Part shown: positions 1 through 64,000 of the stretch, piece after piece
Numbering within the stretch: position 1 is the first letter of the stretch
Layout of the letters: the number at the start of each line of letters is the position of its first letter
Source of the DNA: Nitrospiraceae bacterium
GTDB taxonomy: Bacteria > Nitrospirota > Nitrospiria > Nitrospirales > Nitrospiraceae
Assembly: GCA_052389595.1 (NCBI GenBank)
Contig: JBQTHT010000009.1
Span: forward strand, 207 to 64,206
Direction: 5' to 3'
Length of the DNA: 64,000 bases
Made by a program: the position numbers and the translations under genes
Notes under the pieces: generated by a model
What the model was told of the DNA's origin: nothing
Seen by the model: only the letters and a program-made list of their open reading frames with translations
Databases searched by the model: none

Positions 1-58
1 ACGAGCTACAGGAGCAGTTAGAGTCTGTCTGACACAGTGCCTGCATGGTCACGCGCTT

Positions 59-520
59 ATGTGGTACCTACTGTGGATTCTGTGGAGCGGCCTCATCATA
101 GCGGCCGGGGTCTATAACACTGACTTTGTGGCGCATTCCCATTGGGAATTCGTGCAGTGGGTTCCGACCTTCGCGGAGTTCCGCACTCCGCTCTTCTGGC
201 TTGATGTGCTCGACAATGTTGTCCTGTTTATTCCGTTCAGCTTTCTCTACTTTCGATACAAGATACGCGCAAGTAAATCCCCGAGTATTCGTATCATCGT
301 GTTCGCGCTGATTCTTTCGTGCGGCATCGAACTCTATCAGGTGTATTCCCACAATCGCCGTCCATCGCCGGTGGATATCATCAATGATGTGGGCGGGGCG
401 GTGGTCGGCTTGTGGCTGGGGCGCACCTGGCTCGTTCGGCAACGAGCCGGCGCACCGGCATATCCGCTCATTATTCCCACCCCATCGGCTCATACCCACG
501 TTCCTTCAGACACCGACTGA
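59..520 (+). CDS. VanZ-like family membrane protein
   Basis: 153-aa ORF with several hydrophobic segments. It shows the VanZ-type pattern (N..LFIPF ... ELYQ....R..S..DI.ND..G), recognised by eye. Confidence 0.6.
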   Translation: MWYLLWILWSGLIIAAGVYNTDFVAHSHWEFVQWVPTFAEFRTPLFWLDVLDNVVLFIPFSFLYFRYKIRASKSPSIRIIVFALILSCGIELYQVYSHNRRPSPVDIINDVGGAVVGLWLGRTWLVRQRAGAPAYPLIIPTPSAHTHVPSDTD

Positions 521-887
521 CGAATTGCATATAAGCCTGACTCGGTGGAGATCGTCTGAAGAGCCCGCGTAGTAGCCCGGCTGTGGCCCCGCTTGCCGCC
601 CCGACTGCGGCTCCTCTTCCTGGATTCCCAAACACAGCGCCTCCCACGGCTCCACTGGCTGAACCGATAACGGCTCCTCCGGCCGTGCTGCCTGCCACCT
701 GGCCTCCTTTTCCCTGGCTTGGTGTTGCGCCGGACTCTTTTGCGAGCTCCTTGCATGCGGCGATATCGCTCTCAGCCGTCTCCAAACCCACCTGCTGATA
801 ATGCGTGTTGGGATAGAGAATCGGTTTCGGACCGGAGCAACCGGCGATCCCGAACACGAGAGAGACCCGCAAGGCAAGAACGATCAT
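471..887 (-). CDS. glycine-zipper lipoprotein
   Basis: Signal peptide ending in the lipobox FGIAG/C, followed by a Gly/Ala-rich GxxxG run (GSTAGGAVIGSASGAVGGAVFG). It converges on the VanZ-like ORF with a 50-nt overlap. Confidence 0.55.
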   Translation of the reverse strand: MIVLALRVSLVFGIAGCSGPKPILYPNTHYQQVGLETAESDIAACKELAKESGATPSQGKGGQVAGSTAGGAVIGSASGAVGGAVFGNPGRGAAVGAASGATAGLLRGLFRRSPPSQAYMQFVSRCLKERGYEPMGWE

Positions 888-942
888 TCAGCCCTCTTCG
901 TTCCTGAGAGTCAACGTGTGCTGACGGAGATGACAGTTCCGC

Positions 943-1791
943 TCATTGCGTCTCGCGCCGTCGCAACGCTCGCATCAACACCGGGTCATTCAGCGCAACT
1001 TCGCTCAACGCATCCATCAGATGAAGTCCTCGCTTGCCCACCAGATCTTTGGCCTTGTCATACTGAAGTCGGTTAAATCGGGCGACCGCCGGCTGGCCAT
1101 TGACGATCTGGCATGCCAAGACCTCGTCCTCCACGTCCAGGGTTCCTCCCTGCTCAATCAACGTCCTCGCTTGAGGAATGGAAATCTTATGAAGCGCCGC
1201 GAACTCCTCCATGCCCCCAGTTTCAATCAACCGCCCATCCGGCATGATGCAGAGGCGCTTGAAGTGTGGCGACCAATCCTTACGGAAGTCGATGTATTTA
1301 ATATCACCCCCTTGGGCCACGCTGCGCTCCAAGGTCCGGTAGTCAAGACCGAGGTTCTTTTGCTGAAGCTTGCCTTTCAATTCGTCCGACAACGTGCGAT
1401 GAAACACCTGTGCCGCAGCCTCATCGAGTGATATCCCCCGAGACCGGGCCCATTGCTCCGCCTCGGCAAATTGCATCAGGTCCAACACCCAGGTCTGTTT
1501 GGGGGTTGCTCCCGTGGGGTCGATACGGCAAGCAAACATCCCTTTTGTCACAATTCCTGCGACTTGGGGATACACATAAATGCCTCCCTCGGTCAGCAGC
1601 GAGGTCATGGTCTCGAGGCAGATATCATAACTCTCTGAAAGGACCCGAGCATGAGCCGCCAGATCTTCCTTCTCCGTCATCGCACAGACCGTGACATTCC
1701 CCGGGGCATCGAACTCCGTATAATCCTCAACGATGTTATACAGTGCCGGCGGCTTCTCTGACTTGGTTGGCTTCCGTTTAATTTTGTACAT
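943..1791 (-). CDS. hypothetical protein
   Basis: 282-aa ORF with ordinary amino-acid composition and no better competing frame. I recognise no family. Confidence 0.45.
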   Translation of the reverse strand: MYKIKRKPTKSEKPPALYNIVEDYTEFDAPGNVTVCAMTEKEDLAAHARVLSESYDICLETMTSLLTEGGIYVYPQVAGIVTKGMFACRIDPTGATPKQTWVLDLMQFAEAEQWARSRGISLDEAAAQVFHRTLSDELKGKLQQKNLGLDYRTLERSVAQGGDIKYIDFRKDWSPHFKRLCIMPDGRLIETGGMEEFAALHKISIPQARTLIEQGGTLDVEDEVLACQIVNGQPAVARFNRLQYDKAKDLVGKRGLHLMDALSEVALNDPVLMRALRRRETQ

Positions 1792-1909
1792 CTGGGCGTT
1801 ACCCTCTAGGACTGAGGACTGAGTATGGAGGACCGTGCGAAAAGAAGTCCGTGAGAGGGCATACCTCAGTGCTTTCGTCGTTCATTGATCGGAGCGATCG
1901 CTTCGCGCT

Positions 1910-3697
1910 TTAGGATCGACGCTTCACGTCCCCATACGGCGGCAGCGTCGTCAGGCGCGTATCCTCAATTGGTCCCCCGGTCGTGAAATGATACAACGAC
2001 TGAAATGCCAGCCCCTTGATTCCCACGATCTCATGCACCGGATCGTCAAAGAAACAGCCGATGCCGGTTCCTCTCACCCCGGCTGCTTCGGCTTCGAGAT
2101 ACAACACCTGCCCCAGTAAACCTGCTTCCCAGAAGAAACGTGGATACCACCAAGCTCCATCATGCCGCAAGCGCCCTTCGAACTCGGCAAGCATCCCCAG
2201 CGAAAAGGCGCTGTCGCCTGCAATATCCTGGTGGCAACTCACTTGTGCGGCCAATTTTTTCGCATCGCCTTCCAGAAGCCAGTATAAGGGAAGATCGTCG
2301 GGACAACCCGGTGCCGGCGCCCATGTGATCTCCCCATTCATAGACTGTTGTAGAACGGACAATTTCTCTCGATAGCGGACTAGAACATAGAGACCCGGTG
2401 TCAATCCATCCACGCGATGCACGAACAGCAGGAGATGAATCGTAGGCTGCCAGGGCATCGCATCCCACGGCATCGGCCGGTCCAATGGTGAAGCCTCAGC
2501 GCCGGGCATCACGCGACTCAACATCCGATAGAACGTCGTTACGGCGATCGATGTTTTTCCGTCAAAGGCGACAGCGCTCCGGCGCTGACGAATGATCTGG
2601 CCCGCATTCTGGCCGGCGTCGCTCGTCGCTCGTGAAGCGTGAAGCGTTCCGGAACTACTGTCATGGTCCCGTAGAAGAATCGCCACAGAATCATGTTCAC
2701 TCGTAGACTTCCAGCTCGCCGAAGCCACGTCATCGATAATCTTCCACGGCACCGGATTGTCCCGGCTCAGCCGATTCGCTCGGCCATGCCAGGTTCCATG
2801 CGCAAGGTCTTTGCCTGTCGCTGGATCAAGGAACAATGGGATATTGACCGCTTCATGACACTTCACGCTTAACGTTTCACGCTTCGCATCTTCGGATGGC
2901 CACACCACCGCTAGGCAATCAGGATGCTCCCGCTCGGCATTCATGAAATCTTCACCGCGATTGGTGCCCAGCAGGGTAGCGACGGTGTGTTGATCCACTC
3001 CATCCAGCAACACCATGCTCCAGCCGAGTGTCGCGGCGGCAATCCGTGCCGTGCCAATCGCATGGCCGGCATCGTGGTTGCAGTAACGAAACCCCCGCTC
3101 GCCATACTTCCAGGCTTCCCGCCAATGAACCGACGTCAGGCCGAAAAGAAATGCGCCTTGGGGAAACGGAGCCAGCAGACGAGCCACTTGGTCAGCTGCA
3201 AACTCCGCTCGGAATTCCAACCCATGTTCCTTCGACGCGTAGTGATACAGCCCGGCCTTGAGATCAAGCCCGTCGATCTGCGGCAGCACCACATAGCCTT
3301 CCGTCGGATGGAGATTGCCGGACGACGGGTTACTCCGCAGCGCCCATTCCGACTCCCCTGCTTTCTTCCAAGCCGATAGAGCGAGAGCAAATTCGAAGAA
3401 CCTGGAAAGAGTCCGCACGGTCACAGGCTGAGTCGGGACTACTCCATGTTGATAGATCGCGTCATACGGCGGTGAAACCGGCTCTTCATCCGGCTTGAGC
3501 AATGGAAGCCGGATCAGCTGCGCTCCCTCGTAGCGTCGAAACGGATCAGGCTGATTCGCCCAGTCGAGATATCCCAACGATCGAGCATACCGATCGAAGT
3601 GATGTTTCGTTTGAATGTGATAGCGAATGACCTGATCGATCGGATCGGTCTGGCCAGGCTCAGTTGCAGTGGCTTGCTGAGAATTTTCGATACTCAT
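1910..3697 (-). CDS. SagB/ThcOx-type nitroreductase-family dehydrogenase (two nitroreductase-like halves)
   Basis: The N-terminal YH.QTKH...LDWANQPDPF motif and RSNPSSGNLHP are typical of SagB-type dehydrogenase domains. The second half begins IIRQRRSAVAFDG. No YcaO gene is nearby. Confidence 0.7.
   Translation of the reverse strand: MSIENSQQATATEPGQTDPIDQVIRYHIQTKHHFDRYARSLGYLDWANQPDPFRRYEGAQLIRLPLLKPDEEPVSPPYDAIYQHGVVPTQPVTVRTLSRFFEFALALSAWKKAGESEWALRSNPSSGNLHPTEGYVVLPQIDGLDLKAGLYHYASKEHGLEFRAEFAADQVARLLAPFPQGAFLFGLTSVHWREAWKYGERGFRYCNHDAGHAIGTARIAAATLGWSMVLLDGVDQHTVATLLGTNRGEDFMNAEREHPDCLAVVWPSEDAKRETLSVKCHEAVNIPLFLDPATGKDLAHGTWHGRANRLSRDNPVPWKIIDDVASASWKSTSEHDSVAILLRDHDSSSGTLHASRATSDAGQNAGQIIRQRRSAVAFDGKTSIAVTTFYRMLSRVMPGAEASPLDRPMPWDAMPWQPTIHLLLFVHRVDGLTPGLYVLVRYREKLSVLQQSMNGEITWAPAPGCPDDLPLYWLLEGDAKKLAAQVSCHQDIAGDSAFSLGMLAEFEGRLRHDGAWWYPRFFWEAGLLGQVLYLEAEAAGVRGTGIGCFFDDPVHEIVGIKGLAFQSLYHFTTGGPIEDTRLTTLPPYGDVKRRS
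1917..1928. repeat. CGCTTCACG-family repeat unit (CGACGCTTCACG) at the 3' end of the SagB-like ORF
   Basis: This 12-nt block is identical to part of CGAACGACGCTTCACGC at 5891-5907 and 52462-52478. Confidence 0.5.
2631..2650. repeat. tandem GTGAAGC units (CGTGAAGCGTGAAGCG) inside the SagB-like ORF
   Basis: The same 16-mer occurs at 5850-5865 in an intergenic repeat cluster. Confidence 0.55.
2861..2887. repeat. inverted copy of CGTGAAACGT-N4-CGTGAAG inside the SagB-like ORF
   Basis: The reverse complement reads GCGAAGCGTGAAACGTTAAGCGTGAAG. The same 21-nt pattern occurs at 62306-62326 upstream of recA. Confidence 0.55.
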
Positions 3698-3863
3698 GGG
3701 AACGATACCTCACAGTCTAACGAGACGCAGGAAGGAAAGTAAACGCGGGAAGATGGCTCTGAGCGTAGTATATGGCGATGATTTAGGAATCCGGATATAC
3801 TGCGCAATGAGGCCAGCATCTGCTTTAGTAAAGAGAGTGCTGCTCGCTCAACGGTTAGCGACT

Positions 3864-4478
3864 ATGGACACACCTGAACTCGATCAATCTGGTGTTTTCA
3901 TCCTGGGCGTCGACTTAGATGGTGTGTGTGCTGATTTTTACGCCGGTATCCGCCCAATCGCAGCTGAGTGGCTAGGCGTATCTGAAAGCTCTTTGACAAC
4001 AAAAGTTAGCTATGGTTTGCCTGAGTGGGGTCTTAATGCAGCGCCGGGCGGATATCTCGACTTCCACAAGTTTGCGGTAACACAGAGAGACTTATTCAAA
4101 AGCCTTGCCCCAATCTCAGGATGTCCCCAAGTATTGAGGCACCTATCCAAGGAAGGGGTCCGAATCCGAATACTTACTCACCGCTTGTACATCAAGTACT
4201 TTCACAAGCAAGCGATATCTCAGACCATCGACTGGCTCGATTCACACGGCATTCCTTACTGGGATCTTTGTTTCATGCAACATAAGACCCACGTTGGCGC
4301 AAACCTTTATGTTGAGGATTCTGAAAAGCACGTGCTTGAGTATCGTGCTGCCGGAAGTGAGTGTATCATTTTTACCAACACCACCAATCGTCACTTGTCA
4401 GGGCTTCGAGCTGACAACTGGGAACAGGTTAAAGATATAGTCCTTGATAGATATACCACGTGGAAACCTAAACACTAA
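3864..4478 (+). CDS. HAD-superfamily 5'(3')-deoxyribonucleotidase-like protein (NT5C family)
   Basis: The motif GVDLDGVCADF (DxDG.xADF) and the overall pattern resemble NT5C-type nucleotidases. The ORF is open from 3696, but ATG 3864 gives the usual length. By eye the sequence looks more AT-rich than its neighbours. Confidence 0.55.
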   Translation: MDTPELDQSGVFILGVDLDGVCADFYAGIRPIAAEWLGVSESSLTTKVSYGLPEWGLNAAPGGYLDFHKFAVTQRDLFKSLAPISGCPQVLRHLSKEGVRIRILTHRLYIKYFHKQAISQTIDWLDSHGIPYWDLCFMQHKTHVGANLYVEDSEKHVLEYRAAGSECIIFTNTTNRHLSGLRADNWEQVKDIVLDRYTTWKPKH

Positions 4479-4641
4479 CCACTTGCTGCGGACAGATGCT
4501 TGGCGACATCGACGAACTTCACCCAAGGCAAAAGTCACAGCCTATACGCACGACCTCATTCATCCCTCCCCGAGTATCCTGCAATCGGCGCCGCGACACG
4601 TGACGACGAAACAGTATGAGATATTTGGGTAAGGAGATGGG

Positions 4642-4790
4642 ATGAGTCAGGTTCAGCAAGGGATCCTTGCTCCAGTTCCACCACTAGTCCGCTATCTGTC
4701 GTTCACTATCGCCCCAGGAAAGAATCCCACCAGTTCTTTGCGCAATCTGTGCAAACTGGCCGACGATGATAAGACGGTCGGGGGATTGGT
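4642..4790 (+). pseudogene. 5' remnant of a Dyp-type peroxidase gene
   Basis: An AAGGAG RBS precedes MSQVQQGILAPVPPLVRYLSFTIAPGKNPTSSLRNL..., which matches the N-terminus of YfeX/Dyp-type peroxidases (MSQVQSGIL...). Only about 45-50 codons remain before the sequence becomes higB-like. Confidence 0.5.
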
Positions 4791-5031
4791 TTTTCGAGAC
4801 TGGTTCCGAATCAGGCATTCAAGCTCAACACGCTGCCCGTCTCCGCCTGATTCTTGGTCGTCTCGGCGCCGCCACGACCCCAAGCGACATGGCGCTACCA
4901 GGGTTAGATCTTCATCCGCTCAAGGGCGACCGGAAGGGCCTCTGGGCTGTATCTGTCAGCGGAAACTGCGGGTGACGTTTCGATTTATCGGAAAGGACGC
5001 CGATTCTGTGGACTACGAGGACTATCACTGA
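4766..5031 (+). pseudogene. higB: HigB-family toxin, 5'-truncated and frameshifted
   Basis: FFETGSESGIQAQHAARLRLILGRLGAATTPSDMALPGLDLHPLKGDRKGLWAVSVSGN lies in one frame. RVTFRFIGKDADSVDYEDYH lies in the next frame. The expected GNWRVTF is broken by a missing base near 4967-4970. Confidence 0.7.
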
Positions 5032-5043
5032 AAGGAAGTACCC

Positions 5044-5324
5044 ATGCGCATGCACAACCCACCTCATCCTGGTGAAGTCATCAAGTCGTGCCTTGAGCCC
5101 TTGGTGTCACCGTGACACAGGCGGCCGAGGCGTTGGGAGTCAGCTGTAAGACGCTCTCTGCCATTTTGAATGGTCGCGCAGGTATTAGCCCTAAGATGGC
5201 AGTCCGTCTATCCATTGCATTCGACACCACAACAGAAAGCTGGCTAAACCAGCAAACTCAGTATGACTTGTGGCACGCTGAGCGACACCGCAAACGGCTT
5301 CGAGTGGCGAGGCTGACGGCTTAG
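5044..5324 (+). pseudogene. higA: HigA-family HTH antitoxin, frameshifted
   Basis: [19 protein letters not shown] (5044-5100) is followed after a 1-nt shift near 5101-5105 by [41 protein letters not shown]...YDLW. This is the classical HigA sequence. Confidence 0.7.
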
Positions 5325-5366
5325 TGGTCCAGGTGAGCTGACGCTTTCGATTTCGAGGAGACACCT

Positions 5367-5801
5367 ATGCAATTCGATCCAGCTCTTGCCGCACAGCAGG
5401 CATTCAGTCAGACAGAAGCCCACCATGAACTCGGTTCTGACTGGCCGGATGCGGCAGGGGCAGAGGAAACCTTTTCTTCCAATGCCGGCTCTACCGCCAG
5501 AGAGGCTTATGAGCAGCTTCTGGCCATTGCTAGGCGCTCTCCTCAGGCCTACTTCTTCCAGGCCTTTTGCATTTACATCACCTGGCAACAGGTGACCGAA
5601 GAGACGATCCCGCATCATTTCCTGACCGGCGTAAAATTGTGCGAACAGTTTCTCCCCCTCGCGTCGACGCAGACCCCGCTCGCTCAACACGTGGCGCAAA
5701 TTCGGGAGCTGTATCAGTCGTTCAAAGCCGGGTTGGGCGCAGATGAGGCCGATGAGCATCAGAAGGAACTGGATCGGGACTCGTTCAAAGGCGGAGACTA
5801 A
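5367..5801 (+). CDS. hypothetical protein
   Basis: 144-aa ORF with a GAGGAG RBS 8 nt upstream. I recognise no family. The antisense ORF 5244-5759 looks less protein-like. Confidence 0.4.
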   Translation: MQFDPALAAQQAFSQTEAHHELGSDWPDAAGAEETFSSNAGSTAREAYEQLLAIARRSPQAYFFQAFCIYITWQQVTEETIPHHFLTGVKLCEQFLPLASTQTPLAQHVAQIRELYQSFKAGLGADEADEHQKELDRDSFKGGD

Positions 5802-5803
5802 GA

Positions 5804-5907
5804 CACTCGTATCTCGTGAAGCGTAGGGAAAAGACGTAAAGCGTTATTCGTGAAGCGTGAAGCGCGGTTGGTCACGCGAGAGACGAGATGCGAACGACGC
5901 TTCACGC
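5804..5907. repeat. composite CGTGAAGCG-family intergenic repeat element
   Basis: Its termini CACTCGTATCTCGT (5804-5817) and CGAACGACGCTTCACGC (5891-5907) recur identically at 52430-52443 and 52462-52478. The interior holds CGTGAAGCGT, CGTAAAGCGT and CGTGAAGCGTGAAGCG units. GCGTGAAGCG can pair with CGCTTCACGC. Confidence 0.7.
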
Positions 5908-5914
5908 GCCAGCC

Positions 5915-6697
5915 ATGTCCGACGACCACAAACATCGCGCGCGAATTTTTCTTCATCGGGGCGATCTCTCCCAGGCGCGACAATGTCTGGAGCAAGCAGT
6001 CGCGGACGATCGGGAGTCCAGGGATCGAACCGCGCTATCAGATTCGCTCGGCAATCTGGGGAACACATGCGCCCTCCTGAACGACTTCGCGACAGCCGAG
6101 CAGTGCTATCGCGAGGTGCTCGCTCTCCAACGGATGTTACACAACTCCCACACCATCGCCCACACCCTGGTCAACCTCGGCAATCTCCTGGTCGGCGCCG
6201 GCCATTCATCCAAAGCCCGCCCCTAGTATCTTGAAGCGCTCGATCTTCTCCGCTCCTTGAATGATCATCGCGCGCTCGGCGTTCTGCATAACAATCTCGC
6301 TCTGCAAGAGGCCCGCGAAGAACAATGGGAGCAGGCGATCGAGTCCTTCAAGCGGGCGCTGGACTACCACAGGACCGTCGGTAATGAGGAGGGATTGGCT
6401 GTCACCTATAGCCAGCTCGGTAAAGCCTTTCAGGATTGCGGTCGCCTCCTCGACGCCGAGCGGTGCCTCAACAACGCCTCGGAACACTTCATCAAACTCG
6501 GGAGTGAACCGGGCGAAGCCGCGGTGCTCCGCCAGTTGGCGACCCTCTACCGACAGACCGACAACCTGGTGTCTGCCCTACGCTGTCTGGAGCGAGTCGT
6601 GTCACTCGATGGTCGCTACAAACTTGACCAGTTGGAGCAGGACCGAGCCGATCTCGAATCGCTCAAGCAATCGGTTCAGAGACAGCAGGCCCCTTAA
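5915..6697 (+). pseudogene. TPR-repeat protein interrupted by an in-frame TAG
   Basis: ORFs 5888-6226 and 6257-6697 share one frame and are separated only by TAG at 6224-6226. The TPR_12-like periodicity continues across the stop (...GHSSKARP*YLEALDLLRSLNDHRALGVLHNNLAL...). Confidence 0.6.
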
Positions 6698-6777
6698 GAC
6701 GTCATCCTCCTCATCTAGCCGATACGTTCCAAACGATGCTAAGATGGGCCGGTCACCCAACCGAAAAAAGGTACGTG

Positions 6778-7095
6778 ATGGATATCGATGCTTTTCGTCA
6801 GATGGTCGCCAAGAATCCCCAAGGCTTTTTGGGACGTTACGGCCTTGGCAACAAGATCCTGCAGGAAGGCGGCAATCTCGAAGAAGCAGTTGATCATCTA
6901 CGCGTGGCCACAGAACTCGATCCCACGCACGTCGCTTCGCATCTCGCATTAGGGCGCGCCTTGGTGTCGGTGGGAAGAAATGAAGAGGCGAAACCGGTTT
7001 TGAAGGCCGGCATCGATGCCGCGCTTTCCGGTCGTTCCAGCGGGGGCGTGGATCTCGTTCCCGAGCTACGGACCCTGCTCCAACAAATAGGCTGA
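6778..7095 (+). CDS. TPR-repeat protein
   Basis: The TPR-like helices read MDIDAFRQMVAKNPQGFLGRYGLGNKILQEGGNLEEAVDHLRVATELDPTHVASHLALGRAL. The ORF is open from 6736; ATG 6778 is the preferred start. Confidence 0.55.
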   Translation: MDIDAFRQMVAKNPQGFLGRYGLGNKILQEGGNLEEAVDHLRVATELDPTHVASHLALGRALVSVGRNEEAKPVLKAGIDAALSGRSSGGVDLVPELRTLLQQIG

Positions 7096-7116
7096 GATGA
7101 ACCACGCGAGACACCC

Positions 7117-7320
7117 ATGACTCTGGATGAAGCACGGCAGCGCATTGAATCGGCAATCGAGCAATATGGCCAGCATGCGGGCATGGCTATCGATTTGGTC
7201 ATCAATGAAGTCAGCGGTGATCTTGGCCGGGAGAGCGCCAATACGCTGATCGAGGAGTTTGACCTTGAACTGCTCTATAACATCGCCCCCACGGATTCCC
7301 AAAGTTCGGGCAGTTTCTAA
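7117..7320 (+). CDS. small hypothetical protein
   Basis: 67-aa acidic ORF on the same strand as its neighbours and closely spaced with them. No family recognised. Confidence 0.3.
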   Translation: MTLDEARQRIESAIEQYGQHAGMAIDLVINEVSGDLGRESANTLIEEFDLELLYNIAPTDSQSSGSF

Positions 7321-7341
7321 CTCCGTGGGCGTCGTCCTTCC

Positions 7342-8448
7342 GTGCCATTGATCTGGTGCTCGATTTCCGGCCACGGGTTTGGCCATGCGGCGCAAATGGT
7401 CCCGGTTCTCAATCAGCTCGGCTCTCATCTCCCCCACCTGACGGCTCTTCTTCACACCACTGTTCCAGCCTCATTCTTCCACAACCGTCTGACCATCACA
7501 TGGGAGCGATTCCCGATCGAGCAAGATATCGGGTGCGTGCAACAAGACCCGCTGAAGATTGACGTCGAGGCCACGTGGACCGAGCATCAACGGTTTCATC
7601 GCGAATGGAACAGGAAGCTGGCTGAAGAAGAGGCCGCGATTCGCGCACATCGACCTGACCTCGTGTTCTCGGACATTTCCTATCTGGCTATCGAGGCGGG
7701 CGCCCGAGCCGGCGTGAAGGCAATCGCACTCGGATCCTTGTCATGGGATCTGGTACTCATGCCGTTTGTGCAGCGAGGCAACGGGGACCAGCAGAGATTG
7801 ATCGAATCGATTCAATGCTCCTACAGTCACGCCCAATGCCTCTTGCGCCCCACGCCGGGCCTATCGATGGAGGCATTCCCGCGTGTCATCGATATCGGCC
7901 CGATTGCTGAACCGGCCCGAAACGAAGCTGCTCGCCTGCGTGAAGCCATCGGAGCAGCGGCGACCGAGTGCATGGTGCTCGTGGGATTCGGAGGAATCTC
8001 CATGCAGACGCTGCCCTTCGCTCAAATGGAACAGATGACCACCTACCGGTTCGTGGTTGATGGGCCGGTTCCCGGCGAATGTCGGCGCGTCCATTCAGCC
8101 TCTGCCCTGCCCTTGTCCTTCAAAGTCCTGCTTGCCTCCGCCGACCTCGTCATCACCAAACCCGGATATGGCACGATTACGGAAGCCGTGACGCTTCACA
8201 AACCTGTGGTCTACGTCCGGCGCTATAATTTTGCAGATGAACAGTCACTCGTGGATTACCTGCACCGATACGGGCGCGGCGCCGAATTATCGACAGCAGA
8301 CTTCTTTTCGGGCAATTGGAAGAAGGCCTTGGAAAGTGCGAGAGCGGCGTCTCAGTCACTCGAACGTCCCCCTGCTCCGACCGGTGCTGCGGATGCGGCA
8401 GCACTGCTGGCAACATATTTGCGGAGCGCGGCTCGTTCATCTGCATAG
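7342..8448 (+). CDS. glycosyltransferase (GT1/GT28 MurG-like fold)
   Basis: N-terminal SGHGFGHAAQ and C-terminal ASADLVITKPGYGTITEAV...KP are typical of UDP-sugar GT-B transferases. Confidence 0.55.
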   Translation: MPLIWCSISGHGFGHAAQMVPVLNQLGSHLPHLTALLHTTVPASFFHNRLTITWERFPIEQDIGCVQQDPLKIDVEATWTEHQRFHREWNRKLAEEEAAIRAHRPDLVFSDISYLAIEAGARAGVKAIALGSLSWDLVLMPFVQRGNGDQQRLIESIQCSYSHAQCLLRPTPGLSMEAFPRVIDIGPIAEPARNEAARLREAIGAAATECMVLVGFGGISMQTLPFAQMEQMTTYRFVVDGPVPGECRRVHSASALPLSFKVLLASADLVITKPGYGTITEAVTLHKPVVYVRRYNFADEQSLVDYLHRYGRGAELSTADFFSGNWKKALESARAASQSLERPPAPTGAADAAALLATYLRSAARSSA

Positions 8449-8515
8449 AATGTAAGATCGACAGTGAAACGACGACGATCGGCGGCGTCTCATCACCGGA
8501 TCGGAGCGTGATTTC

Positions 8516-9337
8516 GTGTGTTGGATTGCATGGTTTGTACGACTGGCTGCAAGAGGATTGGATTCACTCGGTCACATGTTTCAGTCGATCGCGTCTGTCC
8601 TCTACAGTCTGTTGCCCGCACTGCTCCCTCCAAGTCACTTAAGCCGCCTTATCGCACGGCACTATGATGTCAGCTATCAGGACAATATCAACGAGTTCAC
8701 TCCCGAGCTGTTCGAATGGGACTTGGACCAGTGGGAGCAGCATGCCTTGGATCGGCATCGGATTGAAAGGGGTCGCATACTCGTGCTGGGAGCGGGAGTG
8801 GGCCGAGAAGCCGTCGCTCTGGCGCGGCGCGGTCTGAGCGTGACCGGCATCGACGTGAATCATGTTGCGCTTCGCACGGCTCGTCGGGTAGCCTCTACAG
8901 CTCACGTTCAGGCTCAATTCATTCAGGCCGACTTTTTGAGGTTACCCTGCCGTCCCCGAAGTTTCGATTATGTGATGTTGTCCGGCATCATGTATAGCGC
9001 TATTCCTGGCCGTGAGTTAAGACAGGCCTGGGTCCGTGACCTTATCGCTTCGCTGCCCTCACGAGGACTCGCCATCTTGAACTTTATGATCGACCAACGC
9101 TCATCAACCAGAACCCAGCGGCTGAGCGGCATATTGACTGCAGTCATCATGAGGTTACCGGGTGCCAACCGCACGTTTCAGATGGGTGACACCTGCGCTC
9201 AAGCGCACTTTCTCCATGCCTTTCAAAACGAACAGGAACTGCGACAAGAGCTCACCATAGACGGGGTCCTCATTCGAGAATTGAACTGGCGCGAACGGTA
9301 TGCCGTCGTGACCTGCAAGACCACATCCCGCGAGTGA
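8516..9337 (+). CDS. class I SAM-dependent methyltransferase
   Basis: Motif I reads ILVLGAGVGREAVALARRGLSVTGIDV. The start could instead be the internal Met at 8576. Confidence 0.7.
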   Translation: MCWIAWFVRLAARGLDSLGHMFQSIASVLYSLLPALLPPSHLSRLIARHYDVSYQDNINEFTPELFEWDLDQWEQHALDRHRIERGRILVLGAGVGREAVALARRGLSVTGIDVNHVALRTARRVASTAHVQAQFIQADFLRLPCRPRSFDYVMLSGIMYSAIPGRELRQAWVRDLIASLPSRGLAILNFMIDQRSSTRTQRLSGILTAVIMRLPGANRTFQMGDTCAQAHFLHAFQNEQELRQELTIDGVLIRELNWRERYAVVTCKTTSRE

Positions 9338-9415
9338 ATTCGTCCGACGATCGAGTGGCGGACTCTCAAATAGCACTGGAAGGCCTCTGGAGGATTTGCT
9401 ATCCTAGCGCCGATT

Positions 9416-9709
9416 TTGATCATGGAACACGTCTACGTGAAGAATTCTGACTTTGTCCAGCGCGATGTCGCGGGTGAGTGCATCCTCGTTCCAATCCGCC
9501 GTCAACTCACCGATGTCAACAGCATTTATGTCCTCAATGAAACCGGCGCCGCGCTCTGGCATCGCATTGACGGAAAGCGCTCCGTGCAGGATATCGTCGA
9601 GGAGGTGTGTCAGGAATTTGAGGTCACTGCCGACCAGTTGATGCAAGACTTTGCCACGCTCCTCGACGATCTTCGCTCCATTAAAGCCATCGAGAGTATC
9701 ACTCCGTAG
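9416..9709 (+). CDS. PqqD-family peptide chaperone (RiPP recognition element)
   Basis: 97-aa ORF with the PqqD pattern (V..R.V.GE.ILVP......YVLNETGA.LW..IDG.RSV.DIV..V..EF.V). It ends 4 nt before the first radical SAM gene. Confidence 0.8.
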   Translation: MIMEHVYVKNSDFVQRDVAGECILVPIRRQLTDVNSIYVLNETGAALWHRIDGKRSVQDIVEEVCQEFEVTADQLMQDFATLLDDLRSIKAIESITP

Positions 9710-9713
9710 TCCT

Positions 9714-10625
9714 ATGCATCACCTGGATGCACTGACGCATATTCCCGAACGGTTCCCGCTTGCCTGTCAATGGGAGATCACCTGCCGGTGCAACCTCCAT
9801 TGCGTGATGTGCTACACGGATTGTTTCAATCGCCCGGATAAGATTCGTGACGAGCTGCTCACTCATGAGATCCTTGAGCTCATGGATGAGCTGGCCGAGG
9901 CCGGCTGTTTGGAAGTGTGCCTGACCGGAGGTGAGCCGCTGGCCCGACCCGATTTTTTCGAGTTGTACGAGCGGGCCGTCAGGAAGGGATTTCTTGTCAC
10001 CGTCTTCACGAACGGGACGTTGATCACCAAAACCGCAGCCGACCGCTTCGCCGCTTTTCCGCCGCATCGCATTGAGATCAGTGTTCACGGTTTCGGGGAA
10101 GAGAATTTCGAGCAGGTCACGGCCGGACACGGATCCTACCAGCGCTGTATGAACGCGATTCGTCTCTTGCGTGAGCGACAGCTTCCGTTGATCGTAAAGA
10201 CGACTGCCATGACGGTCAACATGCCGGACGTTCTGAAGATCAAACGATTCGTGCAACAGCTCGGGTCTGTCGGTTACAAATTAGGCGAAGAGCTTCGTCC
10301 GACACTCGATCACGATCTGTCGCCTCTGCAGCTAGGCCTTTCGGCTGACCAACTCCAAGAATTGAATCGGGCAGACCCAGAACTTTGGCAGGAAGCATGC
10401 TGGAAACAGACCGTACTGCCCGCACCATGTCAAAGCGGGATCCGTTCGTTTCATATCGATGCCTACGGCTCTTTGCAGCTGTGTTCCGGGAATCGAACTC
10501 AGGGCTACGACCTTCGGAGCGGTTCCTTCGCAGAAGGGTTTTATCGCTACCTGCCGACGTTTGCCTGTGAATGGAAATCACGGCGTGCGAGTCTTCTTGT
10601 CAATCCAGCGACCAGCCATGCGTGA
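9714..10625 (+). CDS. radical SAM enzyme with a shortened (Twitch-like) auxiliary cluster domain
   Basis: It has a CNLHCVMC (CX3CX2C) motif and a GGEPL motif. The C-terminal region has C-x12-G-x4-C (PCQSGIRSFHIDAYGSLQLC) but no CX2CX5CX3C block. The start is placed at ATG 9714, in frame with ORF 9651-10625. Confidence 0.85.
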   Translation: MHHLDALTHIPERFPLACQWEITCRCNLHCVMCYTDCFNRPDKIRDELLTHEILELMDELAEAGCLEVCLTGGEPLARPDFFELYERAVRKGFLVTVFTNGTLITKTAADRFAAFPPHRIEISVHGFGEENFEQVTAGHGSYQRCMNAIRLLRERQLPLIVKTTAMTVNMPDVLKIKRFVQQLGSVGYKLGEELRPTLDHDLSPLQLGLSADQLQELNRADPELWQEACWKQTVLPAPCQSGIRSFHIDAYGSLQLCSGNRTQGYDLRSGSFAEGFYRYLPTFACEWKSRRASLLVNPATSHA

Positions 10626-11736
10626 TACTCGAACCATGGTTCCCATTGAATACAAGGATTTCAGCCGCACCATTCACGAAAATGCCGCGGCCCAGGATCG
10701 CGTGATCAAAGCGCAACTGGAACTCACCTATCGCTGCAATCTCCACTGCTTGCATTGTTATACCGACCCGTACAATACGAAGGAATTCTTTCCACGTGAA
10801 CTCACCTTAGCGGAGACCACGCGACTCATTGATGAAATGGTCGATCTGGGAATCATCTGGCTCAACTTGACCGGCGGCGAAATCTTTACGCATCCGCATT
10901 TCTTTGAGATCTACGAATATGCTCACCGTAGAGGCCTCTTGCTGATGCTGTACACCAACGGAACGCTGTTCACACAAGGCATTATCGAACGCCTCCGGCA
11001 GTCTCCTCCTTTTTCAATCGATGTTTCCGTTCATTCGGTCGACCCGGAGGCTTTTGATCGGTTCACCCAAGTTCACGGTTCGTTTCGAACGTTCATCAAA
11101 GGGATGGAGTTGTTGAAGAACAGCGGGCTGCCATTTTGTTTCAAGACCAAAGCGATGAATTGGAATAAAGATGAACTGCCTGAGATTGAACGGTTCGTGA
11201 CATCATTCGGCCAGCAGTTTGGATACACCACGTCGCTTTCCCCTCGACTGAACGGCAACCTCTCTTCACTGGCGTATCGTCTCACGCCGTCGGAGATTGG
11301 GGACATTGAGACACCACACGTTTCGGCGAATAACGATGGCGAGGCCTGCTGTGTCTCTGATGCACTTGGTCCTGCACAGAATGACCGCCTGTTCCGATGC
11401 GGCTGCGCCACCAACCAGATTCATATCAATGCGTGGGGAGCATTGGGCACCTGCACCCTGCAATACGAACGCCGCGTTTCTTTGCGTGAGCATGCGCTGA
11501 AAGAAGCAGTGGATAAACTTTTCCGAGACGTGCGCGCCCTTCGTTATGAAGGCGACTCTCCGTGCAGGCATTGCGCTATTCATCGATTTTGCGACAAGAA
11601 GCCCTCTGACGCGAACTGGGAACGCGGCCATCCGGAAGCGCCCATTCCTTACGATTGCGATGTCGCCTGGACTCGCGCCCAACGCATTTTCGGACAGACG
11701 TTGATCCATCCCCTGCACCTCCGGGTTAAGGGGTGA
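10618..11736 (+). CDS. radical SAM/SPASM-domain peptide-modifying enzyme
   Basis: It has a CNLHCLHC motif and LTGGEIF. The SPASM elements are GALGTC and CRHCAIHRFC (CX2CX5C). ATG 10618 overlaps the upstream stop (ATGCGTGA). Confidence 0.85.
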   Translation: MRDTRTMVPIEYKDFSRTIHENAAAQDRVIKAQLELTYRCNLHCLHCYTDPYNTKEFFPRELTLAETTRLIDEMVDLGIIWLNLTGGEIFTHPHFFEIYEYAHRRGLLLMLYTNGTLFTQGIIERLRQSPPFSIDVSVHSVDPEAFDRFTQVHGSFRTFIKGMELLKNSGLPFCFKTKAMNWNKDELPEIERFVTSFGQQFGYTTSLSPRLNGNLSSLAYRLTPSEIGDIETPHVSANNDGEACCVSDALGPAQNDRLFRCGCATNQIHINAWGALGTCTLQYERRVSLREHALKEAVDKLFRDVRALRYEGDSPCRHCAIHRFCDKKPSDANWERGHPEAPIPYDCDVAWTRAQRIFGQTLIHPLHLRVKG

Positions 11737-11743
11737 AAGGAGG
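11737..11743 (+). promoter_or_regulatory. Shine-Dalgarno AAGGAGG for the precursor ORF
   Basis: A perfect AAGGAGG lies 5 nt upstream of ATG 11749, directly after the rSAM stop codon at 11734-11736. Confidence 0.6.
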
Positions 11744-11748
11744 TTGCG

Positions 11749-11934
11749 ATGAGAGAGAAAAAATCCTACAGTCCTCCGCAACTCTTTCGAGTCGACTTGA
11801 ATCATGAGCAGGCGATCTTAAGCGCATGCAGCTTGATGGCCAGCAATCCTATGGCTGGAGGGATGGACATCTCTTGCCGTGCAGGAAGCTGTAAGAGAGC
11901 CGCGACGGGAGACAGCGGGCTGCGTCCATCCTGA
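11749..11934 (+). CDS. candidate RiPP precursor peptide (61 aa)
   Basis: The sequence is MREKKSYSPPQLFRVDLNHEQAILSACSLMASNPMAGGMDISCRAGSCKRAATGDSGLRPS. It has a strong RBS and sits inside the operon. It carries a YxxPxL motif (Y7, P10, L12), three Cys (27, 43, 48) and a C-terminal Ser. Confidence 0.6.
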   Translation: MREKKSYSPPQLFRVDLNHEQAILSACSLMASNPMAGGMDISCRAGSCKRAATGDSGLRPS

Positions 11935-11994
11935 ATCGCAGCGCTTTACGTCAGACTTTTTTTCGTATACGCCGACGTCAACCAGAGTGCAAGT

Positions 11995-12900
11995 ATGCGC
12001 ATTGATGTCCAGATTGCCGGATATACGATTCGCCTCGAAGAGGCCGCTGATCAGGCTTGCCTATCTTGGCCGCTCAGCCCGTTCGAATCGTTTACGACTC
12101 CATCCTCTGTTGCTCCGGACATTCATTTCGATGTCAGAATCGTGAAGGAACTTTCACCCTGCCGACTCGGTTCGTTGCGCTTCGATGCCTGTCACGGTCT
12201 CTGGAAATTGTTCGAATCCGACACAGGCTTGATCCTGGAATCGGCGGATACACGCACTCTTCAACCGCGACTCCGTGCGTATCTCACCACTGATTTTTCT
12301 CTCGCCGAGGTGTTGGCCTGCGAGCAACAGACGGATGGGATCACCGGCTGGGTTCCGATGCACGTTATCAATCCATTGATGGAAATCTGTCTTGTCACAA
12401 AGCTGGCACGGCAGGGCGGGATTCTGTTGCACGGATCCGGAATACTGGTGAGCGGCCATGGCACGATCTTTACCGGCCCTTCCGGAGCAGGAAAATCTAC
12501 CTTGTCCGCTTTCTTTGCAACCCAACAGGCCACCGTGCTCAGCGACGAACGAGTCATTCTTCGCAAGATGGGGGAAACAGTAGTCGTTCATGGAACTCCG
12601 TGGGTGGGGACCGGTTGCTATGCGAAGAATGAGTCGGGTCCTTTGACGCGACTGTATTGCATACGACATGGTCGCGACCGCCATCGTCTCGACCCGATGC
12701 TCCCTGGTGATGTCTTTCGCTTTCTCCTTCGCCAGTGCTATCTTCCTCACTGGGATCGAGACGCCTTGGACATGACGCTCCGTTTTCTTTCTCTGCTGAT
12801 TCAGCGCGTCGATTGCGCCGGATTGGCGTTTGTGAAAGATCCCGATATCGTAGAATATCTATCGCGCCACCCGCCCTCCCCATCCTTCGCGCTTTCATGA
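11995..12900 (+). CDS. HPr-kinase-related P-loop kinase
   Basis: LHGSGILVSGHGTIFTGPSGAGKSTLSAFF...LSDERV resembles the HprK C-terminal domain-like kinases found in RiPP clusters. Confidence 0.75.
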   Translation: MRIDVQIAGYTIRLEEAADQACLSWPLSPFESFTTPSSVAPDIHFDVRIVKELSPCRLGSLRFDACHGLWKLFESDTGLILESADTRTLQPRLRAYLTTDFSLAEVLACEQQTDGITGWVPMHVINPLMEICLVTKLARQGGILLHGSGILVSGHGTIFTGPSGAGKSTLSAFFATQQATVLSDERVILRKMGETVVVHGTPWVGTGCYAKNESGPLTRLYCIRHGRDRHRLDPMLPGDVFRFLLRQCYLPHWDRDALDMTLRFLSLLIQRVDCAGLAFVKDPDIVEYLSRHPPSPSFALS

Positions 12901-13952
12901 AGCACCTGAAGCCTGATGCCTGGTTGGAATCCGTCACGACGCGAGCCGCCATGCGACGCCGGCCGGAGGGCGTCACCTTCGAGCTGACCTATGGATGCAA
13001 TCTCCGATGTCTTCACTGCTATAACCCGACTCATCGCATCTTACCCGAAGAATTGACGACGGCAGAGGTTGGCGGGGTCCTCGAGCAACTTGCCGAGTTT
13101 GGTGTCCTGAGCATCACCTTCACGGGTGGAGAGCCGTCCGTGCGTCCCGATATTGCCACGATCCTGCGGCAGGCCCGTTCCCACGGATTCGTGATTCAAT
13201 TGTTGACCAACGCCACCCGCATCACGCCTTCTTTCGCCGATGTCCTGGTAGAGACTGGCATTCACCAAGTGAATGTTTCGATCTATGGCGCCACAGAGAT
13301 GACGTATGAACGAATGACCGGAATCCCTGGTTCCTACACACTGTTTCGACAAGGACTTACCTGTTTGGCCTTGCGACAAATATCGGTCAACGTGCGAATG
13401 CCGGTTACCACGCTAAATGAGCATGAAGTGCCGGCATGTCGCGCTCTGATCGAACCTTTTGGTTTCAAATTCCAATATTGCCTCGATGTCATGCCAAGGA
13501 CCAACGGCGACACAACTCCACTGCAATATCGGCTCAGTCCTGAGGCTAAACGGCGGATCGACCAAGCGATGCTCAACCGGTCGGCAGTTGCGATAGAAGA
13601 TCAATGTTCTTCAGATCGCCCGTTTATTGAGTGCGCCTGCGGCAAGACCCGCTTTGCGATCACACCCTATGGCGAAATGAATCTCTGTGTGGCTTTTCCC
13701 ATCCCGAGGTACAACCTTCGCGCAGGCTCGGTGAAGGATGGATGGGAGATCTTGAAGCAGACGGTCGACCATGCTAGGCCCAATGCCAACTATGAATGTC
13801 CGGCCTGTGAGGTGCGGTCTCACTGCCGCCAGGGCCGGAGCGACGCGTGGCTTGAAACCGGCGACATGAGCGCCTGCCTTCCTCATTTCAAAGACTTGGC
13901 TCGGTTGGAACAGACCACCTATGTTGCCATCGACTCTCGACCGGTTCGTTGA
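12897..13952 (+). CDS. radical SAM/SPASM-domain peptide-modifying enzyme
   Basis: It has a CNLRCLHC motif and FTGGEPS. The SPASM elements are GEMNLC and CPACEVRSHC. ATG 12897 overlaps the kinase stop codon (ATGA). Confidence 0.85.
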   Translation: MKHLKPDAWLESVTTRAAMRRRPEGVTFELTYGCNLRCLHCYNPTHRILPEELTTAEVGGVLEQLAEFGVLSITFTGGEPSVRPDIATILRQARSHGFVIQLLTNATRITPSFADVLVETGIHQVNVSIYGATEMTYERMTGIPGSYTLFRQGLTCLALRQISVNVRMPVTTLNEHEVPACRALIEPFGFKFQYCLDVMPRTNGDTTPLQYRLSPEAKRRIDQAMLNRSAVAIEDQCSSDRPFIECACGKTRFAITPYGEMNLCVAFPIPRYNLRAGSVKDGWEILKQTVDHARPNANYECPACEVRSHCRQGRSDAWLETGDMSACLPHFKDLARLEQTTYVAIDSRPVR

Positions 13953-14871
13953 GTCCTACGCGCAGGTCGGCGCCTTGAACACCAGAATTCTTGACCGGCT
14001 CGCTGCGGTCGGGATGCTGTTTCAGCGTGAACAGATTGATTTCCTGTTGTTGAAAGGCGCCGATCTGATTTCCCGCCTGTACGGCATACGGGGAATCAGA
14101 CCGCTCTCCGACGTGGATCTCCTGGTCCGAGAAAAAGATCTGCCACGCATTGATACCCTTCTTCAGTCTTCTGGATTTGTCCAGCAGATAGACGGTAATC
14201 CGGCCTATTGCTCACTGGCAGACCACGTGATGTTGGACATCACCACAGATCTCTGGTATCTCGACCAAACGGACCTTTCTAAGCTGTGGGAACGGGCCAT
14301 CCCGCGCCGGATCGGCGGCCGAATGATGAAATGCATGGGAAGTGAAGACCTCGTGCTGTATCTCACGGCCTATGCGGTGATCCATCGCGGACAGCTTTCA
14401 CCCTCCTTTTATACTGACCTCGCCTTGCTGCTTCAACGTGAACCGGTGGAATGGCCCATGATCAGTCAACGTGCTGCCCAGGGTGGGTTGAGAACGGCCC
14501 TGTATCATGGCCTCACCTCGTTGTCCCGGTCGGGATACCATCCCGTGCCGGATCGCTACCTTCAACAATTGGCGCCATCGACGATGTCCGAACGCGGTCT
14601 GTGGTTTCTTTTACGAAAGGTCGTGACGAAGGAATGGCTACCGGAGATCGGGCATGTTCTGCTGTTGCTCACCACTCCGGGTAGAAGGAAATGGCATCGA
14701 CTGTGGGCGCTTATCTGTCCTTCAACGAGATTCCTCGGTTATCGGTATGGGAAACAGGGCACTGAGCATGCCATCCGTACAAGAGTGGCGCGCCTGGGTA
14801 TACTCTTCGCTCGAGGCGTTCGATTAAGTATCCACCTTCTGATGTTGACCCTGACACCCACCCGGCGATGA
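13921..14871 (+). CDS. nucleotidyltransferase-family protein (PF14907-like)
   Basis: LLLKGADLISRLYG.....RPLSDVDLLVREKDL matches the uncharacterised nucleotidyltransferase family seen in lasso and kinase-associated RiPP clusters. It overlaps the upstream gene by 32 nt. Confidence 0.65.
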   Translation: MLPSTLDRFVESYAQVGALNTRILDRLAAVGMLFQREQIDFLLLKGADLISRLYGIRGIRPLSDVDLLVREKDLPRIDTLLQSSGFVQQIDGNPAYCSLADHVMLDITTDLWYLDQTDLSKLWERAIPRRIGGRMMKCMGSEDLVLYLTAYAVIHRGQLSPSFYTDLALLLQREPVEWPMISQRAAQGGLRTALYHGLTSLSRSGYHPVPDRYLQQLAPSTMSERGLWFLLRKVVTKEWLPEIGHVLLLLTTPGRRKWHRLWALICPSTRFLGYRYGKQGTEHAIRTRVARLGILFARGVRLSIHLLMLTLTPTRR

Positions 14872-15737
14872 TCCGGCTGCTTTGCCCAGACCCATTGCGC
14901 ACGGCTTTTTCAGCCGCCGACCTCACCCCCGTCACGGCTGCTGAACTGTCTCACCTGGTTGAATTTACCGTCACCAGCTGGAGCATGCTCCCGGCTATTC
15001 ATAAAGGTGATCGCGTGCGCTTCGAGCCGGTCGAGACACTCATGGTCGGCGACATCGTCGTGTTTCGCAAGGAAGGATCTCTTATCTGCCATCGAATTAT
15101 CGCCGTCACCGATACCGGCATGGTCGAAGTAAAAGGAGATGGTAACCAGGGAAGTGGGGAGGTCATGGCCCCGTCGCAGATACTTGGGAGGGTATGCGGG
15201 ATCGCTCGATCACAAGATTGTATTCCGAAACCATCTACAGGCAACCAGGACCGCCAGGTCGATCTCTTGGTCGTCGTCCTGCAGTATTGGGTCGCGTCGG
15301 TACGAGCGACGACGCTGGTAGCATGTGGCTGCTTGATTTCAGCTCTGAAACAATATGGGTGGATTTGCCGTCTCTTTTCGCATGCGACGAAGCAGAGCGT
15401 TCGCTTTTCCCTTAGCCGACGAGCGCCCCTGCAATCAATCCGGGGTTACTACAGAATGGGAGGACGGGGTCACCGCTTGCATGACCTCCTCCGGCTGATT
15501 CAAGAGCACGAGGTGGTGCTTGAAGCGCTGGTGGTCCAAGCTCACCTGGGACCTTACCCAATTGCCTTCTATCATCCCGCCTCCGGCGAACAGCATATCC
15601 GGCGTACGCTTCACGGATTGGGCATCGAAGAATGTTTCAACGTATTGGGACAGGCATGGCCTCGCTCGACCCGAGTCCATTGTCACCAAAAAGACCATCT
15701 GTTATCGGATCGCCAACAGTTTTCTTCCCTGCGGTAG
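14868..15737 (+). CDS. S26/S24-type serine peptidase domain protein with an unknown C-terminal half
   Basis: SWSMLPAIHKGDRVRFEP....VGDIVVF...GSLICHRII resembles the signal peptidase I / LexA-like fold. Its start overlaps the upstream gene (ATGA). Confidence 0.6.
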   Translation: MIRLLCPDPLRTAFSAADLTPVTAAELSHLVEFTVTSWSMLPAIHKGDRVRFEPVETLMVGDIVVFRKEGSLICHRIIAVTDTGMVEVKGDGNQGSGEVMAPSQILGRVCGIARSQDCIPKPSTGNQDRQVDLLVVVLQYWVASVRATTLVACGCLISALKQYGWICRLFSHATKQSVRFSLSRRAPLQSIRGYYRMGGRGHRLHDLLRLIQEHEVVLEALVVQAHLGPYPIAFYHPASGEQHIRRTLHGLGIEECFNVLGQAWPRSTRVHCHQKDHLLSDRQQFSSLR

Positions 15738-15875
15738 GGATTTCTCCCTTACCCGACTTTCTCTAAAATTTCTCTGTACTTAAGTATGCATCTCTTTGGA
15801 CGATCCGTCCGTAGAATGATATGATTGCGGCGTGTCCTTTACTTACGCAGTAGGGGCACCAAAAGGTTCGCTCGA

Positions 15876-16478
15876 ATGGAAGCTTCACCACAGCACGCCG
15901 CAACGTCCATTGACCCAAAACTGATTGCCCGCGTCGTCAAGGGTGATGCACATGCATTCACCCAATTGTACGATCAGTCCTGTTCGCTGCTATACACGTT
16001 GGCATTGCGTATATTAGGAAACCGCGATGAAGTGGCCGAGCTGCTTCAAGATGTCTATCTGGAGGTATGGCGCAAGAGCGCCCGGTACGATGTCGGACGG
16101 GGAACCCCGATCGCATGGCTTGTGACTTTAACCAGGAGCCGTGCCATTGACCGTTTACGAACCCGGGCTTCGCGTCCTCAGGCCGTGGCGGACTCGATGG
16201 ACAACCTCACGACGATTCATATTCCAGACCAGGGGCCGGGACCGTTTGAACATCATGCGGACACGGAAGTTCGCCATCAGGTTGCGAGCGCGCTCGGGGC
16301 GCTTCCCGCAGCGCAACAGCAAGCGCTGGAAATGGCCTTCTACGAAGGTTTGTCGCATGTGGAAATTGCAGCCCGACTCAATCAACCCTTAGGTACGATT
16401 AAAACCAGGATCAAGCTCGGCATGACCAAATTGCGAACGGCATTACGAGGCTGCTGGGACTTAGGTGACGAGCCATGA
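15876..16478 (+). CDS. ECF-type RNA polymerase sigma factor
   Basis: Sigma-70 region 2 reads LLQDVYLEVWRKSARYD......WLVTLTRSRAIDRLR. Region 4 reads LPAAQQQALEMAFYEGLSHVEIAARLNQPLGTIKTRI. Confidence 0.85.
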   Translation: MEASPQHAATSIDPKLIARVVKGDAHAFTQLYDQSCSLLYTLALRILGNRDEVAELLQDVYLEVWRKSARYDVGRGTPIAWLVTLTRSRAIDRLRTRASRPQAVADSMDNLTTIHIPDQGPGPFEHHADTEVRHQVASALGALPAAQQQALEMAFYEGLSHVEIAARLNQPLGTIKTRIKLGMTKLRTALRGCWDLGDEP

Positions 16479-17503
16479 CACACGAAGAACTGGACGAGGC
16501 AGTGGCGCTGTATGCAGTCGGCGCGTTGGATCGCGCGGAGCGGCAACTCCTTGAAGCACATCTGCTTTCGGGATGTTCCTCATGCCATGCCTCACTCAAG
16601 GAATATCAGGCCGTGGCCACGTTGCTTCCATTCGGTTTACCGCTTTCCTCGCCGCCGCGCGCGCTCAAAACCAAGATCATGGCGGCTCGCACGCCCGCGA
16701 TTCCGAGTCCGTCTGAGACTGTCAAAGAACCCGGCACACCAAGCCTAGAGCCGGGCGAATGGATGAATCATCTCTTCCCGCCGATCACACCCACTCGCTC
16801 TCTTCCGTTCAGATTTGCGATGGGTTTTGCCGCTTTAGCGATTGTTGCCGTGACAGGATATGTCGGGTGGTCCCTGTATTCTCGGGTGGCAACGGAAAGT
16901 GGAAAGGTAGAGCAGTTGCAAACGGCCTTACAAAAGGACACGACGAAGCTTGCCTCTTTTCAGCGGGAGCTGTCCGAACGGGAGACCGCCTTGGGCAGAC
17001 TGCGCCAGGAATTACAACAACGTAACACCGACATCCAGGAGTTTCGCGACATCGTGATCCAGCGCGAAGCGGAGTTGGACGACTTGCGTAACCAACTGGC
17101 ACTTCTGGAAAAGGCCTCCAGCGCAACGCGCAAAGGACGCTCACAGCAAGATGAATTGGCGACACTGTTGCGGGCGCCGGACGTGCGCGTCGTAACCTTA
17201 GCCGGATCGAGTATTGCCAAAGGCGCCAGCGGCTTGTTGCTCTACGATCCTCATACAAAGAAAGCATGGCTCTACGCCGTTAATCTCCCGGAATGTCCAA
17301 GTGGTACGATTTATCAAGTTTGGGGTATCGATGAGAAACCTGTGAGTGTCGATACGTTTCATATCGACACTGGGCAAACGGCGCATTTGTTGAGCAAGCG
17401 ATTACCCGACTTTCCCCGTATGAAACAATTCGCGGTCAGCCTCGAACCGGTCGGTGGCCGTCCCCAACCAACCGGCGCGATTTATCTTCAAGGTCAGCTC
17501 TAA
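16475..17503 (+). CDS. anti-sigma factor (zf-HC2 N-terminus, RskA-like C-terminus)
   Basis: LYAVGALDRAERQLLEAHLLSGCSSCHASLKEY is followed by a TM segment and a coiled-coil. The C-terminal part reads ...YQVWGIDEKPVSVDTF. Its start overlaps the sigma gene (ATGA). Confidence 0.8.
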   Translation: MTHEELDEAVALYAVGALDRAERQLLEAHLLSGCSSCHASLKEYQAVATLLPFGLPLSSPPRALKTKIMAARTPAIPSPSETVKEPGTPSLEPGEWMNHLFPPITPTRSLPFRFAMGFAALAIVAVTGYVGWSLYSRVATESGKVEQLQTALQKDTTKLASFQRELSERETALGRLRQELQQRNTDIQEFRDIVIQREAELDDLRNQLALLEKASSATRKGRSQQDELATLLRAPDVRVVTLAGSSIAKGASGLLLYDPHTKKAWLYAVNLPECPSGTIYQVWGIDEKPVSVDTFHIDTGQTAHLLSKRLPDFPRMKQFAVSLEPVGGRPQPTGAIYLQGQL

Positions 17504-17641
17504 GCACTTCTTTGTTCTGCCTGCCCATACATATATCTGCCTCGGGGTCAGTGCCTTCTCTCAAAAATGACAGTGTGCTAGGATAGCGCCATCGTAGACC
17601 ATCCCCTGCGCTTCACACGACCACAGATTGTCTAGGGCGAT

Positions 17642-18139
17642 ATGACGGAGTGTCTCCGGAGGGATTTCGAATTCATGCAGCTGGCATTGGAGCATGCGAA
17701 GCTGGCTCCTGCCCTGGGCGAGGTACCTATCGCGGCGTTGCTCGTGCTGGACGGGCAGATTCTGGCGCAGGCGCATAATTATCGAGAAGTGTGGCAAGAT
17801 CCTACCGCTCATGCGGAGATCGTTGCCATTCGCGCAGCGGCCCGGCGACGTCCTAGCTGGCGGCTGACAGGCGTCACGCTGTACGTCACGGTCGAACCTT
17901 GCTTAATGTGCGCCGGAGCGATCATTCAGTCGCGTGTTTCCAGACTAGTGTTTGGAGCGCGGGATCCAAAAGCGGGGGCCTGCGGATCGGTATTCGATAT
18001 CCCGGCCGAGCGACGATTGAACCATCGGATAGAGGTCACAGGAGGAGTCTTGGAGGAGCAGAGTCAGGCACTACTGCAGACGTTTTTTCGAAACTTGCGG
18101 GTCGATGTGAGCGAGCGGACGGGGGTCCAACCGCGGTAG
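17642..18139 (+). CDS. tadA: tRNA adenosine(34) deaminase
   Basis: It carries the HAE...PCLMCAGA zinc-binding deaminase motifs and the typical length. Confidence 0.9.
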   Translation: MTECLRRDFEFMQLALEHAKLAPALGEVPIAALLVLDGQILAQAHNYREVWQDPTAHAEIVAIRAAARRRPSWRLTGVTLYVTVEPCLMCAGAIIQSRVSRLVFGARDPKAGACGSVFDIPAERRLNHRIEVTGGVLEEQSQALLQTFFRNLRVDVSERTGVQPR

Positions 18140-18141
18140 GC

Positions 18142-18930
18142 CTATGACAACGTCGCGATAGCCCATCCATCGTCTCTTGGCCATTCTTGGTATGTGACGT
18201 CCCAATTCTCTCCTTCAGCCGCCACCGAACCGACATAGCCGGGCTTGACGGAAAGCGTTCGAATAAGCCAGGGGTTGCATGCATCCCTGCCTGATACATT
18301 GACTCGCGCCTTTCCGGAGACCAAAGAGATTTCACATTGACTCAAGGGAACGGAAAGACCACTGCCTCTGCCCTTCAGATAAGACTCCTTACAGGTCCAA
18401 TAGACAAAAAACAGCCGCTTGGCTTCGTGGGGAGGCTGCTGTCGAAGGCGCTCAAATTCAGTGGTTGAGAAGAAGCGCGCGGCCAGTGCCATCGCCTCCA
18501 CGTCGTCACGGAGCGCCTCAAGATCTACCCCGACTTCCCGTTCTCTTGCAAAGGCGAACAGACCCAGCTCGTGAGAATGAGACAGATTAAATTGCAGGCG
18601 CCCGGAAATATTCGAGGGATTATGAAGAAACGGTTTTCCCTGCGCCCCTGAACGAAACACCAGCGTGGAAGGCGCCAGACGTTCATAGAGACCCACGAGT
18701 GTCCGGAGAATTCCGTGCGCGGCGATAAACCGTATGCGGTCACATGGGAATACAAAGCGGCTCGCCCTCATGCGTTCATCGTCCGATAAAATCCGTTCGA
18801 GTTGAACGATCTGAGGTTCGGGGAGCGCCAACGAAGCCTGCCACACATGGACATCCGTCGACGTTATCTGATAGGGCTGAGAAGGAGGGCGATTCTGTGA
18901 AGGCTCGCTGATCATCTGCCGGCTTGACAT
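18142..18930 (-). CDS. Sfp-type 4'-phosphopantetheinyl transferase
   Basis: It has the FNLSHS, VGVDLE and WTCKESYLKGRG motifs. It is the last gene of the NRPS operon. Confidence 0.85.
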   Translation of the reverse strand: MSSRQMISEPSQNRPPSQPYQITSTDVHVWQASLALPEPQIVQLERILSDDERMRASRFVFPCDRIRFIAAHGILRTLVGLYERLAPSTLVFRSGAQGKPFLHNPSNISGRLQFNLSHSHELGLFAFAREREVGVDLEALRDDVEAMALAARFFSTTEFERLRQQPPHEAKRLFFVYWTCKESYLKGRGSGLSVPLSQCEISLVSGKARVNVSGRDACNPWLIRTLSVKPGYVGSVAAEGENWDVTYQEWPRDDGWAIATLS

Positions 18931-18960
18931 ACAGAGCGCTTATCTTGGTAATGGATTCGA

Positions 18961-20646
18961 TTAAGCATTCTGGACGGAACGCAAGACCCGATCGCGATAT
19001 GAAGACCCGCTCCACGACTCTACAATTTTCCCATCATTCAACTTTACAATTCGATCACCCAGATGGAAGTAGCGATCATCGTGCGTGATGACCGCTACGC
19101 CCTTGCCGCCGGCGCGTAGTTCCGGCAACAGCTCCTTGTAGAAGACCTCCTTGTATTGAGGATCCTGATCAGCCGCCCACTCGTCAAAGATATAGAATGG
19201 GCGGTCTTCCAGATAAGCGGTCAATAAGGCCATACGCCTTCGCTGCCCCTGCGACAAGTCCGTCGTGGAGAGACGTTCCCCAATGAGATGGACTTTATGA
19301 GCGATCTCGAGCCGGCGCAGATAATTTGTCGCGCGCTCATTCATGTGAGCGGAGTCCAGCCCCAGCAACTTCTCGAACAGATAAAAATCCGAGAATACCA
19401 CGGAGATGAGCTCCCGCAACCACTCTCGATTCGAGTCAGTGATCACTTGCCCATTGACACGAAGCGTGCCCGCTTGTGGGCGATACAATCCCGTTAATAC
19501 TTTGACCAAGGTAGATTTGCCGCTTCCGTTTCCTCCGACGACAAAGACCAGTTCGCCCGGCCTCAGATGGAAATCGAGGGGACCCAGCACAAACTGATTG
19601 TGCTCATCTTGAGGACCGTCGTGGTAGCGAAATACGATGCTCTCCAACTCGAGACCAACATCTGAACGAAGGACGGAAGTAGACGCCACAGGGCTCGCTG
19701 GTGCGTGCTCCGCTGAGTCAAGCGAGAGTCCCAGCGCATCGATCGTGTCCAGCGCGACCTGACCTCTGACCAAAGTCGGGAGCGTGCCGAGCACACCCCA
19801 CATGGGTCCCATCATATAGAGCATCGCGAAGACATACCCCGTGAGCGTTTCAGTCGGCAGCGCAAGATACTCGGGAAATATCAGGAGCACAGCGCCGATC
19901 AGACCATAAAACAGGACTTGTGTCCAGCCGTCTGCGACCAGGTATTGTTTCGTTGCAGCCAGGTTCAAATCTCGGAAGGTCAGCGCCGCTGGTCCAATCT
20001 CTTCGGAAAGGAACGCTTCGCGGCGACGCTTGTGTACCATCAATTCCTTGATGCCTTCGGTCAGGCTTCTGAAGTGATGGAAAAGGAGGCTTCGACGGTC
20101 CCGCGCGGCATGAATCACCGTGAACGCCCGATCATACAGCACCTTATAGGTCGCTGCGCCCACCATCGTCAAAACCAAAACCATCACGAACAGTTTCCAA
20201 GACAACCATGTCAGATAGACCGCGCACCCTGCGAGTATGGCTCCATTGATGACAAGACTGGGGACAGATTGCAGAGCCCAGGCGAGCGAGCTTACGTCGT
20301 CGGTGAGAGTCGCGAAAATGTGCGCCTGACCTTTCTTCTCCAATATTCGGAACGGCGCATTGGCGATGCTCGCGCACAGCTTCAGGCCAAGGTCCAGGAT
20401 CGTGTCTTGCGCGAAATACACGAGCCATAGCTGAGACAGTCCGCTTGTGACGATCTTCAAGATTGCTAGGCCGACAAATGCTAACGCCAGCGCTCTCGGC
20501 GCTCCTCCCGTCTCATGGAGCAAAGTATTCATCACCGCAAGAAGCCCTGCGCTGCAGAACCCCGAGAGAATACCGGCTACGATCAGCAGAGCCAGCCGAG
20601 GTTTGGATCCGCGCAGCAAAAACGAAAGGAACTTTCGAATATTCAC
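18961..20646 (-). CDS. cyclic-peptide-type ABC exporter (fused TMD-NBD)
   Basis: The N-terminal TMD resembles SyrD/PvdE-type cyclic peptide transporters. It has Walker A GGNGSGKST, signature LSQGQRRR and Walker B YIFDEWAADQD. Confidence 0.85.
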   Translation of the reverse strand: MNIRKFLSFLLRGSKPRLALLIVAGILSGFCSAGLLAVMNTLLHETGGAPRALALAFVGLAILKIVTSGLSQLWLVYFAQDTILDLGLKLCASIANAPFRILEKKGQAHIFATLTDDVSSLAWALQSVPSLVINGAILAGCAVYLTWLSWKLFVMVLVLTMVGAATYKVLYDRAFTVIHAARDRRSLLFHHFRSLTEGIKELMVHKRRREAFLSEEIGPAALTFRDLNLAATKQYLVADGWTQVLFYGLIGAVLLIFPEYLALPTETLTGYVFAMLYMMGPMWGVLGTLPTLVRGQVALDTIDALGLSLDSAEHAPASPVASTSVLRSDVGLELESIVFRYHDGPQDEHNQFVLGPLDFHLRPGELVFVVGGNGSGKSTLVKVLTGLYRPQAGTLRVNGQVITDSNREWLRELISVVFSDFYLFEKLLGLDSAHMNERATNYLRRLEIAHKVHLIGERLSTTDLSQGQRRRMALLTAYLEDRPFYIFDEWAADQDPQYKEVFYKELLPELRAGGKGVAVITHDDRYFHLGDRIVKLNDGKIVESWSGSSYRDRVLRSVQNA

Positions 20647-20672
20647 AGCCCATCCCTCAGTATCGAGTTCAC

Positions 20673-23600
20673 CTAGACCCTGTCATAGCTGCCAGCCGAA
20701 CGTGAAGCGTCTGCCTGAAATTCACCGGCGTCGATCGCCCATTCTTCGGCCAAATAGCTTTGAAGATTGTGCGCAAGTTCTCGAACGTGAGGGGGAACGA
20801 ACAACCGTCCGGAGTCCTCGGCGCTGATGAAGACGGTGCGATCGCCCAAGAGCGCAAATTCGCTCCAGGCCATCCGCGTATCCTCCGTGGAATCCGACAG
20901 CGGACGATGGGAGGCAATGACGTTCAAGAGCCGGCCCCGATACGCTTTCGGTTCATACCGTGCCACTGCATGGAACGTGGCTCTTGCGACAAGATCGGTA
21001 TGATCCATTTCCGGACCCTCGACAAACCCCTGAACCGTCCGCAACCGTTCACGCCAGTACGCCGGCCACAGCCAGATGGGCGGTTTGTCTCGATGCTCCC
21101 GGTGAGACCGTGGATGCCATGATTCCATGATCGTGAGGATCACCCTCTCGCCTTGCCCCGAGAGTTGCTGAGCCATTTCATACGCCACCACTCCTCCCGT
21201 GCAAGTCCCTCCGATCAGATAAGGACCCTTCGGACTGACCGTTCGGATCTCTTGAACGTAGTGCGCGGCCATCTCTTCCACCCGCGTAAACGGTTGTTCC
21301 CGACCATCAAGTCCTCGCGATTGTAATCCATAGAACGGTTGCTCCTGCCCCAGCAATTTTGAGAGCCGCGCAAAGACCAACACGTTACCGCCGACTCCCG
21401 GAACCACGAAGAACGGCGGTTTGGCGCCGCCAGGCTGAATGGCGACCAAGGAATTCCATCGCACCACGCATCCGGTATGACTTAACACCTCAGCAAGCGA
21501 TTCGATCGTCGGCGCCTGAAATAAGAGCGACATGGGCACACGCTTTCCTAAAGACTGCCCGATGGCATTGAACATTTGAAGCGCCAAGAGAGAATGTCCC
21601 CCCAGATCGAAGAAATTATCCCGCACGCTGATATGGGGAACTTCTAAGACCTGTTCCCAGATCGCAGCTAATTGCAGTTCGAGGCGACTCCTCGGCGCAA
21701 CATGTCGGGAGGACATCTCCCAAGGATGCTCCCCGGGCGCCGGCAGCGCGAGTCGATCCACTTTTCCGTTGGGGGTAAGGGGTAGGACATCCAACTGTTC
21801 CACGGTCGGCGGTATCATATATTCCGGCACCTGTTCCCTCAGTTTCCTCCGCAGTTGGTCTGGGTCAAGCGCCGCACCTTTTCGAAGAACCACATAGGCC
21901 ACAAGCCGCTTCTCACCAGGAGTATCTTCTCGTGAGATAACCACACAGTCCTTGATTGTTTGCTCCTCGCGCAAGATTGATTCGATTTCCCCGAGTTCGA
22001 TTCTGAATCCACGCACTTTGACTTGATGGTCCGACCGCCCGAGACACTCAATGCGTCCGTCAGGGAGCCATCGCGCCTCATCACCGGTCTTGTACATTCG
22101 TTCCCTTCCCCGAAGGAACGGGCTTGCGACAAATCGAGTATTCGTCAATTCAGGAGCCGCGCGATAGCCTCGCGCAAGCCCCAATCCCCCAATATACAAA
22201 TCTCCTGGGATTCCCACAGGAACCGGTTCCAATCTGGAGTCGAGAATATAGATCTGGGTATTCGCGATCGGACGACCGATCGAAATCGTCTCCGCGCCTG
22301 CGTCCACTTTTTCTAGAGTGGACCAAATGGTGGTTTCCGTCGGTCCGTACATGTTCCACACTGATCCCGCGCGCCGCAAGAGCTTCTGGGCCAGATCATG
22401 GGAGAGTGCTTCGCCTCCGCACAATGCTTGGAGCTTCGGCGATCCGGTCCATCCTGCTTGCAGCACCATCTGCCAAGTCGCCGGCGTGGCCTGCATCGCC
22501 GTGATGCCGTGGTCATCGAGTTGCTCGCGCAACCAGGCGCCATCTGATGCTTCCTCCCGAGTCGCCATCACAACCGTCGCGCCCGCAAGGAGAGGGAGGT
22601 AGATCTCAAGTCCCGCAATATCAAACGACAGCGTCGTCACAGAGAGGAATCGATCCTGTGCCGTCAATCCAGGCTCACGCCGCATGGATTGCAAGAGGTT
22701 CACCAAGGCGACATGTTCTATCTCCACGCCTTTGGGTTGGCCCGTGGAGCCGGACGTATAGATGACGTACACCAGGTGCCGCAACCCTGCTTGTGGAGCC
22801 GGATTTTCCTTGCTCTGTCGCGCCAAGGACCCCTGTTCACAATCAAGCTGTATCACTCGAGTGGCTGTTGGAGACACCATCTTGGCAAGCTTCTCCGTTG
22901 TGACCAGAAGCGCCGCCCCGCTATGCTCCAGCATGTAGGAGATGCGCTTGGTAGGGAGTCCGGGGGCGAGAGGGAGATAGGCGCCGCCGGCTTTCATGAT
23001 TCCCAGCAAGCAAGCGACAAGGTCCGGCGAAGGTTCCATCAATACGGCGACGAGGTCCTCAGCCTTTACATTCATGGCCCGTAGGTGGTGGGCAATCTGA
23101 TTGGCCTTCTCGTTCAGCTCGTGATAGGAGATCTCCTGCCCTTGGCAGGATACGGCGGGTCTTAGCGGACATTCTTTGACTCGGGCTTCGAACAACTGTG
23201 GAAAACACACGTCGTTCTGATCATTCGTGGTTGTCTCATTCCATACCTCAAGGAGCTGCCGTCGTTCCTGTTCGGTGAGAAGCCGCAATCGGGAGACGGC
23301 TGTGTCCGGCCTCTCGACGATCGCTTCCAGCAATGTCCGATAGTGGCCGAGCCAGCGTTCCATCGACTCCCGGTCGAACAGGTCCGTATTGAATTCCAAA
23401 TAGATTCGCTTCGACAGGGTCGGATCGATCGAAAGGCTGAGATCGAACTGCGACGCCCCTCGGTCCAGTTCAAAAGGCGCCCACGAGAGGTGTTTGAAGT
23501 CAACTCGGCCGAAGGGAGTATTGGCGAAATTGAATAAGACTTGAACGAGAGGTTGCCCTCCATGGCTTCGGTCCGGGTGCAGTTCTTCGACTAATTTATC

Positions 23601-26600
23601 GAACGGCAAATCTTGGTGGGCGTAGGCTTCCAACGTGGTGTCTCGGACGCGAGCCAACAGCGTTCGGAAACTCGGCTCACCTGAGACATCCGTCCGCAAT
23701 ACAAGCGTGTTCACAAAGGTACCGATCAGGCCTTCGATCGCCAACAGATTGCGGTTCGCAATCGGTGTCCCAATAGCAATATCATCTTGTGCCGTCACGC
23801 GATGCAGCAATGTCACGAACCCGGCTAGGAACACCATATACAGCGTCGCGCCCTCTTCGATGCTCAGCTGTTTCAGACTGTTTATCAGGGATCGAGGCAG
23901 ATCCATTGAGAGATATGTTCCACGGAAGGACTGCGTGGCTGGACGAGGGCGATCCGTCGGCAACGCCAAGATTTGCATTTCGGCCAAACGATTCCTCCAA
24001 TAGGCCAAATGATCATCCAGCACAGGCCCCTGCAGATACGCACGTTGCCAACACGCAAAGTCAGCGTACTGGATCTGAAGAACTGGTTCGACTGCCGACG
24101 GCTTCCCCTCACAGAAGGCGTTGTAGGAATGGACTAACTCTCGTGCAATGACGCCGTACGACCATTGATCGGAAATAATATGATGCGTGGTAACAGTCAC
24201 AAGATGTTCTTCATCGCTCATTTGAACCAGAACCACCCTGATCAGCGGGCCCGTGGACAAGTTGAACGGACACCGTGCTTCGTCGGTCACCACACCGACA
24301 GCTTCCTCTTCCCTAGAGCCCTTTGAAGTTTGTCGCAGATCGACTTTCCGGATCGTCACGGGCAGTTCCGCATGTACGACTTGGACAGGTCGCCCGTCGA
24401 TCGCATGGAAGGTGGTCCGGAGTGATTCGTGACGGGAGATGAGCACCCGGAGGCTATGGTCAAACGCTTCATAATTGAAAGGCCCGGACAATCGCACGCT
24501 CACCGGAATGTTATACGCCGCACTCTCTGGAGCAAGTTGGTAGAGAAACCACATCCGTTCTTGAGCGAACGAGAGTGGCAACGGTTCTGCGCGGGAGACA
24601 GGGAGAATAGACGGTATCTCCGCGTGAGGTAACGGAGTGCGGCCTTTTTGGAGCCAAGTCGAAAGGTCTGCGATCGTGGGCGTTTCAAAGAGCACTCGGA
24701 GAGGAGGCTCACGCTGAAAGAGTGGCCGCAGTCGCGAGAACAATTGGGTTGCCAAGAGCGAATGGCCGCCTAGCTCAAAAAAATTGTCGTGCACACCCAC
24801 ATCCTTGAGATCGAGAATCTCGCCCCATAGCTGCGCCAAGAGCTGTTCCGTGGGGTCCCGCGGCGCCACGTATTGCGATGTCAGGTGGGGAATCCTCGCA
24901 CGACTGGTGGCCGGCGCCTGCAAGGCCTTCCGATCCACCTTTCCATTTGGTGTGAGCGGCAGGGTATCGAGTTCCACAAACGCCGATGGAATCATATAGT
25001 CCGGAAGACGCTCCCTTAGGAATAGACGCAATTGCTCGACACTGAGCGCGCTCTGCGGAGCCGCAACAACAAATGCAACCAAGCGCTTATCGCCCGGAAG
25101 CTCTTCCCGCACTTCGACCACGGCCTCTCGAACACCAGCATGCGTCGCTAAAGCCGTTTCGATTTCACCCAGCTCGATACGGTGACCTCGAATTTTTACT
25201 TGCCGATCGACTCGACCAAGAAACTCCAGCGTGCCGTTCGCCGCCCACCGAACCATATCGCCCGTTCGATAGAGGCGTGCGTGGGTGTCCGAATTGAAGG
25301 GATTCCGAATGAATCTCTCCGCGGTCAGGTCGGGGAGCTTGAAATATCCCCGAGCCAGTCCCACACCTGCAACAAATAGTTCCCCGGGAGTCCCGATCGG
25401 TACAGGTTGCAGGTGTGGGTCAAGCACGTAGACTTGGACATTCTGTATCGCTCTCCCAATGGGGACCTCTCGAACAGAATTAAGATCAGTCTCAGGCTCC
25501 GTCAGGTCGCACATGGTGGCGGCCACAGTGACTTCCGTGGGCCCGTAGGTGTTGAACAACTTGACACGATGGCCGACATGTTGTCGCCAAGCCACGAGGG
25601 GCTGTCTCAGCGCGCGTTCTCCTCCGATCACGACCGAATGCACGTCGGGCGGCAGTCCAAGCCGTTCGGCGTGGAGGTGAGTCGCCAGTTGATGCCAATA
25701 GGCAGTCGGTAAATCCAGAACGGTGACCTGCCATTCACGGCACTTCTGCAAAAAGCCCGACATCGAATCCAACATGGCGCTCGTCCGCAGGACCAGTGTG
25801 GCGCCTCGCATCAGACAGGGAAAAATCTCCTCGGCCGCCGTATCGAAGCTGATGGAGGCGAGCTGAAGCGTTCGGTCCCCTGGAACCAGGTGAACCTGCG
25901 TCGCCATGGCTTCCGCGTAATTGACGACCGACCGATGTTCCACCATGACGCCTTTGGGTTTTCCAGTGGAACCGGACGTATAGATCACATAGGCAAGATT
26001 TCCGCTGGTCACGCCGCTTGCCGAGCATTCTTCATCTACCTGGACAATCGTCGATGATGAAGTCTCCAAATATATGGTCTGGGCGTCGTGATCCGGAAGC
26101 CGAGCATTCAAATGCTGCTGAGTCACGAGAATCGGCGCCCGGGCATCCTCCAACATAGCCGTCAAGCGTTTCTTCGGGTATTCGGGATCCAACGGCACAT
26201 AGGCCCCGCCGGCTTTCAAAATTCCGAGAAGCCCAACGATGAGGTCAACAGATCGCTCCACGCACAATCCGACCAGTACATCGGGCCCTACTCCACATTT
26301 CCGTAGTCGATGACCGAGCTGATTAGCACGCCGTTGCAATTCGCGATATGTCAACCGGCGTTCCTCATGCATGACTGCTACCGCCTCCGGGGCGCGCGCT
26401 ACTTGGGCGTCGAATAGTTCGTGCAGACATCGTGTATCTGAATACTTCGTCCGGGTGTCGTTCCATGCCACCAGCACCTGACGTCGCTCGTCGGCTGTCA
26501 TCAGCGGCAACTCTGACAATGGTTGACCCGGTTGCTCTACGATTCCCTTTAGCAGGACGTGGAAGTGTTCCTGCATCCGCTCAATAGTTTCAGCATCGAA

Positions 26601-29600
26601 GAGATCGGCGTTGTACTCAAAACACCCTTCTAGTGCTCCACCGGTTTCCGACATCTCGATCGTGAGGTCGAACTGGCCTGTGCGCTGGGGAATCACATAG
26701 GGCTTGATCTGGAGAGGCCCGCGGTCTATCGAGACCGGGGTTTGGTCGAACTCCGTAGCTTCCTCAAGAAGGGTCAGAAGCGTGAATGTTTGAAGAACAA
26801 ACAACGCCTGAACGAGCGGCGCGCGGGTGAGATCTCGAACTGGTTGAAGTTGTTCGACCAGTAACGAGAACGGGTAATCCTGATGGTCTATGGCCTCAAG
26901 GACCGTGCGTCTCGTCTGTGCCAGGAACTCGATGAATGGGAGGCTCCCGCTGAGGTGATCACGAAGGACTACGATGTTGACACAGTCGCCTACCGTCTCC
27001 GCAAATGCAGCCCGGCTCCGGCCAAACATCGGAGAGCCGATCAGAATGTCGTCCTGACCGGTGCTCCGATATAACAACACTTGAACCGCGGCTACCAGCA
27101 TCGTATAGAGCGTCGTACCCTGGGCTTTCGCTAGCGCCTTCAGTCGTCTGGTCAGCGCTTCACTGAGTCTAAAGCTCCGCCACGCACTGTTGTCCCGTTG
27201 AATCGATGGTCGAGGGCGATCGTGCGAGAGATCCAGGACGGGTAATTCTCCTGATAATTTCTGCTGCCAATAGGCACCCAGGACTGTTCCCTTTGAACTA
27301 GCCAGTAAGCCGTCCTGCCAACGGACAAATTCTGAATACTGCTTCGCTGCAGGGAGAACGTCCGTATCTTCATTCGTGACAATGGACCCATACAGCCGCC
27401 GGAAATCCTCCACCAGAATCTCCATCGACCACCCATCCACGGCAATGTGATGTGCGACAAGCAACAGCCACGCGTCGGTTTCTGATCGTCGAAACAGGTG
27501 GGCTCTCCAGACAGGACCTCGCTCGAGATCAAATACGGCTTCGGAAGCTTCCGCTGCTGCGGCTTTGACTCTCTCGAACGTCCAGGTCGCTGCATCCGTC
27601 GCTTCAAAATGAATCGAGAGCATAGAATGAATCTGCTGACACGGCAGTCCGTGCTCCACGGCATAGGTGGTTCGAAGGATCGCGTGGCGATCGCCTAACG
27701 CTTGTAATGCATGTCGTAAGGCAACAAGGTCGACCGACCCTCGGACGGCAAGCATGAGAGCCGCATTCGCCGCCTTACTATCAGGAGCAAGCCGGTGCAA
27801 AAACCACAGCGCTGATTGATTGTGAGACAAAGAAGAGCGCGAAGACTTCTCATCGGGCGCCTCGCTTGTCCGGCCGGAAGGTAGACCGGTGACAGAATTC
27901 AGGACAAGCATCCCCAAAGCATGAATCGTGAGATCATTCAGCAACGTCGAAAGAGAGATCGATACTCCGAAGCGGAGTTCAAGTTCATGCGCGATCTCCG
28001 CAGCCATCAGTGAGTCGATCCCCAGCATGTTGAGGGACTGATCTGCGCTCAACCGCTTTGGAGACACATGCAACAACTTGCCTACAAGGACCTCTAAGTA
28101 GGCAATCAGCAGGGTTTCCCGTTTGTCTGTGGGTATGGCTAAGAGATCGTCCCGCGTCAGACTTTTCTCGTGATATTCCTCTGCCTCTTCACCAAGAACG
28201 CTGGTAGTCAGGGTTGTGAGCCGATTCGATAAGAACGCGTCTTTGCACGCGCGCCGCTGAAGTTTTCCGCTGGATGTCTTTGGGATGCTTCCTGCCCGTA
28301 TCAACACGACGGCGTAGACTTGCAGATCGTGATATTCCGAGATCGCGCTCCGAATTGCGCCTATAACGGATGCACTATCAGTCATTCTCTCCCTGCGCTC
28401 GACCTCTTGAACGACCACGAGCCGCTCTTCCCCTTCGACATCCACAGAAAAGGCCGCACCAGGAGCTTCCCGCAGCGTGGGATGGCTCCGTGCAGCAGTC
28501 GATTCGATGTCTTGAGGATAGTGATTCCGGCCTCGGATGATGATGAGATCTTTTAGCCTCCCTGTGACAAACAGTTGTCCCTCGTGGAGAAACCCCAAAT
28601 CGCCCGTACGCAGAAAAGGTCCTTCTTCAACACCAGACAGAGACGCCTCAAATGTGCGTCGCGTTTCCTCCGGACGGTTCCAATATCCCTTGCCCACACT
28701 TGGATCTCTCAACCAAATTTCTCCGATGACATGGGAAGGACAAGGCGTTCTTGTTTCTGCGTGGACCACAGCAACCTGCGTGCTTCCGACGGGATGCCCG
28801 CAACTCATGACCGTACGCACGTCTTTGGAGCCCTCTCTAGCTTGCCGTACTATCCCCTTCTCCAAGGCTCGCCCGTCAAGATGCAGAAAATTAGGCTGTT
28901 CATTCTGCCGTTTGAGCGCGGCAAGCAGGGTGAACTCGGCGAGCCCATAAGCCGGATAGAATGCCTCTCGTCGAAATCCCGATGGCTCAAACGCCTCCAC
29001 GAATTGATCCATGGTCTCTTTTGAGATCGGTTCCGCTCCACAGCTGGCCACTCGCCAAGAGTGAAGATTGAGCTCCTTCCGCTCTTGTAATGTTATGGCC
29101 CGCACACAGTGGCGATAGGCAAAATTCGGCCCTCCACTATGCGTGACGCCATATCGCTCAATGGCTTCCAGCCATCGGGCCGGCCGCTTCAGAAACGCCA
29201 GGGCAGGCATTAAATAGGTGGGAATTCCGGCAGAGAGAGGCTGCACAATTCCCTTCACCAATCCATAGTCATGGAAGTGGGGCATCCATGACAATGTCAC
29301 GGCGTGTGAGCCGTAGCCTCCGTCTTGTGTAATGTATCGACAGTGATGGAGGAGATTGCCATGACTCACCATCACTCCCTTCGGTTCTGAAGTAGAGCCG
29401 GAGGTGTATTGCAGATACGCGATACGATCGTGAGTATACTCAGGCTGCCTCCATTTGCCGAACCAGTCTTCGTGAATCTCCTCCGCGGCAAACCACGGGA
29501 TACGACCGTTCCCTTCCCTCAGGGTGATCTCGCTTTCACAACTGCGTTTTGTAAGGCTTGTGGTGAGGATGGCGGAGATTTGAGCATCCTTCACGATCGA

Positions 29601-29942
29601 TTCGAGGCGAGGCTGGCTTTTCTTGATTCGAAGGAGGTCAACAGGCGGAGTTGGGACGGCCAAGACACCTGCGTACAAGCAGCCCCAAAAAGCCCGCACA
29701 AAATCAAGGCCGGGAGGGAACAGCACGAGCACGCGATCCCCTACCCGAGTTTGGCTCTGAAGAAAGCCCGCCACCGCGCGAGCCTGCCGATCCAGCTCGG
29801 CATAGGTCAACGAGCCATCGATCTTTAGCCCATCTTTGAGAAAACAATAGGCCAGCCTATCCGCCTGATGAACAGCTCTCCAGCAAGCCAGTTCGACGAG
29901 AGACGTTAAGGAAGGGAGACCGTCAAGACTATCTTTTTGCAA
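20673..29942 (-). CDS. non-ribosomal peptide synthetase, FAAL-ACP-C-A-T-C-A-T-TE
   Basis: 3089-aa ORF. The FAAL-like starter carries LQYTSGSTSEPKG. The ACP Ser codon is at 28012-28014 (LGIDSL). C1 HHIAVDG is at 27432-27452. A1 has the YTSGSTGKPKG motif. The T1 Ser codon is at 24759-24761. C2 HHIISDQ is at 24165-24185. A2 has YTSGSTGQPKG. The T2 Ser codon is at 21591-21593. The TE spans about 20673-21440. Confidence 0.95.
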   Translation of the reverse strand: MQKDSLDGLPSLTSLVELACWRAVHQADRLAYCFLKDGLKIDGSLTYAELDRQARAVAGFLQSQTRVGDRVLVLFPPGLDFVRAFWGCLYAGVLAVPTPPVDLLRIKKSQPRLESIVKDAQISAILTTSLTKRSCESEITLREGNGRIPWFAAEEIHEDWFGKWRQPEYTHDRIAYLQYTSGSTSEPKGVMVSHGNLLHHCRYITQDGGYGSHAVTLSWMPHFHDYGLVKGIVQPLSAGIPTYLMPALAFLKRPARWLEAIERYGVTHSGGPNFAYRHCVRAITLQERKELNLHSWRVASCGAEPISKETMDQFVEAFEPSGFRREAFYPAYGLAEFTLLAALKRQNEQPNFLHLDGRALEKGIVRQAREGSKDVRTVMSCGHPVGSTQVAVVHAETRTPCPSHVIGEIWLRDPSVGKGYWNRPEETRRTFEASLSGVEEGPFLRTGDLGFLHEGQLFVTGRLKDLIIIRGRNHYPQDIESTAARSHPTLREAPGAAFSVDVEGEERLVVVQEVERRERMTDSASVIGAIRSAISEYHDLQVYAVVLIRAGSIPKTSSGKLQRRACKDAFLSNRLTTLTTSVLGEEAEEYHEKSLTRDDLLAIPTDKRETLLIAYLEVLVGKLLHVSPKRLSADQSLNMLGIDSLMAAEIAHELELRFGVSISLSTLLNDLTIHALGMLVLNSVTGLPSGRTSEAPDEKSSRSSLSHNQSALWFLHRLAPDSKAANAALMLAVRGSVDLVALRHALQALGDRHAILRTTYAVEHGLPCQQIHSMLSIHFEATDAATWTFERVKAAAAEASEAVFDLERGPVWRAHLFRRSETDAWLLLVAHHIAVDGWSMEILVEDFRRLYGSIVTNEDTDVLPAAKQYSEFVRWQDGLLASSKGTVLGAYWQQKLSGELPVLDLSHDRPRPSIQRDNSAWRSFRLSEALTRRLKALAKAQGTTLYTMLVAAVQVLLYRSTGQDDILIGSPMFGRSRAAFAETVGDCVNIVVLRDHLSGSLPFIEFLAQTRRTVLEAIDHQDYPFSLLVEQLQPVRDLTRAPLVQALFVLQTFTLLTLLEEATEFDQTPVSIDRGPLQIKPYVIPQRTGQFDLTIEMSETGGALEGCFEYNADLFDAETIERMQEHFHVLLKGIVEQPGQPLSELPLMTADERRQVLVAWNDTRTKYSDTRCLHELFDAQVARAPEAVAVMHEERRLTYRELQRRANQLGHRLRKCGVGPDVLVGLCVERSVDLIVGLLGILKAGGAYVPLDPEYPKKRLTAMLEDARAPILVTQQHLNARLPDHDAQTIYLETSSSTIVQVDEECSASGVTSGNLAYVIYTSGSTGKPKGVMVEHRSVVNYAEAMATQVHLVPGDRTLQLASISFDTAAEEIFPCLMRGATLVLRTSAMLDSMSGFLQKCREWQVTVLDLPTAYWHQLATHLHAERLGLPPDVHSVVIGGERALRQPLVAWRQHVGHRVKLFNTYGPTEVTVAATMCDLTEPETDLNSVREVPIGRAIQNVQVYVLDPHLQPVPIGTPGELFVAGVGLARGYFKLPDLTAERFIRNPFNSDTHARLYRTGDMVRWAANGTLEFLGRVDRQVKIRGHRIELGEIETALATHAGVREAVVEVREELPGDKRLVAFVVAAPQSALSVEQLRLFLRERLPDYMIPSAFVELDTLPLTPNGKVDRKALQAPATSRARIPHLTSQYVAPRDPTEQLLAQLWGEILDLKDVGVHDNFFELGGHSLLATQLFSRLRPLFQREPPLRVLFETPTIADLSTWLQKGRTPLPHAEIPSILPVSRAEPLPLSFAQERMWFLYQLAPESAAYNIPVSVRLSGPFNYEAFDHSLRVLISRHESLRTTFHAIDGRPVQVVHAELPVTIRKVDLRQTSKGSREEEAVGVVTDEARCPFNLSTGPLIRVVLVQMSDEEHLVTVTTHHIISDQWSYGVIARELVHSYNAFCEGKPSAVEPVLQIQYADFACWQRAYLQGPVLDDHLAYWRNRLAEMQILALPTDRPRPATQSFRGTYLSMDLPRSLINSLKQLSIEEGATLYMVFLAGFVTLLHRVTAQDDIAIGTPIANRNLLAIEGLIGTFVNTLVLRTDVSGEPSFRTLLARVRDTTLEAYAHQDLPFDKLVEELHPDRSHGGQPLVQVLFNFANTPFGRVDFKHLSWAPFELDRGASQFDLSLSIDPTLSKRIYLEFNTDLFDRESMERWLGHYRTLLEAIVERPDTAVSRLRLLTEQERRQLLEVWNETTTNDQNDVCFPQLFEARVKECPLRPAVSCQGQEISYHELNEKANQIAHHLRAMNVKAEDLVAVLMEPSPDLVACLLGIMKAGGAYLPLAPGLPTKRISYMLEHSGAALLVTTEKLAKMVSPTATRVIQLDCEQGSLARQSKENPAPQAGLRHLVYVIYTSGSTGQPKGVEIEHVALVNLLQSMRREPGLTAQDRFLSVTTLSFDIAGLEIYLPLLAGATVVMATREEASDGAWLREQLDDHGITAMQATPATWQMVLQAGWTGSPKLQALCGGEALSHDLAQKLLRRAGSVWNMYGPTETTIWSTLEKVDAGAETISIGRPIANTQIYILDSRLEPVPVGIPGDLYIGGLGLARGYRAAPELTNTRFVASPFLRGRERMYKTGDEARWLPDGRIECLGRSDHQVKVRGFRIELGEIESILREEQTIKDCVVISREDTPGEKRLVAYVVLRKGAALDPDQLRRKLREQVPEYMIPPTVEQLDVLPLTPNGKVDRLALPAPGEHPWEMSSRHVAPRSRLELQLAAIWEQVLEVPHISVRDNFFDLGGHSLLALQMFNAIGQSLGKRVPMSLLFQAPTIESLAEVLSHTGCVVRWNSLVAIQPGGAKPPFFVVPGVGGNVLVFARLSKLLGQEQPFYGLQSRGLDGREQPFTRVEEMAAHYVQEIRTVSPKGPYLIGGTCTGGVVAYEMAQQLSGQGERVILTIMESWHPRSHREHRDKPPIWLWPAYWRERLRTVQGFVEGPEMDHTDLVARATFHAVARYEPKAYRGRLLNVIASHRPLSDSTEDTRMAWSEFALLGDRTVFISAEDSGRLFVPPHVRELAHNLQSYLAEEWAIDAGEFQADASRSAGSYDRV
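20696..20714. repeat. CGTGAAGCG-family repeat unit at the NRPS 3' end
   Basis: CCGAACGTGAAGCGTCTGC overlaps the last codons of the NRPS ORF (ADASRS...). Confidence 0.45.
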
Positions 29943-30253
29943 GAGACCCTTTCAAGCATGGTGCACGGCGAGGAATGGCACCGCTTCAAGAATGACATTC
30001 AACAAGAGAGATTGCCTTCAGAGCACAGGTGTCTACCTAAGCACTGGTTCGAAGCCGCCTCAACCCTGTGCAGTCCAGTAAGTCTATGATACATATGGCA
30101 AACGACAAAATATTTCCCCTCTTTCGGTTTATAGATCCTCTACAAAAGGAGGGATTTCCGGGAGTAATAAGGTGAAAAGAACTTGACGAAATTGAGGAAT
30201 TGCCTTACGCCGGGCTACACCATATGGAAAAAAGCGATTGCCTGTAAATAGAT

Positions 30254-30282
30254 TTGAAAAAGCCCCGCGCGCGCGATAAGCT
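30254..30282 (+). promoter_or_regulatory. possible sigma-70 promoter of tRNA-Ser
   Basis: TTGAAA, a 17-nt spacer and TAAGCT are followed by a GC-rich discriminator (GCGCGC) about 25 nt upstream of the tRNA 5' end. This is a by-eye match only. Confidence 0.3.
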
Positions 30283-30307
30283 GCGCGCTCTTCCAAGTAG
30301 GCAAAGA

Positions 30308-30397
<90 letters not shown>

Positions 30398-30540
30398 TAT
30401 CATAACAGTCACGCCGACAAAGTGGACCAACTGAAAAGTAATAAATCGCCCGAAGAAGGTGGGATTCGAACAGGGGTTATAAGGGGGGGGGTGCCTTCAT
30501 GGGGTGACCGGAGCGCAGCATAGGCGCGAGGGAGCGCGAC

Positions 30541-30563
30541 TTCGAACTCCGCCCTCTCCGCCA
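30541..30563 (+). repeat. degenerate duplicate of the tRNA-Ser 3' end (T-loop to CCA)
   Basis: TTCGAACTCCGCCCTCTCCGCCA matches TTCGAATCCCACCCTCTCCGCCA (30375-30397) at 20 of 23 positions. The last 12 nt are identical. No matching 5' acceptor strand lies upstream, so it is not a functional tRNA. Confidence 0.6.
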
Positions 30564-30685
30564 AACCAAGCTTCGCGACGGAGGCTATCCAACCAGCAGC
30601 GAAGGGATACGACCTTTGGCTGTTTCGGATGAGTTTCTGAAGCTTCTTCGGAGTGTGGGGAGGAAGAGTCTGTTTCAGTAGCTAT

Positions 30686-32197
30686 TCACATTGGATTCGG
30701 CGCCGAGCATTTCCGCCACAATGCCTTCCGTAACTCCACCATGGCGAGCGTATCGCGGCCGCAATATTGAAGGAGTGACTCTCGGATATTCATCCTCTCT
30801 ACCCAATCGGTCTCCAGAAACACCATCCGGTAGTATTGACTCGCGGCAACTCCTCCTTCTTTAATCCGTAAATCGCCGTATCCCAACGAAGGCACAATAG
30901 CCGGCAAGACTGACTTGATGGAGAAGGAGCCGGCAAAGGCGGGATGGTAGTAATGATCTTTAATAATGGGGAACAGGTCCCACAGCCGTTCGATGACCTG
31001 AAGAAGATCTGAGCGAAGCGTCGGCAGCCCTTCCGCCAATCGCTCTAAGATAGCCCGCTCGTAGCTGGAATAGACACAAATGCTACCCCGCTCACCCACT
31101 GAGTCCAGTAGCGCAAGAGTCAGGTCTCGCCTCGGATCGCTGCACTCCTGGTGCAAGTATTCCTCATGCCTCACCTGTCCATCTTCCGTCTCGATGTGAT
31201 TGGACCACTGGACGGGAATCGTTTGATAGGGTCTTGTCACGGCGTATTTGGGAATGGCCGGCATGATCGTTTCAAAATCCAGATGATGAATAGGATAGCG
31301 AACACTCTTCAACAAAGACTGCAGTTGGGGTCCCGTCCATTCCAGATTGTCCTTCATACGTCGCTGCACAGTAGATAATGTGAAGCTGTCCGGGATCTGA
31401 TCAATCGTCTCGATTCCTTTTTGCGTCAGCGCCTGAAAGGTTCGTTCCTCACCCGGCAGGTAATAGACCCAGCGGGCGGGCTTGTCTTTGACGCAATGAT
31501 CCCAAAACTGACATTCATAAGGAGCGCGACAATGTCCGTCCGGCTTGACTGAAGGAGCAGCCGGCTGATTGAGCATCTCCTTCATCGTCAGTAGTTGCCC
31601 TGGAACATTAAGTTGGCGATCGGCCACGTGCGCACTCAGGTCTTGCAGGGTGAACAGTTGATCAAGATTCGGTTCATGTCCGTCATACACATACTGAATA
31701 TTGATATGCATGAGACAATCGGCGACCAAGCGAATGCCGGTTCCGGTGAGGACATAGTGCTGGATCGCCAAATCAGGAAGATGGATATCCTTCACTCGCG
31801 TGGACGACTTCACCTCGATCAATCGCCACGAGGCCGTTCCGACGTTCTCCGCCTCAACCCGCTCCAAAATATCGACTCGAACCAGCACGTCGTCGAACCG
31901 GAATGCGCCTTCGAAGATCGCGGGCACGTCCGGATCGTTGAGGAGTTCAGCGGTTCGCTTCAATGCCTCTTCCGCATGCCGGTGACTGGCCTCCACAAGA
32001 ACGCCGTTGGGAAAACACCGGCGAGCCAATTCACCCACCTCGGTTCCCATATCCAGGATCGATCGCGTCGCTTCGCTGGGCTCGGTGGCTAACTCCGGGG
32101 AGTGAACTTCAAGATACAGCCGCTTGTGACATTGGAGACCGGAGAGGAATTTTGACTTTGACAGACGGTGGGCGGTTCGCTGGGACAAGACAATCAT
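30686..32197 (-). CDS. DUF2779-family protein (PD-(D/E)XK nuclease-like N-terminus)
   Basis: N-terminal LSKSKFLSGLQCHKRLYLEVH and the IEVKSST motif are typical of DUF2779 / Cas4-RecB-like nuclease folds. Confidence 0.65.
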   Translation of the reverse strand: MIVLSQRTAHRLSKSKFLSGLQCHKRLYLEVHSPELATEPSEATRSILDMGTEVGELARRCFPNGVLVEASHRHAEEALKRTAELLNDPDVPAIFEGAFRFDDVLVRVDILERVEAENVGTASWRLIEVKSSTRVKDIHLPDLAIQHYVLTGTGIRLVADCLMHINIQYVYDGHEPNLDQLFTLQDLSAHVADRQLNVPGQLLTMKEMLNQPAAPSVKPDGHCRAPYECQFWDHCVKDKPARWVYYLPGEERTFQALTQKGIETIDQIPDSFTLSTVQRRMKDNLEWTGPQLQSLLKSVRYPIHHLDFETIMPAIPKYAVTRPYQTIPVQWSNHIETEDGQVRHEEYLHQECSDPRRDLTLALLDSVGERGSICVYSSYERAILERLAEGLPTLRSDLLQVIERLWDLFPIIKDHYYHPAFAGSFSIKSVLPAIVPSLGYGDLRIKEGGVAASQYYRMVFLETDWVERMNIRESLLQYCGRDTLAMVELRKALWRKCSAPNPM

Positions 32198-32277
32198 CCT
32201 GCCGGCGCAGCGTACAGAACAGACGTCCCATTGTCCAGCCCTATTGCGCGTCTCTCCATCTGATAGGATAGGCCGTC

Positions 32278-33603
32278 ATGAATAGGCGCATTACTCAAAT
32301 CCGCCGAGCCGTGCTGACCCTGGCGCTTCCTGTGACAATCAGCAGCCTGCTGCAGAGGACCGAAGGCATCGTCGCGGTGTTCCTGGTCGGTGGATTGGGA
32401 GTGACATCCATCGCCGCTGTTGGGCTTGGCCAGTTGTTCGCATTCATGGGCACTACCTTTCTCGCAGGTGTCTCAGTCAGTGCGACCGTCATGATTGCAC
32501 AATTGTGGGGTGCGCGGCGGCATCGCGACGCAGCCGAAGCCGGGACGCACGCGCTTCTCCTCTCCTCGATCGCAGGACTGCTGCTGATGAGCATGGGGAT
32601 CATGTTTAACCGCCCCGCCATGCAATTGCTTGGAGCCGAGCTGGAGGTCATCGAATTGGCTGGTCCCTATACAAATATTATCTTCCTCGTCATTCCTCTC
32701 ACGGTGTTTATCCAAGTCTTGTCCGGCATCCTTCAAGCAAGCGGAGACACGCGCACGCCGATGTATGCGTTGATGGGCGTTAATGTCTTACACATATTCG
32801 TCGCCTACCCTTTGATCTACGGATACTGGGGCATGCCCCATTGGGGAATCAAGGGTGCGGCGATGGCCGTCGCTGTGGCCGAGTCTTTCGGCACGCTCTT
32901 TCTCTTCTGGCGCTGCCGGCCACTTCTTGCTTGGCCGGAGCGTATCCGTCTCCCTCTCCTCAGAGCCATGTGGACCGTCGGTGCGCCGGTGTCTGGAGAG
33001 CGCATCGTTCAACAGGCTGGCATCATGCTCTACACAAAACTCGTGCTTCTTTACGGAACTCTTTCGTATGCGGCCCATCAGGTCGGTCTTTCCATCGAGT
33101 CCTTGTCATTTCTTCCCGGTTATGGTTTCGCCATTGCTGCGGCGACAATGGTGGGCCAGAGCATCGGAGCCGGAAAATACACGCGAGCAAAGATCGAAAA
33201 TTGGGAAGCCAACAAACTCGCTTCGCTCATCATGGCTGGAATGGGGGTCGTGTTTTTCTTCTTCCCTTATGGCCTGCTCCGCGCCTTCACCGATGATGAG
33301 GCGGTAATCCAGCTTGGCACCCTGTTTTTGCAGATCGTAGCCCTGTTGCAGATTCCGCTGGCGGTCACCATGGTCCTTGCGGGCTCCCTTCGCGGGGCGG
33401 GAGACACTCGCTCCATCATGGGAGCAACTATGGTGGGCATGTGGCTCGTGCGCTTGCCAATCGCCTGGATCGCCGCGCAATGGCTGCATCTCGAGTTAGT
33501 ATTTGTTTGGAGCGCAATGGTCGCGGACTGGACGGTGAGAATGGCTCTTTTACTGTGGCGGTATCGTTCAGAACGGTGGCGGGCGATTCAAGTGATCCGA
33601 TAA
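32278..33603 (+). CDS. MATE-family efflux transporter
   Basis: 441 aa with about 12 hydrophobic helices and MATE/NorM-like repeats (LQASGDTRTPMY, SLRGAGDTRS). Confidence 0.85.
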   Translation: MNRRITQIRRAVLTLALPVTISSLLQRTEGIVAVFLVGGLGVTSIAAVGLGQLFAFMGTTFLAGVSVSATVMIAQLWGARRHRDAAEAGTHALLLSSIAGLLLMSMGIMFNRPAMQLLGAELEVIELAGPYTNIIFLVIPLTVFIQVLSGILQASGDTRTPMYALMGVNVLHIFVAYPLIYGYWGMPHWGIKGAAMAVAVAESFGTLFLFWRCRPLLAWPERIRLPLLRAMWTVGAPVSGERIVQQAGIMLYTKLVLLYGTLSYAAHQVGLSIESLSFLPGYGFAIAAATMVGQSIGAGKYTRAKIENWEANKLASLIMAGMGVVFFFFPYGLLRAFTDDEAVIQLGTLFLQIVALLQIPLAVTMVLAGSLRGAGDTRSIMGATMVGMWLVRLPIAWIAAQWLHLELVFVWSAMVADWTVRMALLLWRYRSERWRAIQVIR

Positions 33604-33630
33604 GGATGGGGTCTCGTCCGCCGGCAGCCC

Positions 33631-34977
33631 TTAGCAGCTTTTCGTTGAAGGTCTGGTGTCCTTTCCCGGTCCCGTAGTGATTTCGATACGAGCCACCGCC
33701 TTCACGTTGGCACAGAGATCACCGAGTCCGGGGGTCACCAGGCGGAACGGGCCGCCTTTCGCAGCCGGTAACGAAGCTCCCTCCATCTCATAAATCAGCA
33801 CTCCATATTCCTCTGCCTGCTTGAGCGTGAGACTCGCGGCAAAATGTCCATCAGAAGAATGAACTGTGACATGGTCTGCTCCGATGGCCAGCGCCGGCAC
33901 ATCTAGAAGGCCTCTGAGACGAATCCCCCTGCCCTTCATACCGGGCAGGATCGTGCTGATGTCCGCCACCTGGTGTTGGGACGGCAATTTCGCCAGAGTC
34001 TGCCGGTCTAATACCACAGACTGAATAACAGCCCCGTCGATCCGCAAGACGCCCGGGCCGGTCTTTTCTTGTCCAGTGATGGTCTTGATGATCGCCGTGA
34101 GTGCTTCATTCACGGGAGTGGGAATACCCAATTGTCGGCCCATCGCAGTCACGTATCCGTTCAAAGAATTGATCTCGGTGGGACGGCCCGCTTTCCAATC
34201 ATCATACATCGACGTATGAATATCCCGAATCTCTTGTGTCCAACGCACCACGTTCTCGGCCATATCGGGAGCCAAGGGAACTTTGAGCGCCGCTGACACC
34301 GCCGCAACCTCACCGACAATTTGCTGAATGACGTGGAGCATTTCTGGATGATCCAGGGCTTTGGAGACTCGATCGTTGATCAAAACGGTCAGCGGATTGA
34401 AGACACAGTTCCAACACATCTTTTCCCATTTAGTCCGGCGGATATCGCCGGAGATCTGACAGGAAATTCCCGCTTGCTTGAACAGCTCACGAATTTTCAG
34501 CACCCGTTCGCTCTCATGCCCCATCAACTCACCGATCGCCAGCGATCCCTTCTTGTAATGATCGATCACACCGGGCTCAACAACCTTCGAGTAGATAAAC
34601 GCCACACCTCCTACCACACAATCCCGCTTCAAGCGCGCGAGCAATCGATCTTCCGTATCCACACCATTCTGCAAGGTCAGGATGACAGTCCCGTCCGTCA
34701 TGACCGGTTCAACGTGACTCAGCGCTTCCTCCAAGTCATAGGCCTTGACCGACAAAATAATAAGATCAGGCGCTGGCAATTCCCGTGATTTGGACGCGGC
34801 CCGAGGACGAACCGTGAAGGCTCCAGTTGCGCTCCGGATCGTAAGGCCATTCGCCCTCACCGCCTCCAGAGTGGTCGGTCGGAGTAAAAACGACACGTTG
34901 AGGTTGGCCTTAGCCAAGTGGGCTCCAAAAAACCCTCCGACCGACCCAGCTCCCACCATCATGATCTGTTGCATCAC
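33631..34977 (-). CDS. ketopantoate-reductase-family (ApbA/PanE) protein fused to a molybdopterin-oxidoreductase-like domain
   Basis: The N-terminus has a GAGSVGGFFGAHL Rossmann motif and an ApbA_C-like middle part. The extra C-terminal ~140 aa (...GPFRLVTPG....NVKAV..IEI) resemble the Oxidored_molyb fold. Confidence 0.7.
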   Translation of the reverse strand: MMQQIMMVGAGSVGGFFGAHLAKANLNVSFLLRPTTLEAVRANGLTIRSATGAFTVRPRAASKSRELPAPDLIILSVKAYDLEEALSHVEPVMTDGTVILTLQNGVDTEDRLLARLKRDCVVGGVAFIYSKVVEPGVIDHYKKGSLAIGELMGHESERVLKIRELFKQAGISCQISGDIRRTKWEKMCWNCVFNPLTVLINDRVSKALDHPEMLHVIQQIVGEVAAVSAALKVPLAPDMAENVVRWTQEIRDIHTSMYDDWKAGRPTEINSLNGYVTAMGRQLGIPTPVNEALTAIIKTITGQEKTGPGVLRIDGAVIQSVVLDRQTLAKLPSQHQVADISTILPGMKGRGIRLRGLLDVPALAIGADHVTVHSSDGHFAASLTLKQAEEYGVLIYEMEGASLPAAKGGPFRLVTPGLGDLCANVKAVARIEITTGPGKDTRPSTKSC

Positions 34978-35009
34978 GCTCTCCTCTGGCTCTGTCGCGC
35001 CACTATAGC

Positions 35010-35756
35010 ATGGCGTATAATCACACGCCTATGTCGCAGGACCTGACCATCCAAGAAGTACGCGCTCGTTTGGTCAAGGCCCGTTCAGTCACGGTACTGA
35101 CCGGCGCCGGCATCTCGGCGGACAGCGGAGTTCCCACATTCCGTGGGAAGGAGGGGCTTTGGCGAAACTTTCGAGCCGAGGAGCTTGCGACACCTGCGGC
35201 TTTTGCCAACAATCCCCGCTTGGTGTGGGAATGGTATAACTGGCGGCGCGAACTCATCGCGACCAAGCAACCCAATCCCGCGCACTATGCTCTCGTTGAG
35301 ATGGAGCGGCGCTACGAGCGATTCTGGCTGGTGACACAGAATGTCGATGGGCTCCATGTAACCGCGGGCTCGCGAAAGTTGTCGGAAATCCACGGCAACA
35401 TTTGGACGGTCCGCTGCACACAATGTGGCACCCTCGAAGCCAATCGTGACCTGCCGATTGCTATCCTTCCTTCCTGCGCCATTTGTCGAAGCGTCCTGCG
35501 ACCTCACATCGTGTGGTTTGGCGAATCGTTGGCGGTGGAAGATTTGCGCAATAGCGACGCCGCGCTGCGAACGTGCGATGTCCTGCTCATCATCGGCACT
35601 TCGGGCATTGTCTATCCTGCCGCAGGATTTGCCGCTGTAGCGAAAGAGGCCGGCGCCTATGTCGTCGAGATCAATCTTGACTCCACCCCCGCCTCCTCCA
35701 TCGCGGACGTCATTGTCCTGGGGCGCGCAAGCGAGATCGTGCCTCGCTTGCTATAG
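35010..35756 (+). CDS. cobB: NAD-dependent protein deacylase (Sir2 family)
   Basis: It has the GAGISADSGVPTFRG, QNVDGLH and CxxC...CxxC zinc motifs. Confidence 0.9.
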   Translation: MAYNHTPMSQDLTIQEVRARLVKARSVTVLTGAGISADSGVPTFRGKEGLWRNFRAEELATPAAFANNPRLVWEWYNWRRELIATKQPNPAHYALVEMERRYERFWLVTQNVDGLHVTAGSRKLSEIHGNIWTVRCTQCGTLEANRDLPIAILPSCAICRSVLRPHIVWFGESLAVEDLRNSDAALRTCDVLLIIGTSGIVYPAAGFAAVAKEAGAYVVEINLDSTPASSIADVIVLGRASEIVPRLL

Positions 35757-36470
35757 GGCGGCAAGCAGCGGCCGAAGCTCCTGAAGATTGTGAATGATGG
35801 GAATGGGCGGACGAGCCTTGTCTGATTCCCTTTCAATCAAGACCCCCGTCATCCCGGCATTACGCGCGCCTTCCACATCATCTTGCACACTATCTCCCAC
35901 ATGCACCGCTTCTTCCGGATCGACGGCATGTTTGCGCAACGCGACACGAAAAATTTCCGCCGCGGGTTTGGCCGCGTGAGCCAGGCTGGCAATCGTAATG
36001 GTGTCGAAGAAATCTCGGATGCCAAGGCTTCGCAGAACTTGAAACAGTCGCGAATCAAAATTCGAGACGATGCCTAGCTCCAATCCTTCTTCCTTCAGCT
36101 TCTTCAGCACTTCTACGGTCTCCGGATACAACGTCCAACATTGCGCCCCCTCGAAGGCTCCAAAGATTTCCTCGAAGAAATCGTCAAATCCGGCGAACAT
36201 CCCGACACGATAAAATACGTGATGCACAATATCGAACCACCACAGCCGTTCGCACTGCTTGATCTCTGCCGCTTCGGTCGCTGAAAACACCGGCGGAGGA
36301 GCTTCCCGAAACGCGCGAGCAAAGGCCGCACGAACGGCCACAAGCGAATCGTCCGTTCGCTTCACCCCATAGTTTTCGGCATAGCGCAGATAGATCTCTT
36401 CTACCGAACCTTTCACATGAAAGAGGGTGCCGGCTGCATCGAAAAAAATGACCTGAACTCGGCTTTTCAT
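35751..36470 (-). CDS. HAD-superfamily hydrolase, subfamily IA
   Basis: It has the FFDAAGTLF (DxxG) motif I, SN in motif II and VGDSVQDDVEGA in motif IV. Confidence 0.8.
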   Translation of the reverse strand: MKSRVQVIFFDAAGTLFHVKGSVEEIYLRYAENYGVKRTDDSLVAVRAAFARAFREAPPPVFSATEAAEIKQCERLWWFDIVHHVFYRVGMFAGFDDFFEEIFGAFEGAQCWTLYPETVEVLKKLKEEGLELGIVSNFDSRLFQVLRSLGIRDFFDTITIASLAHAAKPAAEIFRVALRKHAVDPEEAVHVGDSVQDDVEGARNAGMTGVLIERESDKARPPIPIIHNLQELRPLLAAL

Positions 36471-36531
36471 CGCGTCCGGATTCTAGTCAGCCGCTGAATG
36501 CGAAGTCAAAATGCCCAGTGTCGGCGTTTTC

Positions 36532-36560
36532 TTGACAAAGAATTAGGCCTCTGCTAGCTT
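36532..36560 (+). promoter_or_regulatory. possible sigma-70 promoter of the response-regulator gene
   Basis: A perfect TTGACA (36532-36537), a 17-nt spacer and TAGCTT. This is a by-eye match only. Confidence 0.3.
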
Positions 36561-36578
36561 CAATATACCTCAATATTA

Positions 36579-37844
36579 TTGGTGACTTACGTGTCATCAC
36601 GAATCTTCGTCATCGATAGCAGTCCTGCCGTGCGGCGAATGGTGGAACAACTTTCCACCTCGGAAGGCTACGAGGTGGTGGGATTCCAGGATGGCCCTGC
36701 CGCCCTTGAGGCCGCCAAGCGCCTCAGTCCTGAATTGATTATTGCCGACTATCATCTAGACAACATCACGTTCTCCGGCTTCTGCAAAGAACTCGGGAAA
36801 CTAGATAACCTCTCCGAGACATTGATCATCTCACTCATCAATCCCGCAGATCGACCAGACGAAAACCTTCTGCGTACGCTCGGCGTCAAAGCGTTTCTCA
36901 AAAAGCCTTTTCAGGCTGACCATCTTTGGGACGCCATTAAGAGCCTACAATCGAACGGAACGCAGGGAAACGGCAAAGGCACGTTGCATAAGCGCCGCAC
37001 ATGGCCACCGGCTAGTCATTCCACGGACTTGGATGAGTCCGAAGAGCGGGAGGGCTTTTACGAACCCGAATCGCTCCCCGAAACTGAAGATGAATCAGTG
37101 ACAGCGAGTCACGAGCGGATGTCTTCACCGTCGGTCGATTCCATCATTGAATCATCAGAGGAACCGCTTTTAGTTCCGGAACCGGTCACATCGGCATCCC
37201 CTTCCAATACCACCCCTACCGCTTCAAATGAGCCGGCTATAAACGCAGTTATCGATCGAACGTCTGCGAGCGGCGCAGTAGAAGCGACGAAAGGTTCGGT
37301 TGATGATCGCTCCACATTGCTGAAGGAACATTCAGAACGGCAGAGCGCCGAACCGTCGTCCGAGATGATGACTCAGGAAATCACCGTTCGGCTGAACCAA
37401 ATCGTCCGCTCTGAGGTGACCGAGCAAATGTCGGGCTCGCTCTTCTCCGACCAAATTGCCCATGTGGTAAGGGACATCGTGCGATCGGAACTTCCGAACC
37501 GCATCGACAAACACCTCACCGATATGGAACGAATGGTGCGAGAGATGGTGAAAGACCTTTGCAGGCCCTTGGTTCAGAGTACGACTGAGAATCTGGTTCG
37601 GGAGTTGGCAGCATCGACGATTCGCCGCCACTTGTCCGACGTCGTCCGTGAACATTTGGATTCGATCGATCCTCTTATCAAAGCGACCGTGGATGAATCG
37701 GCTGGCCGGCATGCCCGGCAGATCGCAGAGGAGGTTGTCAGAGGAGCCGCGCAGGAAAGTATCAATCGGGCGGTGCAGCAGATCGTGCCGGATATCGCTG
37801 AAGCTCGAGTCCGGGAAGAGATGAAGAAGCTGACTTCAGAGTGA
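36579..37844 (+). CDS. response-regulator receiver-domain protein with a long non-canonical C-terminal region
   Basis: The REC domain reads IFVIDSSPAVRRM...LIIADYHLDN...KPF. It is followed by an acidic/Ser-Pro-rich linker and a helical C-terminus of unknown family. The start codon is uncertain (TTG 36579 or GTG 36582/36591). Confidence 0.7.
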   Translation: MVTYVSSRIFVIDSSPAVRRMVEQLSTSEGYEVVGFQDGPAALEAAKRLSPELIIADYHLDNITFSGFCKELGKLDNLSETLIISLINPADRPDENLLRTLGVKAFLKKPFQADHLWDAIKSLQSNGTQGNGKGTLHKRRTWPPASHSTDLDESEEREGFYEPESLPETEDESVTASHERMSSPSVDSIIESSEEPLLVPEPVTSASPSNTTPTASNEPAINAVIDRTSASGAVEATKGSVDDRSTLLKEHSERQSAEPSSEMMTQEITVRLNQIVRSEVTEQMSGSLFSDQIAHVVRDIVRSELPNRIDKHLTDMERMVREMVKDLCRPLVQSTTENLVRELAASTIRRHLSDVVREHLDSIDPLIKATVDESAGRHARQIAEEVVRGAAQESINRAVQQIVPDIAEARVREEMKKLTSE

Positions 37845-38146
37845 CCGCTAAGCACATCTACTCGTTTAACCCTTCTTTCCTCGTTTACCCCGTCGCGCCT
37901 TCGCCAGACCTTTCATTCGCTTGACGTTCTTCCTGTGCTTCCTTCTCGTCTTTCTGTCCTTTTCTCGCCCTCTCGCCATGCGTGATCAATCCTTTCTCCA
38001 AATCATCGATGAGAGACTTGTGCCAGTGGCCGCGATGTATAACATAGTCCCGATATACCCACAAGACCAACCACTTCCCTGGGCATTGCCTTGTGGGGCA
38101 TAGGTCGGCATGCTAAGATCGTTTACCATCCGTATCTACCGACCGT

Positions 38147-40903
38147 ATGCCTACTCCACAGTTTGAAAAAATTTACGAATCGCGTCAGGTCGAAGAGCGC
38201 TGGTATCAGTTTTGGGTCACGAAACGTTACTTCCATGCATCCAGCACCGGTCCAGGACAGCCGTACTGCATGGTTATTCCCCCACCGAATGTCACAGGAT
38301 CGCTCCATGTCGGCCATGCGCTGACGTACTCCTTACAGGATGTGTTGATCCTCTGGCGGCGGATGCAAGGTCGCAATACCCTCTGGATGCCCGGCACCGA
38401 CCATGCCGGGATTGCCACCCAAAACGTCGTGGAACGCCACCTCCTCGCCGAGGGCACATCGCGTGAAGCCCTAGGCAGAGACAAATTTCTCGCTCGAGTC
38501 TGGGAGTGGAAAGCCAAGTCCGGCGACACCATCATTCAGCAATTGAAGCGACTCGGTGCATCCTGCGATTGGGACCGCCTCCGCTTCACAATGGATGAGG
38601 GCCTCTCGAAGGCGGTTCGTGAAGTGTTCGTACGACTGTATGACGATGGATTGATTTATCGCGGTGAACGGCTGATCAATTGGTGTCCGCGTTGCCTCAC
38701 GGCTCTGTCGGATATCGAAGTCGAGCACGAAGATATCACGGGGAAATTGTACACGATCCGCTATCCCCTAGCCCACGATGCCTCCCAGTATCTCTTGGTT
38801 GCCACGACAAGGCCGGAAACCATGCTGGGTGACACTGCCGTGGCGGTACACCCGGAGGACGATCGCTATCGCCATCTCATAGGGAAACGCGTCAAGGTTC
38901 CCTTAACCAATCGCGAGATCCCGATTGTCGGCGACTCGATCCTGGTGGATAGGGAGTTTGGCACCGGGGCAGTTAAGATTACGCCGGCTCACGACTTCAA
39001 CGACTTTGAGGCCGGCGAGCGGCATGGATTGATGCGCATACAGCTCATGGATATCCATGCAACCCTCTTCGAACCAAACCTTCTCAAATCCAAGACGGGC
39101 ATAGATGAGGGCGTGTCTCAAGCCATTGGAGGTTTGCCGCGCGAGAAGGCACGTCCTAAGATCGAACAATTCCTTTCAGAACGGGGATTACTGGAAAAGG
39201 TCGACGCTCATAAGATGGCTCTGGGTAAATGTTATCGCTGCAAGACAGTGGTTGAACCGTACCTATCCGACCAATGGTTTGTGAAAATCAAGCCATTGGC
39301 AGAACCGGCAATCGAGGCAGTCCGCGAAGGTCGCATCCGGTTCATTCCCGACACCTGGACCAACAACTACATGGGTTGGATGCGGGAGATCAGAGATTGG
39401 TGCATTTCTAGACAAATCTGGTGGGGCCACCAGATTCCAGCTTGGTATTGTGAACCCTGTTACGGCGCTCCATTCTTGAGAAGAACGTTCGATGGTGCGC
39501 CGCTCATCCCCTCCGACGCCGGACCCATCGTGGCAAAGCAGACGCCAACAGCCTGTCCACAGTGCGGCGCGACCGCGCTCGTTCGGGATCCTGATGTCCT
39601 CGATACCTGGTTTTCCTCGGGCATTTGGCCATTCTCCACCCTCGGATGGCCGGACCAGACGCCGGAACTTAAAACCTTCTACCCGACTTCGACATTAGTC
39701 ACCGGTTTGGACATCCTGTTTTTTTGGGTCGCACGCATGATCATGATGGGTCTGAAGTTCATGGGAGACGTGCCTTTCCGGGATGTCTACGTCCATGCGC
39801 TCGTGCGGGACGCCGAAGGCCAAAAGATGAGTAAGTCGAAAGGTAATGTCATCGATCCATTGAATGCCATGGAACAATACGGAACGGATGCCTTGCGATT
39901 TACCCTGGCGTCTATGGCCTCTCCTGGCCGCGACATCAAACTGGCCGAGGAACGAATCGAGGGGTATCGAAACTTTGCTAATAAGATTTGGAACGCGGCT
40001 CGTTTCATTCTCATGCATCTCGAGGGTCAACGGGGGAACATCCCGACGGTCGAGCGCTCCTTCGCTGATCAATGGATTCTAAGCCGGCTCAATGTCGCGA
40101 TCCGGACCGTGAATCACGAGCTTGAACAATACCGATTTGATCGGGCAGCGAGCGTGCTCTATCAATTTGTCTGGCGCGAATACTGCGACTGGTATCTGGA
40201 ATTGATCAAGCCGGTGTTCCAAGACACCTCCAGCATCGAGGCTCGGCAGACGAGGCACACCCTCCTGGAATCGTTCGAGACGACGCAACGACTGCTCCAT
40301 CCCTTCATGCCGTTCATTTCGGAAGAAATCTGGCAGACGTTGCCGCACGAGGGAGAAAGTATCGTCACGCAGGCTTACCCGGCCCCCAAGGCCGAGTGGG
40401 AATCGAAGGAGGCCGAGGCGTCGTTTTCCGTGCTGGAGCGGTGCGTCACCACCCTGCGAACGGCTCGCAGTTTACTCAATTATGCGCCCGGGGAAAAAGT
40501 CACCTTCTACACGACCGGTGACAGTGCACATGACGTGCACCGGCTCACAACCTTGAAAAACCATATTGCCAATCTAGGGCGAGGTATCGTCCACATTGTC
40601 TCGATCCAACAATGGCCTGACCATGTACTCAGGCTTGTGGCGGAAGGCATCACGGTCGGTTTGGTGGTGGAAGGCAATGTCGATATCCGAAAGGCCGTGG
40701 ACCGTATCGCTAAGGAAAGAACTGACGGCACGAAAGAAATCCAACGCCTCGAAGGCAAGCTGACCAGTCACGAGTTTGTATCTAAAGCGCCGTCTGAAGT
40801 CGTAACCGAACACCGAGAACGTCTTAAAGCGCTTCAGCGGGACCGATCTACCCTGGTCAGCAGCGAAGAGCAGCTCCTGAAAATGCTCGGTGGCGCACAA
40901 TGA
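38147..40903 (+). CDS. valS: valine--tRNA ligase
   Basis: It has the PPPNVTGSLHVGHAL (HIGH) and KMSKSKGN motifs, is 918 aa long and has the C-terminal coiled coil. Confidence 0.97.
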   Translation: MPTPQFEKIYESRQVEERWYQFWVTKRYFHASSTGPGQPYCMVIPPPNVTGSLHVGHALTYSLQDVLILWRRMQGRNTLWMPGTDHAGIATQNVVERHLLAEGTSREALGRDKFLARVWEWKAKSGDTIIQQLKRLGASCDWDRLRFTMDEGLSKAVREVFVRLYDDGLIYRGERLINWCPRCLTALSDIEVEHEDITGKLYTIRYPLAHDASQYLLVATTRPETMLGDTAVAVHPEDDRYRHLIGKRVKVPLTNREIPIVGDSILVDREFGTGAVKITPAHDFNDFEAGERHGLMRIQLMDIHATLFEPNLLKSKTGIDEGVSQAIGGLPREKARPKIEQFLSERGLLEKVDAHKMALGKCYRCKTVVEPYLSDQWFVKIKPLAEPAIEAVREGRIRFIPDTWTNNYMGWMREIRDWCISRQIWWGHQIPAWYCEPCYGAPFLRRTFDGAPLIPSDAGPIVAKQTPTACPQCGATALVRDPDVLDTWFSSGIWPFSTLGWPDQTPELKTFYPTSTLVTGLDILFFWVARMIMMGLKFMGDVPFRDVYVHALVRDAEGQKMSKSKGNVIDPLNAMEQYGTDALRFTLASMASPGRDIKLAEERIEGYRNFANKIWNAARFILMHLEGQRGNIPTVERSFADQWILSRLNVAIRTVNHELEQYRFDRAASVLYQFVWREYCDWYLELIKPVFQDTSSIEARQTRHTLLESFETTQRLLHPFMPFISEEIWQTLPHEGESIVTQAYPAPKAEWESKEAEASFSVLERCVTTLRTARSLLNYAPGEKVTFYTTGDSAHDVHRLTTLKNHIANLGRGIVHIVSIQQWPDHVLRLVAEGITVGLVVEGNVDIRKAVDRIAKERTDGTKEIQRLEGKLTSHEFVSKAPSEVVTEHRERLKALQRDRSTLVSSEEQLLKMLGGAQ

Positions 40904-41781
40904 GTACCGTGTCAACTTTTCACATCCGGGAGGTGGTTCGCACGGCGCTCCAGGAGGATCTCGCGTTAGGTGATGCCACCACTTCGGCGCTGTTTGCGCA
41001 CAATTGTCCGGCACGAGGCCGAATTGTTGCGCAACAAGATCTGGTTGCAGTCGGTATCGCCGTCGCCATACAGACCTTTTTGGAAATTGATTCCGCATTA
41101 CGTATCGTGCAAGCCGTGCAAGATGGAGCATCAGCGGCCAAAGGCAGCACAATCTTGACAGTGGAAGGCGACGGAAGATCGATTTTGACGGGAGAACGCA
41201 TCGCGTTGAACTTCTTACAACATTTGTCGGGCATCGCTTCATTGACCGCGAAATTCTGTCAGATGGCGCGTGGTTACCCGACGACCATCTTGGACACGAG
41301 GAAAACCACTCCCGGTTTACGCACCCTAGAAAAATGGGCGGTCGCCTTGGGTGGGGGGAAAAACCACCGCCGGTCGCTGGGCGACGGCCTTCTGATCAAG
41401 GACAATCATCTGACACTTATGCGCGGCCAGGGATTGGGCCTAGTGGAGGCCTGTCGATTGGCAAGGAATAGAGCTCCTCATGGTTTTCGCATCATTGTGG
41501 AAGTGGAATCAGTCGATCAAGTCGAGAAGGCGCTACAGGGTGGCGCAGACGTGATTCTGCTTGATAACATGGACTCGGCTTCCGTGCGTCGTGCGGTGGA
41601 GAGGATCAAAGGTCGGGCGCTGGTGGAAGTCTCCGGCGGCATCACGCTTCAGAACGTGCGGGAAATGGCAGCGGCAGGCGCTGATTTCATCTCCATTGGA
41701 GCCTTAACCCATTCCGCGCCCGCGGCCGATATCAGTCTGGATGTCGTGTCTCTCCGTCGCAAACTCCGGCAATCCAAATAA
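40900..41781 (+). CDS. nadC: nicotinate-nucleotide diphosphorylase (carboxylating)
   Basis: QPRTase pattern (ERIALNFLQHLSGIA, TRKTTPGLR, LLDNM). It overlaps valS by 4 nt. Confidence 0.92.
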   Translation: MSTVSTFHIREVVRTALQEDLALGDATTSALFAHNCPARGRIVAQQDLVAVGIAVAIQTFLEIDSALRIVQAVQDGASAAKGSTILTVEGDGRSILTGERIALNFLQHLSGIASLTAKFCQMARGYPTTILDTRKTTPGLRTLEKWAVALGGGKNHRRSLGDGLLIKDNHLTLMRGQGLGLVEACRLARNRAPHGFRIIVEVESVDQVEKALQGGADVILLDNMDSASVRRAVERIKGRALVEVSGGITLQNVREMAAAGADFISIGALTHSAPAADISLDVVSLRRKLRQSK

Positions 41782-41792
41782 GACATCCCTCC

Positions 41793-42629
41793 TTGAATAA
41801 TTCATCGCCTTTAACCGTTGATGCCATTCAGGCTTTGCTCCAGACACAATGCCTGGGACGCACCATACATCTTCTCGAACAAACTGAGTCGACCAACAGC
41901 ATGGCCTTCGAGTTGGCGGCCAGCGGCGTCCCCGATGGAACGGTTATTGTCGCGGAGGCCCAAACAGCCGGACGGGGACGTCGCGGGAGAGCATGGTTCT
42001 CACCGCCCGGGAAAAATCTCTATTGCTCCGTGATCCTTCGCAAACCTCTAGCCCGCGACCGATGGTCGACCTGGATTTCCTGGATTCCGCTCGTGTCCGC
42101 ATTGTCTGCAGCGGAAGCGATCCAGCAAGTCACATCGCTCAGCCCTTTCCTGAAATGGCCTAATGACCTTTTGTTGCATCAGAAGAAGGTCGGAGGAATC
42201 TTGTGCGAGAGCGCAACGCATCCACAAAAAGGACCATTCGTGGTCGTCGGCATTGGCGTCAATGTCAACACACGCGTGGAAGAGTTCTCTCAGAATCTCC
42301 GCGGAATCGCCACCTCTCTTCTTGAAGAGAGAAGCCGTCAAGTGGATCGCTGCGTTTTATTGGCGTCATTGCTCAACGAATTGGAAAGTCGGCTCACTAT
42401 CCTGCTCGAAGAAAACATAGGCTCTCTCAGCCAAGCCTACGCGCAGCGCTGTTTAACCCTTGGCCGACAAGTCCGGGTGACGCTCGCGCCGGGAGTCTCC
42501 ATCGAAGGGTTGGCCCACTCCATCGGGTCAGACGGTTCACTGAGAATTCTACCCGCCGCCGGGCTCTTCCCAACACAAGCTCAATCATTAGTGGAAGTAC
42601 GAGCCGGCGACGTCGTTCACCTGCACTGA
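41793..42629 (+). CDS. birA: biotin--[acetyl-CoA-carboxylase] ligase
   Basis: It has QTAGRGRRGRAWFSPPGKNLY and KWPNDL. There is no N-terminal HTH, so it is a group I enzyme. It uses a TTG start. Confidence 0.88.
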   Translation: MNNSSPLTVDAIQALLQTQCLGRTIHLLEQTESTNSMAFELAASGVPDGTVIVAEAQTAGRGRRGRAWFSPPGKNLYCSVILRKPLARDRWSTWISWIPLVSALSAAEAIQQVTSLSPFLKWPNDLLLHQKKVGGILCESATHPQKGPFVVVGIGVNVNTRVEEFSQNLRGIATSLLEERSRQVDRCVLLASLLNELESRLTILLEENIGSLSQAYAQRCLTLGRQVRVTLAPGVSIEGLAHSIGSDGSLRILPAAGLFPTQAQSLVEVRAGDVVHLH

Positions 42630-42666
42630 TAGCATTCTCATTCGACAATAGAGTAGAATTTTCGTC

Positions 42667-43443
42667 ATGTTGCTCGTCGTCGACATTGGAAACTCCAACA
42701 TCGTGTGGGGACTGTTCGATGGCCAGACCCTGAAGGGTCATTGGCGCATCGCTACCGACACAAAAAAGACGGCTGATGAATACGGCATTTTGTTTCAGAA
42801 TCTTCTTCACGGCGCCGGAATCAAGGCCGAGCCACTGTCCGGAGCGATTCTCTCCAGCGTAGTTCCAGCCCTGACCGCGACCTTTGAAACAATGACAGAA
42901 ACGTATTTCGGTCAAGTGGCATTGGTCGTCTCTTGTGAAATGATGAATACAGGGCTGACGTTTCGTTACGATCAACCAAGAGAAATCGGCGCAGATAGGA
43001 TTGTCAATGCCGTGGCGGCCTATGCTCGATACCGAACATCTCTCATCATTATCGATTTTGGGACAGCCACAACGTTCTGCGTCGTGACACAGGGGGGGGA
43101 ATATTTGGGCGGCGTCATCGCGCCCGGCCTGGGAATCTCCGCGGACGCCCTCTTCACACGGACCGCCAAATTGCCCAAAGTCGAACTGACGCGTCCCAAA
43201 ACCGTCATTGGGAGAGACACCGGGGCTAGCATTCAGGCTGGTCTCCTGTACGGGTATGCCGGGTTGGTGGATGAAATCGTCCATCGCATCGAACAGGAAC
43301 TGGGATACAAGACGCTGGTGGTCGCAACCGGAGGTCTCAGCAGCATCATCGCCCCTGAATCCAGAACGATCCAAGAACTCCGGCCCCTGCTCACTCTAGA
43401 GGGACTGGAACTGCTGTATCGTCGAAGTCGTGGTGAGATGTGA
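42667..43443 (+). CDS. coaX: type III pantothenate kinase
   Basis: It has MLLVVDIGNSN, GADR and DFGTATT motifs. The birA-coaX arrangement is the usual one. Confidence 0.92.
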   Translation: MLLVVDIGNSNIVWGLFDGQTLKGHWRIATDTKKTADEYGILFQNLLHGAGIKAEPLSGAILSSVVPALTATFETMTETYFGQVALVVSCEMMNTGLTFRYDQPREIGADRIVNAVAAYARYRTSLIIIDFGTATTFCVVTQGGEYLGGVIAPGLGISADALFTRTAKLPKVELTRPKTVIGRDTGASIQAGLLYGYAGLVDEIVHRIEQELGYKTLVVATGGLSSIIAPESRTIQELRPLLTLEGLELLYRRSRGEM

Positions 43444-43558
43444 TCGTGCCATAAGCCAGGTGCTCTTCCCTGCGTCCTCTGCCTCTTTTCTTTCAGAAGA
43501 AACAAATCTATTGCCCCCAGTTGACTTTAGAAGTGGCGGTGGCTATCTGAGCAGTCAG

Positions 43559-44140
43559 ATGAGTATGCCAATGAGTCATGACGAACAAAATTCAAATATA
43601 ATTGAAGACTTAGATGCTAAGTCTCAAGAAGCGGATGGTGGTCAGACAGAGGAAGTCGGATCAGTTGCAGAGCTTCAACAGGCCTTGATAACGAAAACGG
43701 ACGAATGTAAAGCCTTAACCGATAAGTATCTCCGGCAAGCGGCCGACTTCGAGAATTATAAACGGCTCACGCAGCGAGAACAACGTGATCAGATTCGCTT
43801 CGGCAACGAACAGATTGTGAAGGAATTGTTACCGGTTATCGATAATCTCGAACGCGCGATCCGGTCGGCTCGAGAAAATGGCGGCAATGAGGCGCTCGTC
43901 CAAGGTATAGACCTGACGCTCAAGCAGGCTCTTGAAGTATTGGCAAAATTCGGGGTTCGTCCAGTTGTAAGCGTGGGGCAGCCATTTGACCCCAGCTGTC
44001 ATCAAGCCGTCGCACAGGTTGCATCACCTATCGTCCCTGAACACACGGTTGTGGAAGAGTTTCAGAAAGGGTATCTGCTGCATGACCGGATTTTGAGAGC
44101 CGCGATGGTCAGCGTCTCGATCGGACCAACGAATTCGTAA
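43559..44140 (+). CDS. grpE: nucleotide exchange factor GrpE
   Basis: It has the AADFENYKR motif and a GrpE C-terminal beta domain. The ORF is open from 43430; ATG 43559 is preferred. Confidence 0.9.
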
Positions 44141-44192
44141 AACGATACAGCGCCTCTGTATTTCTGTATTCTGGCGAGGAAGGAGTAGTCAC

Positions 44193-46115
44193 ATGGGAAA
44201 GGTCATAGGAATCGATTTAGGAACCACAAACTCGTGCGTGGCCATCATGAGCGGCGGAGACCCGGTCGTGATCGCCAACGCGGAGGGAAGCCGAACCACA
44301 CCCTCGGTCGTCGCGATCACAGACAAGGGCGAGCGGTTGGTCGGACAGATCGCCAAACGGCAAGCGATCACGAACCCTGAAAACACCATCTTCTCCATCA
44401 AACGGCTGATCGGCCGTAAGTTCAACAGCCGCCAGGTCCAAGAAGCCACAAAGCGGCTCCCGTATAAAGTCGTCGATGCCGATAACGGCGACGCCCATGT
44501 CGAAATTCGCGGGAAGCGGTATAGCCCCGCCGAAGTCTCCGCCATGATCCTGCAAAAAATGAAACAGACCGCTGAGGATTATCTCGGTGAAAAAGTGACG
44601 GAGGCCGTCATTACCGTACCGGCTTACTTCGATGACAGTCAGCGTCAGGCAACCAAGGACGCCGGACAGATCGCGGGCTTGAATGTCTTGCGCATCATCA
44701 ATGAGCCAACCGCCGCCTCTTTGGCCTATGGCCTCGACAAGAAGAAAGATGAACGTATCGCCGTCTACGACCTTGGCGGTGGCACGTTCGATATTTCCGT
44801 CCTCGAAATCGGGGACGGGGTATTCGAAGTCAAGTCCACGAATGGAGACACCTACCTCGGCGGCGACGACTTCGACCAGCGGATCATGGACTGGCTGGTT
44901 GAGGAATTTAAGAAGGATCAAGGCATAGACTTGCGGAAAGATCGCATGGCCTTGCAACGATTGAAGGAAGCGGCGGAACGGGCGAAGATTGAGCTCTCCT
45001 CGTCTCAAGAGAGTGAAATCAATCTTCCCTTCATCACCGCCGATGCGAGCGGCCCCAAGCACCTGGTGACCAAGCTGACCCGAGCCAAGCTGGAACAACT
45101 CGTCGATGACTTGGTTCAACGCACGATGGAGCCTTGCAAGAAGGCCCTCGCCGACGCGGGTGTGACCGCCAAGGACATCAACGAAGTCGTCCTGGTGGGC
45201 GGAATGACCCGCATGCCTAAAGTGCTGGAGAAAGTCCGCGAGTTCTTCGGGAAGGAGCCTCACAAAGGTGTGAACCCCGACGAGGTCGTGGCAATCGGCG
45301 CCGGTATTCAAGGCGGCGTTCTCAAGGGCGAGGTCAAAGACGTGCTGCTGTTGGACGTCACGCCGCTCACGCTCGGGATCGAGACTCTCGGTGGAATTTT
45401 TACTCATCTCATCGAGCGCAATACGACCATCCCGACGAAAAAGAGTCAGGTTTTCTCGACGGCGGCCGACAACCAAAGCGCAGTGACGATCCGGGTCTTT
45501 CAAGGCGAACGAGAAATGGCCAACGACAATAAACTGCTCGGCCAGTTCGATCTCGTCGGTATTCCTCCCGCCCCTCGAGGGATGCCCCAGGTCGAGGTCA
45601 CGTTCGACATTGATGCCAACGGCATCGTGCACGTGTCGGCGAAGGACCTCGGCACGCAGAAAGAGCAATCGATCAAGATCACAGCGTCAAGCGGTCTCAG
45701 CAAGGAGGAGATCGATAAGTTAGTCAGGGATGCGCAGTCTCACACGGAAGACGACAAGAAACGGCGCAAGGTGGCGGAGGCTCGGAATCAGGCCGATAAT
45801 CTGATCTACAGCACGGAAAAGAATCTGACCGAGCACGGCGACAAGATCGGCGAGGAGGACAAAACAAAGATTAAAGAAGCGATCGACGCCCTTCGTAAAG
45901 CGATGGAGGGGAGCGAAGAATCAGCTATCGAGTCGGCCACCCAAGCGCTCACGACCGCCTCGCACAAACTGGCGGAGGAGATGTATAAGAAAGCATCGGC
46001 GTCCGCAAGCCCCGGCGCCGACAGCGCGGCCGGCGGGAACGGCGGTGGTCAAACCAAGACCGAGGACAAGGTCGTCGATGCAGAATTCGAAGAAGTGGAC
46101 AAAGAGAAAAAGTAA
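44193..46115 (+). CDS. dnaK: molecular chaperone DnaK
   Basis: It has GIDLGTTNS and DLGGGTFD motifs, is 640 aa long and has the EEVD-like acidic tail. Confidence 0.98.
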
Positions 46116-46135
46116 GCTACAATACGCCGCATAAC

Positions 46136-46175
46136 AGACCGAGCCTCATGCCTGTGGGGCTCGGTCTTCTTTGTG
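46136..46175 (+). terminator. hairpin plus T-rich tract between dnaK and dnaJ
   Basis: A perfect 10-bp stem AGACCGAGCC/GGCTCGGTCT (46136-46145 and 46158-46167) is followed by TCTTTGTG. Confidence 0.55.
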
Positions 46176-46191
46176 CATCCTGCTCAAACCT

Positions 46192-47316
46192 ATGGCACCT
46201 GTGGGAAAACGCGATTACTACGAAACGCTTGGAGTTGAGCGTACCGTATCGGATGACGAGCTGAAGAAAGCTTTCCGTAAACTCGCCCGCCAATATCATC
46301 CCGATCTTCAGACCGGTGAACCACAGAAGAAAGTCGCCGAAGAAAAGTTCAAGGAAGTCAATGAGGCGTATGAAGTCCTGAGCGACCAGGAAAAGCGGAA
46401 GCGCTACGACGTGTTCGGCCACGCGGGAGCTCAACAGGGCGGCGGGTTTGAGGGTTTTGACTTTGGTCGGGGTGGATTTGGGGATGTCTTCAACGACATC
46501 TTCGATGACTTTTTCGGAGGTCAACGCGGCCGCAGCCGGGCTGAACGCGGGTCCGATCTTCAATACAATCTTGAACTGACGTTTGAAGAAGCGGTCTATG
46601 GTAAAGAAGCCAAGCTCAAAATTCCGCGGTGGGAGATCTGTCAAGATTGCAAGGGCACCGGCGCTCGTTCGGCTTCGGCGATTAAGACCTGTCCGAGCTG
46701 CAAGGGAGCCGGCCAGCTTCGCTTCCAGCAGGGCTTCTTCAGCGTGAGTCGGCCCTGCGGTCAATGCGATGGTGTCGGTCAAACGGTCAGCGACCCCTGT
46801 ACTGCATGCCAAGGGCGCCAACGGGTCTATCGAGAGCGCACGCTCTCCGTGCAAATTCCAGCCGGCATCGAGGCCGGGATGCGGCTTCGCCTCTCCAATG
46901 AAGGCGAGCACGGGGTCAACACCGGCCCGCCGGGAGACCTCTACGTCGCGGTCACGGTGAAACCTCACCCGCTCTTTTCCAGAAAAGGGAACGATATCGC
47001 CTGCGATGTGCCGATCAGCTTCGTCACCGCAACACTGGGCGGCAAAGTTGAAGTGCCCACCCTCAAGGGAAAGACCGTCATTAAGGTCCCTCCCGGTATC
47101 CAGAATGATAAGGTTCTCCGGCTCAAGGGACTGGGGATTCCCAGCTTAAAAGGCGTCCAGACCGGCGATCAGGTGTTCAATATCAAGGTAGAAATTCCCA
47201 CGAAGTTGACCGCTCGACAAAAAGAACTGCTGGCAGAATTCGGCAAAGAAAGCGGCATGTCCATGGAGAGCGACGGAGACGGTTTCTTCGACAAGATGAA
47301 AACGTTTTTTGAGTGA
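46192..47316 (+). CDS. dnaJ: molecular chaperone DnaJ
   Basis: It has a J domain (DYYETLGV...HPD), a G/F region and four CxxCxGxG zinc motifs. Confidence 0.97.
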   Translation: MAPVGKRDYYETLGVERTVSDDELKKAFRKLARQYHPDLQTGEPQKKVAEEKFKEVNEAYEVLSDQEKRKRYDVFGHAGAQQGGGFEGFDFGRGGFGDVFNDIFDDFFGGQRGRSRAERGSDLQYNLELTFEEAVYGKEAKLKIPRWEICQDCKGTGARSASAIKTCPSCKGAGQLRFQQGFFSVSRPCGQCDGVGQTVSDPCTACQGRQRVYRERTLSVQIPAGIEAGMRLRLSNEGEHGVNTGPPGDLYVAVTVKPHPLFSRKGNDIACDVPISFVTATLGGKVEVPTLKGKTVIKVPPGIQNDKVLRLKGLGIPSLKGVQTGDQVFNIKVEIPTKLTARQKELLAEFGKESGMSMESDGDGFFDKMKTFFE

Positions 47317-47359
47317 TGCCTCGTTGACTGACTTCCCTCCCGTTTTTCAACCGCACCGC

Positions 47360-48103
47360 ATGCCTATTTTCTTCGTCACGACCAGTGACATCCATGGTGA
47401 AACAATCACCATCAGCGACCCGCTCTTTACACACTTACGAGCCAGCCTCCGCATGCAGGTTGGCGAACAGCTCCTGGTGGGAGATGGTCGGGGGGGTCGG
47501 TATCAGGTACAAATCGACGACATCAGCCGCGGCGCCTTGACGGCGCGCATCCTTCAGGAGCAACGGGAGATGCCCAGGCAGATCTCACCCCTCATTCTCG
47601 GGCAGGCCATGCTCAAGGGGGATCGCATGGACTGGGCCATTCAAAAATCCACAGAACTTGCGACCCACTCGATCATTCCGCTCATCACACAGCATGCAGT
47701 GGTCAAACTTCAGAAGCAGCGGATGAGCGGCCAGCATGCTCGATGGCAGCGGATTGCCTTGGAAGCAGCTCAGCAATCTGAGCAATGGGCGATCCCTTCG
47801 ATCGGCGAGCCTCAGGATGCGTACGAGTTCTTCGCGCGTCGGCAACCTGAGGCCGTAAAGCTGATTCTGACCGAACGCAAGGCGGAGGCCCAGGGCCTGG
47901 GCACATTGTCATTACCGAGGAATCCGGCATGTTCCGTCATCATCACGGTAGGGCCGGAAGGTGGATGGTCGAGCAAGGAAGTGGAGCGTGCGTTGGAATG
48001 CGGCTTCAGGCCTGTGAGCCTTGGAGCAAAGATCCTACGCGCTGAAACCGCAGCGCTCGCCGCGGTGAGTATCCTTCAGAGCCGGCTTGGAGCGCTCGCG
48101 TGA
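47360..48103 (+). CDS. rsmE: 16S rRNA (uracil1498-N3)-methyltransferase
   Basis: RsmE pattern (MPIFFV..., GPEGGWS..E). It follows dnaJ, as in many genomes. Confidence 0.85.
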   Translation: MPIFFVTTSDIHGETITISDPLFTHLRASLRMQVGEQLLVGDGRGGRYQVQIDDISRGALTARILQEQREMPRQISPLILGQAMLKGDRMDWAIQKSTELATHSIIPLITQHAVVKLQKQRMSGQHARWQRIALEAAQQSEQWAIPSIGEPQDAYEFFARRQPEAVKLILTERKAEAQGLGTLSLPRNPACSVIITVGPEGGWSSKEVERALECGFRPVSLGAKILRAETAALAAVSILQSRLGALA

Positions 48104-48189
48104 ACGCGACCGGTTTAGAGGGGAGAGTTAGACATATCTGACGGTTCGTTTTTCATCTTAAACTCTACACTCATCACTTCTAACTCCCG

Positions 48190-49182
48190 CTAGGGACTCG
48201 CCCTGATGTGAACGATCGTCCCTTTTTCCCCGCTGGCCCAGCCGTGTGCAGAGTCAGGAAAAGAAAATCCAAACAACGACACTTTCGCGACATTGTCCTG
48301 TTCCACCCAACTAAAGCCGGCATCAGTCGTCCGAAACATGGTCCCGCGTTCCCCGACGACCCATCCTACTTGCCCGCTCGTAAACCGGATTCGAATCAAG
48401 TCGGTCAGTTTCGTGCACGTCCGCACGCAGGGTAATGTACGATCGATCCATCGTTGTCCGCCGTCGTTCGTTTGAAACATGGCGCCCGCATTGCCGACCA
48501 CCCATCCCGTGGAAGTATCGTTCAAAAAGACATCAAAAAACGTTGCCGCGCCCTGCGCCTCCTGTGCCGTCCACGTCATTCCTCCATCTGAAGTGGCGAG
48601 AATCGTACCCAATGCCCCAACGGCCGTCCCTCGCCGCTCAGTCACGAAATGGACGGCATACAGTGTAGCATTGGTCCCGCTCGTCTGATCGTTCCAGTGG
48701 ATTCCGCCGTCTTCAGTGTGGAGAATAGTGCCCGAGCCGCCTACCGTCCACCCCAAGGAGGGTGAGACAAAATACACACTATACAACGACGCCGAAGTTC
48801 CGACGGCTTGCGGTAGCCAGGTTTCTCCTCCATCTTTGGAATGTCGAATAGTGCCGTTAACCCCGACCAGCCAACCATGCTGCGCATCGACGAAGAACAC
48901 GCCGGTCAACAGCACCGCTGTCGTGCTCGGTTGCTTCTTCCATTTTTTTCCGCCATCGAGGGTTTTTAGAATCGTCCCGCCCGCCCCCACAGCCCACCCC
49001 ACCTTGGCGTCGTGAAAGTGAAGTCCCATCAGGGTCACACCGGTTCCGCTTTTTTGCTGAGCGACAAGAATGAGGGGTTCGGCCGCATGGAGACGCGCCA
49101 CGACCAGCGCCATGATGAGACAACCGAGTAGGGCCCATCGGCGTTGTGGCGATGTCATGCGGTGTCTTGGACTATCGTTCAA
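48190..49182 (-). CDS. Ycf48/HCF136-like beta-propeller protein (secreted)
   Basis: A signal peptide is followed by repeated GT/GG.I..T.DGG.TW blades. Confidence 0.7.
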   Translation of the reverse strand: MNDSPRHRMTSPQRRWALLGCLIMALVVARLHAAEPLILVAQQKSGTGVTLMGLHFHDAKVGWAVGAGGTILKTLDGGKKWKKQPSTTAVLLTGVFFVDAQHGWLVGVNGTIRHSKDGGETWLPQAVGTSASLYSVYFVSPSLGWTVGGSGTILHTEDGGIHWNDQTSGTNATLYAVHFVTERRGTAVGALGTILATSDGGMTWTAQEAQGAATFFDVFLNDTSTGWVVGNAGAMFQTNDGGQRWIDRTLPCVRTCTKLTDLIRIRFTSGQVGWVVGERGTMFRTTDAGFSWVEQDNVAKVSLFGFSFPDSAHGWASGEKGTIVHIRASP

Positions 49183-50846
49183 TATGTGGAGTCGGCTTCA
49201 GGGCGAGTGTCTGAGAAATATCCCTTATCAGGAAGCCCCTTGGCTTCGATGGTAAAAGGCCCCACATCGACGTTGATCCATTGTTTCGGCGTGCAGCAGT
49301 TGCCGTCCGGCAAGAGGTCCCAAGCGCCCCTGCGGACCACGAGCGGACCAGTCGCCAGGTCGGTGGAAAACTCATTCTTCTTCCCGATGCCGAACACATG
49401 GCGGCGCGGTACGCGAACCTTGATTTCGGAATCCGTCCACGACACGACGATTGCGCCGATGTGATTGAACAGCACTTCGGTTCGCGACACATTCTCTCCC
49501 AGCTCGATTGTGGCGGCCTCGTGTCCCGCTTCATTCAGCCCTGGTTGTGTTTGCTCGGTCGTTTTCAAGAACGAGCCGAATCCACTACCTTTGATCGTCA
49601 CGATATCATCCAGGCCGGCCGACATCGGGCTGTAGGACTCGACCTTCGGGGTCACGACTGTGAAGGAGCCCGCCTCAGTCGAAATAATCCCTTCTTCCGC
49701 GCAACAAGAGCCATCCGCTTTCGGTCGCTTCGCTCCGCGGCGCACGACCACCGAGCCGCTCTTCACGCTGAACGGAACCCAGACATCGATTCGATCGTCA
49801 TGCCACCGATAGATAATGGCGGGGACGCCGCCGACCTCGACGCGATTTTCGCCTCTATTAAAATCCGTGAACGCAAACGGCGTGGAACCGCTTTCAGAGT
49901 AGAATCCGAAATGCTCGCCGGTAATCTTCAACAGACTGCCGATAGGGGCGCTGGACGGGGAAACGGCTGTCGCTTTCGGAACATGCACGGTGAAGGTTCC
50001 CAGCGTCCGCTCCGTGCCGTTCCGTTTGAGGACGACCGGCCCGGTTTCAGCATCCAACGGCAGGTGTACGACAATGACATTATCAATCCACTTGGCGACC
50101 AGTGCAGGATGTCCTCCAAAGAGCACCATATCGTCCGCCGCCTTGGCAGGGCCGAACCCTGTCCCGAAAAGCACGACTTTCGTTCCGACAGGCCCACTAA
50201 CGGGATCCACGCGCACCGAAGGAATCAGCGCCAGCGGCGCAGCGTTGCTGACCGTGTACTGTACGACAGCGCAACACGACCCATCAGGCAATGGGTCCGA
50301 GGAGGCCAGTCGTACCACGACATCTCCCGAGGCGGCATTGGCAGGAATCTCCACCTCAATCTTGTCATCACGCCAACGCCGGGAACGAACGACCACTCCG
50401 CCGATCATGACATCGTTCACGCCGAACATCGTATTCGGATCGCGAGGCCCCGCTGTATTGCCAAAATGCTCGCCGGTAATCTGCAGCACCGTCCCCGGTT
50501 CAGCAGACGGGGGGGAGAGGGCACGGATGTGCGGTCGGAGGGCGGTAAACGCGCCGGCCAGGACCTTTTTCTTTCCAGCCACCACCTCTACCGGGCCGTT
50601 CGTTGCCTTGAACGGCACCTTCACTTCAATCACATCCTGTTCCCAACGTTGAATTAAAGCTGGTTGGCCATTGAAGAGCACTCGATTGAACTGAGAAGAC
50701 TTGAACGCTCCAAAGCCCTTTCCGGTAATCGCAATCGTGGCGCCGGGCGTTGCTGATTCGGGAGTGATTTGCGCGGCCGCCATGACAGAGCAAGGAACTC
50801 CCAGGAGTGGGAAGACAAGACAGCAGTAGAAAACCCACCCTTTCAT
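49179..50846 (-). CDS. IPT/TIG-repeat protein (secreted)
   Basis: The signal peptide is MKGWVFYCCLVFPLLGVPCSVMA. At least six ~85-aa repeats with I.ITG.(H)FG motifs follow. The ORF is open to 51026, but Met at 50846 gives a signal peptide. Its stop overlaps the downstream start (ATGA). Confidence 0.7.
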   Translation of the reverse strand: MKGWVFYCCLVFPLLGVPCSVMAAAQITPESATPGATIAITGKGFGAFKSSQFNRVLFNGQPALIQRWEQDVIEVKVPFKATNGPVEVVAGKKKVLAGAFTALRPHIRALSPPSAEPGTVLQITGEHFGNTAGPRDPNTMFGVNDVMIGGVVVRSRRWRDDKIEVEIPANAASGDVVVRLASSDPLPDGSCCAVVQYTVSNAAPLALIPSVRVDPVSGPVGTKVVLFGTGFGPAKAADDMVLFGGHPALVAKWIDNVIVVHLPLDAETGPVVLKRNGTERTLGTFTVHVPKATAVSPSSAPIGSLLKITGEHFGFYSESGSTPFAFTDFNRGENRVEVGGVPAIIYRWHDDRIDVWVPFSVKSGSVVVRRGAKRPKADGSCCAEEGIISTEAGSFTVVTPKVESYSPMSAGLDDIVTIKGSGFGSFLKTTEQTQPGLNEAGHEAATIELGENVSRTEVLFNHIGAIVVSWTDSEIKVRVPRRHVFGIGKKNEFSTDLATGPLVVRRGAWDLLPDGNCCTPKQWINVDVGPFTIEAKGLPDKGYFSDTRPEADSTY

Positions 50847-51079
50847 CGCCTTACTCCAAGATCGCCACAGACGGGGGCCCCTAGCGGACAAACGAATTGG
50901 GCCGAGCGTTGGCACCTGATCATGACTGAGTTCAAGGGAAAAGCCCCGCGCGTGCACAGAAACCCCACGCAGGAGAGACAGAACGCCGGGACGGGGGTAC
51001 AGGGTCAAGCGAAGGGACACGGGCACTATAGCAATCGCGTTTTTTTATTGTCAAGCTGGGCGAGAGGCGGGATGAGGGG

Positions 51080-51961
51080 CTACGGCCTACCGTTTAATGC
51101 ACCGGCTGCCGCCTGCCTTATGTCGCGATCCGGATCATAAGCCGCAGCTTGCTCAAGCGCCGATGTGGCTTCCGCAGAATCATTCAGATTGCGTAATGCC
51201 TCAACGGCCAGGAGCCGGACCTCGCGTTTTCCCTGTTGAAGCAACGACACCAAAACCGGCACCGCACGCCTATCTTCAAGACGGCCAAGTTCACGGATCG
51301 TGTTCTCACGGGCCAGCGAGGCGTAGAGTGTATCACCGGGAAGCATTACACCGTGATCTGTCGTGGCCGGCTCACTCTTAGCCGGATCAGGTGGCCCCAA
51401 CTTGGAGAGGCTGCGAATCAGAGCAGCGGTCGTGTCCAGATTGGAGCGAACCTTGGCCGCGAGGATATCGCCCAGAAAATAAAAATAGGGATTCGTATCG
51501 AACCGTTGCAAGGTTTCAAGATACGGCGGCGTCCCTGAGTCCAACGGCCCAGGGTCCTCCTTAATGGAGAGGTCGAGGATCTGACCGACTGAGTGATGTT
51601 CGAGCCGGGCACGAAAGATGATCTCAGTCCCGAACGTATCGATCCGATATTGCTTCCCCTGTTCTTCTCGATACTCAACCCTGAGCGTCAAGTCATGGGG
51701 ATCGGTAGTCTGAGGAACAACGACGAACCCCGCATTGACGAGTTTCATCTTAACCGACGGAGCGATTTGAGACAGCGTGTGGCCATGCTTCATCCAAGTG
51801 GAAAAAGCCAAGTCCACAAAAATCGTCGTTGTGTGACGGTTCTGATGTGTCTCAGCGTCGGACACGACTCTATCAACAGCCTGAGCCGACGCTGATGCAC
51901 TGAAGAGAATGGAGACTGTCAGACACACGGACATGAATGGCTGGTGGGTCACCTGCTGCAT
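51080..51961 (-). CDS. HEAT-repeat protein (secreted)
   Basis: A signal peptide and C-terminal PBS-lyase-type HEAT repeats (RRAVPVLVSLLQQGKREVRLLAVEALRNL, DRDIRQAAAGAL). Confidence 0.55.
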   Translation of the reverse strand: MQQVTHQPFMSVCLTVSILFSASASAQAVDRVVSDAETHQNRHTTTIFVDLAFSTWMKHGHTLSQIAPSVKMKLVNAGFVVVPQTTDPHDLTLRVEYREEQGKQYRIDTFGTEIIFRARLEHHSVGQILDLSIKEDPGPLDSGTPPYLETLQRFDTNPYFYFLGDILAAKVRSNLDTTAALIRSLSKLGPPDPAKSEPATTDHGVMLPGDTLYASLARENTIRELGRLEDRRAVPVLVSLLQQGKREVRLLAVEALRNLNDSAEATSALEQAAAYDPDRDIRQAAAGALNGRP

Positions 51962-51967
51962 GGTCTG

Positions 51968-52426
51968 TCACACTACCTGAAGAATCAACTCCAATTCGAC
52001 GGGAGCGCCGAGGGGTAATTCCGCAGCGCCGAGAGCCACCCGGGCATGACGACCGGCATCTCCGAACAGGGCCACGAGTAAGTCCGACGCTCCGTTCATC
52101 ACCGGCGGGTGCTGAACAAACCCCTCGGCCGACGCGACGTGGCCGACCATCCGGACGACTTTGTGGACTCGATCCAATGTCCCCAATTCGTTGCGCACAA
52201 TGGCCAGCGCATTGAGAAGCGCGATCCGCGCCGCCTCAACGCCTTGTTCAAGACTGAGATCCCTCCCTAGTTTCCCTTTCAGCGCCAATTGCCCATCCCG
52301 TAACGGAATGACGCCGCTCAGAAACAACAACTCCCCTACCCTGACAGCGGGAATGTAATTCGCCACCGGTTTCGGCGCAGCAGGGAGCACGAGCCCCAGT
52401 TCCTTTAGTTTCTGTTCAGCGGACAT
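51968..52426 (-). CDS. ridA: RidA-family protein
   Basis: YjgF/RidA pattern (...ELPLGAPVELE...). ATG 52426 is preferred over GTG 52432. Confidence 0.85.
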   Translation of the reverse strand: MSAEQKLKELGLVLPAAPKPVANYIPAVRVGELLFLSGVIPLRDGQLALKGKLGRDLSLEQGVEAARIALLNALAIVRNELGTLDRVHKVVRMVGHVASAEGFVQHPPVMNGASDLLVALFGDAGRHARVALGAAELPLGAPVELELILQVV

Positions 52427-52429
52427 GAT

Positions 52430-52478
52430 CACTCGTATCTCGTTGCTCGTCGTTCGTATCCCGAACGACGCTTCACGC
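52430..52478. repeat. short copy of the CGTGAAGCG-family element
   Basis: CACTCGTATCTCGT ... CGAACGACGCTTCACGC. Both termini are identical to those of the 5804-5907 element. It lies between the deoB stop and the ridA start. Confidence 0.7.
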
Positions 52479-52483
52479 TCCTA

Positions 52484-53659
52484 TCATCCCGGACTCAGGG
52501 CTTGCAGGAAGCTATCCCCCCAGGCCAATCGTGCGGCGCCTAGAGCCTCGGCGATTGTCTGCCCAAGATCGGCGGCCGTCTGCCGCGTGCCTAGATTTAC
52601 ACCTTGCGCCAGCTTAGGTCCGGTCACAAGCAGCGGCACATACTCCCGACTATGATCGGTTCCCGGGGTCGTCGGATCATTCCCGTGATCGGCCGTGATG
52701 AAGAGCACGTCTCCGGGGCGGAGTTGCTCAATGATCCGCGACAGGCGGCGGTCGAATTCCTGAAGTGCACCGGCAAAGCCCGCCGTATCGTTTCGATGCC
52801 CATAGAGCGTATCAAAATCATTCAGGTTCACGAAGAGCAACCCGCGAGGCACCTTTGCGATCAGATGATGGAGCTCGTCCATCGCAGCGGGATTGCTTCC
52901 GGCATGTGTCGAACGCGTCAACCCACGGCTCTTAAACAGATCGTCGATCTTCCCGATCCCCATCACCAGCTGCCCGCCCCGGTTCAGCGAATCCAGCAAC
53001 GTCGTCCCTGGGGGTTCAATCGCAAAGTCGCGGCGATGGTCCGTCCGCACGAACGCGCCAGGCCCCCCGATGAATGGCCTGGCAATGACCCGCGCAACCT
53101 GGTGCGGCGGTTTCAACAACTTTCTCGCCTCCCGGCAGATCTTGTACAGATCTTCGAGCGGAATCACCTTTTCATGCGCGGCAATCTGAAATACGCTATC
53201 GACGCTGGTATACACGATTGGAAACCCGGTTTTGAGGTGCTGCTCTCCTAATTCATGAATGATCTTCGTGCCGGATGCGACGCGGTTGCCAAGTGTCCTT
53301 CGACCGATGACTCGTTCAAATGCATCGATCACTTCGTGAGGGAATCCGGAAGGGTAGACGGGAAACGGCGTATCCACCGTCAGTCCCGCCAGCTCCCAAT
53401 GTCCGACCGTCGAATCCTTCCCCTGAGTTAGAAAACCCATCTTGCCGAAACACCCGGTGGGCTGACCCATAAGACGGACGCCCTTGAACGAACCAATGTG
53501 CCCTAGACCGAGCGCCTCCAGGTTCGGCAGCGTGAGCCCGCCCACCGAATCGGCCACATGCGCCAAGGTGTTGCACCCACTATCTCCGTACTCCCCCGCA
53601 TCCGGGAGCGCACCTACCCCGACACCGTCCAGCACTATGAGAATCACGCGAGTAATCAT
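52484..53659 (-). CDS. deoB: phosphopentomutase
   Basis: It has VILIVLDGVGVGALPDA and TADHGNDPT motifs and is 391 aa long. Confidence 0.93.
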   Translation of the reverse strand: MITRVILIVLDGVGVGALPDAGEYGDSGCNTLAHVADSVGGLTLPNLEALGLGHIGSFKGVRLMGQPTGCFGKMGFLTQGKDSTVGHWELAGLTVDTPFPVYPSGFPHEVIDAFERVIGRRTLGNRVASGTKIIHELGEQHLKTGFPIVYTSVDSVFQIAAHEKVIPLEDLYKICREARKLLKPPHQVARVIARPFIGGPGAFVRTDHRRDFAIEPPGTTLLDSLNRGGQLVMGIGKIDDLFKSRGLTRSTHAGSNPAAMDELHHLIAKVPRGLLFVNLNDFDTLYGHRNDTAGFAGALQEFDRRLSRIIEQLRPGDVLFITADHGNDPTTPGTDHSREYVPLLVTGPKLAQGVNLGTRQTAADLGQTIAEALGAARLAWGDSFLQALSPG

Positions 53660-53958
53660 CCCGATGAGGTCCTTTGCTCTTCACACATCCGACCAGACAA
53701 CCTGCGAATGGTACCTGCCCGACGTCCAAGTTACAAGCCGCCCGGCAACTCTGAGCTCCCTCGTGTTGACAACCATTCCACCCCCAAAATACCCTGTAGC
53801 CCCTTCCTACGTTGAACCCTCAATATGGGTCATACGACTGACCCTGTAGGGACACGGGAGTGGCCGGGGGCACCTTCCGCCGGAGCCGCTCTGGACAGGG
53901 TGTGGAGCAATGGCGGATTCCTGCTGCGATCCTCTGCGTTGGTCGTATTTTGTCGTTT

Positions 53959-53987
53959 GTATCTCGAGATGCGCTTCACGAGATACG
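53959..53987. repeat. hairpin copy of the repeat family (GTATCTCG-N12-CGAGATAC)
   Basis: CGCTTCACGAGATACG at 53972-53987 is the exact reverse complement of CGTATCTCGTGAAGCG at 5808-5823. Confidence 0.65.
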
Positions 53988-54021
53988 CTGCATGTTTTAC
54001 GAGTCACGATCAGCAATGAGG

Positions 54022-54681
54022 CTAGTGCGGCTTCGGGCGAGAATAGAGTTTCACCCTCTGCGGAGTGTGAAAGGCATAGGACAATTTGCACCCCGCGTAG
54101 GAACGGTCCGGCGCCTCAGGACGCAAACTCGCCGAATTGGGAATCAAAAGATTGTTCCATTGCGCTGATCGGTTGAGAGGACCCGGCAATATAAGTGCCA
54201 CATGCCCTTCGTCTTGTGAATTCATCAGCACAGCAACGGTCGGAAGACCTATTTCTGCCTGCCGTTTGGCTTTCTGCAGCGCCTTTTGATCCGCCGCGTT
54301 TCCCAATAATTCCCAGCCGCTCCGCTTGCCGATGACCATGGCTGCCAACTCAGTTGGATTCATCAAGGACCCGTCCCGGACATGAAGGTCCTTCACGTGA
54401 TAGATCTCCTGTAAGGCTTGCGCGGTCAAGCCGGCACACTGCTTCGGGTTCTTTGTCCCCGCTTTTGTCGAACAGGAGAGGAAGCGTACAAAGATCCGTT
54501 CTGCGGCTTTTTGTTCTGGGGACACCACTGCGGATGCGACGTGCTCATCCTTCATACAGCGGTGCAGCTTCAGCTCAGTGGCAAGCGCCGACGCCCAATC
54601 GAGAAGAGCCACCGTCAGTGTGATGGCGAACATACTCGTTCTCTGCCTCTCGTTCCTGGCCACAACGTTCATCAGATTCAT
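54022..54681 (-). CDS. hypothetical secreted protein
   Basis: 219-aa ORF with an N-terminal hydrophobic segment. GHVALILPG hints at a papain/CHAP-like fold, but I cannot support that further. Confidence 0.4.
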   Translation of the reverse strand: MNLMNVVARNERQRTSMFAITLTVALLDWASALATELKLHRCMKDEHVASAVVSPEQKAAERIFVRFLSCSTKAGTKNPKQCAGLTAQALQEIYHVKDLHVRDGSLMNPTELAAMVIGKRSGWELLGNAADQKALQKAKRQAEIGLPTVAVLMNSQDEGHVALILPGPLNRSAQWNNLLIPNSASLRPEAPDRSYAGCKLSYAFHTPQRVKLYSRPKPH

Positions 54682-54739
54682 CTTCTGGTTCGGATGGCTT
54701 CTTAGTCAATCGTGCAGTGAAACGAGAGTGCAGGCCGGC

Positions 54740-54912
54740 TCATGTCCTTCTGTACCACGGAAACCTGGTTCCAACCGTTCGCTTTTCGTCATCCACCGCG
54801 TATATGATTCGATAAATCTATTTAACGCACCCGATAGTAGTCAAGTCGGGACAACGTCTCATTTCCTGGCCCGGCGAGGATTCGGTGCGAGACTACAGTC
54901 CTCAGGCACTTT
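54740..54912 (-). pseudogene. RelE/ParE-family toxin remnant
   Basis: On the - strand ...LDYYRVR is followed by TAA. After a +1 shift comes YRIIYAVDDEKRTV (54773-54814), the classical RelE/ParE core. The N-terminus is also shortened. Confidence 0.5.
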
Positions 54913-55059
54913 TTAAAATACTCGCGATGTCTCTTTGCTCCGCTTGTCGAGGGCTTCCAGATCAATGGCATCCTCCCACAGCGCTTCAGTGACAGCGACA
55001 TTAACGAGTTCTGACACCGACCGATCGGTTGTAGCGGCTTCACCTTGTCCTATAGACAT
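54913..55059 (-). pseudogene. ribbon-helix-helix antitoxin remnant (48-codon ORF, below the ORF-track cutoff)
   Basis: The ORF reads MSIGQGEAATTDRSVSELVNVAVTEALWEDAIDLEALDKRSKETSRVF. The helix-2-like part of an RHH antitoxin is present, but the beta-strand part is missing. The missing part may be NVITVLDEKE, which lies in another frame at about 55070-55130. There is no SD sequence. Confidence 0.4.
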
Positions 55060-55398
55060 TCGGTTTGAGTTAGATGGTCGCTCTCGTATCGCTTGGTATC
55101 AAACTCTCCTTCTCATCTAATACCGTTATAACGTTTCCGCAGTAAAGCAGAACGCCTGGACAATCGTCAACGCCAGGGCTCCAAAGTTCGCAGGCAACTG
55201 AGGGCTCTCCGCTACCCAGCCCCGCAAACCATCCCGCTCCGCCACAGGCGGGTGAGTCCCAACCAGCGCCGGACTGGACGGCTGTTTCAGTGACAGGGTC
55301 CATTGAAGGGTAGCCGTCAGAAAATACGGGTGTGCGGGATGAGATCGATGGGTGGCGCCGTTATGAGAGATCTTGGCCGGTCGGCTCGAAGACTGGAG

Positions 55399-55731
55399 TT
55401 ACGTTGCGGACTGCTTGGCAAGAAATCGTTGAAGCTGCTCCTTTGGGGATTGGATCATGAGGAATTCGACACCAAACTCTTCACGTGTGGACCATCGTAC
55501 CCTCGCAGTTTCGACCACGAATGCCGATTCCTCGCCGGGCAGCATAATCCTGAGGGTGAGATACGATCCATCCAGGACGGTAGCCTGACTGTCGATCGCG
55601 CAGCCTCCCGGAGACAGGTTGTACGCCGTCCCCTCATGCTCCGTCCCATCCTCTTTTTTGAACGTCACGAGACAATCAGCCGAGCTCCGACCACGTAGAC
55701 GGGATTCCTTGGACTGTTCTTGTTCTTCCAT
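55399..55731 (-). CDS. PilZ-domain protein
   Basis: RLRGR...D.S.GG pattern (YNLSPGGCAI) in a 110-aa protein. Confidence 0.7.
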   Translation of the reverse strand: MEEQEQSKESRLRGRSSADCLVTFKKEDGTEHEGTAYNLSPGGCAIDSQATVLDGSYLTLRIMLPGEESAFVVETARVRWSTREEFGVEFLMIQSPKEQLQRFLAKQSAT

Positions 55732-55779
55732 TCGGCCTTTCCTCTGACACCAGGCGATTGCAGCAGCATCGCCGGAACG

Positions 55780-56523
55780 CTATCGCGGTCGTTGAGTTGC
55801 CTCCCACTCCTCCATGATCTTCAGGCTCGCGCTCGTACCGATTCGATCGGCGCCGGCCTCAAGAAGAGCCAGCGTTGCCTTGAGATCTCGAATTCCACCC
55901 GATGCCTTCACCTTAGCTTGGCCTTCGACCGTGGCCTTCATCAATCGGACATCTTCGACCGTCCCGCCCCCCGCTCCGAACCCAGTAGAAGTTTTTACAT
56001 ACTCGGCGCCCGCATCGACGACAAGACGGCAGGCGGTGATCTTCTCCTGGCGCGTCAGATAACAGGTCTCGAGAATGACCTTATGCCCCACGGCGGGCGT
56101 CGAGCGAACCACTTCTGCAATATCCCTCTGTACGCCATCGTAGTCGCCTGACTTCAATCGGCTGATATTGATGACCATGTCCAACTCTTTTGCGCCGCGT
56201 GCAGCCGCTTCGACAGCCTCCGCGACCTTGGTCTTGGTCGTATGCGCTCCCAGGGGAAACCCGATGGGGATGCCGACTCGTATGGAAGTTCCCCGCACGG
56301 CAGCCACCGCCTCATCCACGTAACAGGGGGGAACAAAGATGACGCCGAAGCCATGCGCTCGTGCTTCTTCGCACAATCGCAGCACGTCGGACTTGATCGC
56401 CTCCGGCCGCAGCAAGGTATGGTCGATGAACGACGCTGGATCAATGCAGCGATGGCGTTCGGACATCGTGGAGGTCCCCACATCTGAGCTCACGTGCAAG
56501 ATACGGATGGTCCTTTCATCCAT
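55780..56523 (-). CDS. deoC: deoxyribose-phosphate aldolase
   Basis: It has IDHTLLRPEA, VKTSTGF and KASGGIR motifs. Confidence 0.9.
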   Translation of the reverse strand: MDERTIRILHVSSDVGTSTMSERHRCIDPASFIDHTLLRPEAIKSDVLRLCEEARAHGFGVIFVPPCYVDEAVAAVRGTSIRVGIPIGFPLGAHTTKTKVAEAVEAAARGAKELDMVINISRLKSGDYDGVQRDIAEVVRSTPAVGHKVILETCYLTRQEKITACRLVVDAGAEYVKTSTGFGAGGGTVEDVRLMKATVEGQAKVKASGGIRDLKATLALLEAGADRIGTSASLKIMEEWEATQRPR

Positions 56524-57556
56524 GCGTAGCCGGAACTTTGCGGAACGGTCGGCGCTGATACTTTTCTACCGCAAGATTGTGTTCGAGCAACGTGGACGAG
56601 AACTGATGACTGCCGTCATTACGGGACACAAAATAGAGATAGGGGGTATTGGCGGGATACAGCGCCGCCTCGATGGCTCGAGCACCCGGATTGGCGATGG
56701 GACCCGGCGGTAAGCCCTGCACTCGATAGGTGTTGTAGGGACTGAGACTCGATAGATCACGTTTTCGAATGTTCCCATCGAAACCGGTCAGACCATAGAT
56801 CACGGTCGGATCGCTTTGCAACGGAATTTTTCGTCGAAGTCGATTGTGGAAGACGGCTGAAATGAATTGTCGCTCTGTTTCCATACTGGTTTCTTTCTCA
56901 ATCACGGAGGCTAGGGTCAAGACTTGGTGCGTGCTCAGCTTAAGTTCGCTAGCGCGGGCGAGCAGTTCCGGCGTCAGGTTTTGCCGGAGCTTCTCCACAA
57001 GAGTCCGGATGACCTCCTGCGCTCTGGTCCCCCGTGCAAAGCGATAGGTGTCGGGAAACAAATAGCCTTCGAGGCTGTCGGCGTCAATCTCCAAACTATG
57101 GATAAAGGAATGGTCGCGACAAAGACGGAGGAATTCACCGGGATCAGTTACGGCATGGTGCCCCAACACGGCGGCAACTTGACTCATCGTATAACCTTCG
57201 GGAATGGTCACAGGGTGAAGCACCACTCTGCCGGCCAAGAGTTTGGCGAGGATATCCGCCGGCAGCATCGCGGCATTTAATTCATACTCGCCGGGAAGGA
57301 CTTTCCGATCGGCAGCGTGAGCCTTGCCGAGAAGGATGAAGGCGGAACGGCTTTTGATCAGGTGTGCGCGTTCGAGGGAGGTGGCGACCTGCTGAAAGGT
57401 TGCGCCTTCTTGGACGATCACGATTTTAGAAGGAGGTCTCTCTGCTTGACCGACTGCGGGACTCTCAATCCACCGCATCACCTGGTACGCGGCCACTCCT
57501 CCGATCCAGATGAGAAGTCCCAGAAGCCAGAGTATCCGCCGACCATTCTTCGTCAT
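56516..57556 (-). CDS. mltG: endolytic murein transglycosylase MltG (YceG family)
   Basis: It has an N-terminal TM helix and the YceG pattern (LASVIEKET, PTVIYG, YNTY...GLPPGPI.NPG). Confidence 0.9.
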   Translation of the reverse strand: MTKNGRRILWLLGLLIWIGGVAAYQVMRWIESPAVGQAERPPSKIVIVQEGATFQQVATSLERAHLIKSRSAFILLGKAHAADRKVLPGEYELNAAMLPADILAKLLAGRVVLHPVTIPEGYTMSQVAAVLGHHAVTDPGEFLRLCRDHSFIHSLEIDADSLEGYLFPDTYRFARGTRAQEVIRTLVEKLRQNLTPELLARASELKLSTHQVLTLASVIEKETSMETERQFISAVFHNRLRRKIPLQSDPTVIYGLTGFDGNIRKRDLSSLSPYNTYRVQGLPPGPIANPGARAIEAALYPANTPYLYFVSRNDGSHQFSSTLLEHNLAVEKYQRRPFRKVPATHG

Positions 57557-58019
57557 GGTTCAGTGTGAGATCGGGTTCATCTGCCTGCGCGGGGAGCGAC
57601 TGGCTCTCCAAATAACTTTGCAGCAGGAGCGCAGCCGCCACACGGTCCACCGTGCCTTTCCGTTTCTTGCGACTCACATCGGCCGCGATCAGTAACTGCT
57701 CGGCCGACTTGGTCGTCATGCGCTCGTCCCATGTTGTAATGGGAACGGTGAGAACTCGTTCTAATTCTCCGATAAATTGTTGCACTGCCTGCGCCGCCGG
57801 CCCGGCTTCGCCGTTAAGCCGTAACGGCAGTCCGACCACGATGGCGCCGACTTCATGCATCGTGACCAATTTTCCGATGTGGGCGATATCGGCGGCAAGA
57901 TTTCGCCGCTCGTACGTTTCCAGCGGCTGCGCGATCCACCCCATTTCATCGCTGAGCGCCACACCGATCCGTTTCGTACCATAATCGAGCGCAAGGATAC
58001 GGCGCGTGCGCGTGCTCAT
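57465..58019 (-). CDS. ruvX: Holliday junction resolvase-like RuvX/YqgF
   Basis: It has ILALDYGTKRIGVALSD and DERMTT motifs. At 184 aa it is longer than usual, and its tail overlaps mltG by 92 nt. Confidence 0.88.
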   Translation of the reverse strand: MSTRTRRILALDYGTKRIGVALSDEMGWIAQPLETYERRNLAADIAHIGKLVTMHEVGAIVVGLPLRLNGEAGPAAQAVQQFIGELERVLTVPITTWDERMTTKSAEQLLIAADVSRKKRKGTVDRVAAALLLQSYLESQSLPAQADEPDLTLNHDEEWSADTLASGTSHLDRRSGRVPGDAVD

Positions 58020-58022
58020 ACA

Positions 58023-60653
58023 TTACCGCCCCAGAGCAGTTTCGACCAGTCCAAATACTTTTTCCAGCGCCGCATCGAGCTTGCCGGGATTCTTTCCTCC
58101 GGCGTGCGCCATTTCCGGACGCCCGCCGCCGGCGCCGCCCACTTCACTCGCCATGTCGCGAATCAACTCCCCGGCCTTGAGGCGGGGCACGAGATCGTTC
58201 GTCACAACGACGAGCAACGAAACTTTGTCGTCATGGGCCGCGCCCAAGGCGATCACGCCGCTACGCAATTTATCGCGCAACTGGTCCGCGAGCGCGCGCA
58301 TGGCGCCTTGATCCAATCCGTCGGCCCGCTGCGCATGGACGGTGACTCCCTGGATCGTCCTCGCATGAGCGTCGGCGCCCTTTCCGCTCGCCAGGCGCAG
58401 TTTGACCTCTTCCAGCTCCCGTTCTTTTTCTTTCAACTGCGCGGCTAATTTCCTGGTCTTCGCCACCAGTTCCGACGGGTTGACTTTCAAGAGATCAGAT
58501 AGTTCTCGAACATCGGCTTCGAGACGCTTCACCTGTGAGAATGCGCCGCTGCCGGTCAGCGCTTCGATTCGACGCACCCCGGCAGCGACTCCGGTTTCGG
58601 AGACGACGCGAAAAATTCCGATTTCCCCCGTGTGCCGGCAATGCGTGCCGCCGCACAATTCCCTACTGAAGGTGTCGATACTCACCACACGCACCTGCTC
58701 TCCATACTTGTCGCCGAAGAAGGCGAGCGCGCCGGCCGCCACCGCCTCCTGCACCCCCATGACGTCGGTCCGCACGAAGTCGTTGCGGCGCACCTGAGCA
58801 TTCACCATCGTTTCAATCTCATCGATGTCTCGTGACGAGAGCGGCTTGAAATGCGCAAAGTCGAACCGCAGCCTATTCGGAGCGACGAGCGACCCGTATT
58901 GCTTGACGTGCGGACCAAGCAAATCGCGAAGGGCCGCATGGACGAGATGCGTCGCGGTGTGGTTTCGCGCCGCATCGTGCCGAGCCACCGGGTTCACCTT
59001 CATCTGCAGCCGCTCACCCTCGCGAATTCGGCCGGCCAAGACCATTCCTTTATGAAGGATCACCGTGGGAAGCGGGCGAGTCGTTTCTCGAATCTCGATG
59101 CGTCCTTTCGGCCCGGTTAATAGGCCCTGGTCTCCGACCTGTCCTCCTCCTTCTGCATAAAATGGCGTGACGTCCAAGACGAGTTCCACCTCGTCTCCTT
59201 CCGCCGCCTCTTTTACCAATCGATCGTCTTTGAGGATGGCCTGAACGAGACTGTCCGATTCCAGCCGCTCATAACCGACAAAATTGGTCGCGCCCAGGCG
59301 CCCCGCCAACTCCGCCACGACCGGTTTGGCCGAGACCGCTTCGAAACCGGCCGTTTTCCTGGCTCTGGTGCGCTGTTCCTCGATGGCCCGGTTGAAGCCC
59401 TCCTCGTCTAGGGTCATGTTCTGCTCGCGGCACGCTTCGGCAATCAAGTCGAGAGGGAATCCATACGTATCATAGAGCTTGAAGATGTCGCTTCCCGGCA
59501 GAACTGCACGACCGGCGCCTTGAGTCTTGGCGATCATCTCGTTCAAGATGGGTAGTCCTTGATCCAATGTGGCGATAAATCGCTCTTCCTCACCTTGCGT
59601 CACTTCGGCGATCGTTCCCGCTGCGATTCTCACCTCGGGATAGGCTAACGTCATCTGATCGATGACGCTTCCGGTTAGTTCATGGAGAAACGGTTCTGTA
59701 CGCCCCAGCAGCCGGCCGTGGCGCGCAGCCCGACGCATAATCCGCCGCAACACATAGCCGCGTCCTTCATTCGAAGGCAGGATCCCGTCTGCGATGAGAA
59801 ATGTGGTCGCGCGAAGATGATCCGCGATCACACGCATGGATCGATCGCCGACGGGTTCTGCGCCATACGTGTGGCCCGTTCGCTTGGCGATCGCGGTCAG
59901 AATGGGTTGGAAGAGATCGCTATCGTAGTTGCTATAGACCCCTTGCGCCACTGCCGCTAACCGCTCCAGACCCATTCCGGTATCGATGCTGGGTTTGGGA
60001 AGCGGATGGAGCCGCCCGGACGTGTCCCGATTGAATTGCATAAAGACGAGGTTCCAAATCTCGATGACTCGATCCCCTTCCCCATTGGGCGCTTCATCTC
60101 CCGGCACAGACGGGCCCTGGTCGTAATGAATTTCCGAGCAAGGGCCGCATGGGCCGGTGTCGGCCATTTGCCAGAAATTGTCTTTTTCACCGCATCGCAT
60201 GATGCGAGCCGGCGAAACGCCGATCTTCCGCCAGAGAGCGTCCGCTTCGTCGTCTTCTCGAAAGATGGTGACCCAGAGTCGCTCACGTGACAACCCCACC
60301 ACCTCAGTCAGAAATTGCCACCCGAAATGGATCGCCTCCAGCTTGAAGTAATCGCCGAAGGAGAAATTCCCCAACATTTCGAAAAACGTGTGGTGGCGTC
60401 GAGTGTAGCCGACATTCTCTAAATCATTGTGTTTCCCACCGGCACGCACACACTTTTGCACTGTGACGGCACGGTTGTAGGGACGGCTCTCCTCGCCCAG
60501 AAAGACCGGCTTGAATTGATTCATCCCGGCATTCGTGAACAGAAGCGTGGGATCCGCTTGTGGAATCAGCGACGAACTCGGCACAGCGCGATGGCCATGC
60601 TGTTCAAAATATCGAAGAAAGGCTTGCCGGAGTTCCTGCCCCGCCTGCTTCAT
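58023..60653 (-). CDS. alaS: alanine--tRNA ligase
   Basis: 876 aa with class II AlaRS motifs (FTNAGMNQFK) and an HxxxH editing domain (HTATHLVH ... CGGTHC). Confidence 0.98.
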   Translation of the reverse strand: MKQAGQELRQAFLRYFEQHGHRAVPSSSLIPQADPTLLFTNAGMNQFKPVFLGEESRPYNRAVTVQKCVRAGGKHNDLENVGYTRRHHTFFEMLGNFSFGDYFKLEAIHFGWQFLTEVVGLSRERLWVTIFREDDEADALWRKIGVSPARIMRCGEKDNFWQMADTGPCGPCSEIHYDQGPSVPGDEAPNGEGDRVIEIWNLVFMQFNRDTSGRLHPLPKPSIDTGMGLERLAAVAQGVYSNYDSDLFQPILTAIAKRTGHTYGAEPVGDRSMRVIADHLRATTFLIADGILPSNEGRGYVLRRIMRRAARHGRLLGRTEPFLHELTGSVIDQMTLAYPEVRIAAGTIAEVTQGEEERFIATLDQGLPILNEMIAKTQGAGRAVLPGSDIFKLYDTYGFPLDLIAEACREQNMTLDEEGFNRAIEEQRTRARKTAGFEAVSAKPVVAELAGRLGATNFVGYERLESDSLVQAILKDDRLVKEAAEGDEVELVLDVTPFYAEGGGQVGDQGLLTGPKGRIEIRETTRPLPTVILHKGMVLAGRIREGERLQMKVNPVARHDAARNHTATHLVHAALRDLLGPHVKQYGSLVAPNRLRFDFAHFKPLSSRDIDEIETMVNAQVRRNDFVRTDVMGVQEAVAAGALAFFGDKYGEQVRVVSIDTFSRELCGGTHCRHTGEIGIFRVVSETGVAAGVRRIEALTGSGAFSQVKRLEADVRELSDLLKVNPSELVAKTRKLAAQLKEKERELEEVKLRLASGKGADAHARTIQGVTVHAQRADGLDQGAMRALADQLRDKLRSGVIALGAAHDDKVSLLVVVTNDLVPRLKAGELIRDMASEVGGAGGGRPEMAHAGGKNPGKLDAALEKVFGLVETALGR

Positions 60654-61131
60654 GACGTGTTCTGCTCCTGATCCCCGCGTGCCTGCATCACCGTTTGGAT
60701 CGTTTCCTCGTCGAACCCCCGTTGCTTCAGAAACCTCGCGATACGCCCAGCGGTCTTTTGATCCTCACCCCCCCCAGACCTAGCCCTGACCACCTGGCCG
60801 GCCAGATCCGCTTCCCGCTGTAAGTGATACATTTTCCCCAACGCATACTCGACAATGTCATCGGCCAGCCCACGGGACAACAGGTCGGCCTTCAGTCGCT
60901 CGCGCCCCACCGGCTTTCGAGCCAGGCGGGATTCAGCCCATCGCAATGCATAAGCCCTGTCATTGATATAGCCGAGTTTCGAGAGCCGCCGCAGAGCCGA
61001 CTGGATGTGACCGGCTGACGCTCCCTTTCGTCCCAAATATTGCGCAATTTGCGCGCTGGTCCGATCCCGTCCCGCCAGATACTTGAGCGCGACCTGCGCC
61101 ACATCGAACTCTTTGGTCCGCTGTTGTTTGA

Positions 61132-61135
<4 letters not shown>
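60650..61135 (-). CDS. recX: recombination regulator RecX
   Basis: It shows the three-repeat RecX helical pattern. It lies immediately downstream of recA and overlaps it. Confidence 0.85.
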
Positions 61136-62226
<1,091 letters not shown>

Positions 62227-62260
62227 GCAGCACTCCTTCTCTAAGGGTATGAATCGGCGA

Positions 62261-62266
62261 ATTATA
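62261..62266 (-). promoter_or_regulatory. probable recA -10 box (TATAAT)
   Basis: A perfect TATAAT on the - strand lies about 35 nt upstream of the recA ATG. The -35 region is weak (GGTTTC). Confidence 0.4.
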
Positions 62267-62303
62267 CCGGAGATGGGAGGGGGAAACCTAGCCCAACTTC
62301 CGT

Positions 62304-62331
62304 CTCGTGAAACGTCAGGCGTGAAGCGTGA
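62304..62331. repeat. CGTGAA(A/G)CG direct-repeat copy upstream of recA
   Basis: CTCGTGAAACGTCAGGCGTGAAGCGTGA shares the pattern CGTGAAACGT-N4-CGTGAAG with 2861-2887 (inverted there). Confidence 0.6.
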
Positions 62332-62476
62332 TTCGCAGGCTAGGAATGCGACTGCGACATGGGCGGAAGCGAGGGTTCCGCACTTAGCAGCAATGCGGTC
62401 GTCGCAGATGACACCGAGCACTGTCGCACTTTCGTTCGAGCGAAGCCCCGTGGCTGGCACCCACAGTCTCGTATAG

Positions 62477-62565
62477 ACCGACCCGGTCGGCTTTAATCAC
62501 TCTTCATCAGTACGGCCACCTCTACCGCCAGCGAGCGTAATGACAATGGCCGGTCCATCACGCCA
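62477..62565. repeat. 89-nt direct repeat, copy 1
   Basis: It shares an identical 15-nt left end ACCGACCCGGTCGGC and an identical 18-nt right end GGCCGGTCCATCACGCCA with copy 2. It also shares the internal blocks TTCATCAG and ACCGCCA. Both copies are the same length. Confidence 0.7.
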
Positions 62566-63022
62566 CTCTTGGCCAGTGCTTCTCCGACATACCCCCTTCT
62601 TTGATCCGCGCGAGGCTCAGGTGCGGATTCAAGGAGCTGACGAATAGATGGTGTCTGACACCGTGTCTTTTCCGAAGGTGAAGGGTGGCTTCAGCGACCG
62701 GCTCGTGTGCAGCGACGGCAAAGGGATAGAAATAGCTATCCAGGCTTGCGAGGTCACTCCCATATTCTTTCCCGCCAAGCATTGCATCGCACAACACTTC
62801 CCGCACACGCGTGAGTTCTTTCCTGCGACCTTTCCAGCGAAGATCGCCCGATCGTCATATCGAGGAGTTCCAACGCGCGGACGAACGCCTTCTCACACTG
62901 TTGTAGATCCTTCTCTTGCCAGCGATGGGCCCGTGTACCTCATTGCCGACACTGGCCAATTGTTCTGCCGGCGAAAACGTTTGCCAGCGCCCGGCAGCCA
63001 GGTTCGCATGTTGATGCATCAT
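62558..63022 (-). pseudogene. conserved small hypothetical gene with two frameshifts
   Basis: The - strand reads MMHQHANLAAGRWQTFSPAEQLASVGNEVH, then shifts frame to RAHRWQEKDLQQCEKAFVRALELLDMTIG. It shifts again to DLRWKGRRKELTRVREVLCDAMLGGKEYGSDLASLDSYFYPFAVAA. I recall a widespread ~110-aa family with this pattern (ANLAAGRW ... ALELLDLTI ... YFY.F..AA) but cannot name it. Confidence 0.5.
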
Positions 63023-63131
63023 TCCGCTAACCTCGTGTTCGCCTAAAATGGGTTCTTTGTCGTCGAGTCGGGTGATTGGAACAGACGAGATTCAGCTCCC
63101 ACTCAACCGCATCTCCCACAGCTTTGTGTAC

Positions 63132-63220
63132 ACCGACCCGGTCGGCCCCAACTCGCTTTTCATCAGCATAACCGATTCCACCGCCAACGATCCAAAGCTA
63201 GCGGCCGGTCCATCACGCCA
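63132..63220. repeat. 89-nt direct repeat, copy 2
   Basis: See copy 1. It has the same orientation and lies 655 nt downstream. Confidence 0.7.
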
Positions 63221-63328
63221 GGCGTTTCTCCAGGGACTTTGAGCAACCAGGGCGCCGAACATCGTTTGGGTATGGAATTGCCGTGGCATGGCCTTGCGAA
63301 AAGCTACGCCATTGGCGTATCATCCGTT

Positions 63329-63645
63329 ATGCGCTTTGTCGAAACCCCGGTCTTTACTGCGGCGTTTCGACGGCACTTGGACGATGCGACCTATCGGGCG
63401 CTCCAGTTGGCTCTCGTCCTCCGCCCTGAGCAAGGCCCGATCATTCCAGGCGGGGGTGGGTGCGGAAGCTGCGCTGGTCTGCAGAAGGACGGGGAAAGCG
63501 AGGCGGCGTGCGCCTGATCTACTACTGGGATCCGGCGAGCCACACGTTCTATATGCTCTACCTCTACGCGAAGAGCGAGCAAGGTGATCTGACAGCGGCC
63601 CAGGTGAAGACACTCGCGCGACTCGTTCAGGAGGAATTCACATGA
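63329..63645 (+). pseudogene. RelE/ParE-superfamily toxin (DUF1044-like), frameshifted
   Basis: MRFVETPVFTAAFRRHLDDATYRALQLALVLRPEQGPIIPGGGG lies in one frame. (V)RKLRWSAEGRGKRGGVRLIYYWDPASHTFYMLYLYAKSEQGDLTAAQVKTLARLV lies in the next. The shift is in the G-rich run at about 63455-63460. Confidence 0.65.
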
Positions 63646-63953
63646 AGGATGCGGCATTCCAAGAACTGCTCACGAGCATCCGCCAGGCCGGGCGGATTCG
63701 TCGGGGCACGCTCAAGCCGGCTCGGGTTATGACCTTTCGACCTGCGGATGTAAAATCGGTTCGCGACAAGCTCAAGGCGTCACAGACCGAGTTCGCCCTC
63801 ATGATTGGCGTGAGTGTGGCGACGTTGCGGAACTGGGAGCAGGGACGCCGCACGCCAGATGGTCCAGCGCTTGCGCTCTTGCGCGTCGCCGCTCGAAATC
63901 CGCGGGCGGTCGCCGAGGCATTGCACCGCGAACCTCGCAAAGGTGCGGCCTAA
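63642..63953 (+). CDS. XRE-family HTH antitoxin (NadS-like)
   Basis: LKASQTEFALMIGVSVATLRNWEQGRRTPDGPALALLRV. Its start overlaps the toxin stop (ATGA). Confidence 0.8.
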   Translation: MKDAAFQELLTSIRQAGRIRRGTLKPARVMTFRPADVKSVRDKLKASQTEFALMIGVSVATLRNWEQGRRTPDGPALALLRVAARNPRAVAEALHREPRKGAA

Positions 63954-64000
63954 GGGAGGCATACAACCTCCTACGGTTGAGCCCGACACACCAGAGAATG

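What the first reader, a model, noticed from the sequence alone, without database searches (positions are those of the whole stretch)
9416..15737. Hybrid RiPP operon: PqqD-RRE, three radical SAM enzymes, HPr-kinase-like kinase, nucleotidyltransferase and S26 peptidase, with no lasso cyclase
Eight same-strand genes are packed with translational coupling. The gap at 9709/9714 is 4 nt. The overlaps are ATGCGTGA at 10618-10625, ATGA at 12897-12900, 32 nt at 13921-13952, and ATGA at 14868-14871. The products are a PqqD-like RRE and rSAM-1 with a Twitch-like tail. Then come rSAM-2 (SPASM), a 61-aa ORF and an HprK-like P-loop kinase. The last three are rSAM-3 (SPASM), a PF14907-type nucleotidyltransferase and an S26-like peptidase. 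The RRE, kinase and nucleotidyltransferase set is what I associate with phosphorylated lasso-peptide clusters (paeninodin type). Here there is no Asn-synthetase-like cyclase and no transglutaminase-like B2 protease. Three PqqE-like rSAM enzymes take their place. The rSAM pair plus PqqD plus a kinase-like protein also resembles my recollection of the TIGRFAMs 'SynChlorMet (Scm) cassette', for which no precursor was defined. This looks like a poorly characterised or uncharacterised RiPP class that combines rSAM crosslinking with C-terminal tailoring.
Basis: partly seen in the sequence, partly recalled or inferred. Interest (0 to 1): 0.88.

Follow-up and report, generated by a model that had tools for sequence, protein, structure and literature searches.

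The report
Uncharacterised Nitrospira radical-SAM peptide gene cluster
This is a real, widely conserved gene cluster of nitrite-oxidising Nitrospira bacteria that most likely turns a small ribosomal peptide into a cross-linked product with a modified (probably phosphorylated) serine, and no product of this kind has been described.

Summary
All eight ORFs, the 4-nt gap and every stated overlap are at the stated coordinates. Domain calls hold: PqqD, three radical SAM enzymes, PF14907 nucleotidyltransferase and S24/S26 peptidase by HMM, and the kinase by fold and motif. The window is a Nitrospiraceae MAG contig.

The 61-aa ORF is the precursor peptide and is unannotated in the source record. Its family has 189 protein clusters, a conserved KKxYxxPxL…EQAILSxC leader, a hypervariable core with three conserved Cys, and a conserved DSGxRxS tail. 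The last residue is Ser in 78 of 83 locus-derived peptides, and 1-4 tandem copies occur.

In about 75 related loci, rSAM1, rSAM2, kinase, rSAM3 and NTase are present wherever the contig allows (32/32 to 49/49). Peptidase is 28/30 and PqqD 35/37. The cluster is wider than reported. It often adds a methyltransferase, a GT1-fold glycosyltransferase and an ECF sigma/anti-sigma pair.

The kinase carries the catalytic motif of lasso-peptide precursor kinases with identical spacing, but the window has no lasso cyclase or B2 protease. No gene reaches any curated NCBIfam cut-off, including SynChlorMet, and no paper was found.

Verdict: an uncharacterised RiPP family, a new variant of a known kind. The chemistry is inferred, not shown.

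The parts
6736..7095 (+). TPR protein (119 aa), frequent upstream neighbour; role unknown
   Evidence: Pfam TPR_19/TPR_17/TPR_11 above GA. Present in 14/24 evaluable related loci.
7117..7320 (+). Conserved 67-aa protein of unknown function (no Cys, no family hit)
   Evidence: 58-75% identical orthologues at the same position in L001, L003 and L012. Present in 16/25 loci. No Pfam or NCBIfam hit.
7342..8448 (+). GT-B fold, GT1-like glycosyltransferase (368 aa); accessory tailoring enzyme
   Evidence: HMM hits are sub-threshold only. The AF2 model has pLDDT 92.0. Foldseek top hits are natural-product GT1 enzymes (elaiophylin GT 7yp4, EspG2, SpnP, YojK) at E about 1e-11 and TM about 0.6. Present in 18/25 loci.
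8516..9337 (+). Class I SAM-dependent methyltransferase (273 aa)
   Evidence: PF13649 51.9 bits and PF08241 43.3 bits. Present in 26/33 loci, and after rSAM3 in a variant subgroup. Also present in the distant locus L085.
9416..9709 (+). PqqD-family RiPP recognition element (97 aa; an alternative ATG start lies at 9422)
   Evidence: PF05402 63.6 bits. Weak matches to lasso B1 chaperones TbiB1 and TfuB1 in the PDB. Present in 35/37 loci.
9714..10625 (+). Radical SAM enzyme 1 (303 aa) with a short C-terminal tail carrying one auxiliary-cluster Cys set (Twitch-like)
   Evidence: PF04055 93.2 bits. The CX3CX2C motif is C26/C30/C33. Conserved C239, C257 and C285 (C229 in 4/5 sequences) follow, with no CX2CX5C motif. 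Present in 40/40 loci.
10618..11736 (+). Radical SAM enzyme 2 (372 aa) with a SPASM-like tail
   Evidence: PF04055 81.8 bits. C40/C44/C47 plus eight invariant Cys (244, 261, 263, 279, 316, 319, 325, 347) that include CX2CX5C. Full-length alignment to the MftC model. Present in 47/47 loci.
11749..11934 (+). Precursor peptide gene (61 aa): MREKKSYSPPQLFRVDLNHEQAILSACSLMASNPMAGGMDISCRAGSCKRAATGDSGLRPS
   Evidence: Strong Shine-Dalgarno sequence. The family has 189 protein clusters. The leader is conserved (0.65 bits entropy), the core is variable (1.9-2.7 bits) and the tail is conserved (0.85 bits). Loci carry 1-4 tandem copies. 78/83 unique peptides end in Ser. The exact sequence is absent from the protein collection, so the gene is unannotated.
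11995..12900 (+). HprK/PEPCK-fold P-loop kinase, distant ScmC relative (301 aa); proposed peptide Ser kinase
   Evidence: TIGR04355 30.2 bits, TIGR04352 24.9, TIGR00679 24.0 and TIGR04249 17.5, all below cut-off. Precomputed PF27840:ScmC hits are weak. AF2 model pLDDT 90.9 with Foldseek hits to HprK/P and PEPCK. The motif H146-G161-G164-G166-K167-S168-D184-E185 has the same spacing as the BsfK motif. Present in 49/49 loci.
12897..13952 (+). Radical SAM enzyme 3 (351 aa) with a SPASM-like tail
   Evidence: PF04055 82.3 bits. C34/C38/C41 plus seven invariant Cys (246, 248, 264, 301, 304, 310, 327). Best solved relative is PqqE 6c8v, E 2e-14. Present in 36/36 loci.
13921..14871 (+). PF14907 (NTP_transf_5) nucleotidyltransferase-fold protein (316 aa)
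   Evidence: PF14907 108.6 bits. Invariant K45-G46 ... D64-x-D66 ... D106. Present in 32/32 loci. Fused to the peptidase in L012.
14868..15737 (+). S26B (SEC11/SipW-type) signal-peptidase-like Ser-His protease (289 aa) with one hydrophobic segment (133-160); proposed leader peptidase
   Evidence: PF00717 30.2 bits. TIGR02228 47 bits against a cut-off of 51.85. PDB SEC11A/C at E 2e-3, aligning SxSMxP, HR and GD boxes. Invariant S39, M40, P42, G47, D48 and H75. Hydropathy. Present in 28/30 loci.
15825..16478 (+). ECF sigma factor (SigK-like), frequent downstream neighbour; possible regulator
   Evidence: Sigma70_r2/r4. NF009172 175 bits, below cut-off. Present in 20/27 loci and absent in L011.
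16475..17503 (+). Anti-sigma factor (RskA_C) with one transmembrane-like segment
   Evidence: PF10099 68 bits. NF052375 121 bits, above its cut-off of 100. TM-like segment 109-134. Present in 18/25 loci.

Best explanation
This is a biosynthetic gene cluster for a ribosomally synthesised, post-translationally modified peptide (RiPP).

Proposed pathway:
1. The 61-aa product of 11749-11934 is the precursor. Its roughly 25-residue leader (KKxYxxPxL...LNxEQAIL) is bound by the PqqD-type recognition protein, which presents it to the enzymes. This step is inferred by analogy.
2. The three radical SAM enzymes modify the core. One carries one auxiliary Fe-S site and two carry SPASM-like double sites. 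The most likely chemistry is thioether cross-links from the three conserved Cys (C27, C43, C48). This step is inferred.
3. The HprK-fold kinase has an intact lasso-kinase-type active site. It phosphorylates a conserved Ser, most likely the nearly invariant C-terminal Ser61. This step is inferred.
4. The PF14907 protein further decorates that phosphate or peptide. Where present, the GT1 glycosyltransferase and the methyltransferase do so too. Possible additions are a hexose or nucleotide and a methyl group. This step is inferred.
5. The SEC11-like Ser-His peptidase removes the leader, plausibly after AIL(S/A/T) (-3 aliphatic, -1 small). This is a weak inference.

What is shown: the genes, their folds and motifs, the precursor family, and the strict co-conservation. 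What is not shown: every chemical step and the biological role.
For: Genes and junctions are confirmed, and so are the domain and fold calls.

Precursor:
- It has a strong Shine-Dalgarno sequence and a family of 189 clusters.
- Leader and tail are conserved while the core is variable.
- Loci carry 1-4 tandem copies, and orphan copies occur elsewhere.
- Three conserved Cys are typical, and 78/83 unique peptides have a C-terminal Ser.
- The YxxPxL motif is the leader motif recognised by lasso B1 RREs (PMC10368454).

Kinase:
- H146-G161-G164-G166-K167-S168-D184-E185 has the same spacing as the experimentally validated BsfK motif H148-G163-G166-G168-K169-S170-D186-D187.
- HprK-like kinases phosphorylate the C-terminal Ser of paeninodin-type precursors. 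PsmN, the nucleotidyltransferase-annotated protein of the pseudomycoidin cluster, is needed to add hexose to that phospho-Ser (PMC9266682).

Co-conservation: rSAM1 40/40, rSAM2 47/47, kinase 49/49, rSAM3 36/36, NTase 32/32, S24 28/30, PqqD 35/37.

Other support:
- The same gene set occurs in a different order in a locus whose kinase is only 35% identical (L085). Its precursor is homologous, has three Cys and ends in Ser.
- NTase and peptidase are fused in L012.
- The radical SAM Cys sets are conserved.
Against: - No product, mass or activity is known.
- No gene reaches a curated NCBIfam cut-off, so functions are transferred from distant relatives.
- PF13186 (SPASM) is not detected.
- One characterised lasso kinase (BsfK) targets Ser3 of the core, not the C-terminal Ser. 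S28 or S56 could therefore be the site.
- One distant locus (L005) has a ScmC-like gene and NTases, but its peptide ends in ...TG.
- Minimal relatives (L086, L005) have a single rSAM for three Cys. The division of labour among the three enzymes is therefore unknown.
- The cluster has no transporter or immunity gene, so it is unclear whether the product is exported.
Confidence: 0.6

Rival explanations
1. The cluster makes a peptide-derived cofactor or housekeeping metabolite, in the manner of PQQ or mycofactocin, rather than a secreted natural product. Only a small conserved piece of the precursor (for example the DSGxRxS tail) would be excised, phosphorylated or glycosylated, and used inside the cell.
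For: - The cluster lies among core chromosomal genes (ValRS, DnaK/J, RecA, AlaRS).
- Its flanks are syntenic in several Nitrospiraceae genomes.
- It has no transporter or immunity gene.
- PqqD + PqqE-like rSAM + peptidase + glycosyltransferase + methyltransferase parallels the MftB/C/E/F/M logic. MftC is among the best rSAM3 model hits (105 bits).
- The tail is as conserved as the leader.
Against: - The region between the Cys is hypervariable, and 20 of 60 loci carry 2-4 divergent tandem precursors, plus orphan copies. This is typical of diversifying secreted RiPPs. Cofactor precursors are conserved and uniform.
- MftC and PqqE cut-offs are missed by a wide margin (105 vs 265 bits; 84 vs 381 bits).
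- The precursor has no C-terminal Val-Tyr or Glu/Tyr pair.
- In L011 the cluster sits in different flanks.
Confidence: 0.15
2. The cluster is a RiPP cluster but the chemistry differs. The kinase phosphorylates an internal conserved Ser (S25, S28 or S56). The phosphate could be a leaving group giving dehydroalanine that a Cys attacks. Alternatively, the radical SAM enzymes make C-C cross-links, epimerise or otherwise modify non-Cys residues, while the Cys form disulfides or bind metal.
For: - BsfK phosphorylates Ser3 of its core rather than the C-terminal Ser.
- S25, S28 and S56 are 93-99% conserved.
- The rSAM proteins are no closer to sactipeptide or ranthipeptide maturases than to NirJ/AhbD/MftC models.
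- One rSAM suffices in minimal relatives.
Against: - No lyase or cyclase domain is present in the cluster.
- The last residue is Ser in 78/83 peptides even though tail length and neighbouring residues vary. This argues for chemistry specific to the terminus.
- Cys-rich cores next to SPASM enzymes are the hallmark of thioether RiPPs (established knowledge of AlbA, PapB and CteB).
Confidence: 0.2
3. The cluster is not a peptide pathway. The small ORF is incidental and the enzymes act on a non-peptide substrate, for example a sugar-phosphate or a cell-envelope component controlled by the ECF sigma factor.
For: GT1, nucleotidyltransferase, methyltransferase and kinase could in principle build a glycoconjugate. 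An ECF sigma/anti-sigma pair is adjacent in 20/27 loci.
Against: - The small ORF is conserved, duplicated in tandem and always sits between rSAM2 and the kinase.
- A PqqD RRE is present.
- The leader carries the RRE-binding YxxPxL motif.
- The core module persists without the GT and the ECF pair in L011.
Confidence: 0.03

Closest known systems
Phosphorylated lasso peptide clusters (paeninodin, pseudomycoidin, Bradymonas Bsf)
   Same: - A discrete PqqD-type RRE.
- A YxxPxL leader motif.
- An HprK-like precursor kinase with the same H...GxxGxGKS...D(D/E) motif and spacing.
- A nucleotidyltransferase-annotated partner (PF14907 here).
- A precursor ending in Ser.
   Different: - No Asn-synthetase-like cyclase and no transglutaminase-like B2 protease in the Pfam-scanned ORFs of the 64-kb window.
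- Three radical SAM enzymes, an S26B-like peptidase, a methyltransferase and often a GT1 enzyme take their place.
- The core has no ring-forming Asp/Glu pattern. It has three conserved Cys.
SynChlorMet (Scm) cassette of TIGRFAMs/NCBIfam (ScmC, ScmD, ScmE, ScmF) and the Pfam ScmC family PF27840
   Same: - PqqD relative + PqqE-like radical SAM/SPASM proteins + a roughly 300-aa ScmC-like protein.
- Pfam ScmC is the only family precomputed on the kinase (weak or faint hit).
- Loci whose kinase hits PF27840 strongly (L010, L085, L086) encode a homologous 3-Cys peptide ending in Ser next to it.
   Different: - All four NCBIfam Scm models score far below their cut-offs: 17.5 vs 125, 29.6 vs 100, 98 vs 400 and 77 vs 400 bits.
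- The Nitrospira clade is a small subclade of the superfamily: 39 of 8789 representatives at E<=1e-30.
- It has three rSAM enzymes plus NTase, peptidase and methyltransferase.
- From my own recollection, no precursor or function has been defined for Scm. A search for 'SynChlorMet' found no paper.
Sactipeptide and ranthipeptide pathways (AlbA/subtilosin, PapB/freyrasin, CteB/thermocellin)
   Same: RRE-guided radical SAM enzymes with auxiliary Fe-S clusters, next to a short precursor whose core has conserved Cys. The leader is of the KKxYxxPxL type (from my own knowledge, seen in some ranthipeptide precursors).
   Different: - AlbA, StsB, PapB and SkfB models score only 42-103 bits against cut-offs of 300-850.
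- The CX2CX5CX3C motif lacks its fourth Cys, and PF13186 is not detected.
- No known member carries the kinase + PF14907 + S26B peptidase set.
Mycofactocin and PQQ pathways
   Same: PqqD-type chaperone + PqqE/MftC-like radical SAM enzyme + peptidase, with glycosyltransferase and methyltransferase tailoring as in MftF and MftM. The location is chromosomal and the cluster appears vertically inherited.
   Different: - Model cut-offs are not reached.
- The precursor has no C-terminal Gly-Val-Tyr or Glu-x3-Tyr.
- The core is hypervariable and multi-copy.
- A kinase and an NTase are present.

Membership tests
SynChlorMet cassette (NCBIfam TIGR04248-TIGR04251) | ScmC equivalog model TIGR04249 at or above its cut-off of 125 bits | tested here: not met
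   17.5 bits, E 2e-3. Only weak or faint precomputed Pfam PF27840 hits on orthologues.
SynChlorMet cassette (NCBIfam TIGR04248-TIGR04251) | ScmD (cut-off 100 bits), ScmE (400 bits) and ScmF (400 bits) equivalog models reached | tested here: not met
   ScmD 29.6 bits. ScmE best 98.4 bits (rSAM1). ScmF best 76.8 bits (rSAM2).
Lasso peptide cluster, phosphorylated (paeninodin) type | Asn-synthetase-like lasso cyclase (C) and transglutaminase-like leader protease (B2) | tested here: not met
   Pfam scans of the cluster and of nearly all other ORFs of >=150 aa in the window show neither. The NRPS ORF was identified only from its orthologues.
Lasso peptide cluster, phosphorylated (paeninodin) type | PqqD-type RRE plus a YxxPxL leader motif | tested here: met
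   PF05402 63.6 bits. Y7, P10 and L12 are 99%, 100% and 91% conserved. The motif is described in PMC10368454.
Lasso peptide precursor kinases (PadeK/ThcoK/PsmK/BsfK) | Catalytic motif H-x14-G-x2-G-x-G-K-S-x15-D-D, validated by mutagenesis in BsfK | tested here: met
   H146, G161, G164, G166, K167, S168, D184 and E185 are invariant in 32 orthologues, with spacing identical to BsfK. The last Asp is Glu.
Lasso peptide precursor kinases (PadeK/ThcoK/PsmK/BsfK) | Phosphorylation of a precursor Ser (the C-terminal Ser in the paeninodin type) | not testable with these tools
   The substrate feature is present: the last residue is Ser in 78/83 unique peptides. Activity needs experiment.
HPr kinase/phosphorylase and HprK-related kinase A/B systems | TIGR00679 (cut-off 240 bits), TIGR04352 (200 bits) or TIGR04355 (200 bits) reached | tested here: not met
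   24.0, 24.9 and 30.2 bits. The fold is nevertheless HprK/PEPCK-like.
Radical SAM/SPASM peptide maturases | CX3CX2C radical SAM motif and PF04055 | tested here: met
   All three proteins score 82-93 bits, and the motif Cys are invariant.
Radical SAM/SPASM peptide maturases | SPASM domain: seven-Cys motif CX9-15GX4C ... CX2CX5CX3C ... C, or PF13186/TIGR04085 | tested here: inconclusive
   No PF13186 hit at E<=0.01. rSAM2 and rSAM3 have 7-8 invariant tail Cys, including CX10GX4C and CX2CX5C, but lack the CX3C Cys. rSAM1 has only the first half.
Sactipeptide/ranthipeptide class | Cys-to-carbon thioether cross-links in the product | not testable with these tools
   Only the precondition is seen: three conserved Cys in the core.
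Mycofactocin / PQQ pathways | MftC (cut-off 265 bits) or PqqE (381 bits) model reached, and a precursor with C-terminal Val-Tyr or a Glu/Tyr pair | tested here: not met
   Best scores are 105.4 and 84.2 bits. The precursor ends in ...DSGLRPS and its only Tyr is in the leader.
Signal peptidase I, S26B (SEC11/SipW/archaeal type) | Catalytic Ser in the SxSMxP box and His in the HR box; TIGR02228 at or above 51.85 bits | tested here: inconclusive
   S39 and H75 are invariant in 5 orthologues and align to the SEC11A boxes. TIGR02228 scores 47.0 bits, just below its cut-off. PF00717 (S24) is above GA and PF10502 (S26) is below GA.

The most novel reading that the evidence does not exclude
A new RiPP class, ancestral to and nearly universal in Nitrospira-lineage bacteria and related to thousands of ScmC-type cassettes in other phyla. 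In it, a Cys-containing peptide is cross-linked by radical SAM enzymes. Its C-terminal serine is then built into a phospho-glycosyl or phospho-nucleotidyl, methylated appendage by an HprK-like kinase, a PF14907 enzyme, a GT1 enzyme and a methyltransferase. This would be the first case of lasso-type C-terminal tailoring on a non-lasso scaffold. It would also assign the missing precursor and the function of ScmC.
Probability: 0.35. Interest if true: 0.8.

Novelty: new variant of a known kind. Interest (0 to 1): 0.62.

Why it matters
Nitrospira are the dominant nitrite oxidisers and complete ammonia oxidisers in soils, waters and wastewater plants, and almost nothing is known about their peptide natural products.

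This cluster is conserved across many Nitrospirota contigs. Its precursor gene escaped annotation in this source record.

Three points would follow if the reading is right:
- It links a large family with no described function (Pfam ScmC, thousands of representatives) to a defined precursor type with three Cys and a terminal Ser.
- It suggests that the kinase/nucleotidyltransferase tailoring known only from lasso peptides is a portable module used on other scaffolds.
- It gives a directly testable system: one peptide and a handful of soluble enzymes for heterologous expression. This could reveal new radical SAM chemistry and a new peptide phosphate ester modification.

Tried and rejected
- A genome-contig scan with kinase alignment A5 was wasted. 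L006-L008 show only short P-loop-region matches and were not resolved.
- Literature searches found nothing on this system. They covered SynChlorMet, ScmC, radical SAM + HPr kinase + RiPP, Nitrospira + ranthipeptide, and PF14907/TIGR04249/TIGR04355/PF27840 plus the leader string. A WasteFams preprint mentions PqqD/radical SAM families in wastewater, but it could not be linked to this cluster.
- The terminator/promoter scan found no more sites than shuffled controls and no attenuator after the precursor gene.
- 'One radical SAM enzyme per Cys' was considered and dropped. L086 and L005 pair one rSAM with three Cys.
- Sequence search of the NTase against the PDB found nothing.
- L006, a high-GC locus with HprK-like and NTase hits, was too ambiguous to annotate.
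- The look-up of encoding contigs on two representatives gave contigs too short for context beyond the adjacent peptide.

Full report
**1. Observation**

All eight ORFs and every junction are exactly as reported.
- PqqD (9416-9709) ends 4 nt before the rSAM1 ATG at 9714.
- rSAM1 and rSAM2 overlap in ATGCGTGA at 10618-10625.
- The kinase and rSAM3 overlap in ATGA at 12897-12900.
- rSAM3 and the NTase overlap by 32 nt (13921-13952).
- The NTase and the peptidase overlap in ATGA at 14868-14871.
- The 61-aa ORF starts 12 nt after rSAM2, behind an AAAGGAGG Shine-Dalgarno sequence.

An exact protein match (locus tag ACT4OO_00775) identifies the window as a 64,229-bp contig of a Nitrospiraceae MAG.

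**2. Domain calls**

Calls that pass Pfam gathering scores:
- PF05402 PqqD, 63.6 bits.
- PF04055 Radical_SAM, 93, 82 and 82 bits.
- PF14907, 108.6 bits.
- PF00717 Peptidase_S24, 30.2 bits.

The peptidase is better described as SEC11/SipW-type S26B.
- TIGR02228 scores 47 bits against a cut-off of 51.85.
- Its best PDB hits are SEC11A and SEC11C, aligning the SxSMxP, HR and GD boxes.
- S39 and H75 are invariant in five orthologues that are only about 29% identical overall.

The kinase is below threshold for every HMM: TIGR04355 30 bits, TIGR04352 25, TIGR00679 24, TIGR04249 17.5.
- A confident AF2 model (pLDDT 90.9) finds HPr kinase/phosphatase and PEPCK as top folds (probability 1.0).
- phmmer aligns its HG...GxSGxGKS...SDE segment to L. 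casei HprK.
- Residues H146, G161, G164, G166, K167, S168, D184 and E185 are invariant in 32 orthologues.
- Their spacing equals that of the mutagenesis-validated motif of the lasso precursor kinase BsfK, H148-G163-G166-G168-K169-S170-D186-D187 (PMC10368454).

PF13186 (SPASM) did not hit.
- rSAM2 has eight tail Cys and rSAM3 has seven. Both include CX10GX4C and CX2CX5C.
- rSAM1 has only the first half-motif, which is Twitch-like.

No gene reaches a curated NCBIfam cut-off.

**3. The 61-aa ORF is the precursor**

A profile of five homologues retrieves 189 protein clusters. Where a source name is given, it is Nitrospirota or Nitrospiraceae.

The consensus is M.EKKPYS.PQLFRVELNQEQAILSACS - variable - C(R) - variable - CK - variable - GDSG.RPS. 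Conservation by region:

| Region | Entropy (bits) |
|---|---|
| Leader, residues 1-28 | 0.65 |
| Inter-Cys regions | 1.9-2.7 |
| Tail | 0.85 |

Further points:
- Y7, P10 and L12 form the YxxPxL motif that lasso B1 RREs recognise.
- Across loci, 83 unique peptides were extracted. Of these, 59 have exactly three Cys and 78 end in Ser. Two end in Cys and three are truncated paralogues.
- The window's exact peptide is absent from the 15-billion-protein collection. The source locus tags leave no number for it. It was therefore not annotated.

**4. Co-conservation**

Evidence comes from five genome or long-contig loci and 72 metagenome loci found with the precursor profile. They were scored by tblastn with the window proteins. 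Counts are given over the loci long enough to contain each gene.

| Gene | Present / evaluable |
|---|---|
| rSAM1 | 40/40 |
| rSAM2 | 47/47 |
| kinase | 49/49 |
| rSAM3 | 36/36 |
| NTase | 32/32 |
| peptidase | 28/30 |
| PqqD | 35/37 |
| methyltransferase (8516-9337) | 26/33 |
| 368-aa protein (7342-8448) | 18/25 |
| ECF sigma | 20/27 |
| anti-sigma | 18/25 |

- About 21 loci are colinear with the window for all eight genes.
- Twenty of 60 loci have 2-4 tandem precursor genes.
- Orphan copies occur far from any cluster (L051 and L052).
- L011 carries the methyltransferase-to-peptidase module in different flanks, without the GT or the ECF pair. That module is therefore the functional core.
- L012 fuses the NTase and the peptidase into one 559-aa ORF.
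- The 368-aa protein is a GT-B, GT1-type glycosyltransferase by structure. Its AF2 model has pLDDT 92, and it matches elaiophylin GT, EspG2, SpnP and YojK at E about 1e-11.

**5. Wider family**

The kinase belongs to a very large superfamily: 8789 representatives at E<=1e-3 but only 39 at E<=1e-30. Members about 30-35% identical to the window kinase hit Pfam PF27840 'ScmC' strongly. Three of them were examined.
- L085 has the same gene set in another order: two PqqD genes, a TPR protein, three rSAM enzymes, a methyltransferase, ScmC, S24 and PF14907. Its homologous peptide ends ...AATS.
- L086 is minimal: PqqD, one rSAM, a peptide ending ...VGS, and ScmC.
- L010 has ScmC, a peptide ending ...GITS and an rSAM.

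The Anaerolineales locus L005 has PqqD, an rSAM, a 3-Cys peptide, a ScmC-like gene and two NTases, but its peptide ends ...VTG.

The recurrent unit is therefore RRE + rSAM + ScmC-like kinase + a 3-Cys peptide that usually ends in Ser. None of these loci reaches the NCBIfam Scm cut-offs either. The TIGRFAMs cassette proper is thus a narrow relative, not the family of this locus.

**6. Mechanism**

Shown:
- Gene content, folds and intact active-site motifs.
- The anatomy of the precursor family.
- Strict linkage of the genes.

Inferred, in order of confidence:
- (a) PqqD binds the YxxPxL leader and recruits the enzymes. B1 stimulates BsfK in this way.
- (b) The kinase phosphorylates a precursor Ser. 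The terminal Ser is favoured because it stays Ser while the tail varies. Paeninodin-type kinases also act on the C-terminal Ser (PMC9266682).
- (c) The PF14907 protein decorates the phosphate, as PsmN is required for hexosylation of phospho-Ser. The cluster's own GT1 and methyltransferase suggest a phospho-sugar or phospho-nucleotide appendage that is then methylated.
- (d) The rSAM enzymes cross-link the Cys as thioethers.
- (e) The S26B-like peptidase has one hydrophobic segment. It may cut after AIL(S/A/T), which fits the -3/-1 rule in all variants seen.

**7. What it is not**

- No lasso cyclase or B2 protease is present in the Pfam-scanned ORFs of >=150 aa in the 64-kb window. The NRPS ORF was identified only from its orthologues. 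The rest of the window is core housekeeping genes plus an adjacent NRPS locus.
- MftC and PqqE thresholds are missed. The precursor also lacks their target residues.

**8. Novelty and score**

Nine full-text searches found no description of this system. It is an uncharacterised RiPP family that recombines known parts, which makes it a new variant of a known kind.

It is attractive for three reasons. It is widespread in an ecologically key genus. It connects the ScmC superfamily, which has no described function, to a precursor type. It is easy to test.

All chemistry is inferred, many uncharacterised rSAM RiPP clusters exist, and the related cassette was flagged bioinformatically years ago. Interest is therefore 0.62.

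Noticed in passing
window 18142-29942 (- strand): A separate NRPS locus lies about 0.6 kb beyond the anti-sigma gene and tadA. It comprises a 4'-phosphopantetheinyl transferase (18142-18930), an ABC exporter (18961-20646) and a 3089-aa ORF (20673-29942). The orthologous ORFs in L003 and L012 carry AMP-binding, PP-binding and Condensation domains. The locus is present next to the RiPP cluster in L003 and L012 but absent in L001 and L011.
   Followed up: partly
window 11749-11934: The precursor gene is not annotated in the source record. Its exact product is absent from the protein collection, and the locus tags ACT4OO_00750 (GT) to _00775 (kinase) leave no number for it.
   Followed up: yes
L051 9983-10183; L052 10001-10180: Orphan precursor copies (for example ...KKPYVTPLVFRVELNPEQAILTACS...RDSGARPS) have no cluster gene within 10 kb. 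The L051 copy lies beside a Gfo/Idh/MocA-like oxidoreductase ORF (judged by eye, no HMM run) and an unidentified ORF on the opposite strand. This suggests precursors supplied in trans.
   Followed up: partly
L012 12147-13826: The nucleotidyltransferase and the S26B-like peptidase are one continuous 559-aa ORF in this Nitrospiraceae genome. L012 also has a second, truncated precursor-like ORF (9769-9927) that lacks the DSG..S tail.
   Followed up: partly
L027 658-840; L069 1-117: Two precursor variants end in ...GDSAMRPC, with Cys replacing the otherwise near-invariant terminal Ser.
   Followed up: no
window 7117-7320: A 67-aa protein without Cys or any family hit is conserved (58-75% identity) immediately upstream of the glycosyltransferase in 16/25 loci. 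Its function is unknown.
   Followed up: partly
window 1910-3697 (- strand): A 595-aa protein with a nitroreductase-family domain (PF00881, 46 bits) is a conserved upstream neighbour in L001, L003 and L012. Whether it belongs to the pathway, for example as a SagB-like dehydrogenase, was not examined.
   Followed up: no
L058, L060, L066, L070: A variant subgroup has the order rSAM3 - methyltransferase - peptidase - about 1.3 kb of other genes - NTase. PqqD lies about 2 kb upstream of rSAM1, and the cores contain four Cys (...C.G.CRKCM...).
   Followed up: partly
L086 3286-11184: In a minimal ScmC system (PqqD, one rSAM, peptide, ScmC), the next genes are a 1347-aa Peptidase_C25 protein and a large polyketide synthase.
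   Followed up: no
window 33631-34977 (- strand): This ORF combines ketopantoate reductase domains (ApbA, ApbA_C) with a C-terminal partial molybdopterin-oxidoreductase domain (PF00174, 50 bits). It may be an unusual fusion or two genes merged by ORF calling.
   Followed up: no

Follow-up and report, generated by a model that had tools for sequence, protein, structure and literature searches.

In lasso peptide biosynthesis, the leader of the precursor carries the motif YxxPxL at positions -17 to -12 (PMC10368454). HprK homologues phosphorylate linear lasso precursors at their C-terminal Ser (PMC8498205, PMC6993621), the kinase BsfK phosphorylates Ser3 (PMC10368454), and hexosylation of the phospho-Ser in pseudomycoidin requires PsmN, a protein of the NTP-transferase family (PMC6993621).

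The locus described here lies in a stretch of 64,000 nucleotides from a Nitrospiraceae bacterium (contig JBQTHT010000009.1), referred to as the window. With the phosphorylated or phospho-glycosylated lasso systems (paeninodin PadeK, pseudomycoidin PsmK/PsmN, Bradymonadales BsfK) it shares a YxxPxL leader, a stand-alone RRE of the PqqD/B1 type, an HprK-family kinase, a C-terminal Ser in the precursor, and an NTP_transf_5 gene. As in the sactipeptides and ranthipeptides (AlbA, PapB, CteB/SCIFF-type), an RRE and a radical-SAM (rSAM) enzyme with a SPASM domain accompany a short, adjoining precursor with conserved core Cys residues; the installation of several links per enzyme is probably a further likeness. 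The SynChlorMet cassette (ScmC, ScmD, ScmE, ScmF; TIGR04248-04251) and the related Haft systems GeoRSP and HPr-rel-A also combine an HprK-like ScmC, a PqqD homologue, and rSAM/SPASM proteins; to our knowledge, and following the TIGRFAMs description, no precursor has been identified for the SynChlorMet cassette, whereas one is evident here. The pathways to PQQ (PqqA/D/E) and mycofactocin (MftA/B/C/E/F/M) resemble the locus in having a stand-alone PqqD-type chaperone, a PqqE/MftC-like rSAM/SPASM protein, a peptidase, and no exporter, and the Nitrospira version of the locus also in its GT-like and methyltransferase genes. The small ORF at 11749-11934 of the window is very probably the A gene, encoding the precursor, of a radical-SAM RiPP family that depends on an RRE and has not been described before.

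The Probable Precursor Gene

The cluster in the window comprises a PqqD protein, three rSAM proteins, an HprK-like protein, an NTP_transf_5 protein, and an S24/S26-type peptidase (Table 1); no exporter or transporter genes are encoded in the operon. The peptide gene (11749..11934, plus strand, 61 codons) was read directly from the sequence and gives a product of 61 amino acids, MREKKSYSPPQLFRVDLNHEQAILSACSLMASNPMAGGMDISCRAGSCKRAATGDSGLRPS. Its ATG (11749) is placed 12 nt beyond the TGA of the rSAM-2 ORF (11734-11736) and behind a perfect AAGGAGG, so that both the coordinates and the translation given in the first-pass annotation were reproduced. The residues singled out there (Y7-x-x-P10-x-L12, the three Cys residues C27, C43, and C48, and the C-terminal S61) were all seen in the translated ORF. 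The leader part additionally contains a KK patch, R14, V15, L17, and the run E20 Q21 A22 I23 L24; in the putative core, C27 is followed by C43-R44, C48-K49, and the tail D55-S-G-x-R59-x-S61.

The exact peptide sequence was absent from the protein collection, in which the adjoining HprK-like protein of the same MAG is present (P0063, 100% identity), so that gene calling for the deposited record probably passed over the small ORF. Scans of the window peptide and of five family peptides against Pfam and NCBIfam matched no model, and no paper covering the peptide was found in the literature searched on related cassettes and Nitrospira radical-SAM RiPPs. A six-frame motif search revealed no second copy of the peptide in the window, and inspection of the region 3' of the gene for an attenuating terminator gave no terminator-like site (fold z-score 0.0). 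A reading as a lipoprotein was rejected: L24-S25-A26-C27 resembles a lipobox, but the preceding 20 residues are charged and form no hydrophobic signal peptide.

Table 1. Positions of the precursor gene and of the surrounding genes in the window.
Feature	Position	Strand	Remarks
67-aa acidic small protein, Ser-ending (...SQSSGS)	7117..7320	+	conserved syntenic neighbour
GT-B-like putative glycosyltransferase	7342..8448	+	weak: TIGR00661 2.8e-08, PF04101 9e-04, both below cut-off
SAM-dependent methyltransferase	8516..9337	+	PF13649 1.2e-13, PF08241 5.9e-11
Stand-alone PqqD-family RRE (peptide chaperone)	9416..9709	+	PF05402 2.2e-17
rSAM-1	9714..10625	+	PF04055 3e-26; CxxxCxxC; start 9714 from the 303-aa length of homologues
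rSAM-2, radical SAM/SPASM	10618..11736	+	PF04055 1.1e-22; CNLHCLHC and SPASM motif CRHCAIHRFC
Shine-Dalgarno AAGGAGG	11737..11743	+	directly after rSAM-2 stop; 5-nt spacer to ATG; read from sequence
Precursor gene, leader part (about residues 1-26)	11749..11826	+	predicted boundary, +/- a few residues
Precursor gene, putative core (C27 to S61 and stop codon)	11827..11934	+	
ScmC-type HprK-like P-loop kinase	11995..12900	+	directly downstream of peptide; universal partner
rSAM-3, radical SAM/SPASM	12894..13952	+	PF04055 7.5e-23; CNLRCLHC and CPACEVRSHC
NTP_transf_5 "uncharacterised nucleotidyltransferase"	13921..14871	+	PF14907 4.9e-31
S24/S26 (archaeal/ER-type signal-peptidase-I-like) peptidase	14868..15737	+	candidate leader peptidase
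ECF sigma factor	15825-16478	+	PF04542, PF08281; possible regulator
RskA-type anti-sigma factor	16475-17503	+	PF10099; possible regulator

Conservation and Extent of the Peptide Family

A single-sequence search with the peptide returned 62 homologues, and a profile search gave 555 matches at E≤10, the best 120 of the 555 all at E≤1.5e-24. There are at least 120 strong homologues, and those with a named host all belong to the Nitrospirota; identity across the Nitrospira homologues is 58-84%. The pattern YxxPxL...C...C...C...S, which had been proposed from the single sequence, holds in these relatives: P10, R14, V15, L17, Q21, A22, I23, L24, S25, C27, S28, and C43 are invariant in the alignment, and Y7 (98%), P10 (100%), L12 (92%), C48 (95%), and S61 (97%) are all kept in at least 90%. 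The motif does not stand out from its surroundings, F13, R14, V15, and L17 being conserved at least as well. Over residues 4-29 the mean frequency of the top residue is 0.91, and over residues 30-54 it is 0.61. When the 29 leader codons were compared between divergent pairs, dN was 0.05-0.22 and dS exceeded 0.68 and was mostly saturated, third codon positions holding 624 of the 934 pairwise differences. As judged from the homologues and their conservation, from dN far below dS, and from the strong ribosome-binding site, the ORF is established as a translated-type gene under purifying selection.

Homologues beyond Nitrospira were reached by two further routes. Genome contigs were scanned with the kinase alignment, for which the pattern was the Walker-A stretch; at least five loci were obtained, of which L006 and L007 were useful. 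The distant homologue in L007 (Anaerolineales), found in this way through the kinase gene and not through the peptide, has Y7, P10, L12, V15, L17, L24, and C27 in the same register and contains three Cys residues. Metagenomes were scanned at the DNA level with a degenerate 39-bit pattern built from the Anaerolineales homologue, and about 53 of the 56 matches were ORFs of 50-65 aa of the peptide family. The presence of Y, P, L, V, L, L, and C27 was a condition of this search, so that these residues do not count as independent evidence in the metagenome set. Two features outside the search pattern were also recovered among the 173 distinct family sequences, namely exactly three Cys residues (160 sequences) and the terminal Ser (164 sequences). 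The family signature reads KK-x-Y-x-x-P-[QE]-L-x-[RKQ]-V-x-L-x-x-E-[EQ]-A-[IV]-L-x-[AV]-C. Beyond it the peptides vary in sequence, contain two further Cys residues, and in about 95% of cases end in Ser; the Cys spacers are 13-16 and then 4-8 residues. Among the Nitrospira-type peptides, 114 of 124 have exactly three Cys residues, and variants with five occur. Two scans of viral contigs with the peptide pattern gave 0 matches. An orphan copy of the peptide, with no maturase, was seen on a phage-like contig.

The small ORF was found at the same operon position in every homologous locus inspected, a check that the first-pass annotation had called for; the position is identical in L001-L005 and L011-L013. 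The common order, PqqD, rSAM/SPASM, peptide, ScmC-type HprK-like kinase, holds in at least 15 loci, and the peptide gene thus located between the rSAM/SPASM and kinase genes was found in Nitrospirota, in one Anaerolineales genome, and in many metagenome contigs. Some loci (L004, L011, L012, L054, L067) contain two or three tandem peptide paralogues, which are divergent (types A and B). The small ORF accompanied by an RRE and maturases, the conserved N-terminal leader block, the more variable C-terminal core part, and the multiple copies in some loci are generic traits of a RiPP precursor and bear out the earlier assignment. The peptide is very probably an enzyme substrate in nitrite-oxidising Nitrospira, with a simpler form in other uncultured bacteria.

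Partner Genes

PqqD is present in all cassettes with a visible upstream region. The window gene may start at either of two codons, TTG (9416) or ATG (9422), and the protein scored about 33 bits against each of the NCBIfam models lasso_PqqD_Bac and PQQ_PqqD, below cut-off; its only true-homologue matches in the PDB were lasso B1 proteins (TbiB1 5v1u, 9x90, TfuB1 6jx3). The rSAM-2 and rSAM-3 proteins contain CxxxCxxC, CxxCx5C, and further Cys residues. In rSAM-1, a paralogue of rSAM-2 (34% identity), the auxiliary-cluster region is shortened and twitch-like and has no CxxCx5C motif, that is, no full SPASM domain; this protein is specific to the Nitrospira-type cluster and is absent from the minimal cassettes. 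In most minimal cassettes the single rSAM matches best to rSAM-2, which in the window is encoded directly upstream of the peptide, and by this sequence comparison the rSAM-2 type is the predicted universal maturase of the peptide family. The rSAM-3 gene is found in the Nitrospira-type cluster, and L006 and L007 each have an rSAM-3-like protein as their single rSAM. All system-specific NCBIfam rSAM models (PapB, AlbA, StsB, ScmE/F, PqqE, MftC, and others) stayed far below their cut-offs: the AlbA, PapB, and StsB models gave 45-94 bits (cut-offs 340-850), and the cluster rSAMs scored 57-84 bits with PqqE (381) and 89-105 bits with MftC (265), MftC being the top NCBIfam match of rSAM-3. For the Scm models, the window gave 17.5 bits for ScmC (125), 29.6 for ScmD (100), 98.1 for ScmE (400), and 76.4 for ScmF (400), and the minimal cassettes were likewise below these cut-offs.

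Homologues of the kinase carry the Pfam domain PF27840 (ScmC), and the ScmC-type kinase family numbers 8,789 representatives at E≤1e-3. H146, G161xSGxGKST169, and D184 are invariant across 40 distant homologues. The best Foldseek matches of the AF2 model (pLDDT 95.8) were HprK/P (1kkl, 1jb1) and PEPCK, at E of about 1e-5 to 1e-6; the neighbouring protein is thus a predicted HprK/PEPCK-fold kinase with the His, the Walker A motif, and the following Asp in place. The first-pass annotation had named the C-terminal Ser as the site of an HprK-like kinase. The terminal Ser of most family peptides and the HprK fold and motifs of the neighbour are in favour of this proposal, but the link is not absolute: an Anaerolineales-type subgroup has an intact kinase and peptides that end in ...DPNL, ...DPDI, or ...AVTG. 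The kinase may therefore have a target other than, or additional to, the C-terminal Ser, as the example of BsfK with Ser3 illustrates.

The NTP_transf_5 protein belongs to the same Pfam family as is annotated for PsmN-type lasso tailoring genes, and its gene is missing from most minimal cassettes. Two further genes are accessory to the Nitrospira-type cluster, the GT-B-like gene (syntenic genes of about 360 aa in L004, L011, and L041) and the methyltransferase gene (syntenic in L003, L004, L011-L013, and L041). The S24/S26 peptidase (TIGR02228 2.3e-12, 47 bits against a cut-off of 51.85; PF00717 3.9e-07) has a C-terminal extension of about 170 aa, and the Ser of SxSMxP and the His of HR(I/V) are kept in Nitrospira and in the minimal cassettes L039, L033, and L042. 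The ECF sigma/anti-sigma pair is syntenic in L001, L002, L004, L011-L013, and L041. The 67-aa protein is 64% identical to the product of a 66-aa gene in L004 (tblastn, E 6e-25), and genes of its type follow a TPR gene in L001, L004, L011, and L012; whether it is part of the peptide system is uncertain.

Alternative Explanations

A lasso precursor of the paeninodin/pseudomycoidin type would be in keeping with the YxxPxL leader and the PqqD-type RRE (PF05402 2e-17), for which mutual binding is predicted, with the lasso B1 proteins as nearest solved homologues of this B1-like PqqD, and with the HprK-like kinase, NTP_transf_5, and the C-terminal Ser. When Y7 is set at -17, core position 1 becomes L24, the core start suggested in the first-pass annotation, and core positions 7-9 become M30-S32. 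This register fits poorly: A22 stands where Thr(-2), or Ile/Val, is expected, D16 stands in the place of Gly(-8), the invariant block extends to L29, and positions 7-9 offer no acidic ring acceptor; nor is there any plausible register with Gly/Ala/Ser/Cys at position 1 and Asp/Glu at 7-9. Among the window ORFs screened against Pfam, which were those of the cluster and the large ones flanking it, neither an Asn-synthetase-like cyclase (PF00733-type) nor a transglutaminase-like B2 protease was found, and the called genes of L001-L005 and L011-L013 include neither. Membership in the lasso peptides was therefore rejected at the level of gene content, and the chance that the peptide is a lasso precursor is next to nil. 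The locus differs from the phosphorylated lasso systems in having no cyclase, B2, Thr(-2), or ring-forming core; its backbone-shaping enzymes are rSAM/SPASM proteins and its peptidase is of the S24/S26 type. Unlikely to a lesser degree, yet still very improbable, is that the peptide is no substrate at all but a small protein with Cys residues whose function is accessory or regulatory, such as a metal or Fe-S carrier or a subunit of the enzyme complex. The identity across Nitrospira homologues is unusually high for a RiPP precursor, basic residues are conserved after Cys (C43-R44, C48-K49), and the orphan copy has no maturase beside it; against these stand the location of the gene between the RRE/rSAM pair and the kinase, and the bipartite conservation, tandem divergent copies, terminal Ser, and co-conserved peptidase, which are hallmarks of a precursor.

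Among the readings that retain the peptide as a substrate, a cofactor-type pathway similar to those of PQQ and mycofactocin, in which the peptide would be a sacrificial scaffold, a few of its residues (such as one Cys or the region of the C-terminal Ser) would become a small redox or metal-binding molecule, and the remainder would be degraded, is unlikely, although several traits agree with it: the stand-alone PqqD with a PqqE/MftC-like rSAM, the GT-like and methyltransferase genes (compare the glycosylation and methylation of mycofactocin), the operon without exporter, and the vertical conservation across Nitrospira beside housekeeping genes. However, the conserved positions (C27, C43, C48, tail, S61) span about 35 residues and form no short terminal motif, the PqqE and MftC models are far below cut-off, and divergent tandem copies (types A and B) are encountered more often where the product is a peptide. 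Unlike the PQQ and mycofactocin precursors, the peptide has no Glu...Tyr (Glu-x3-Tyr) or C-terminal Val-Tyr and carries conserved Cys residues and the terminal Ser instead, and a kinase is present. Somewhat less probable again is the model of the first-pass annotation, which allots a single Cys and a single cross-link to every one of the three rSAM enzymes. The Nitrospira-type cluster has exactly three rSAM genes, and most of its peptides have three Cys residues, but eight minimal cassettes (L015, L033, L039, L042, L049, L060, L062, L064) pair a three-Cys peptide with a single rSAM (the sole CxxxCxxC ORF within 5-14 kb), and the model fails for this reason; Nitrospira-type peptides with five Cys residues and the lack of a full SPASM domain in rSAM-1 also speak against it. 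The known maturases of sactipeptides and ranthipeptides each install several thioethers, which was likewise counted against one link per enzyme. From those two groups the locus differs in that the RRE is a separate protein, the kinase is an obligatory partner, and only three Cys residues with long spacers are present.

Proposed Pathway

As the precursor of a RiPP, the peptide would be bound by the PqqD RRE through its YxxPxL/VxL strand, by analogy with the lasso B1 proteins, and its core would be presented to the maturases. The rSAM-2-type SPASM enzyme would modify the Cys-containing core, the most likely product being several Cys-derived cross-links (thioethers of the sactionine/ranthionine type) made by one enzyme; we infer the thioether assignment solely from the conserved Cys residues and the SPASM class. 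The HprK-like kinase would act on the precursor in its linear form and phosphorylate the C-terminal Ser. The expanded version in Nitrospira would gain further modifications through rSAM-1, rSAM-3, the NTP_transf_5 protein, the GT-like protein, and the methyltransferase, plausibly on the tail, which is about ten residues longer (K-x-A...GDSGxRPS), and plausibly with hexosylation of the phospho-Ser among them, as is known from pseudomycoidin. The leader would be cut off somewhere near L24-S28 by the S26/SipW-like Ser-His peptidase.

The missing exporter and the vertical conservation in Nitrospira beside the ECF sigma/anti-sigma pair suggest a physiological role and not that of a strain-specific antibiotic. 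We tentatively propose, as a quite possible further step, a new RiPP class in which lasso-type leader recognition and tail tailoring (HprK kinase, with or without NTP_transf_5) are combined with an rSAM/SPASM cross-linked three-Cys core in a four-gene cassette widespread among uncultured bacteria; the peptide would be the first precursor recognised for this class.

Implications

For the many cassettes that combine PqqD, rSAM/SPASM, and HprK-like proteins, neither Pfam nor NCBIfam nor the literature searched yielded a substrate, and the peptide is a concrete candidate. A lasso-style pair of YxxPxL leader and RRE, together with a kinase/NTP-transferase tailoring module, would here be re-used outside the lasso peptides, and the minimal four-gene cassette (PqqD, rSAM, peptide, kinase) is tractable for heterologous reconstitution. 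If the proposed class is real, it shows where precursors should be sought in orphan ScmC-type kinase cassettes.

The principal nitrite oxidisers of soils, waters, and wastewater plants, and the comammox organisms of these habitats, are Nitrospira. In these bacteria the class may be present in an expanded, vertically inherited form that yields a physiological factor, such as a peptide with a metal-binding, redox, or signalling function that is controlled by the ECF sigma factor, and a modified peptide kept throughout the group, with an ECF sigma/anti-sigma pair encoded next to it, would be an unexplored part of nitrifier biology.

Probable precursor gene and operon

The 61 residues assigned to the candidate precursor in the first-pass annotation proved to be the exact translation of the ORF, with Y7-x-x-P10-x-L12, C27, C43, C48 and the C-terminal S61 each found as described. 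AAGGAGG (11737–11743) abuts the TGA stop codon (11734–11736) of rSAM-2, the upstream radical SAM gene, and is followed after 5 nt by the ATG. The gene lies inside one tightly packed operon.

Coordinates of features in the window and in homologous loci (L numbers)
Feature	Locus	Position	Strand	Remark
GT-like	window	7342–8448	+	
SAM methyltransferase (MTase)	window	8516–9337	+	
PqqD	window	9416–9709	+	PF05402, 2e-17
rSAM-1	window	9714–10625	+	
rSAM-2	window	10618–11736	+	
Precursor peptide	window	11749–11934	+	between rSAM-2 and HprK-like gene
HprK-like protein	window	11995–12900	+	
rSAM-3	window	12894–13952	+	
NTP_transf_5	window	13921–14871	+	PF14907, 5e-31
S24/S26-type peptidase	window	14868–15737	+	
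ECF sigma/anti-sigma pair	window		+	downstream end of operon
NRPS domains	window	within 18142–29942	−	three AMP-binding, two condensation, three PCP, one thioesterase
ABC transporter	window	18961–20646	−	beside NRPS
Sfp-type PPTase	window	18142–18930	−	beside NRPS
Peptidase_C25 protein	L039	3329–7249		
Peptidase_C25 protein	L039	11018–14080		
Peptidase_C25 protein	L060	4619–8245		
Peptidase_C25 protein	L062	9206–10303		
Peptidase_C25 protein	L007	8525–12067		probable

A single-sequence search returned 62 homologues (43–84 aa), and the profile built from these gave 555 matches at E≤10, the best 120 of which all had E≤1.5e-24; among the matches listed, all named sources were Nitrospirota, Nitrospiraceae or Nitrospira. 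P10, R14, V15, L17, Q21–S25, C27, S28 and C43 were invariant in the alignment, and K4, K5, Y7, Q11, L12, F13, E20, A26, L29, R44, C48, K49, D55, R59 and S61 were conserved to at least 90%. For ten distinct genes (nine loci), the 29 N-terminal codons gave a dN of 0.05–0.22; dS in divergent pairs was >0.68 and mostly saturated, and 624 of 934 pairwise differences fell at third codon positions. The ORF codes for a protein and is kept under strong purifying selection. The exact peptide was not found in the protein collection, in which the neighbouring HprK-like protein (P0063) was present at 100% identity; it was probably left uncalled in the deposited record.

Another small ORF that is conserved (7117–7320, +) lies immediately upstream of the GT-like gene and encodes an acidic 67-aa product ending in ...SQSSGS, which shares the terminal Ser with the precursor; it is 64% identical to a 66-aa gene at the equivalent position of L004 and also occurs in L001, L011 and L012.

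Synteny in Nitrospirota

A conserved small ORF at the equivalent position, expected if the first-pass reading held, was present in the Nitrospira-type loci L001–L005 and L011–L013, which repeat the gene order of the window: TPR, 66-aa gene, GT-like, MTase, PqqD, two rSAM genes, peptide, ScmC-type kinase (PF27840), a further rSAM, NTP_transf_5 and S24 peptidase, followed by ECF sigma, RskA anti-sigma and tadA and, beyond tadA on the opposite strand, by PPTase and ABC transporter. In several of these loci, two precursor genes of divergent sequence stand in tandem (type A, ASNPMAGGMD..CRxGxCK; type B, TTSxxNGG...); the window holds a single type A copy.

In L012 (5508–11110), rSAM-1, kinase, rSAM-3 and NTP_transf_5 are in fragments and both precursor genes are intact; frameshifts in the assembly or decay of this cluster copy could be the cause of the fragmentation. 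In L001, from the complete Nitrospira sp. genome AP038805.1, an IS element (DUF4096 and DDE_Tnp_1, 6826–7592) sits just upstream of PqqD in place of the MTase, and this locus also lacks the S24 peptidase gene. The window encodes a 3,089-aa NRPS with an ABC transporter and a PPTase, all convergent with the RiPP operon; in L004, L011 and L013, too, PPTase and ABC genes adjoin the cluster. A further ORF (33631–34977, −) joins a ketopantoate reductase (ApbA N- and C-terminal domains) to a C-terminal molybdopterin-oxidoreductase fragment (PF00174, residues 350–437); it may represent either a gene fusion or two reading frames run together.

Family beyond Nitrospira

The kinase family comprised 8,789 representatives at E≤1e-3. 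Through it, L007 (Anaerolineales UBA6128) was retrieved, encoding in order PqqD, one rSAM/SPASM protein, a 53-aa ORF (MEKKQAYQKPELRKVRLDVKTSVLNVCNTSMVNVEPMNQCQTMIGGCWYAVTG) and a ScmC-like kinase. This ORF has three Cys, and its Y7, P10, L12, V15, L17, L24 and C27 stand in the exact register of the window peptide; as the locus was found through the kinase, it independently confirms the leader motif. Metagenomes were scanned with a 39-bit degenerate DNA pattern spanning the window and L007 peptides, the Nitrospira F13 codon being excluded. The pattern matched 56 loci, about 53 of them 50–65-aa ORFs of the peptide family, most commonly of the form M..KKx-YxxP[QE]LT[KR]V.L[RK]PEEAVLGACK...GP...C....C...GS. 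Exactly three Cys were present in 160, and a terminal Ser in 164, of 173 distinct peptides pooled from all sources; the second Cys, third Cys and terminal Ser were not part of the search pattern. The order PqqD, rSAM, peptide, kinase held in every locus long enough to show it, often with an S24-like peptidase next (SxSMxP Ser and HR(I/V) His conserved).

An orphan precursor-like ORF (MKKPYEKPELTRVILKPEEAVLAACKTNNGGGPGGSACLGPRVAPCFAGGS) was seen on two phage-like contigs (L038, ca. 1606–1758, +; L068, ca. 12356–12508, +), away from any PqqD, rSAM or kinase gene; the ORFs around it matched PHROGs for DnaB-like helicase, primase, UvsX-like recombinase and helicase loader. A host maturation system may be offered a substrate, or a decoy, by the phage in this way; viral contigs, scanned twice for the peptide pattern, gave no further cases. 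Minimal cassettes (PqqD, single rSAM, peptide, kinase) have on their flanks very large Peptidase_C25 (gingipain-like) proteins of secreted type, which carry Ig/cadherin-like domains and may serve as alternative leader peptidases or as functional partners; the Nitrospira cluster has no counterpart.

Leader, cysteines and maturases

Among solved structures, the only genuine homologues of the window PqqD were the lasso B1 RREs TbiB1, 9x90 and TfuB1, and the PqqD of the minimal cassette L039 gave lasso_PqqD_Bac as its top NCBIfam match (50.8 bits, cut-off 80). The lasso-like YxxPxL motif was correctly recognised, being conserved and in the same register in L007. In lasso leaders it occupies −17 to −12 (PMC10368454); the core start derived from this register did not hold up, since −2 and −8 would be A22 and D16 and the invariant block reaches L29. 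In the wider family, conservation runs on to [AV]-C-[KSN]. We place the putative leader/core boundary within a few residues of C27. By its match to TIGR02228 (47 bits, cut-off 51.85), the peptidase conserved alongside is related to archaeal/ER-type signal peptidase I; this resemblance would favour cleavage after small residues, for example L-S-A/C or S-A-C/S (slash, cut).

One Cys per rSAM enzyme, as had been proposed, is contradicted by eight minimal cassettes (L015, L033, L039, L042, L049, L060, L062, L064) in which the single rSAM is the only CxxxCxxC ORF within 5–14 kb and the peptide retains three Cys; five-Cys variants also exist among Nitrospira-type peptides. The match of three Cys with three rSAM genes in the window is therefore coincidental, arising from the expansion of the Nitrospira cluster. 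The Nitrospira rSAM-1, -2 and -3 are mutual paralogues (28–34% identity); SPASM motifs are complete in rSAM-2 and rSAM-3, rSAM-1 having no more than a shortened auxiliary region. The rSAM-2-type enzyme next to the peptide is the predicted core maturase. The tail after the third Cys measures 14–17 residues in Nitrospira-type peptides versus 5 elsewhere, and its length correlates with the presence of rSAM-1, rSAM-3, NTP_transf_5, GT-like and MTase, which would act on it.

Kinase and terminal serine

In 40 homologues, down to 24% identity, H146, G161xSGxGKST169 and D184-E185 of the kinase were invariant or nearly so. Its sequence matched only HprK/P in the PDB (E ca. 0.04), and the fold of its AF2 model (pLDDT 95.8) matches HprK/P and PEPCK. 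HprK homologues from lasso clusters add phosphate to the C-terminal Ser of the precursor while it is still linear; in pseudomycoidin, hexoses are placed on this phosphate, which requires PsmN, a protein with the annotation uncharacterised NTP transferase (PMC6993621; PMC8498205). A terminal Ser in 95% of the family, with an HprK-fold kinase encoded alongside, fits such phosphorylation, and the residue is functionally suggestive, as first supposed. It is a putative target, not a proven one, because the Anaerolineales-type L007, L049, L050, L052, L059, L060 and L062 lack it but keep an intact Walker-A kinase, and because the lasso kinase BsfK targets Ser3 (PMC10368454).

Class assignment

A lasso peptide was rejected on gene content, no lasso cyclase or B2 protein being found among the Pfam-screened window ORFs or the called genes of related loci. 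SynChlorMet, GeoRSP, HPr-rel-A, PQQ, mycofactocin, AlbA, PapB and StsB membership was rejected, all curated models scoring far below cut-off, as was a lipobox reading of L24-S25-A26-C27, which is preceded by a charged segment and no hydrophobic signal peptide. The peptides matched no model in Pfam or NCBIfam, and full-text literature searches turned up no description of a system of this kind. The first-pass identification of a RiPP precursor with a lasso-like leader motif and conserved Cys was right. The peptide is best read as a precursor from an undescribed RiPP family that depends on an RRE and rSAM/SPASM enzymes and has an HprK-like kinase as its obligatory partner; the product would carry thioethers and phospho-Ser and may be glycosylated.

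Follow-up and report, generated by a model that had tools for sequence, protein, structure and literature searches.

A candidate kinase and nucleotidyltransferase pair for C-terminal serine tailoring in a radical-SAM peptide operon of Nitrospiraceae

Positions 11995-14871 of the Nitrospiraceae DNA analysed here (a stretch of 64,000 nucleotides, referred to below as the window) are best explained as part of a single operon, in its downstream half, whose product is a peptide made on the ribosome and modified by enzymes. By analogy with lasso-peptide systems we lean, with modest confidence, towards an explanation in which a kinase of the ScmC family would phosphorylate Ser61, the last residue of the precursor, and a nucleotidyltransferase (NTase) would build on that phosphate, the operon being one for a peptide cross-linked by radical-SAM (rSAM) enzymes. 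The genes concerned, all on the plus strand, are as follows.

7342-8448, plus strand: GT-B-like glycosyltransferase (weak glycosyltransferase matches; TIGR00661, E 2.8e-8, below cut-off)
8516-9337, plus strand: class I SAM methyltransferase (Methyltransf_25, E 1.2e-13)
9416-9709, plus strand: PqqD-family leader-binding protein, a RiPP recognition element (PF05402, E 2.2e-17)
9651-10625 (ORF; true start uncertain), plus strand: rSAM-1 (PF04055, E 3e-26)
10459-11736 (ORF; true start uncertain), plus strand: rSAM-2 (PF04055, E 1.1e-22)
11749-11934, plus strand: precursor peptide gene, 61 aa (from the ORF and its translation)
11995-12900, plus strand: P-loop protein of HprK/PEPCK fold, 301 aa, labelled ScmC in Pfam (PF27840)
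12897-13952, plus strand: rSAM-3, third radical SAM/SPASM-type maturase (PF04055, E 7.5e-23)
13921-14871, plus strand: PF14907 (NTP_transf_5) nucleotidyltransferase, 316 aa
14868-15737, plus strand: S24/S26 peptidase, similar to archaeal/SipW-type signal peptidases (PF00717, E 3.9e-7)

The original prediction placed a kinase-like gene and an NTase gene on either side of rSAM-3, and this is borne out, with both genes on the plus strand at the coordinates listed and overlapping their neighbours. The longest ORF for rSAM-3 spans 12735-13952 from a GTG at 12735; judged from the sequence, translation probably begins at the ATG at 12897, and this codon forms an ATGA overlap with the stop codon of the kinase-like gene (TGA, 12898-12900). 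The first 32 nt of the NTase ORF are shared with the end of rSAM-3, and the peptidase ATG at 14868 overlaps the NTase stop codon. The precursor ATG is preceded by a AAAGGAGG ribosome-binding site. As this gene order recurs in 25 Nitrospiraceae loci, the arrangement is not a matter of chance. In Nitrospira the locus adjoins a conserved ECF sigma/anti-sigma pair.

Several lines of evidence support assignment of the 301-aa protein as a P-loop phosphotransferase of the HprK/PEP-carboxykinase fold, belonging to the Pfam ScmC family. It contains the predicted GPSGAGKST motif at residues 161-169 and, like most of its listed homologues, carries the precomputed label PF27840.1 (ScmC). The AlphaFold2 model (pLDDT 94) has as its best Foldseek matches in the PDB HprK/P (1KKL, E 3e-6) and ATP-dependent PEP carboxykinase (TM-score on the query, TMq, 0.40-0.47); a sequence search of the PDB returned matches at the level of the P-loop only. 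The catalytic residues had been singled out beforehand as the point to check on a proper alignment. When aligned to Lactobacillus casei HprK/P (1JB1), His146 corresponds to His140 and Asp184-Glu185 to Asp178-Asp179, with the Walker A motif at 161-169. Among 50 homologues (24-57% identity) H146, G166, K167, T169, D184 and the GTPW at 200-203 are invariant, and position 185 is always Asp or Glu, so the catalytic set (His146, Lys167/Thr169, Asp184, Glu/Asp185) is either invariant or conservatively kept. The family also has invariant motifs of its own outside the HprK core (GTPW-x-G, W70, F33 and F63). HprK models match the protein weakly (PF07475, 19.3 bits against a cut-off of 33.3; TIGR04355, E 2.5e-7), and in the NCBIfam and Pfam profile searches it falls below every curated cut-off for HprK, HprK-related A and B, and the NCBIfam ScmC. 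Identity with housekeeping HprK/P is ruled out by a score of 24 bits against a cut-off of 240 (TIGR00679).

It had been assumed that the kinase is a tailoring add-on, and here the prediction did not hold, as the kinase-like gene belongs to the core and lies beside an rSAM gene and a precursor wherever neighbouring DNA is available. The order rSAM gene, precursor, ScmC gene is seen in all seven metagenome loci, in 29 of 30 Acidobacteriota loci retrieved with 1.5-kb flanks (the remaining one lacks DNA upstream), in all 20 loci re-fetched with 9.5-kb flanks, and also in those Nitrospiraceae loci whose DNA continues upstream beyond the kinase-like gene; one genome encodes a natural rSAM-ScmC fusion protein. 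We regard it as well supported that this protein is a core partner of one or more rSAM maturases and PqqD in a cassette found in many phyla. The gene is present in 83 of 301 Nitrospiraceae genomes (28% of those sampled, representing 17 of 39 genera), the protein occurs in 23% of the Acidobacteriota genomes sampled, and about 8,800 cluster representatives match it at E <= 0.001. Among the Nitrospiraceae genomes with the locus are several assembled into a single contig.

The precursor has a leader of the form KKxYxPPQLFRVxLNxEQAILSAC and three Cys residues, and it ends in GDSGLRPS, the last residue being Ser61. Its C-terminal ...GLRPS had been proposed to fit the substrate rule of the kinase, and the fit extends to the related precursors found, of which all intact ones end in Ser or Thr. 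Homologous precursors are present in one to three copies per locus in the 25 Nitrospiraceae loci, and every intact copy retains the terminal Ser (27/27), a conservation that the original prediction had put forward as a critical check; these copies share the end motif [GS]DSGxR[PAQV]S, and conservation encompasses the entire final octapeptide, beyond Ser itself. Outside Nitrospiraceae, where the cores are variable, the last residue of the 27 distinct precursors taken from metagenomes and Acidobacteriota is Ser in 25 cases and Thr in 2; a simple ORF scan found no precursor ORF in 7 of 30 Acidobacteriota loci. Ser is retained at the end of the precursor in loci without an NTase and in loci without a peptidase, and the terminal Ser tracks the kinase-like gene rather than either of these. 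From the sequences we read the terminal Ser/Thr as apparently the sole hydroxyl residue held at a fixed position in precursors of all phyla sampled. Its conservation could also serve some other step, such as cross-linking, export or recognition by the peptidase.

The second predicted enzyme is likewise what it was claimed to be. The 316-aa NTase carries LSDVDLLV at residues 62-69 and matches Pfam PF14907 with 108.6 bits (gathering cut-off 31.2, E 4.9e-31). Residues invariant among 15 sequences (K45, G46, Y54, R60, D64, D66 and V69) form the Pol-beta-type catalytic G...DxD motif, G-x(9-20)-D-x-D. The best Foldseek matches of its AlphaFold2 model (pLDDT 87) are LnuA, MenT1, ANT(2'')-Ia and FKRP, and a sequence search of the PDB gave a marginal match to LnuA. 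No Nitrospiraceae locus that reaches far enough downstream lacks the NTase gene; outside Nitrospiraceae it occurs in about 55-70% of loci (5 of 7 from metagenomes, 11 of 20 from Acidobacteriota), and there it is sometimes kilobases away or on the opposite strand.

The Bacillus system mentioned in the original prediction, in which an enzyme of NTase fold decorates the peptide after the kinase, can be recognised as pseudomycoidin, where the C-terminal Ser receives a phosphate from PsmK, and one or more hexoses are attached to that phosphate by PsmN, an enzyme of the PF14907 type (PMC6993621, PMC8498205). Phosphorylation by PsmK needs its Asp-Asp pair, the counterpart of Asp184-Glu185, the D134A/D136A mutant of PsmN is inactive, and PsmN-dependent modification takes place on the phosphate and only after phosphorylation, although the published data do not show whether PsmN itself transfers the hexose (PMC6993621). 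Across lasso systems the kinase is never missing, whereas the NTase may be (PMC8498205). A plasmid search returned weak partial matches only, and led to two yardsticks, a lasso cluster of canonical type from Paenibacillus and an adjacent kinase-NTase pair from Vibrio. Profile comparison with the Paenibacillus cluster, whose precursor also ends in Ser, indicates that the NTase is clearly homologous to its counterpart there (hhalign 99.7%, E 4e-27), and the kinase-like protein distantly so (97%, E 8.5e-11, over 121 columns of the P-loop domain only, with 24% identity).

rSAM-1 and rSAM-2 are each 31-39% identical to the single rSAM enzyme of simpler cassettes, and rSAM-3 is 31-33% identical to it; rSAM-3 has many rSAM/SPASM matches in NCBIfam that score below cut-off. 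The PqqD gene is kept in synteny in Nitrospiraceae and is present in 17 of 20 Acidobacteriota loci. The S24/S26 peptidase of the window (TIGR02228, 47 bits where the cut-off is 51.85, E 2.3e-12) is probably the leader peptidase of the system, and 16 of the 20 Acidobacteriota loci have a homologue of it beside the kinase-like gene. The glycosyltransferase and methyltransferase genes lie in the same order directly upstream in nearly all Nitrospiraceae loci extending that far, and are possibly further tailoring enzymes.

In the explanation that we favour, the kinase-like protein would carry out ATP-dependent phosphorylation of the side-chain hydroxyl of Ser61, mirroring PadeK and PsmK, and the PF14907 NTase would then attach, by a phosphodiester or pyrophosphate bond, a group that is hexose-type or derived from a nucleotide; the conserved upstream glycosyltransferase and methyltransferase may extend this decoration. 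The three rSAM enzymes would cross-link the Cys-containing core, and the SipW-type peptidase would cut off the leader. A more ambitious version of this explanation would have phosphorylation of the terminal Ser/Thr by ScmC define, as its obligatory step, a new class of rSAM peptides spanning many phyla, with the NTase adding a phosphodiester-linked sugar or nucleotide, the glycosyltransferase and methyltransferase of Nitrospira extending it, and a cross-linked peptide-glycan conjugate as the product; we offer this only tentatively and suspect that it claims too much.

The assignment of the kinase-like protein as a peptide kinase is open to a different interpretation, namely that it is an ATP-binding partner of rSAM and PqqD, acting as a scaffold, as a chaperone or in coupling to export, and that Ser is kept as an acceptor for rSAM cross-linking or as a signal for the peptidase or exporter. 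The obligatory linkage to rSAM, extending even to fusion, would be unusual for a tailoring kinase and points in this direction, as do the family-specific invariants GTPW-x-G, W70, F33 and F63 outside the HprK core and the scores below every curated kinase cut-off. However, the residues that perform phosphotransfer in HprK/P (His, Walker A Lys/Thr and the Asp-Asp/Glu pair) are completely conserved, which a non-catalytic scaffold would hardly account for, the two nearest folds are both phosphotransferases, and the sole fixed hydroxyl, that of the terminal Ser/Thr, matches the substrate rule of lasso kinases (PMC8498205); we therefore consider this interpretation unlikely. If the protein is a kinase, the phosphate might nevertheless be transient, serving only to activate the terminal (or another) Ser/Thr for elimination to a dehydro-amino acid, which would be captured by Cys in a lanthionine-like ring or converted further, leaving a product free of phosphate. 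Phosphorylation followed by elimination is the chemistry of class III/IV lanthipeptide synthetases, and the spacing expected for a ring is seen outside Nitrospiraceae, where 23 of 27 precursors have their final Cys exactly five residues ahead of the terminal Ser/Thr (C-x3-[GA]-[ST]). Three observations make this scheme quite improbable in our view: the loci showed no lyase or cyclase domain, the distance from the last Cys to Ser in Nitrospiraceae varies from about 12 to 25 residues, and the frequent presence of an NTase makes more sense with a phosphate that persists, as it does in pseudomycoidin (PMC6993621).

A further consideration is whether the NTase acts together with the kinase at all. 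Its nearest structures are small-molecule O-nucleotidyltransferases (LnuA and ANT(2'')-Ia) and the ribitol-phosphate transferase FKRP, it is missing from 9 of 20 Acidobacteriota loci and 2 of 7 metagenome loci, and its gene may be distant from, or in opposite orientation to, the cassette. These features would suit an enzyme that nucleotidylylates a peptide hydroxyl directly, that transfers an alcohol phosphate from a CDP or NDP donor in the manner of LicD and FKRP, or that has a non-peptide target in immunity or the cell envelope. Against such independence, PsmN, the only relative to have been studied, depends on prior phosphorylation and modifies the phosphate (PMC6993621), and in Nitrospiraceae the NTase gene is an invariable member of the operon, overlapping the genes on either side. 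Moreover, an HprK-like kinase and a PF14907 NTase are encoded next to each other without rSAM on a Vibrio plasmid, which argues that the two enzymes work together. An NTase independent of the kinase thus seems to us the least probable of the alternatives, and sequential action of kinase and NTase on Ser61 the explanation to prefer.

To date, lasso peptides are the only ones for which decoration of the last Ser by a kinase and an NTase has been demonstrated. If such decoration also operates on peptides cross-linked by rSAM enzymes, it would constitute a portable module for C-terminal tailoring. Because the family is large (about 8,800 representatives), one biochemical experiment would hint at the function of thousands of proteins annotated as "hypothetical", and would define a peptide product of key nitrifiers as well, the system being common in nitrite-oxidising Nitrospira.

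Among known systems, the SynChlorMet (SCM) cassette is similar in having an HprK-like protein (ScmC), a PqqD homologue and two or more PqqE-like rSAM/SPASM enzymes, but the locus described here goes beyond it with a third rSAM and with genes for an NTase, a glycosyltransferase, a methyltransferase and a peptidase of SipW type. To our knowledge, the SCM definition names neither a precursor nor an NTase. A true SCM-cassette equivalog is ruled out, all four NCBIfam cut-offs being missed by a wide margin (ScmC, TIGR04249, 17.5 bits against 125; ScmD, TIGR04248, 29.6 against 100; ScmE, TIGR04250, 98.1 against 400; ScmF, TIGR04251, 76.4 against 400); the NCBIfam ScmC model is matched weakly by 32 of 50 members of the kinase-like family (best E 1.8e-7). 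The original prediction was not aware of any description of this tailoring pair combined with rSAM chemistry. In the literature we found no description of a kinase/NTase and radical-SAM combination or of its chemistry, and to that extent the statement stands; however, the link between an HprK-like protein, PqqD and rSAM/SPASM is already catalogued, purely in silico, in NCBIfam (SynChlorMet) and in Pfam ScmC, so that the combination is uncharacterised rather than unseen.

Compared with HprK/P (1KKL, 1JB1), the kinase-like protein has the same P-loop fold with the His, Walker A motif and acidic pair aligned, but a different N-terminal domain; as a whole it resembles a small PEP carboxykinase, and its presumed substrate is a peptide tail, not HPr. 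The HPr-rel-A pair on plasmid pVa1 of Vibrio alfacsensis likewise consists of adjacent, co-oriented genes for an HprK-like kinase and a PF14907 NTase, although unlike in the window no radical-SAM gene lies alongside, and the kinase-like protein of the window scores 24.9 bits against a cut-off of 200 for TIGR04352 (HPr-rel-A).

The lasso clusters psm (pseudomycoidin; PsmK/PsmN) and pade (paeninodin; PadeK) provide the closest functional parallel, notwithstanding clear differences. The window has radical-SAM enzymes and neither an Asn-synthase-type cyclase nor a B2 protease: tblastn with the Paenibacillus lasso queries (E <= 1e-3) found neither protein in the 64-kb window, none adjoins the kinase-like gene in distant loci, and a lasso peptide system is ruled out on this basis. 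A single cyclase-like match was seen in one locus (L085), 7 kb away. The kinase-like protein is core rather than accessory here, its kinship with the lasso kinases is only distant and by way of the P-loop domain, and the GTPW-x-G that is invariant in its family is absent from the lasso kinase, so that its substrate or reaction could differ. What the two kinds of system have in common is an HprK-like kinase with a PF14907 NTase, a PqqD-family protein, a precursor ending in Ser, retention of the catalytic Asp pair and of the NTase DxD motif, and a pattern in which the kinase is constant and the NTase optional.

The genes lie in a tight row on the + strand, spanning 7.1-17.5 kb of the window, as follows.

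7117 on, + strand, small acidic ORF, first in the row
7342-8448, + strand, GT-B-like glycosyltransferase
8516-9337, + strand, SAM methyltransferase
9416-9709, + strand, PqqD-family protein
9651-11736, + strand, radical-SAM genes rSAM-1 and rSAM-2
11749-11934, + strand, 61-codon precursor ORF with a strong ribosome-binding site
11995-12900, + strand, kinase-like gene
to 13952, + strand, third radical-SAM gene, rSAM-3
13921-14871, + strand, PF14907 nucleotidyltransferase (NTase)
14868-15737, + strand, S24/S26 peptidase
15825-17503, + strand, ECF sigma/anti-sigma pair

The kinase stop and the in-frame rSAM-3 ATG share an ATGA overlap at 12897-12900, the NTase gene begins 32 nt within rSAM-3, and its stop overlaps the start of the peptidase gene; a promoter and terminator scan inside the row gave no signal exceeding shuffled background. 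The acidic ORF, glycosyltransferase and methyltransferase are kept directly 5' of the PqqD gene in Nitrospiraceae (the window and comparison loci L001-L024). At metagenome locus L033, ScmC (the name of the kinase-like family in neighbourhood tables) is followed by a different, PRMT-like methyltransferase. Directly 3' of the peptidase gene, the ECF sigma and anti-sigma genes recur in nearly all Nitrospiraceae loci that reach there (window, L004-L024), a position that suggests either dedicated control of the operon or control exerted by its product.

The kinase-like protein itself carries the precomputed Pfam label PF27840 and is recognised marginally by HprK profile models. Its predicted structure is confident (pLDDT 94) and matches HprK/P in Foldseek (E 3e-6) and, over the whole length of the model, ATP-dependent PEP carboxykinases (TM-score on query 0.40-0.47), both of which are P-loop phosphotransferases. 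The motif GPSGAGKST, as originally quoted, is found at residues 161-169. Alignment to L. casei HprK/P pairs His146 with His140, the Walker A motif with the P-loop and Asp184-Glu185 with Asp178-Asp179; H146, G166, K167, T169 and D184 are invariant among 50 homologues whose identity falls as low as 24%, and position 185 is Asp or Glu. Because of this alignment and this invariance, the protein cannot be said to lack catalytic residues. The Asp-Asp pair corresponding to positions 184-185 is essential in PsmK, the kinase of the pseudomycoidin lasso-peptide cluster (PMC6993621).

The original prediction treated this protein as a tailoring enzyme; its distribution shows it instead to be a core component of a radical-SAM cassette. 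The order PqqD, rSAM, small peptide, ScmC is found in all seven metagenome loci with distant family members. The family occurs in 92/401 Acidobacteriota genomes, where an rSAM gene lies directly upstream in 29 of the 30 loci taken with 1.5-kb flanks (the remaining locus lacks DNA on that side) and in each of the 20 loci fetched again with flanks of 9.5 kb; the same 20 carry PqqD (17/20), S24 peptidase (16/20) and NTase (11/20). One genome encodes a natural fusion of 696 aa (L086 1195-3285, G168:C13), joining Radical_SAM at residues 69-219 to a full ScmC domain at 402-693 (hhalign 99.9%) and followed by a second rSAM gene and a PqqD gene. Open frames of 650-720 aa are present in several further Acidobacteriota matches. 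Nitrospiraceae genomes that have the kinase-like gene (83/301 genomes, 17/39 genera) carry one copy of it. The window's rSAM-1, -2 and -3 are each 31-39% identical to the lone rSAM of the simple cassettes, and the Nitrospiraceae cassette looks like an expanded form of the simple one.

Five of the seven metagenome loci, from different samples, encode very large, secreted-type Peptidase_C25 (gingipain-like) proteins no more than a few kb from the ScmC cassette; these may be recurrent neighbours or partners of the system.

L027, 10264-16891, Peptidase_C25 protein
L028, 11737-16945, Peptidase_C25 protein
L029, 13470-16882, Peptidase_C25 protein
L030, 7455-12851, Peptidase_C25 protein
L032, 9643-12792, Peptidase_C25 protein

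The 25 syntenic Nitrospiraceae loci have one to three precursor copies each. Conservation of Ser61, the last residue of the window precursor, is borne out: 27 of 28 aligned full-length Nitrospiraceae precursors end in Ser, within the motif [GS]-D-S-G-x-R-[PAQV]-S, and the mid-core is variable. The exception, a truncated copy from a low-coverage assembly (L019 4669-4818, ending ...RVQAKCH), probably reflects a frameshift or assembly error. Short leaderless ORFs of core plus tail (L017 7489-7778; L006 7868-7987; L024 7478-7582 and 7899-7988) mostly still finish in ...GDSGxRxS or a close variant, and may be decaying duplicates or have mis-called start codons. Outside Nitrospiraceae, 27 distinct precursors from the seven metagenome loci and Acidobacteriota genomes share the leader …KPxL…PEEAVLxxCK…, have three Cys in 25/27, and end in Ser (25/27) or Thr (2/27). 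Read by eye, the terminal residue is the only fixed-position hydroxyl residue in both sets. The terminal Ser is retained in loci without the NTase or without the peptidase; it tracks the kinase-like gene rather than either of these.

The NTase clearly belongs to PF14907 (E 4.9e-31) and has the expected motif LSDVDLLV at residues 62-69. K45, G46, Y54, R60, D64, D66 and V69, among them the Pol-beta-type G...DxD motif, are invariant in Nitrospiraceae and distant homologues. The nearest structures to its model (pLDDT 87) are LnuA, MenT1, ANT(2'')-Ia and FKRP, ANT(2'') being the fold class given by Zyubko et al. (PMC6993621) for PsmN, the pseudomycoidin NTase. Nitrospiraceae NTases (316-321 aa) lack the ~90-residue N-terminal helical region of PF14907 proteins in other loci and the lasso cluster; the Pfam match to the window NTase begins at profile position 35.

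The kinase/NTase pair flanking rSAM-3 is confirmed as observed, and the original prediction that it decorates the C-terminal Ser of an rSAM-crosslinked peptide is partly supported. The data show the gene identities, the folds, the conservation of catalytic residues and of the terminal Ser/Thr, the linkage in an operon and the natural fusion; the decorating chemistry, and its order relative to cross-linking, we infer. The kinase-like protein would phosphorylate Ser61 in an ATP-dependent reaction, the NTase would add a group onto the phosphate, and the glycosyltransferase and methyltransferase might take part, a chain that, taken whole, we favour by a little over even. One of its main rivals is phosphorylation followed by elimination, for which the spacing of the last Cys is suggestive: outside Nitrospiraceae it precedes the terminal Ser/Thr by exactly five residues (C-x3-[GA]-[ST]) in 23/27 precursors (L027-L065), whereas in Nitrospiraceae the spacing is long and variable and the longer tail motif GDSGxRPS is kept instead. 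The other main rivals concern the enzymes: the ScmC-family protein could have an ATP-binding role rather than act as a kinase, or the NTase could work independently of the kinase.

NCBIfam models for Haft's SynChlorMet cassette (ScmC/D/E/F) and for the HprK-related kinases A and B are matched, each far under its cut-off; a link between an HprK-like protein, PqqD and rSAM/SPASM enzymes is therefore already catalogued in silico. A full-text literature search found no paper on this kinase/NTase/radical-SAM combination or on ScmC. The locus places known tailoring enzymes beside radical-SAM enzymes, a setting already catalogued but unstudied, and the ScmC-type family is very large.

A kinase/NTase pair also occurs on Vibrio alfacsensis plasmid pVa1 (L035 6692-8660), where overlapping genes for an 'HprK-related kinase A' and a PF14907 NTase adjoin a hypothetical protein and the surrounding annotation includes no rSAM, cyclase or PqqD. 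As a yardstick we used the canonical lasso cluster of Paenibacillus cellulosilyticus, reached via a weak plasmid match, in which the order is NTase, lasso cyclase, precursor (ending ...TVTIS), HprK-like kinase, PqqD (B1), B2 and ABC exporter. The 64-kb window has no homologue of the cyclase or B2, and a lasso system was ruled out as the identity of the locus. The lasso-cluster NTase matches the NTase alignment at 99.7% (E 4e-27), and the lasso-cluster kinase matches the ScmC-family alignment at 97% probability (E 8.5e-11), the latter match being limited to the P-loop domain at 24% identity. Judged by these profile matches, the window pair is homologous to the lasso pair, the kinase distantly, and lasso peptides provide the sole experimental precedent for such a pair (PMC6993621, PMC8498205).
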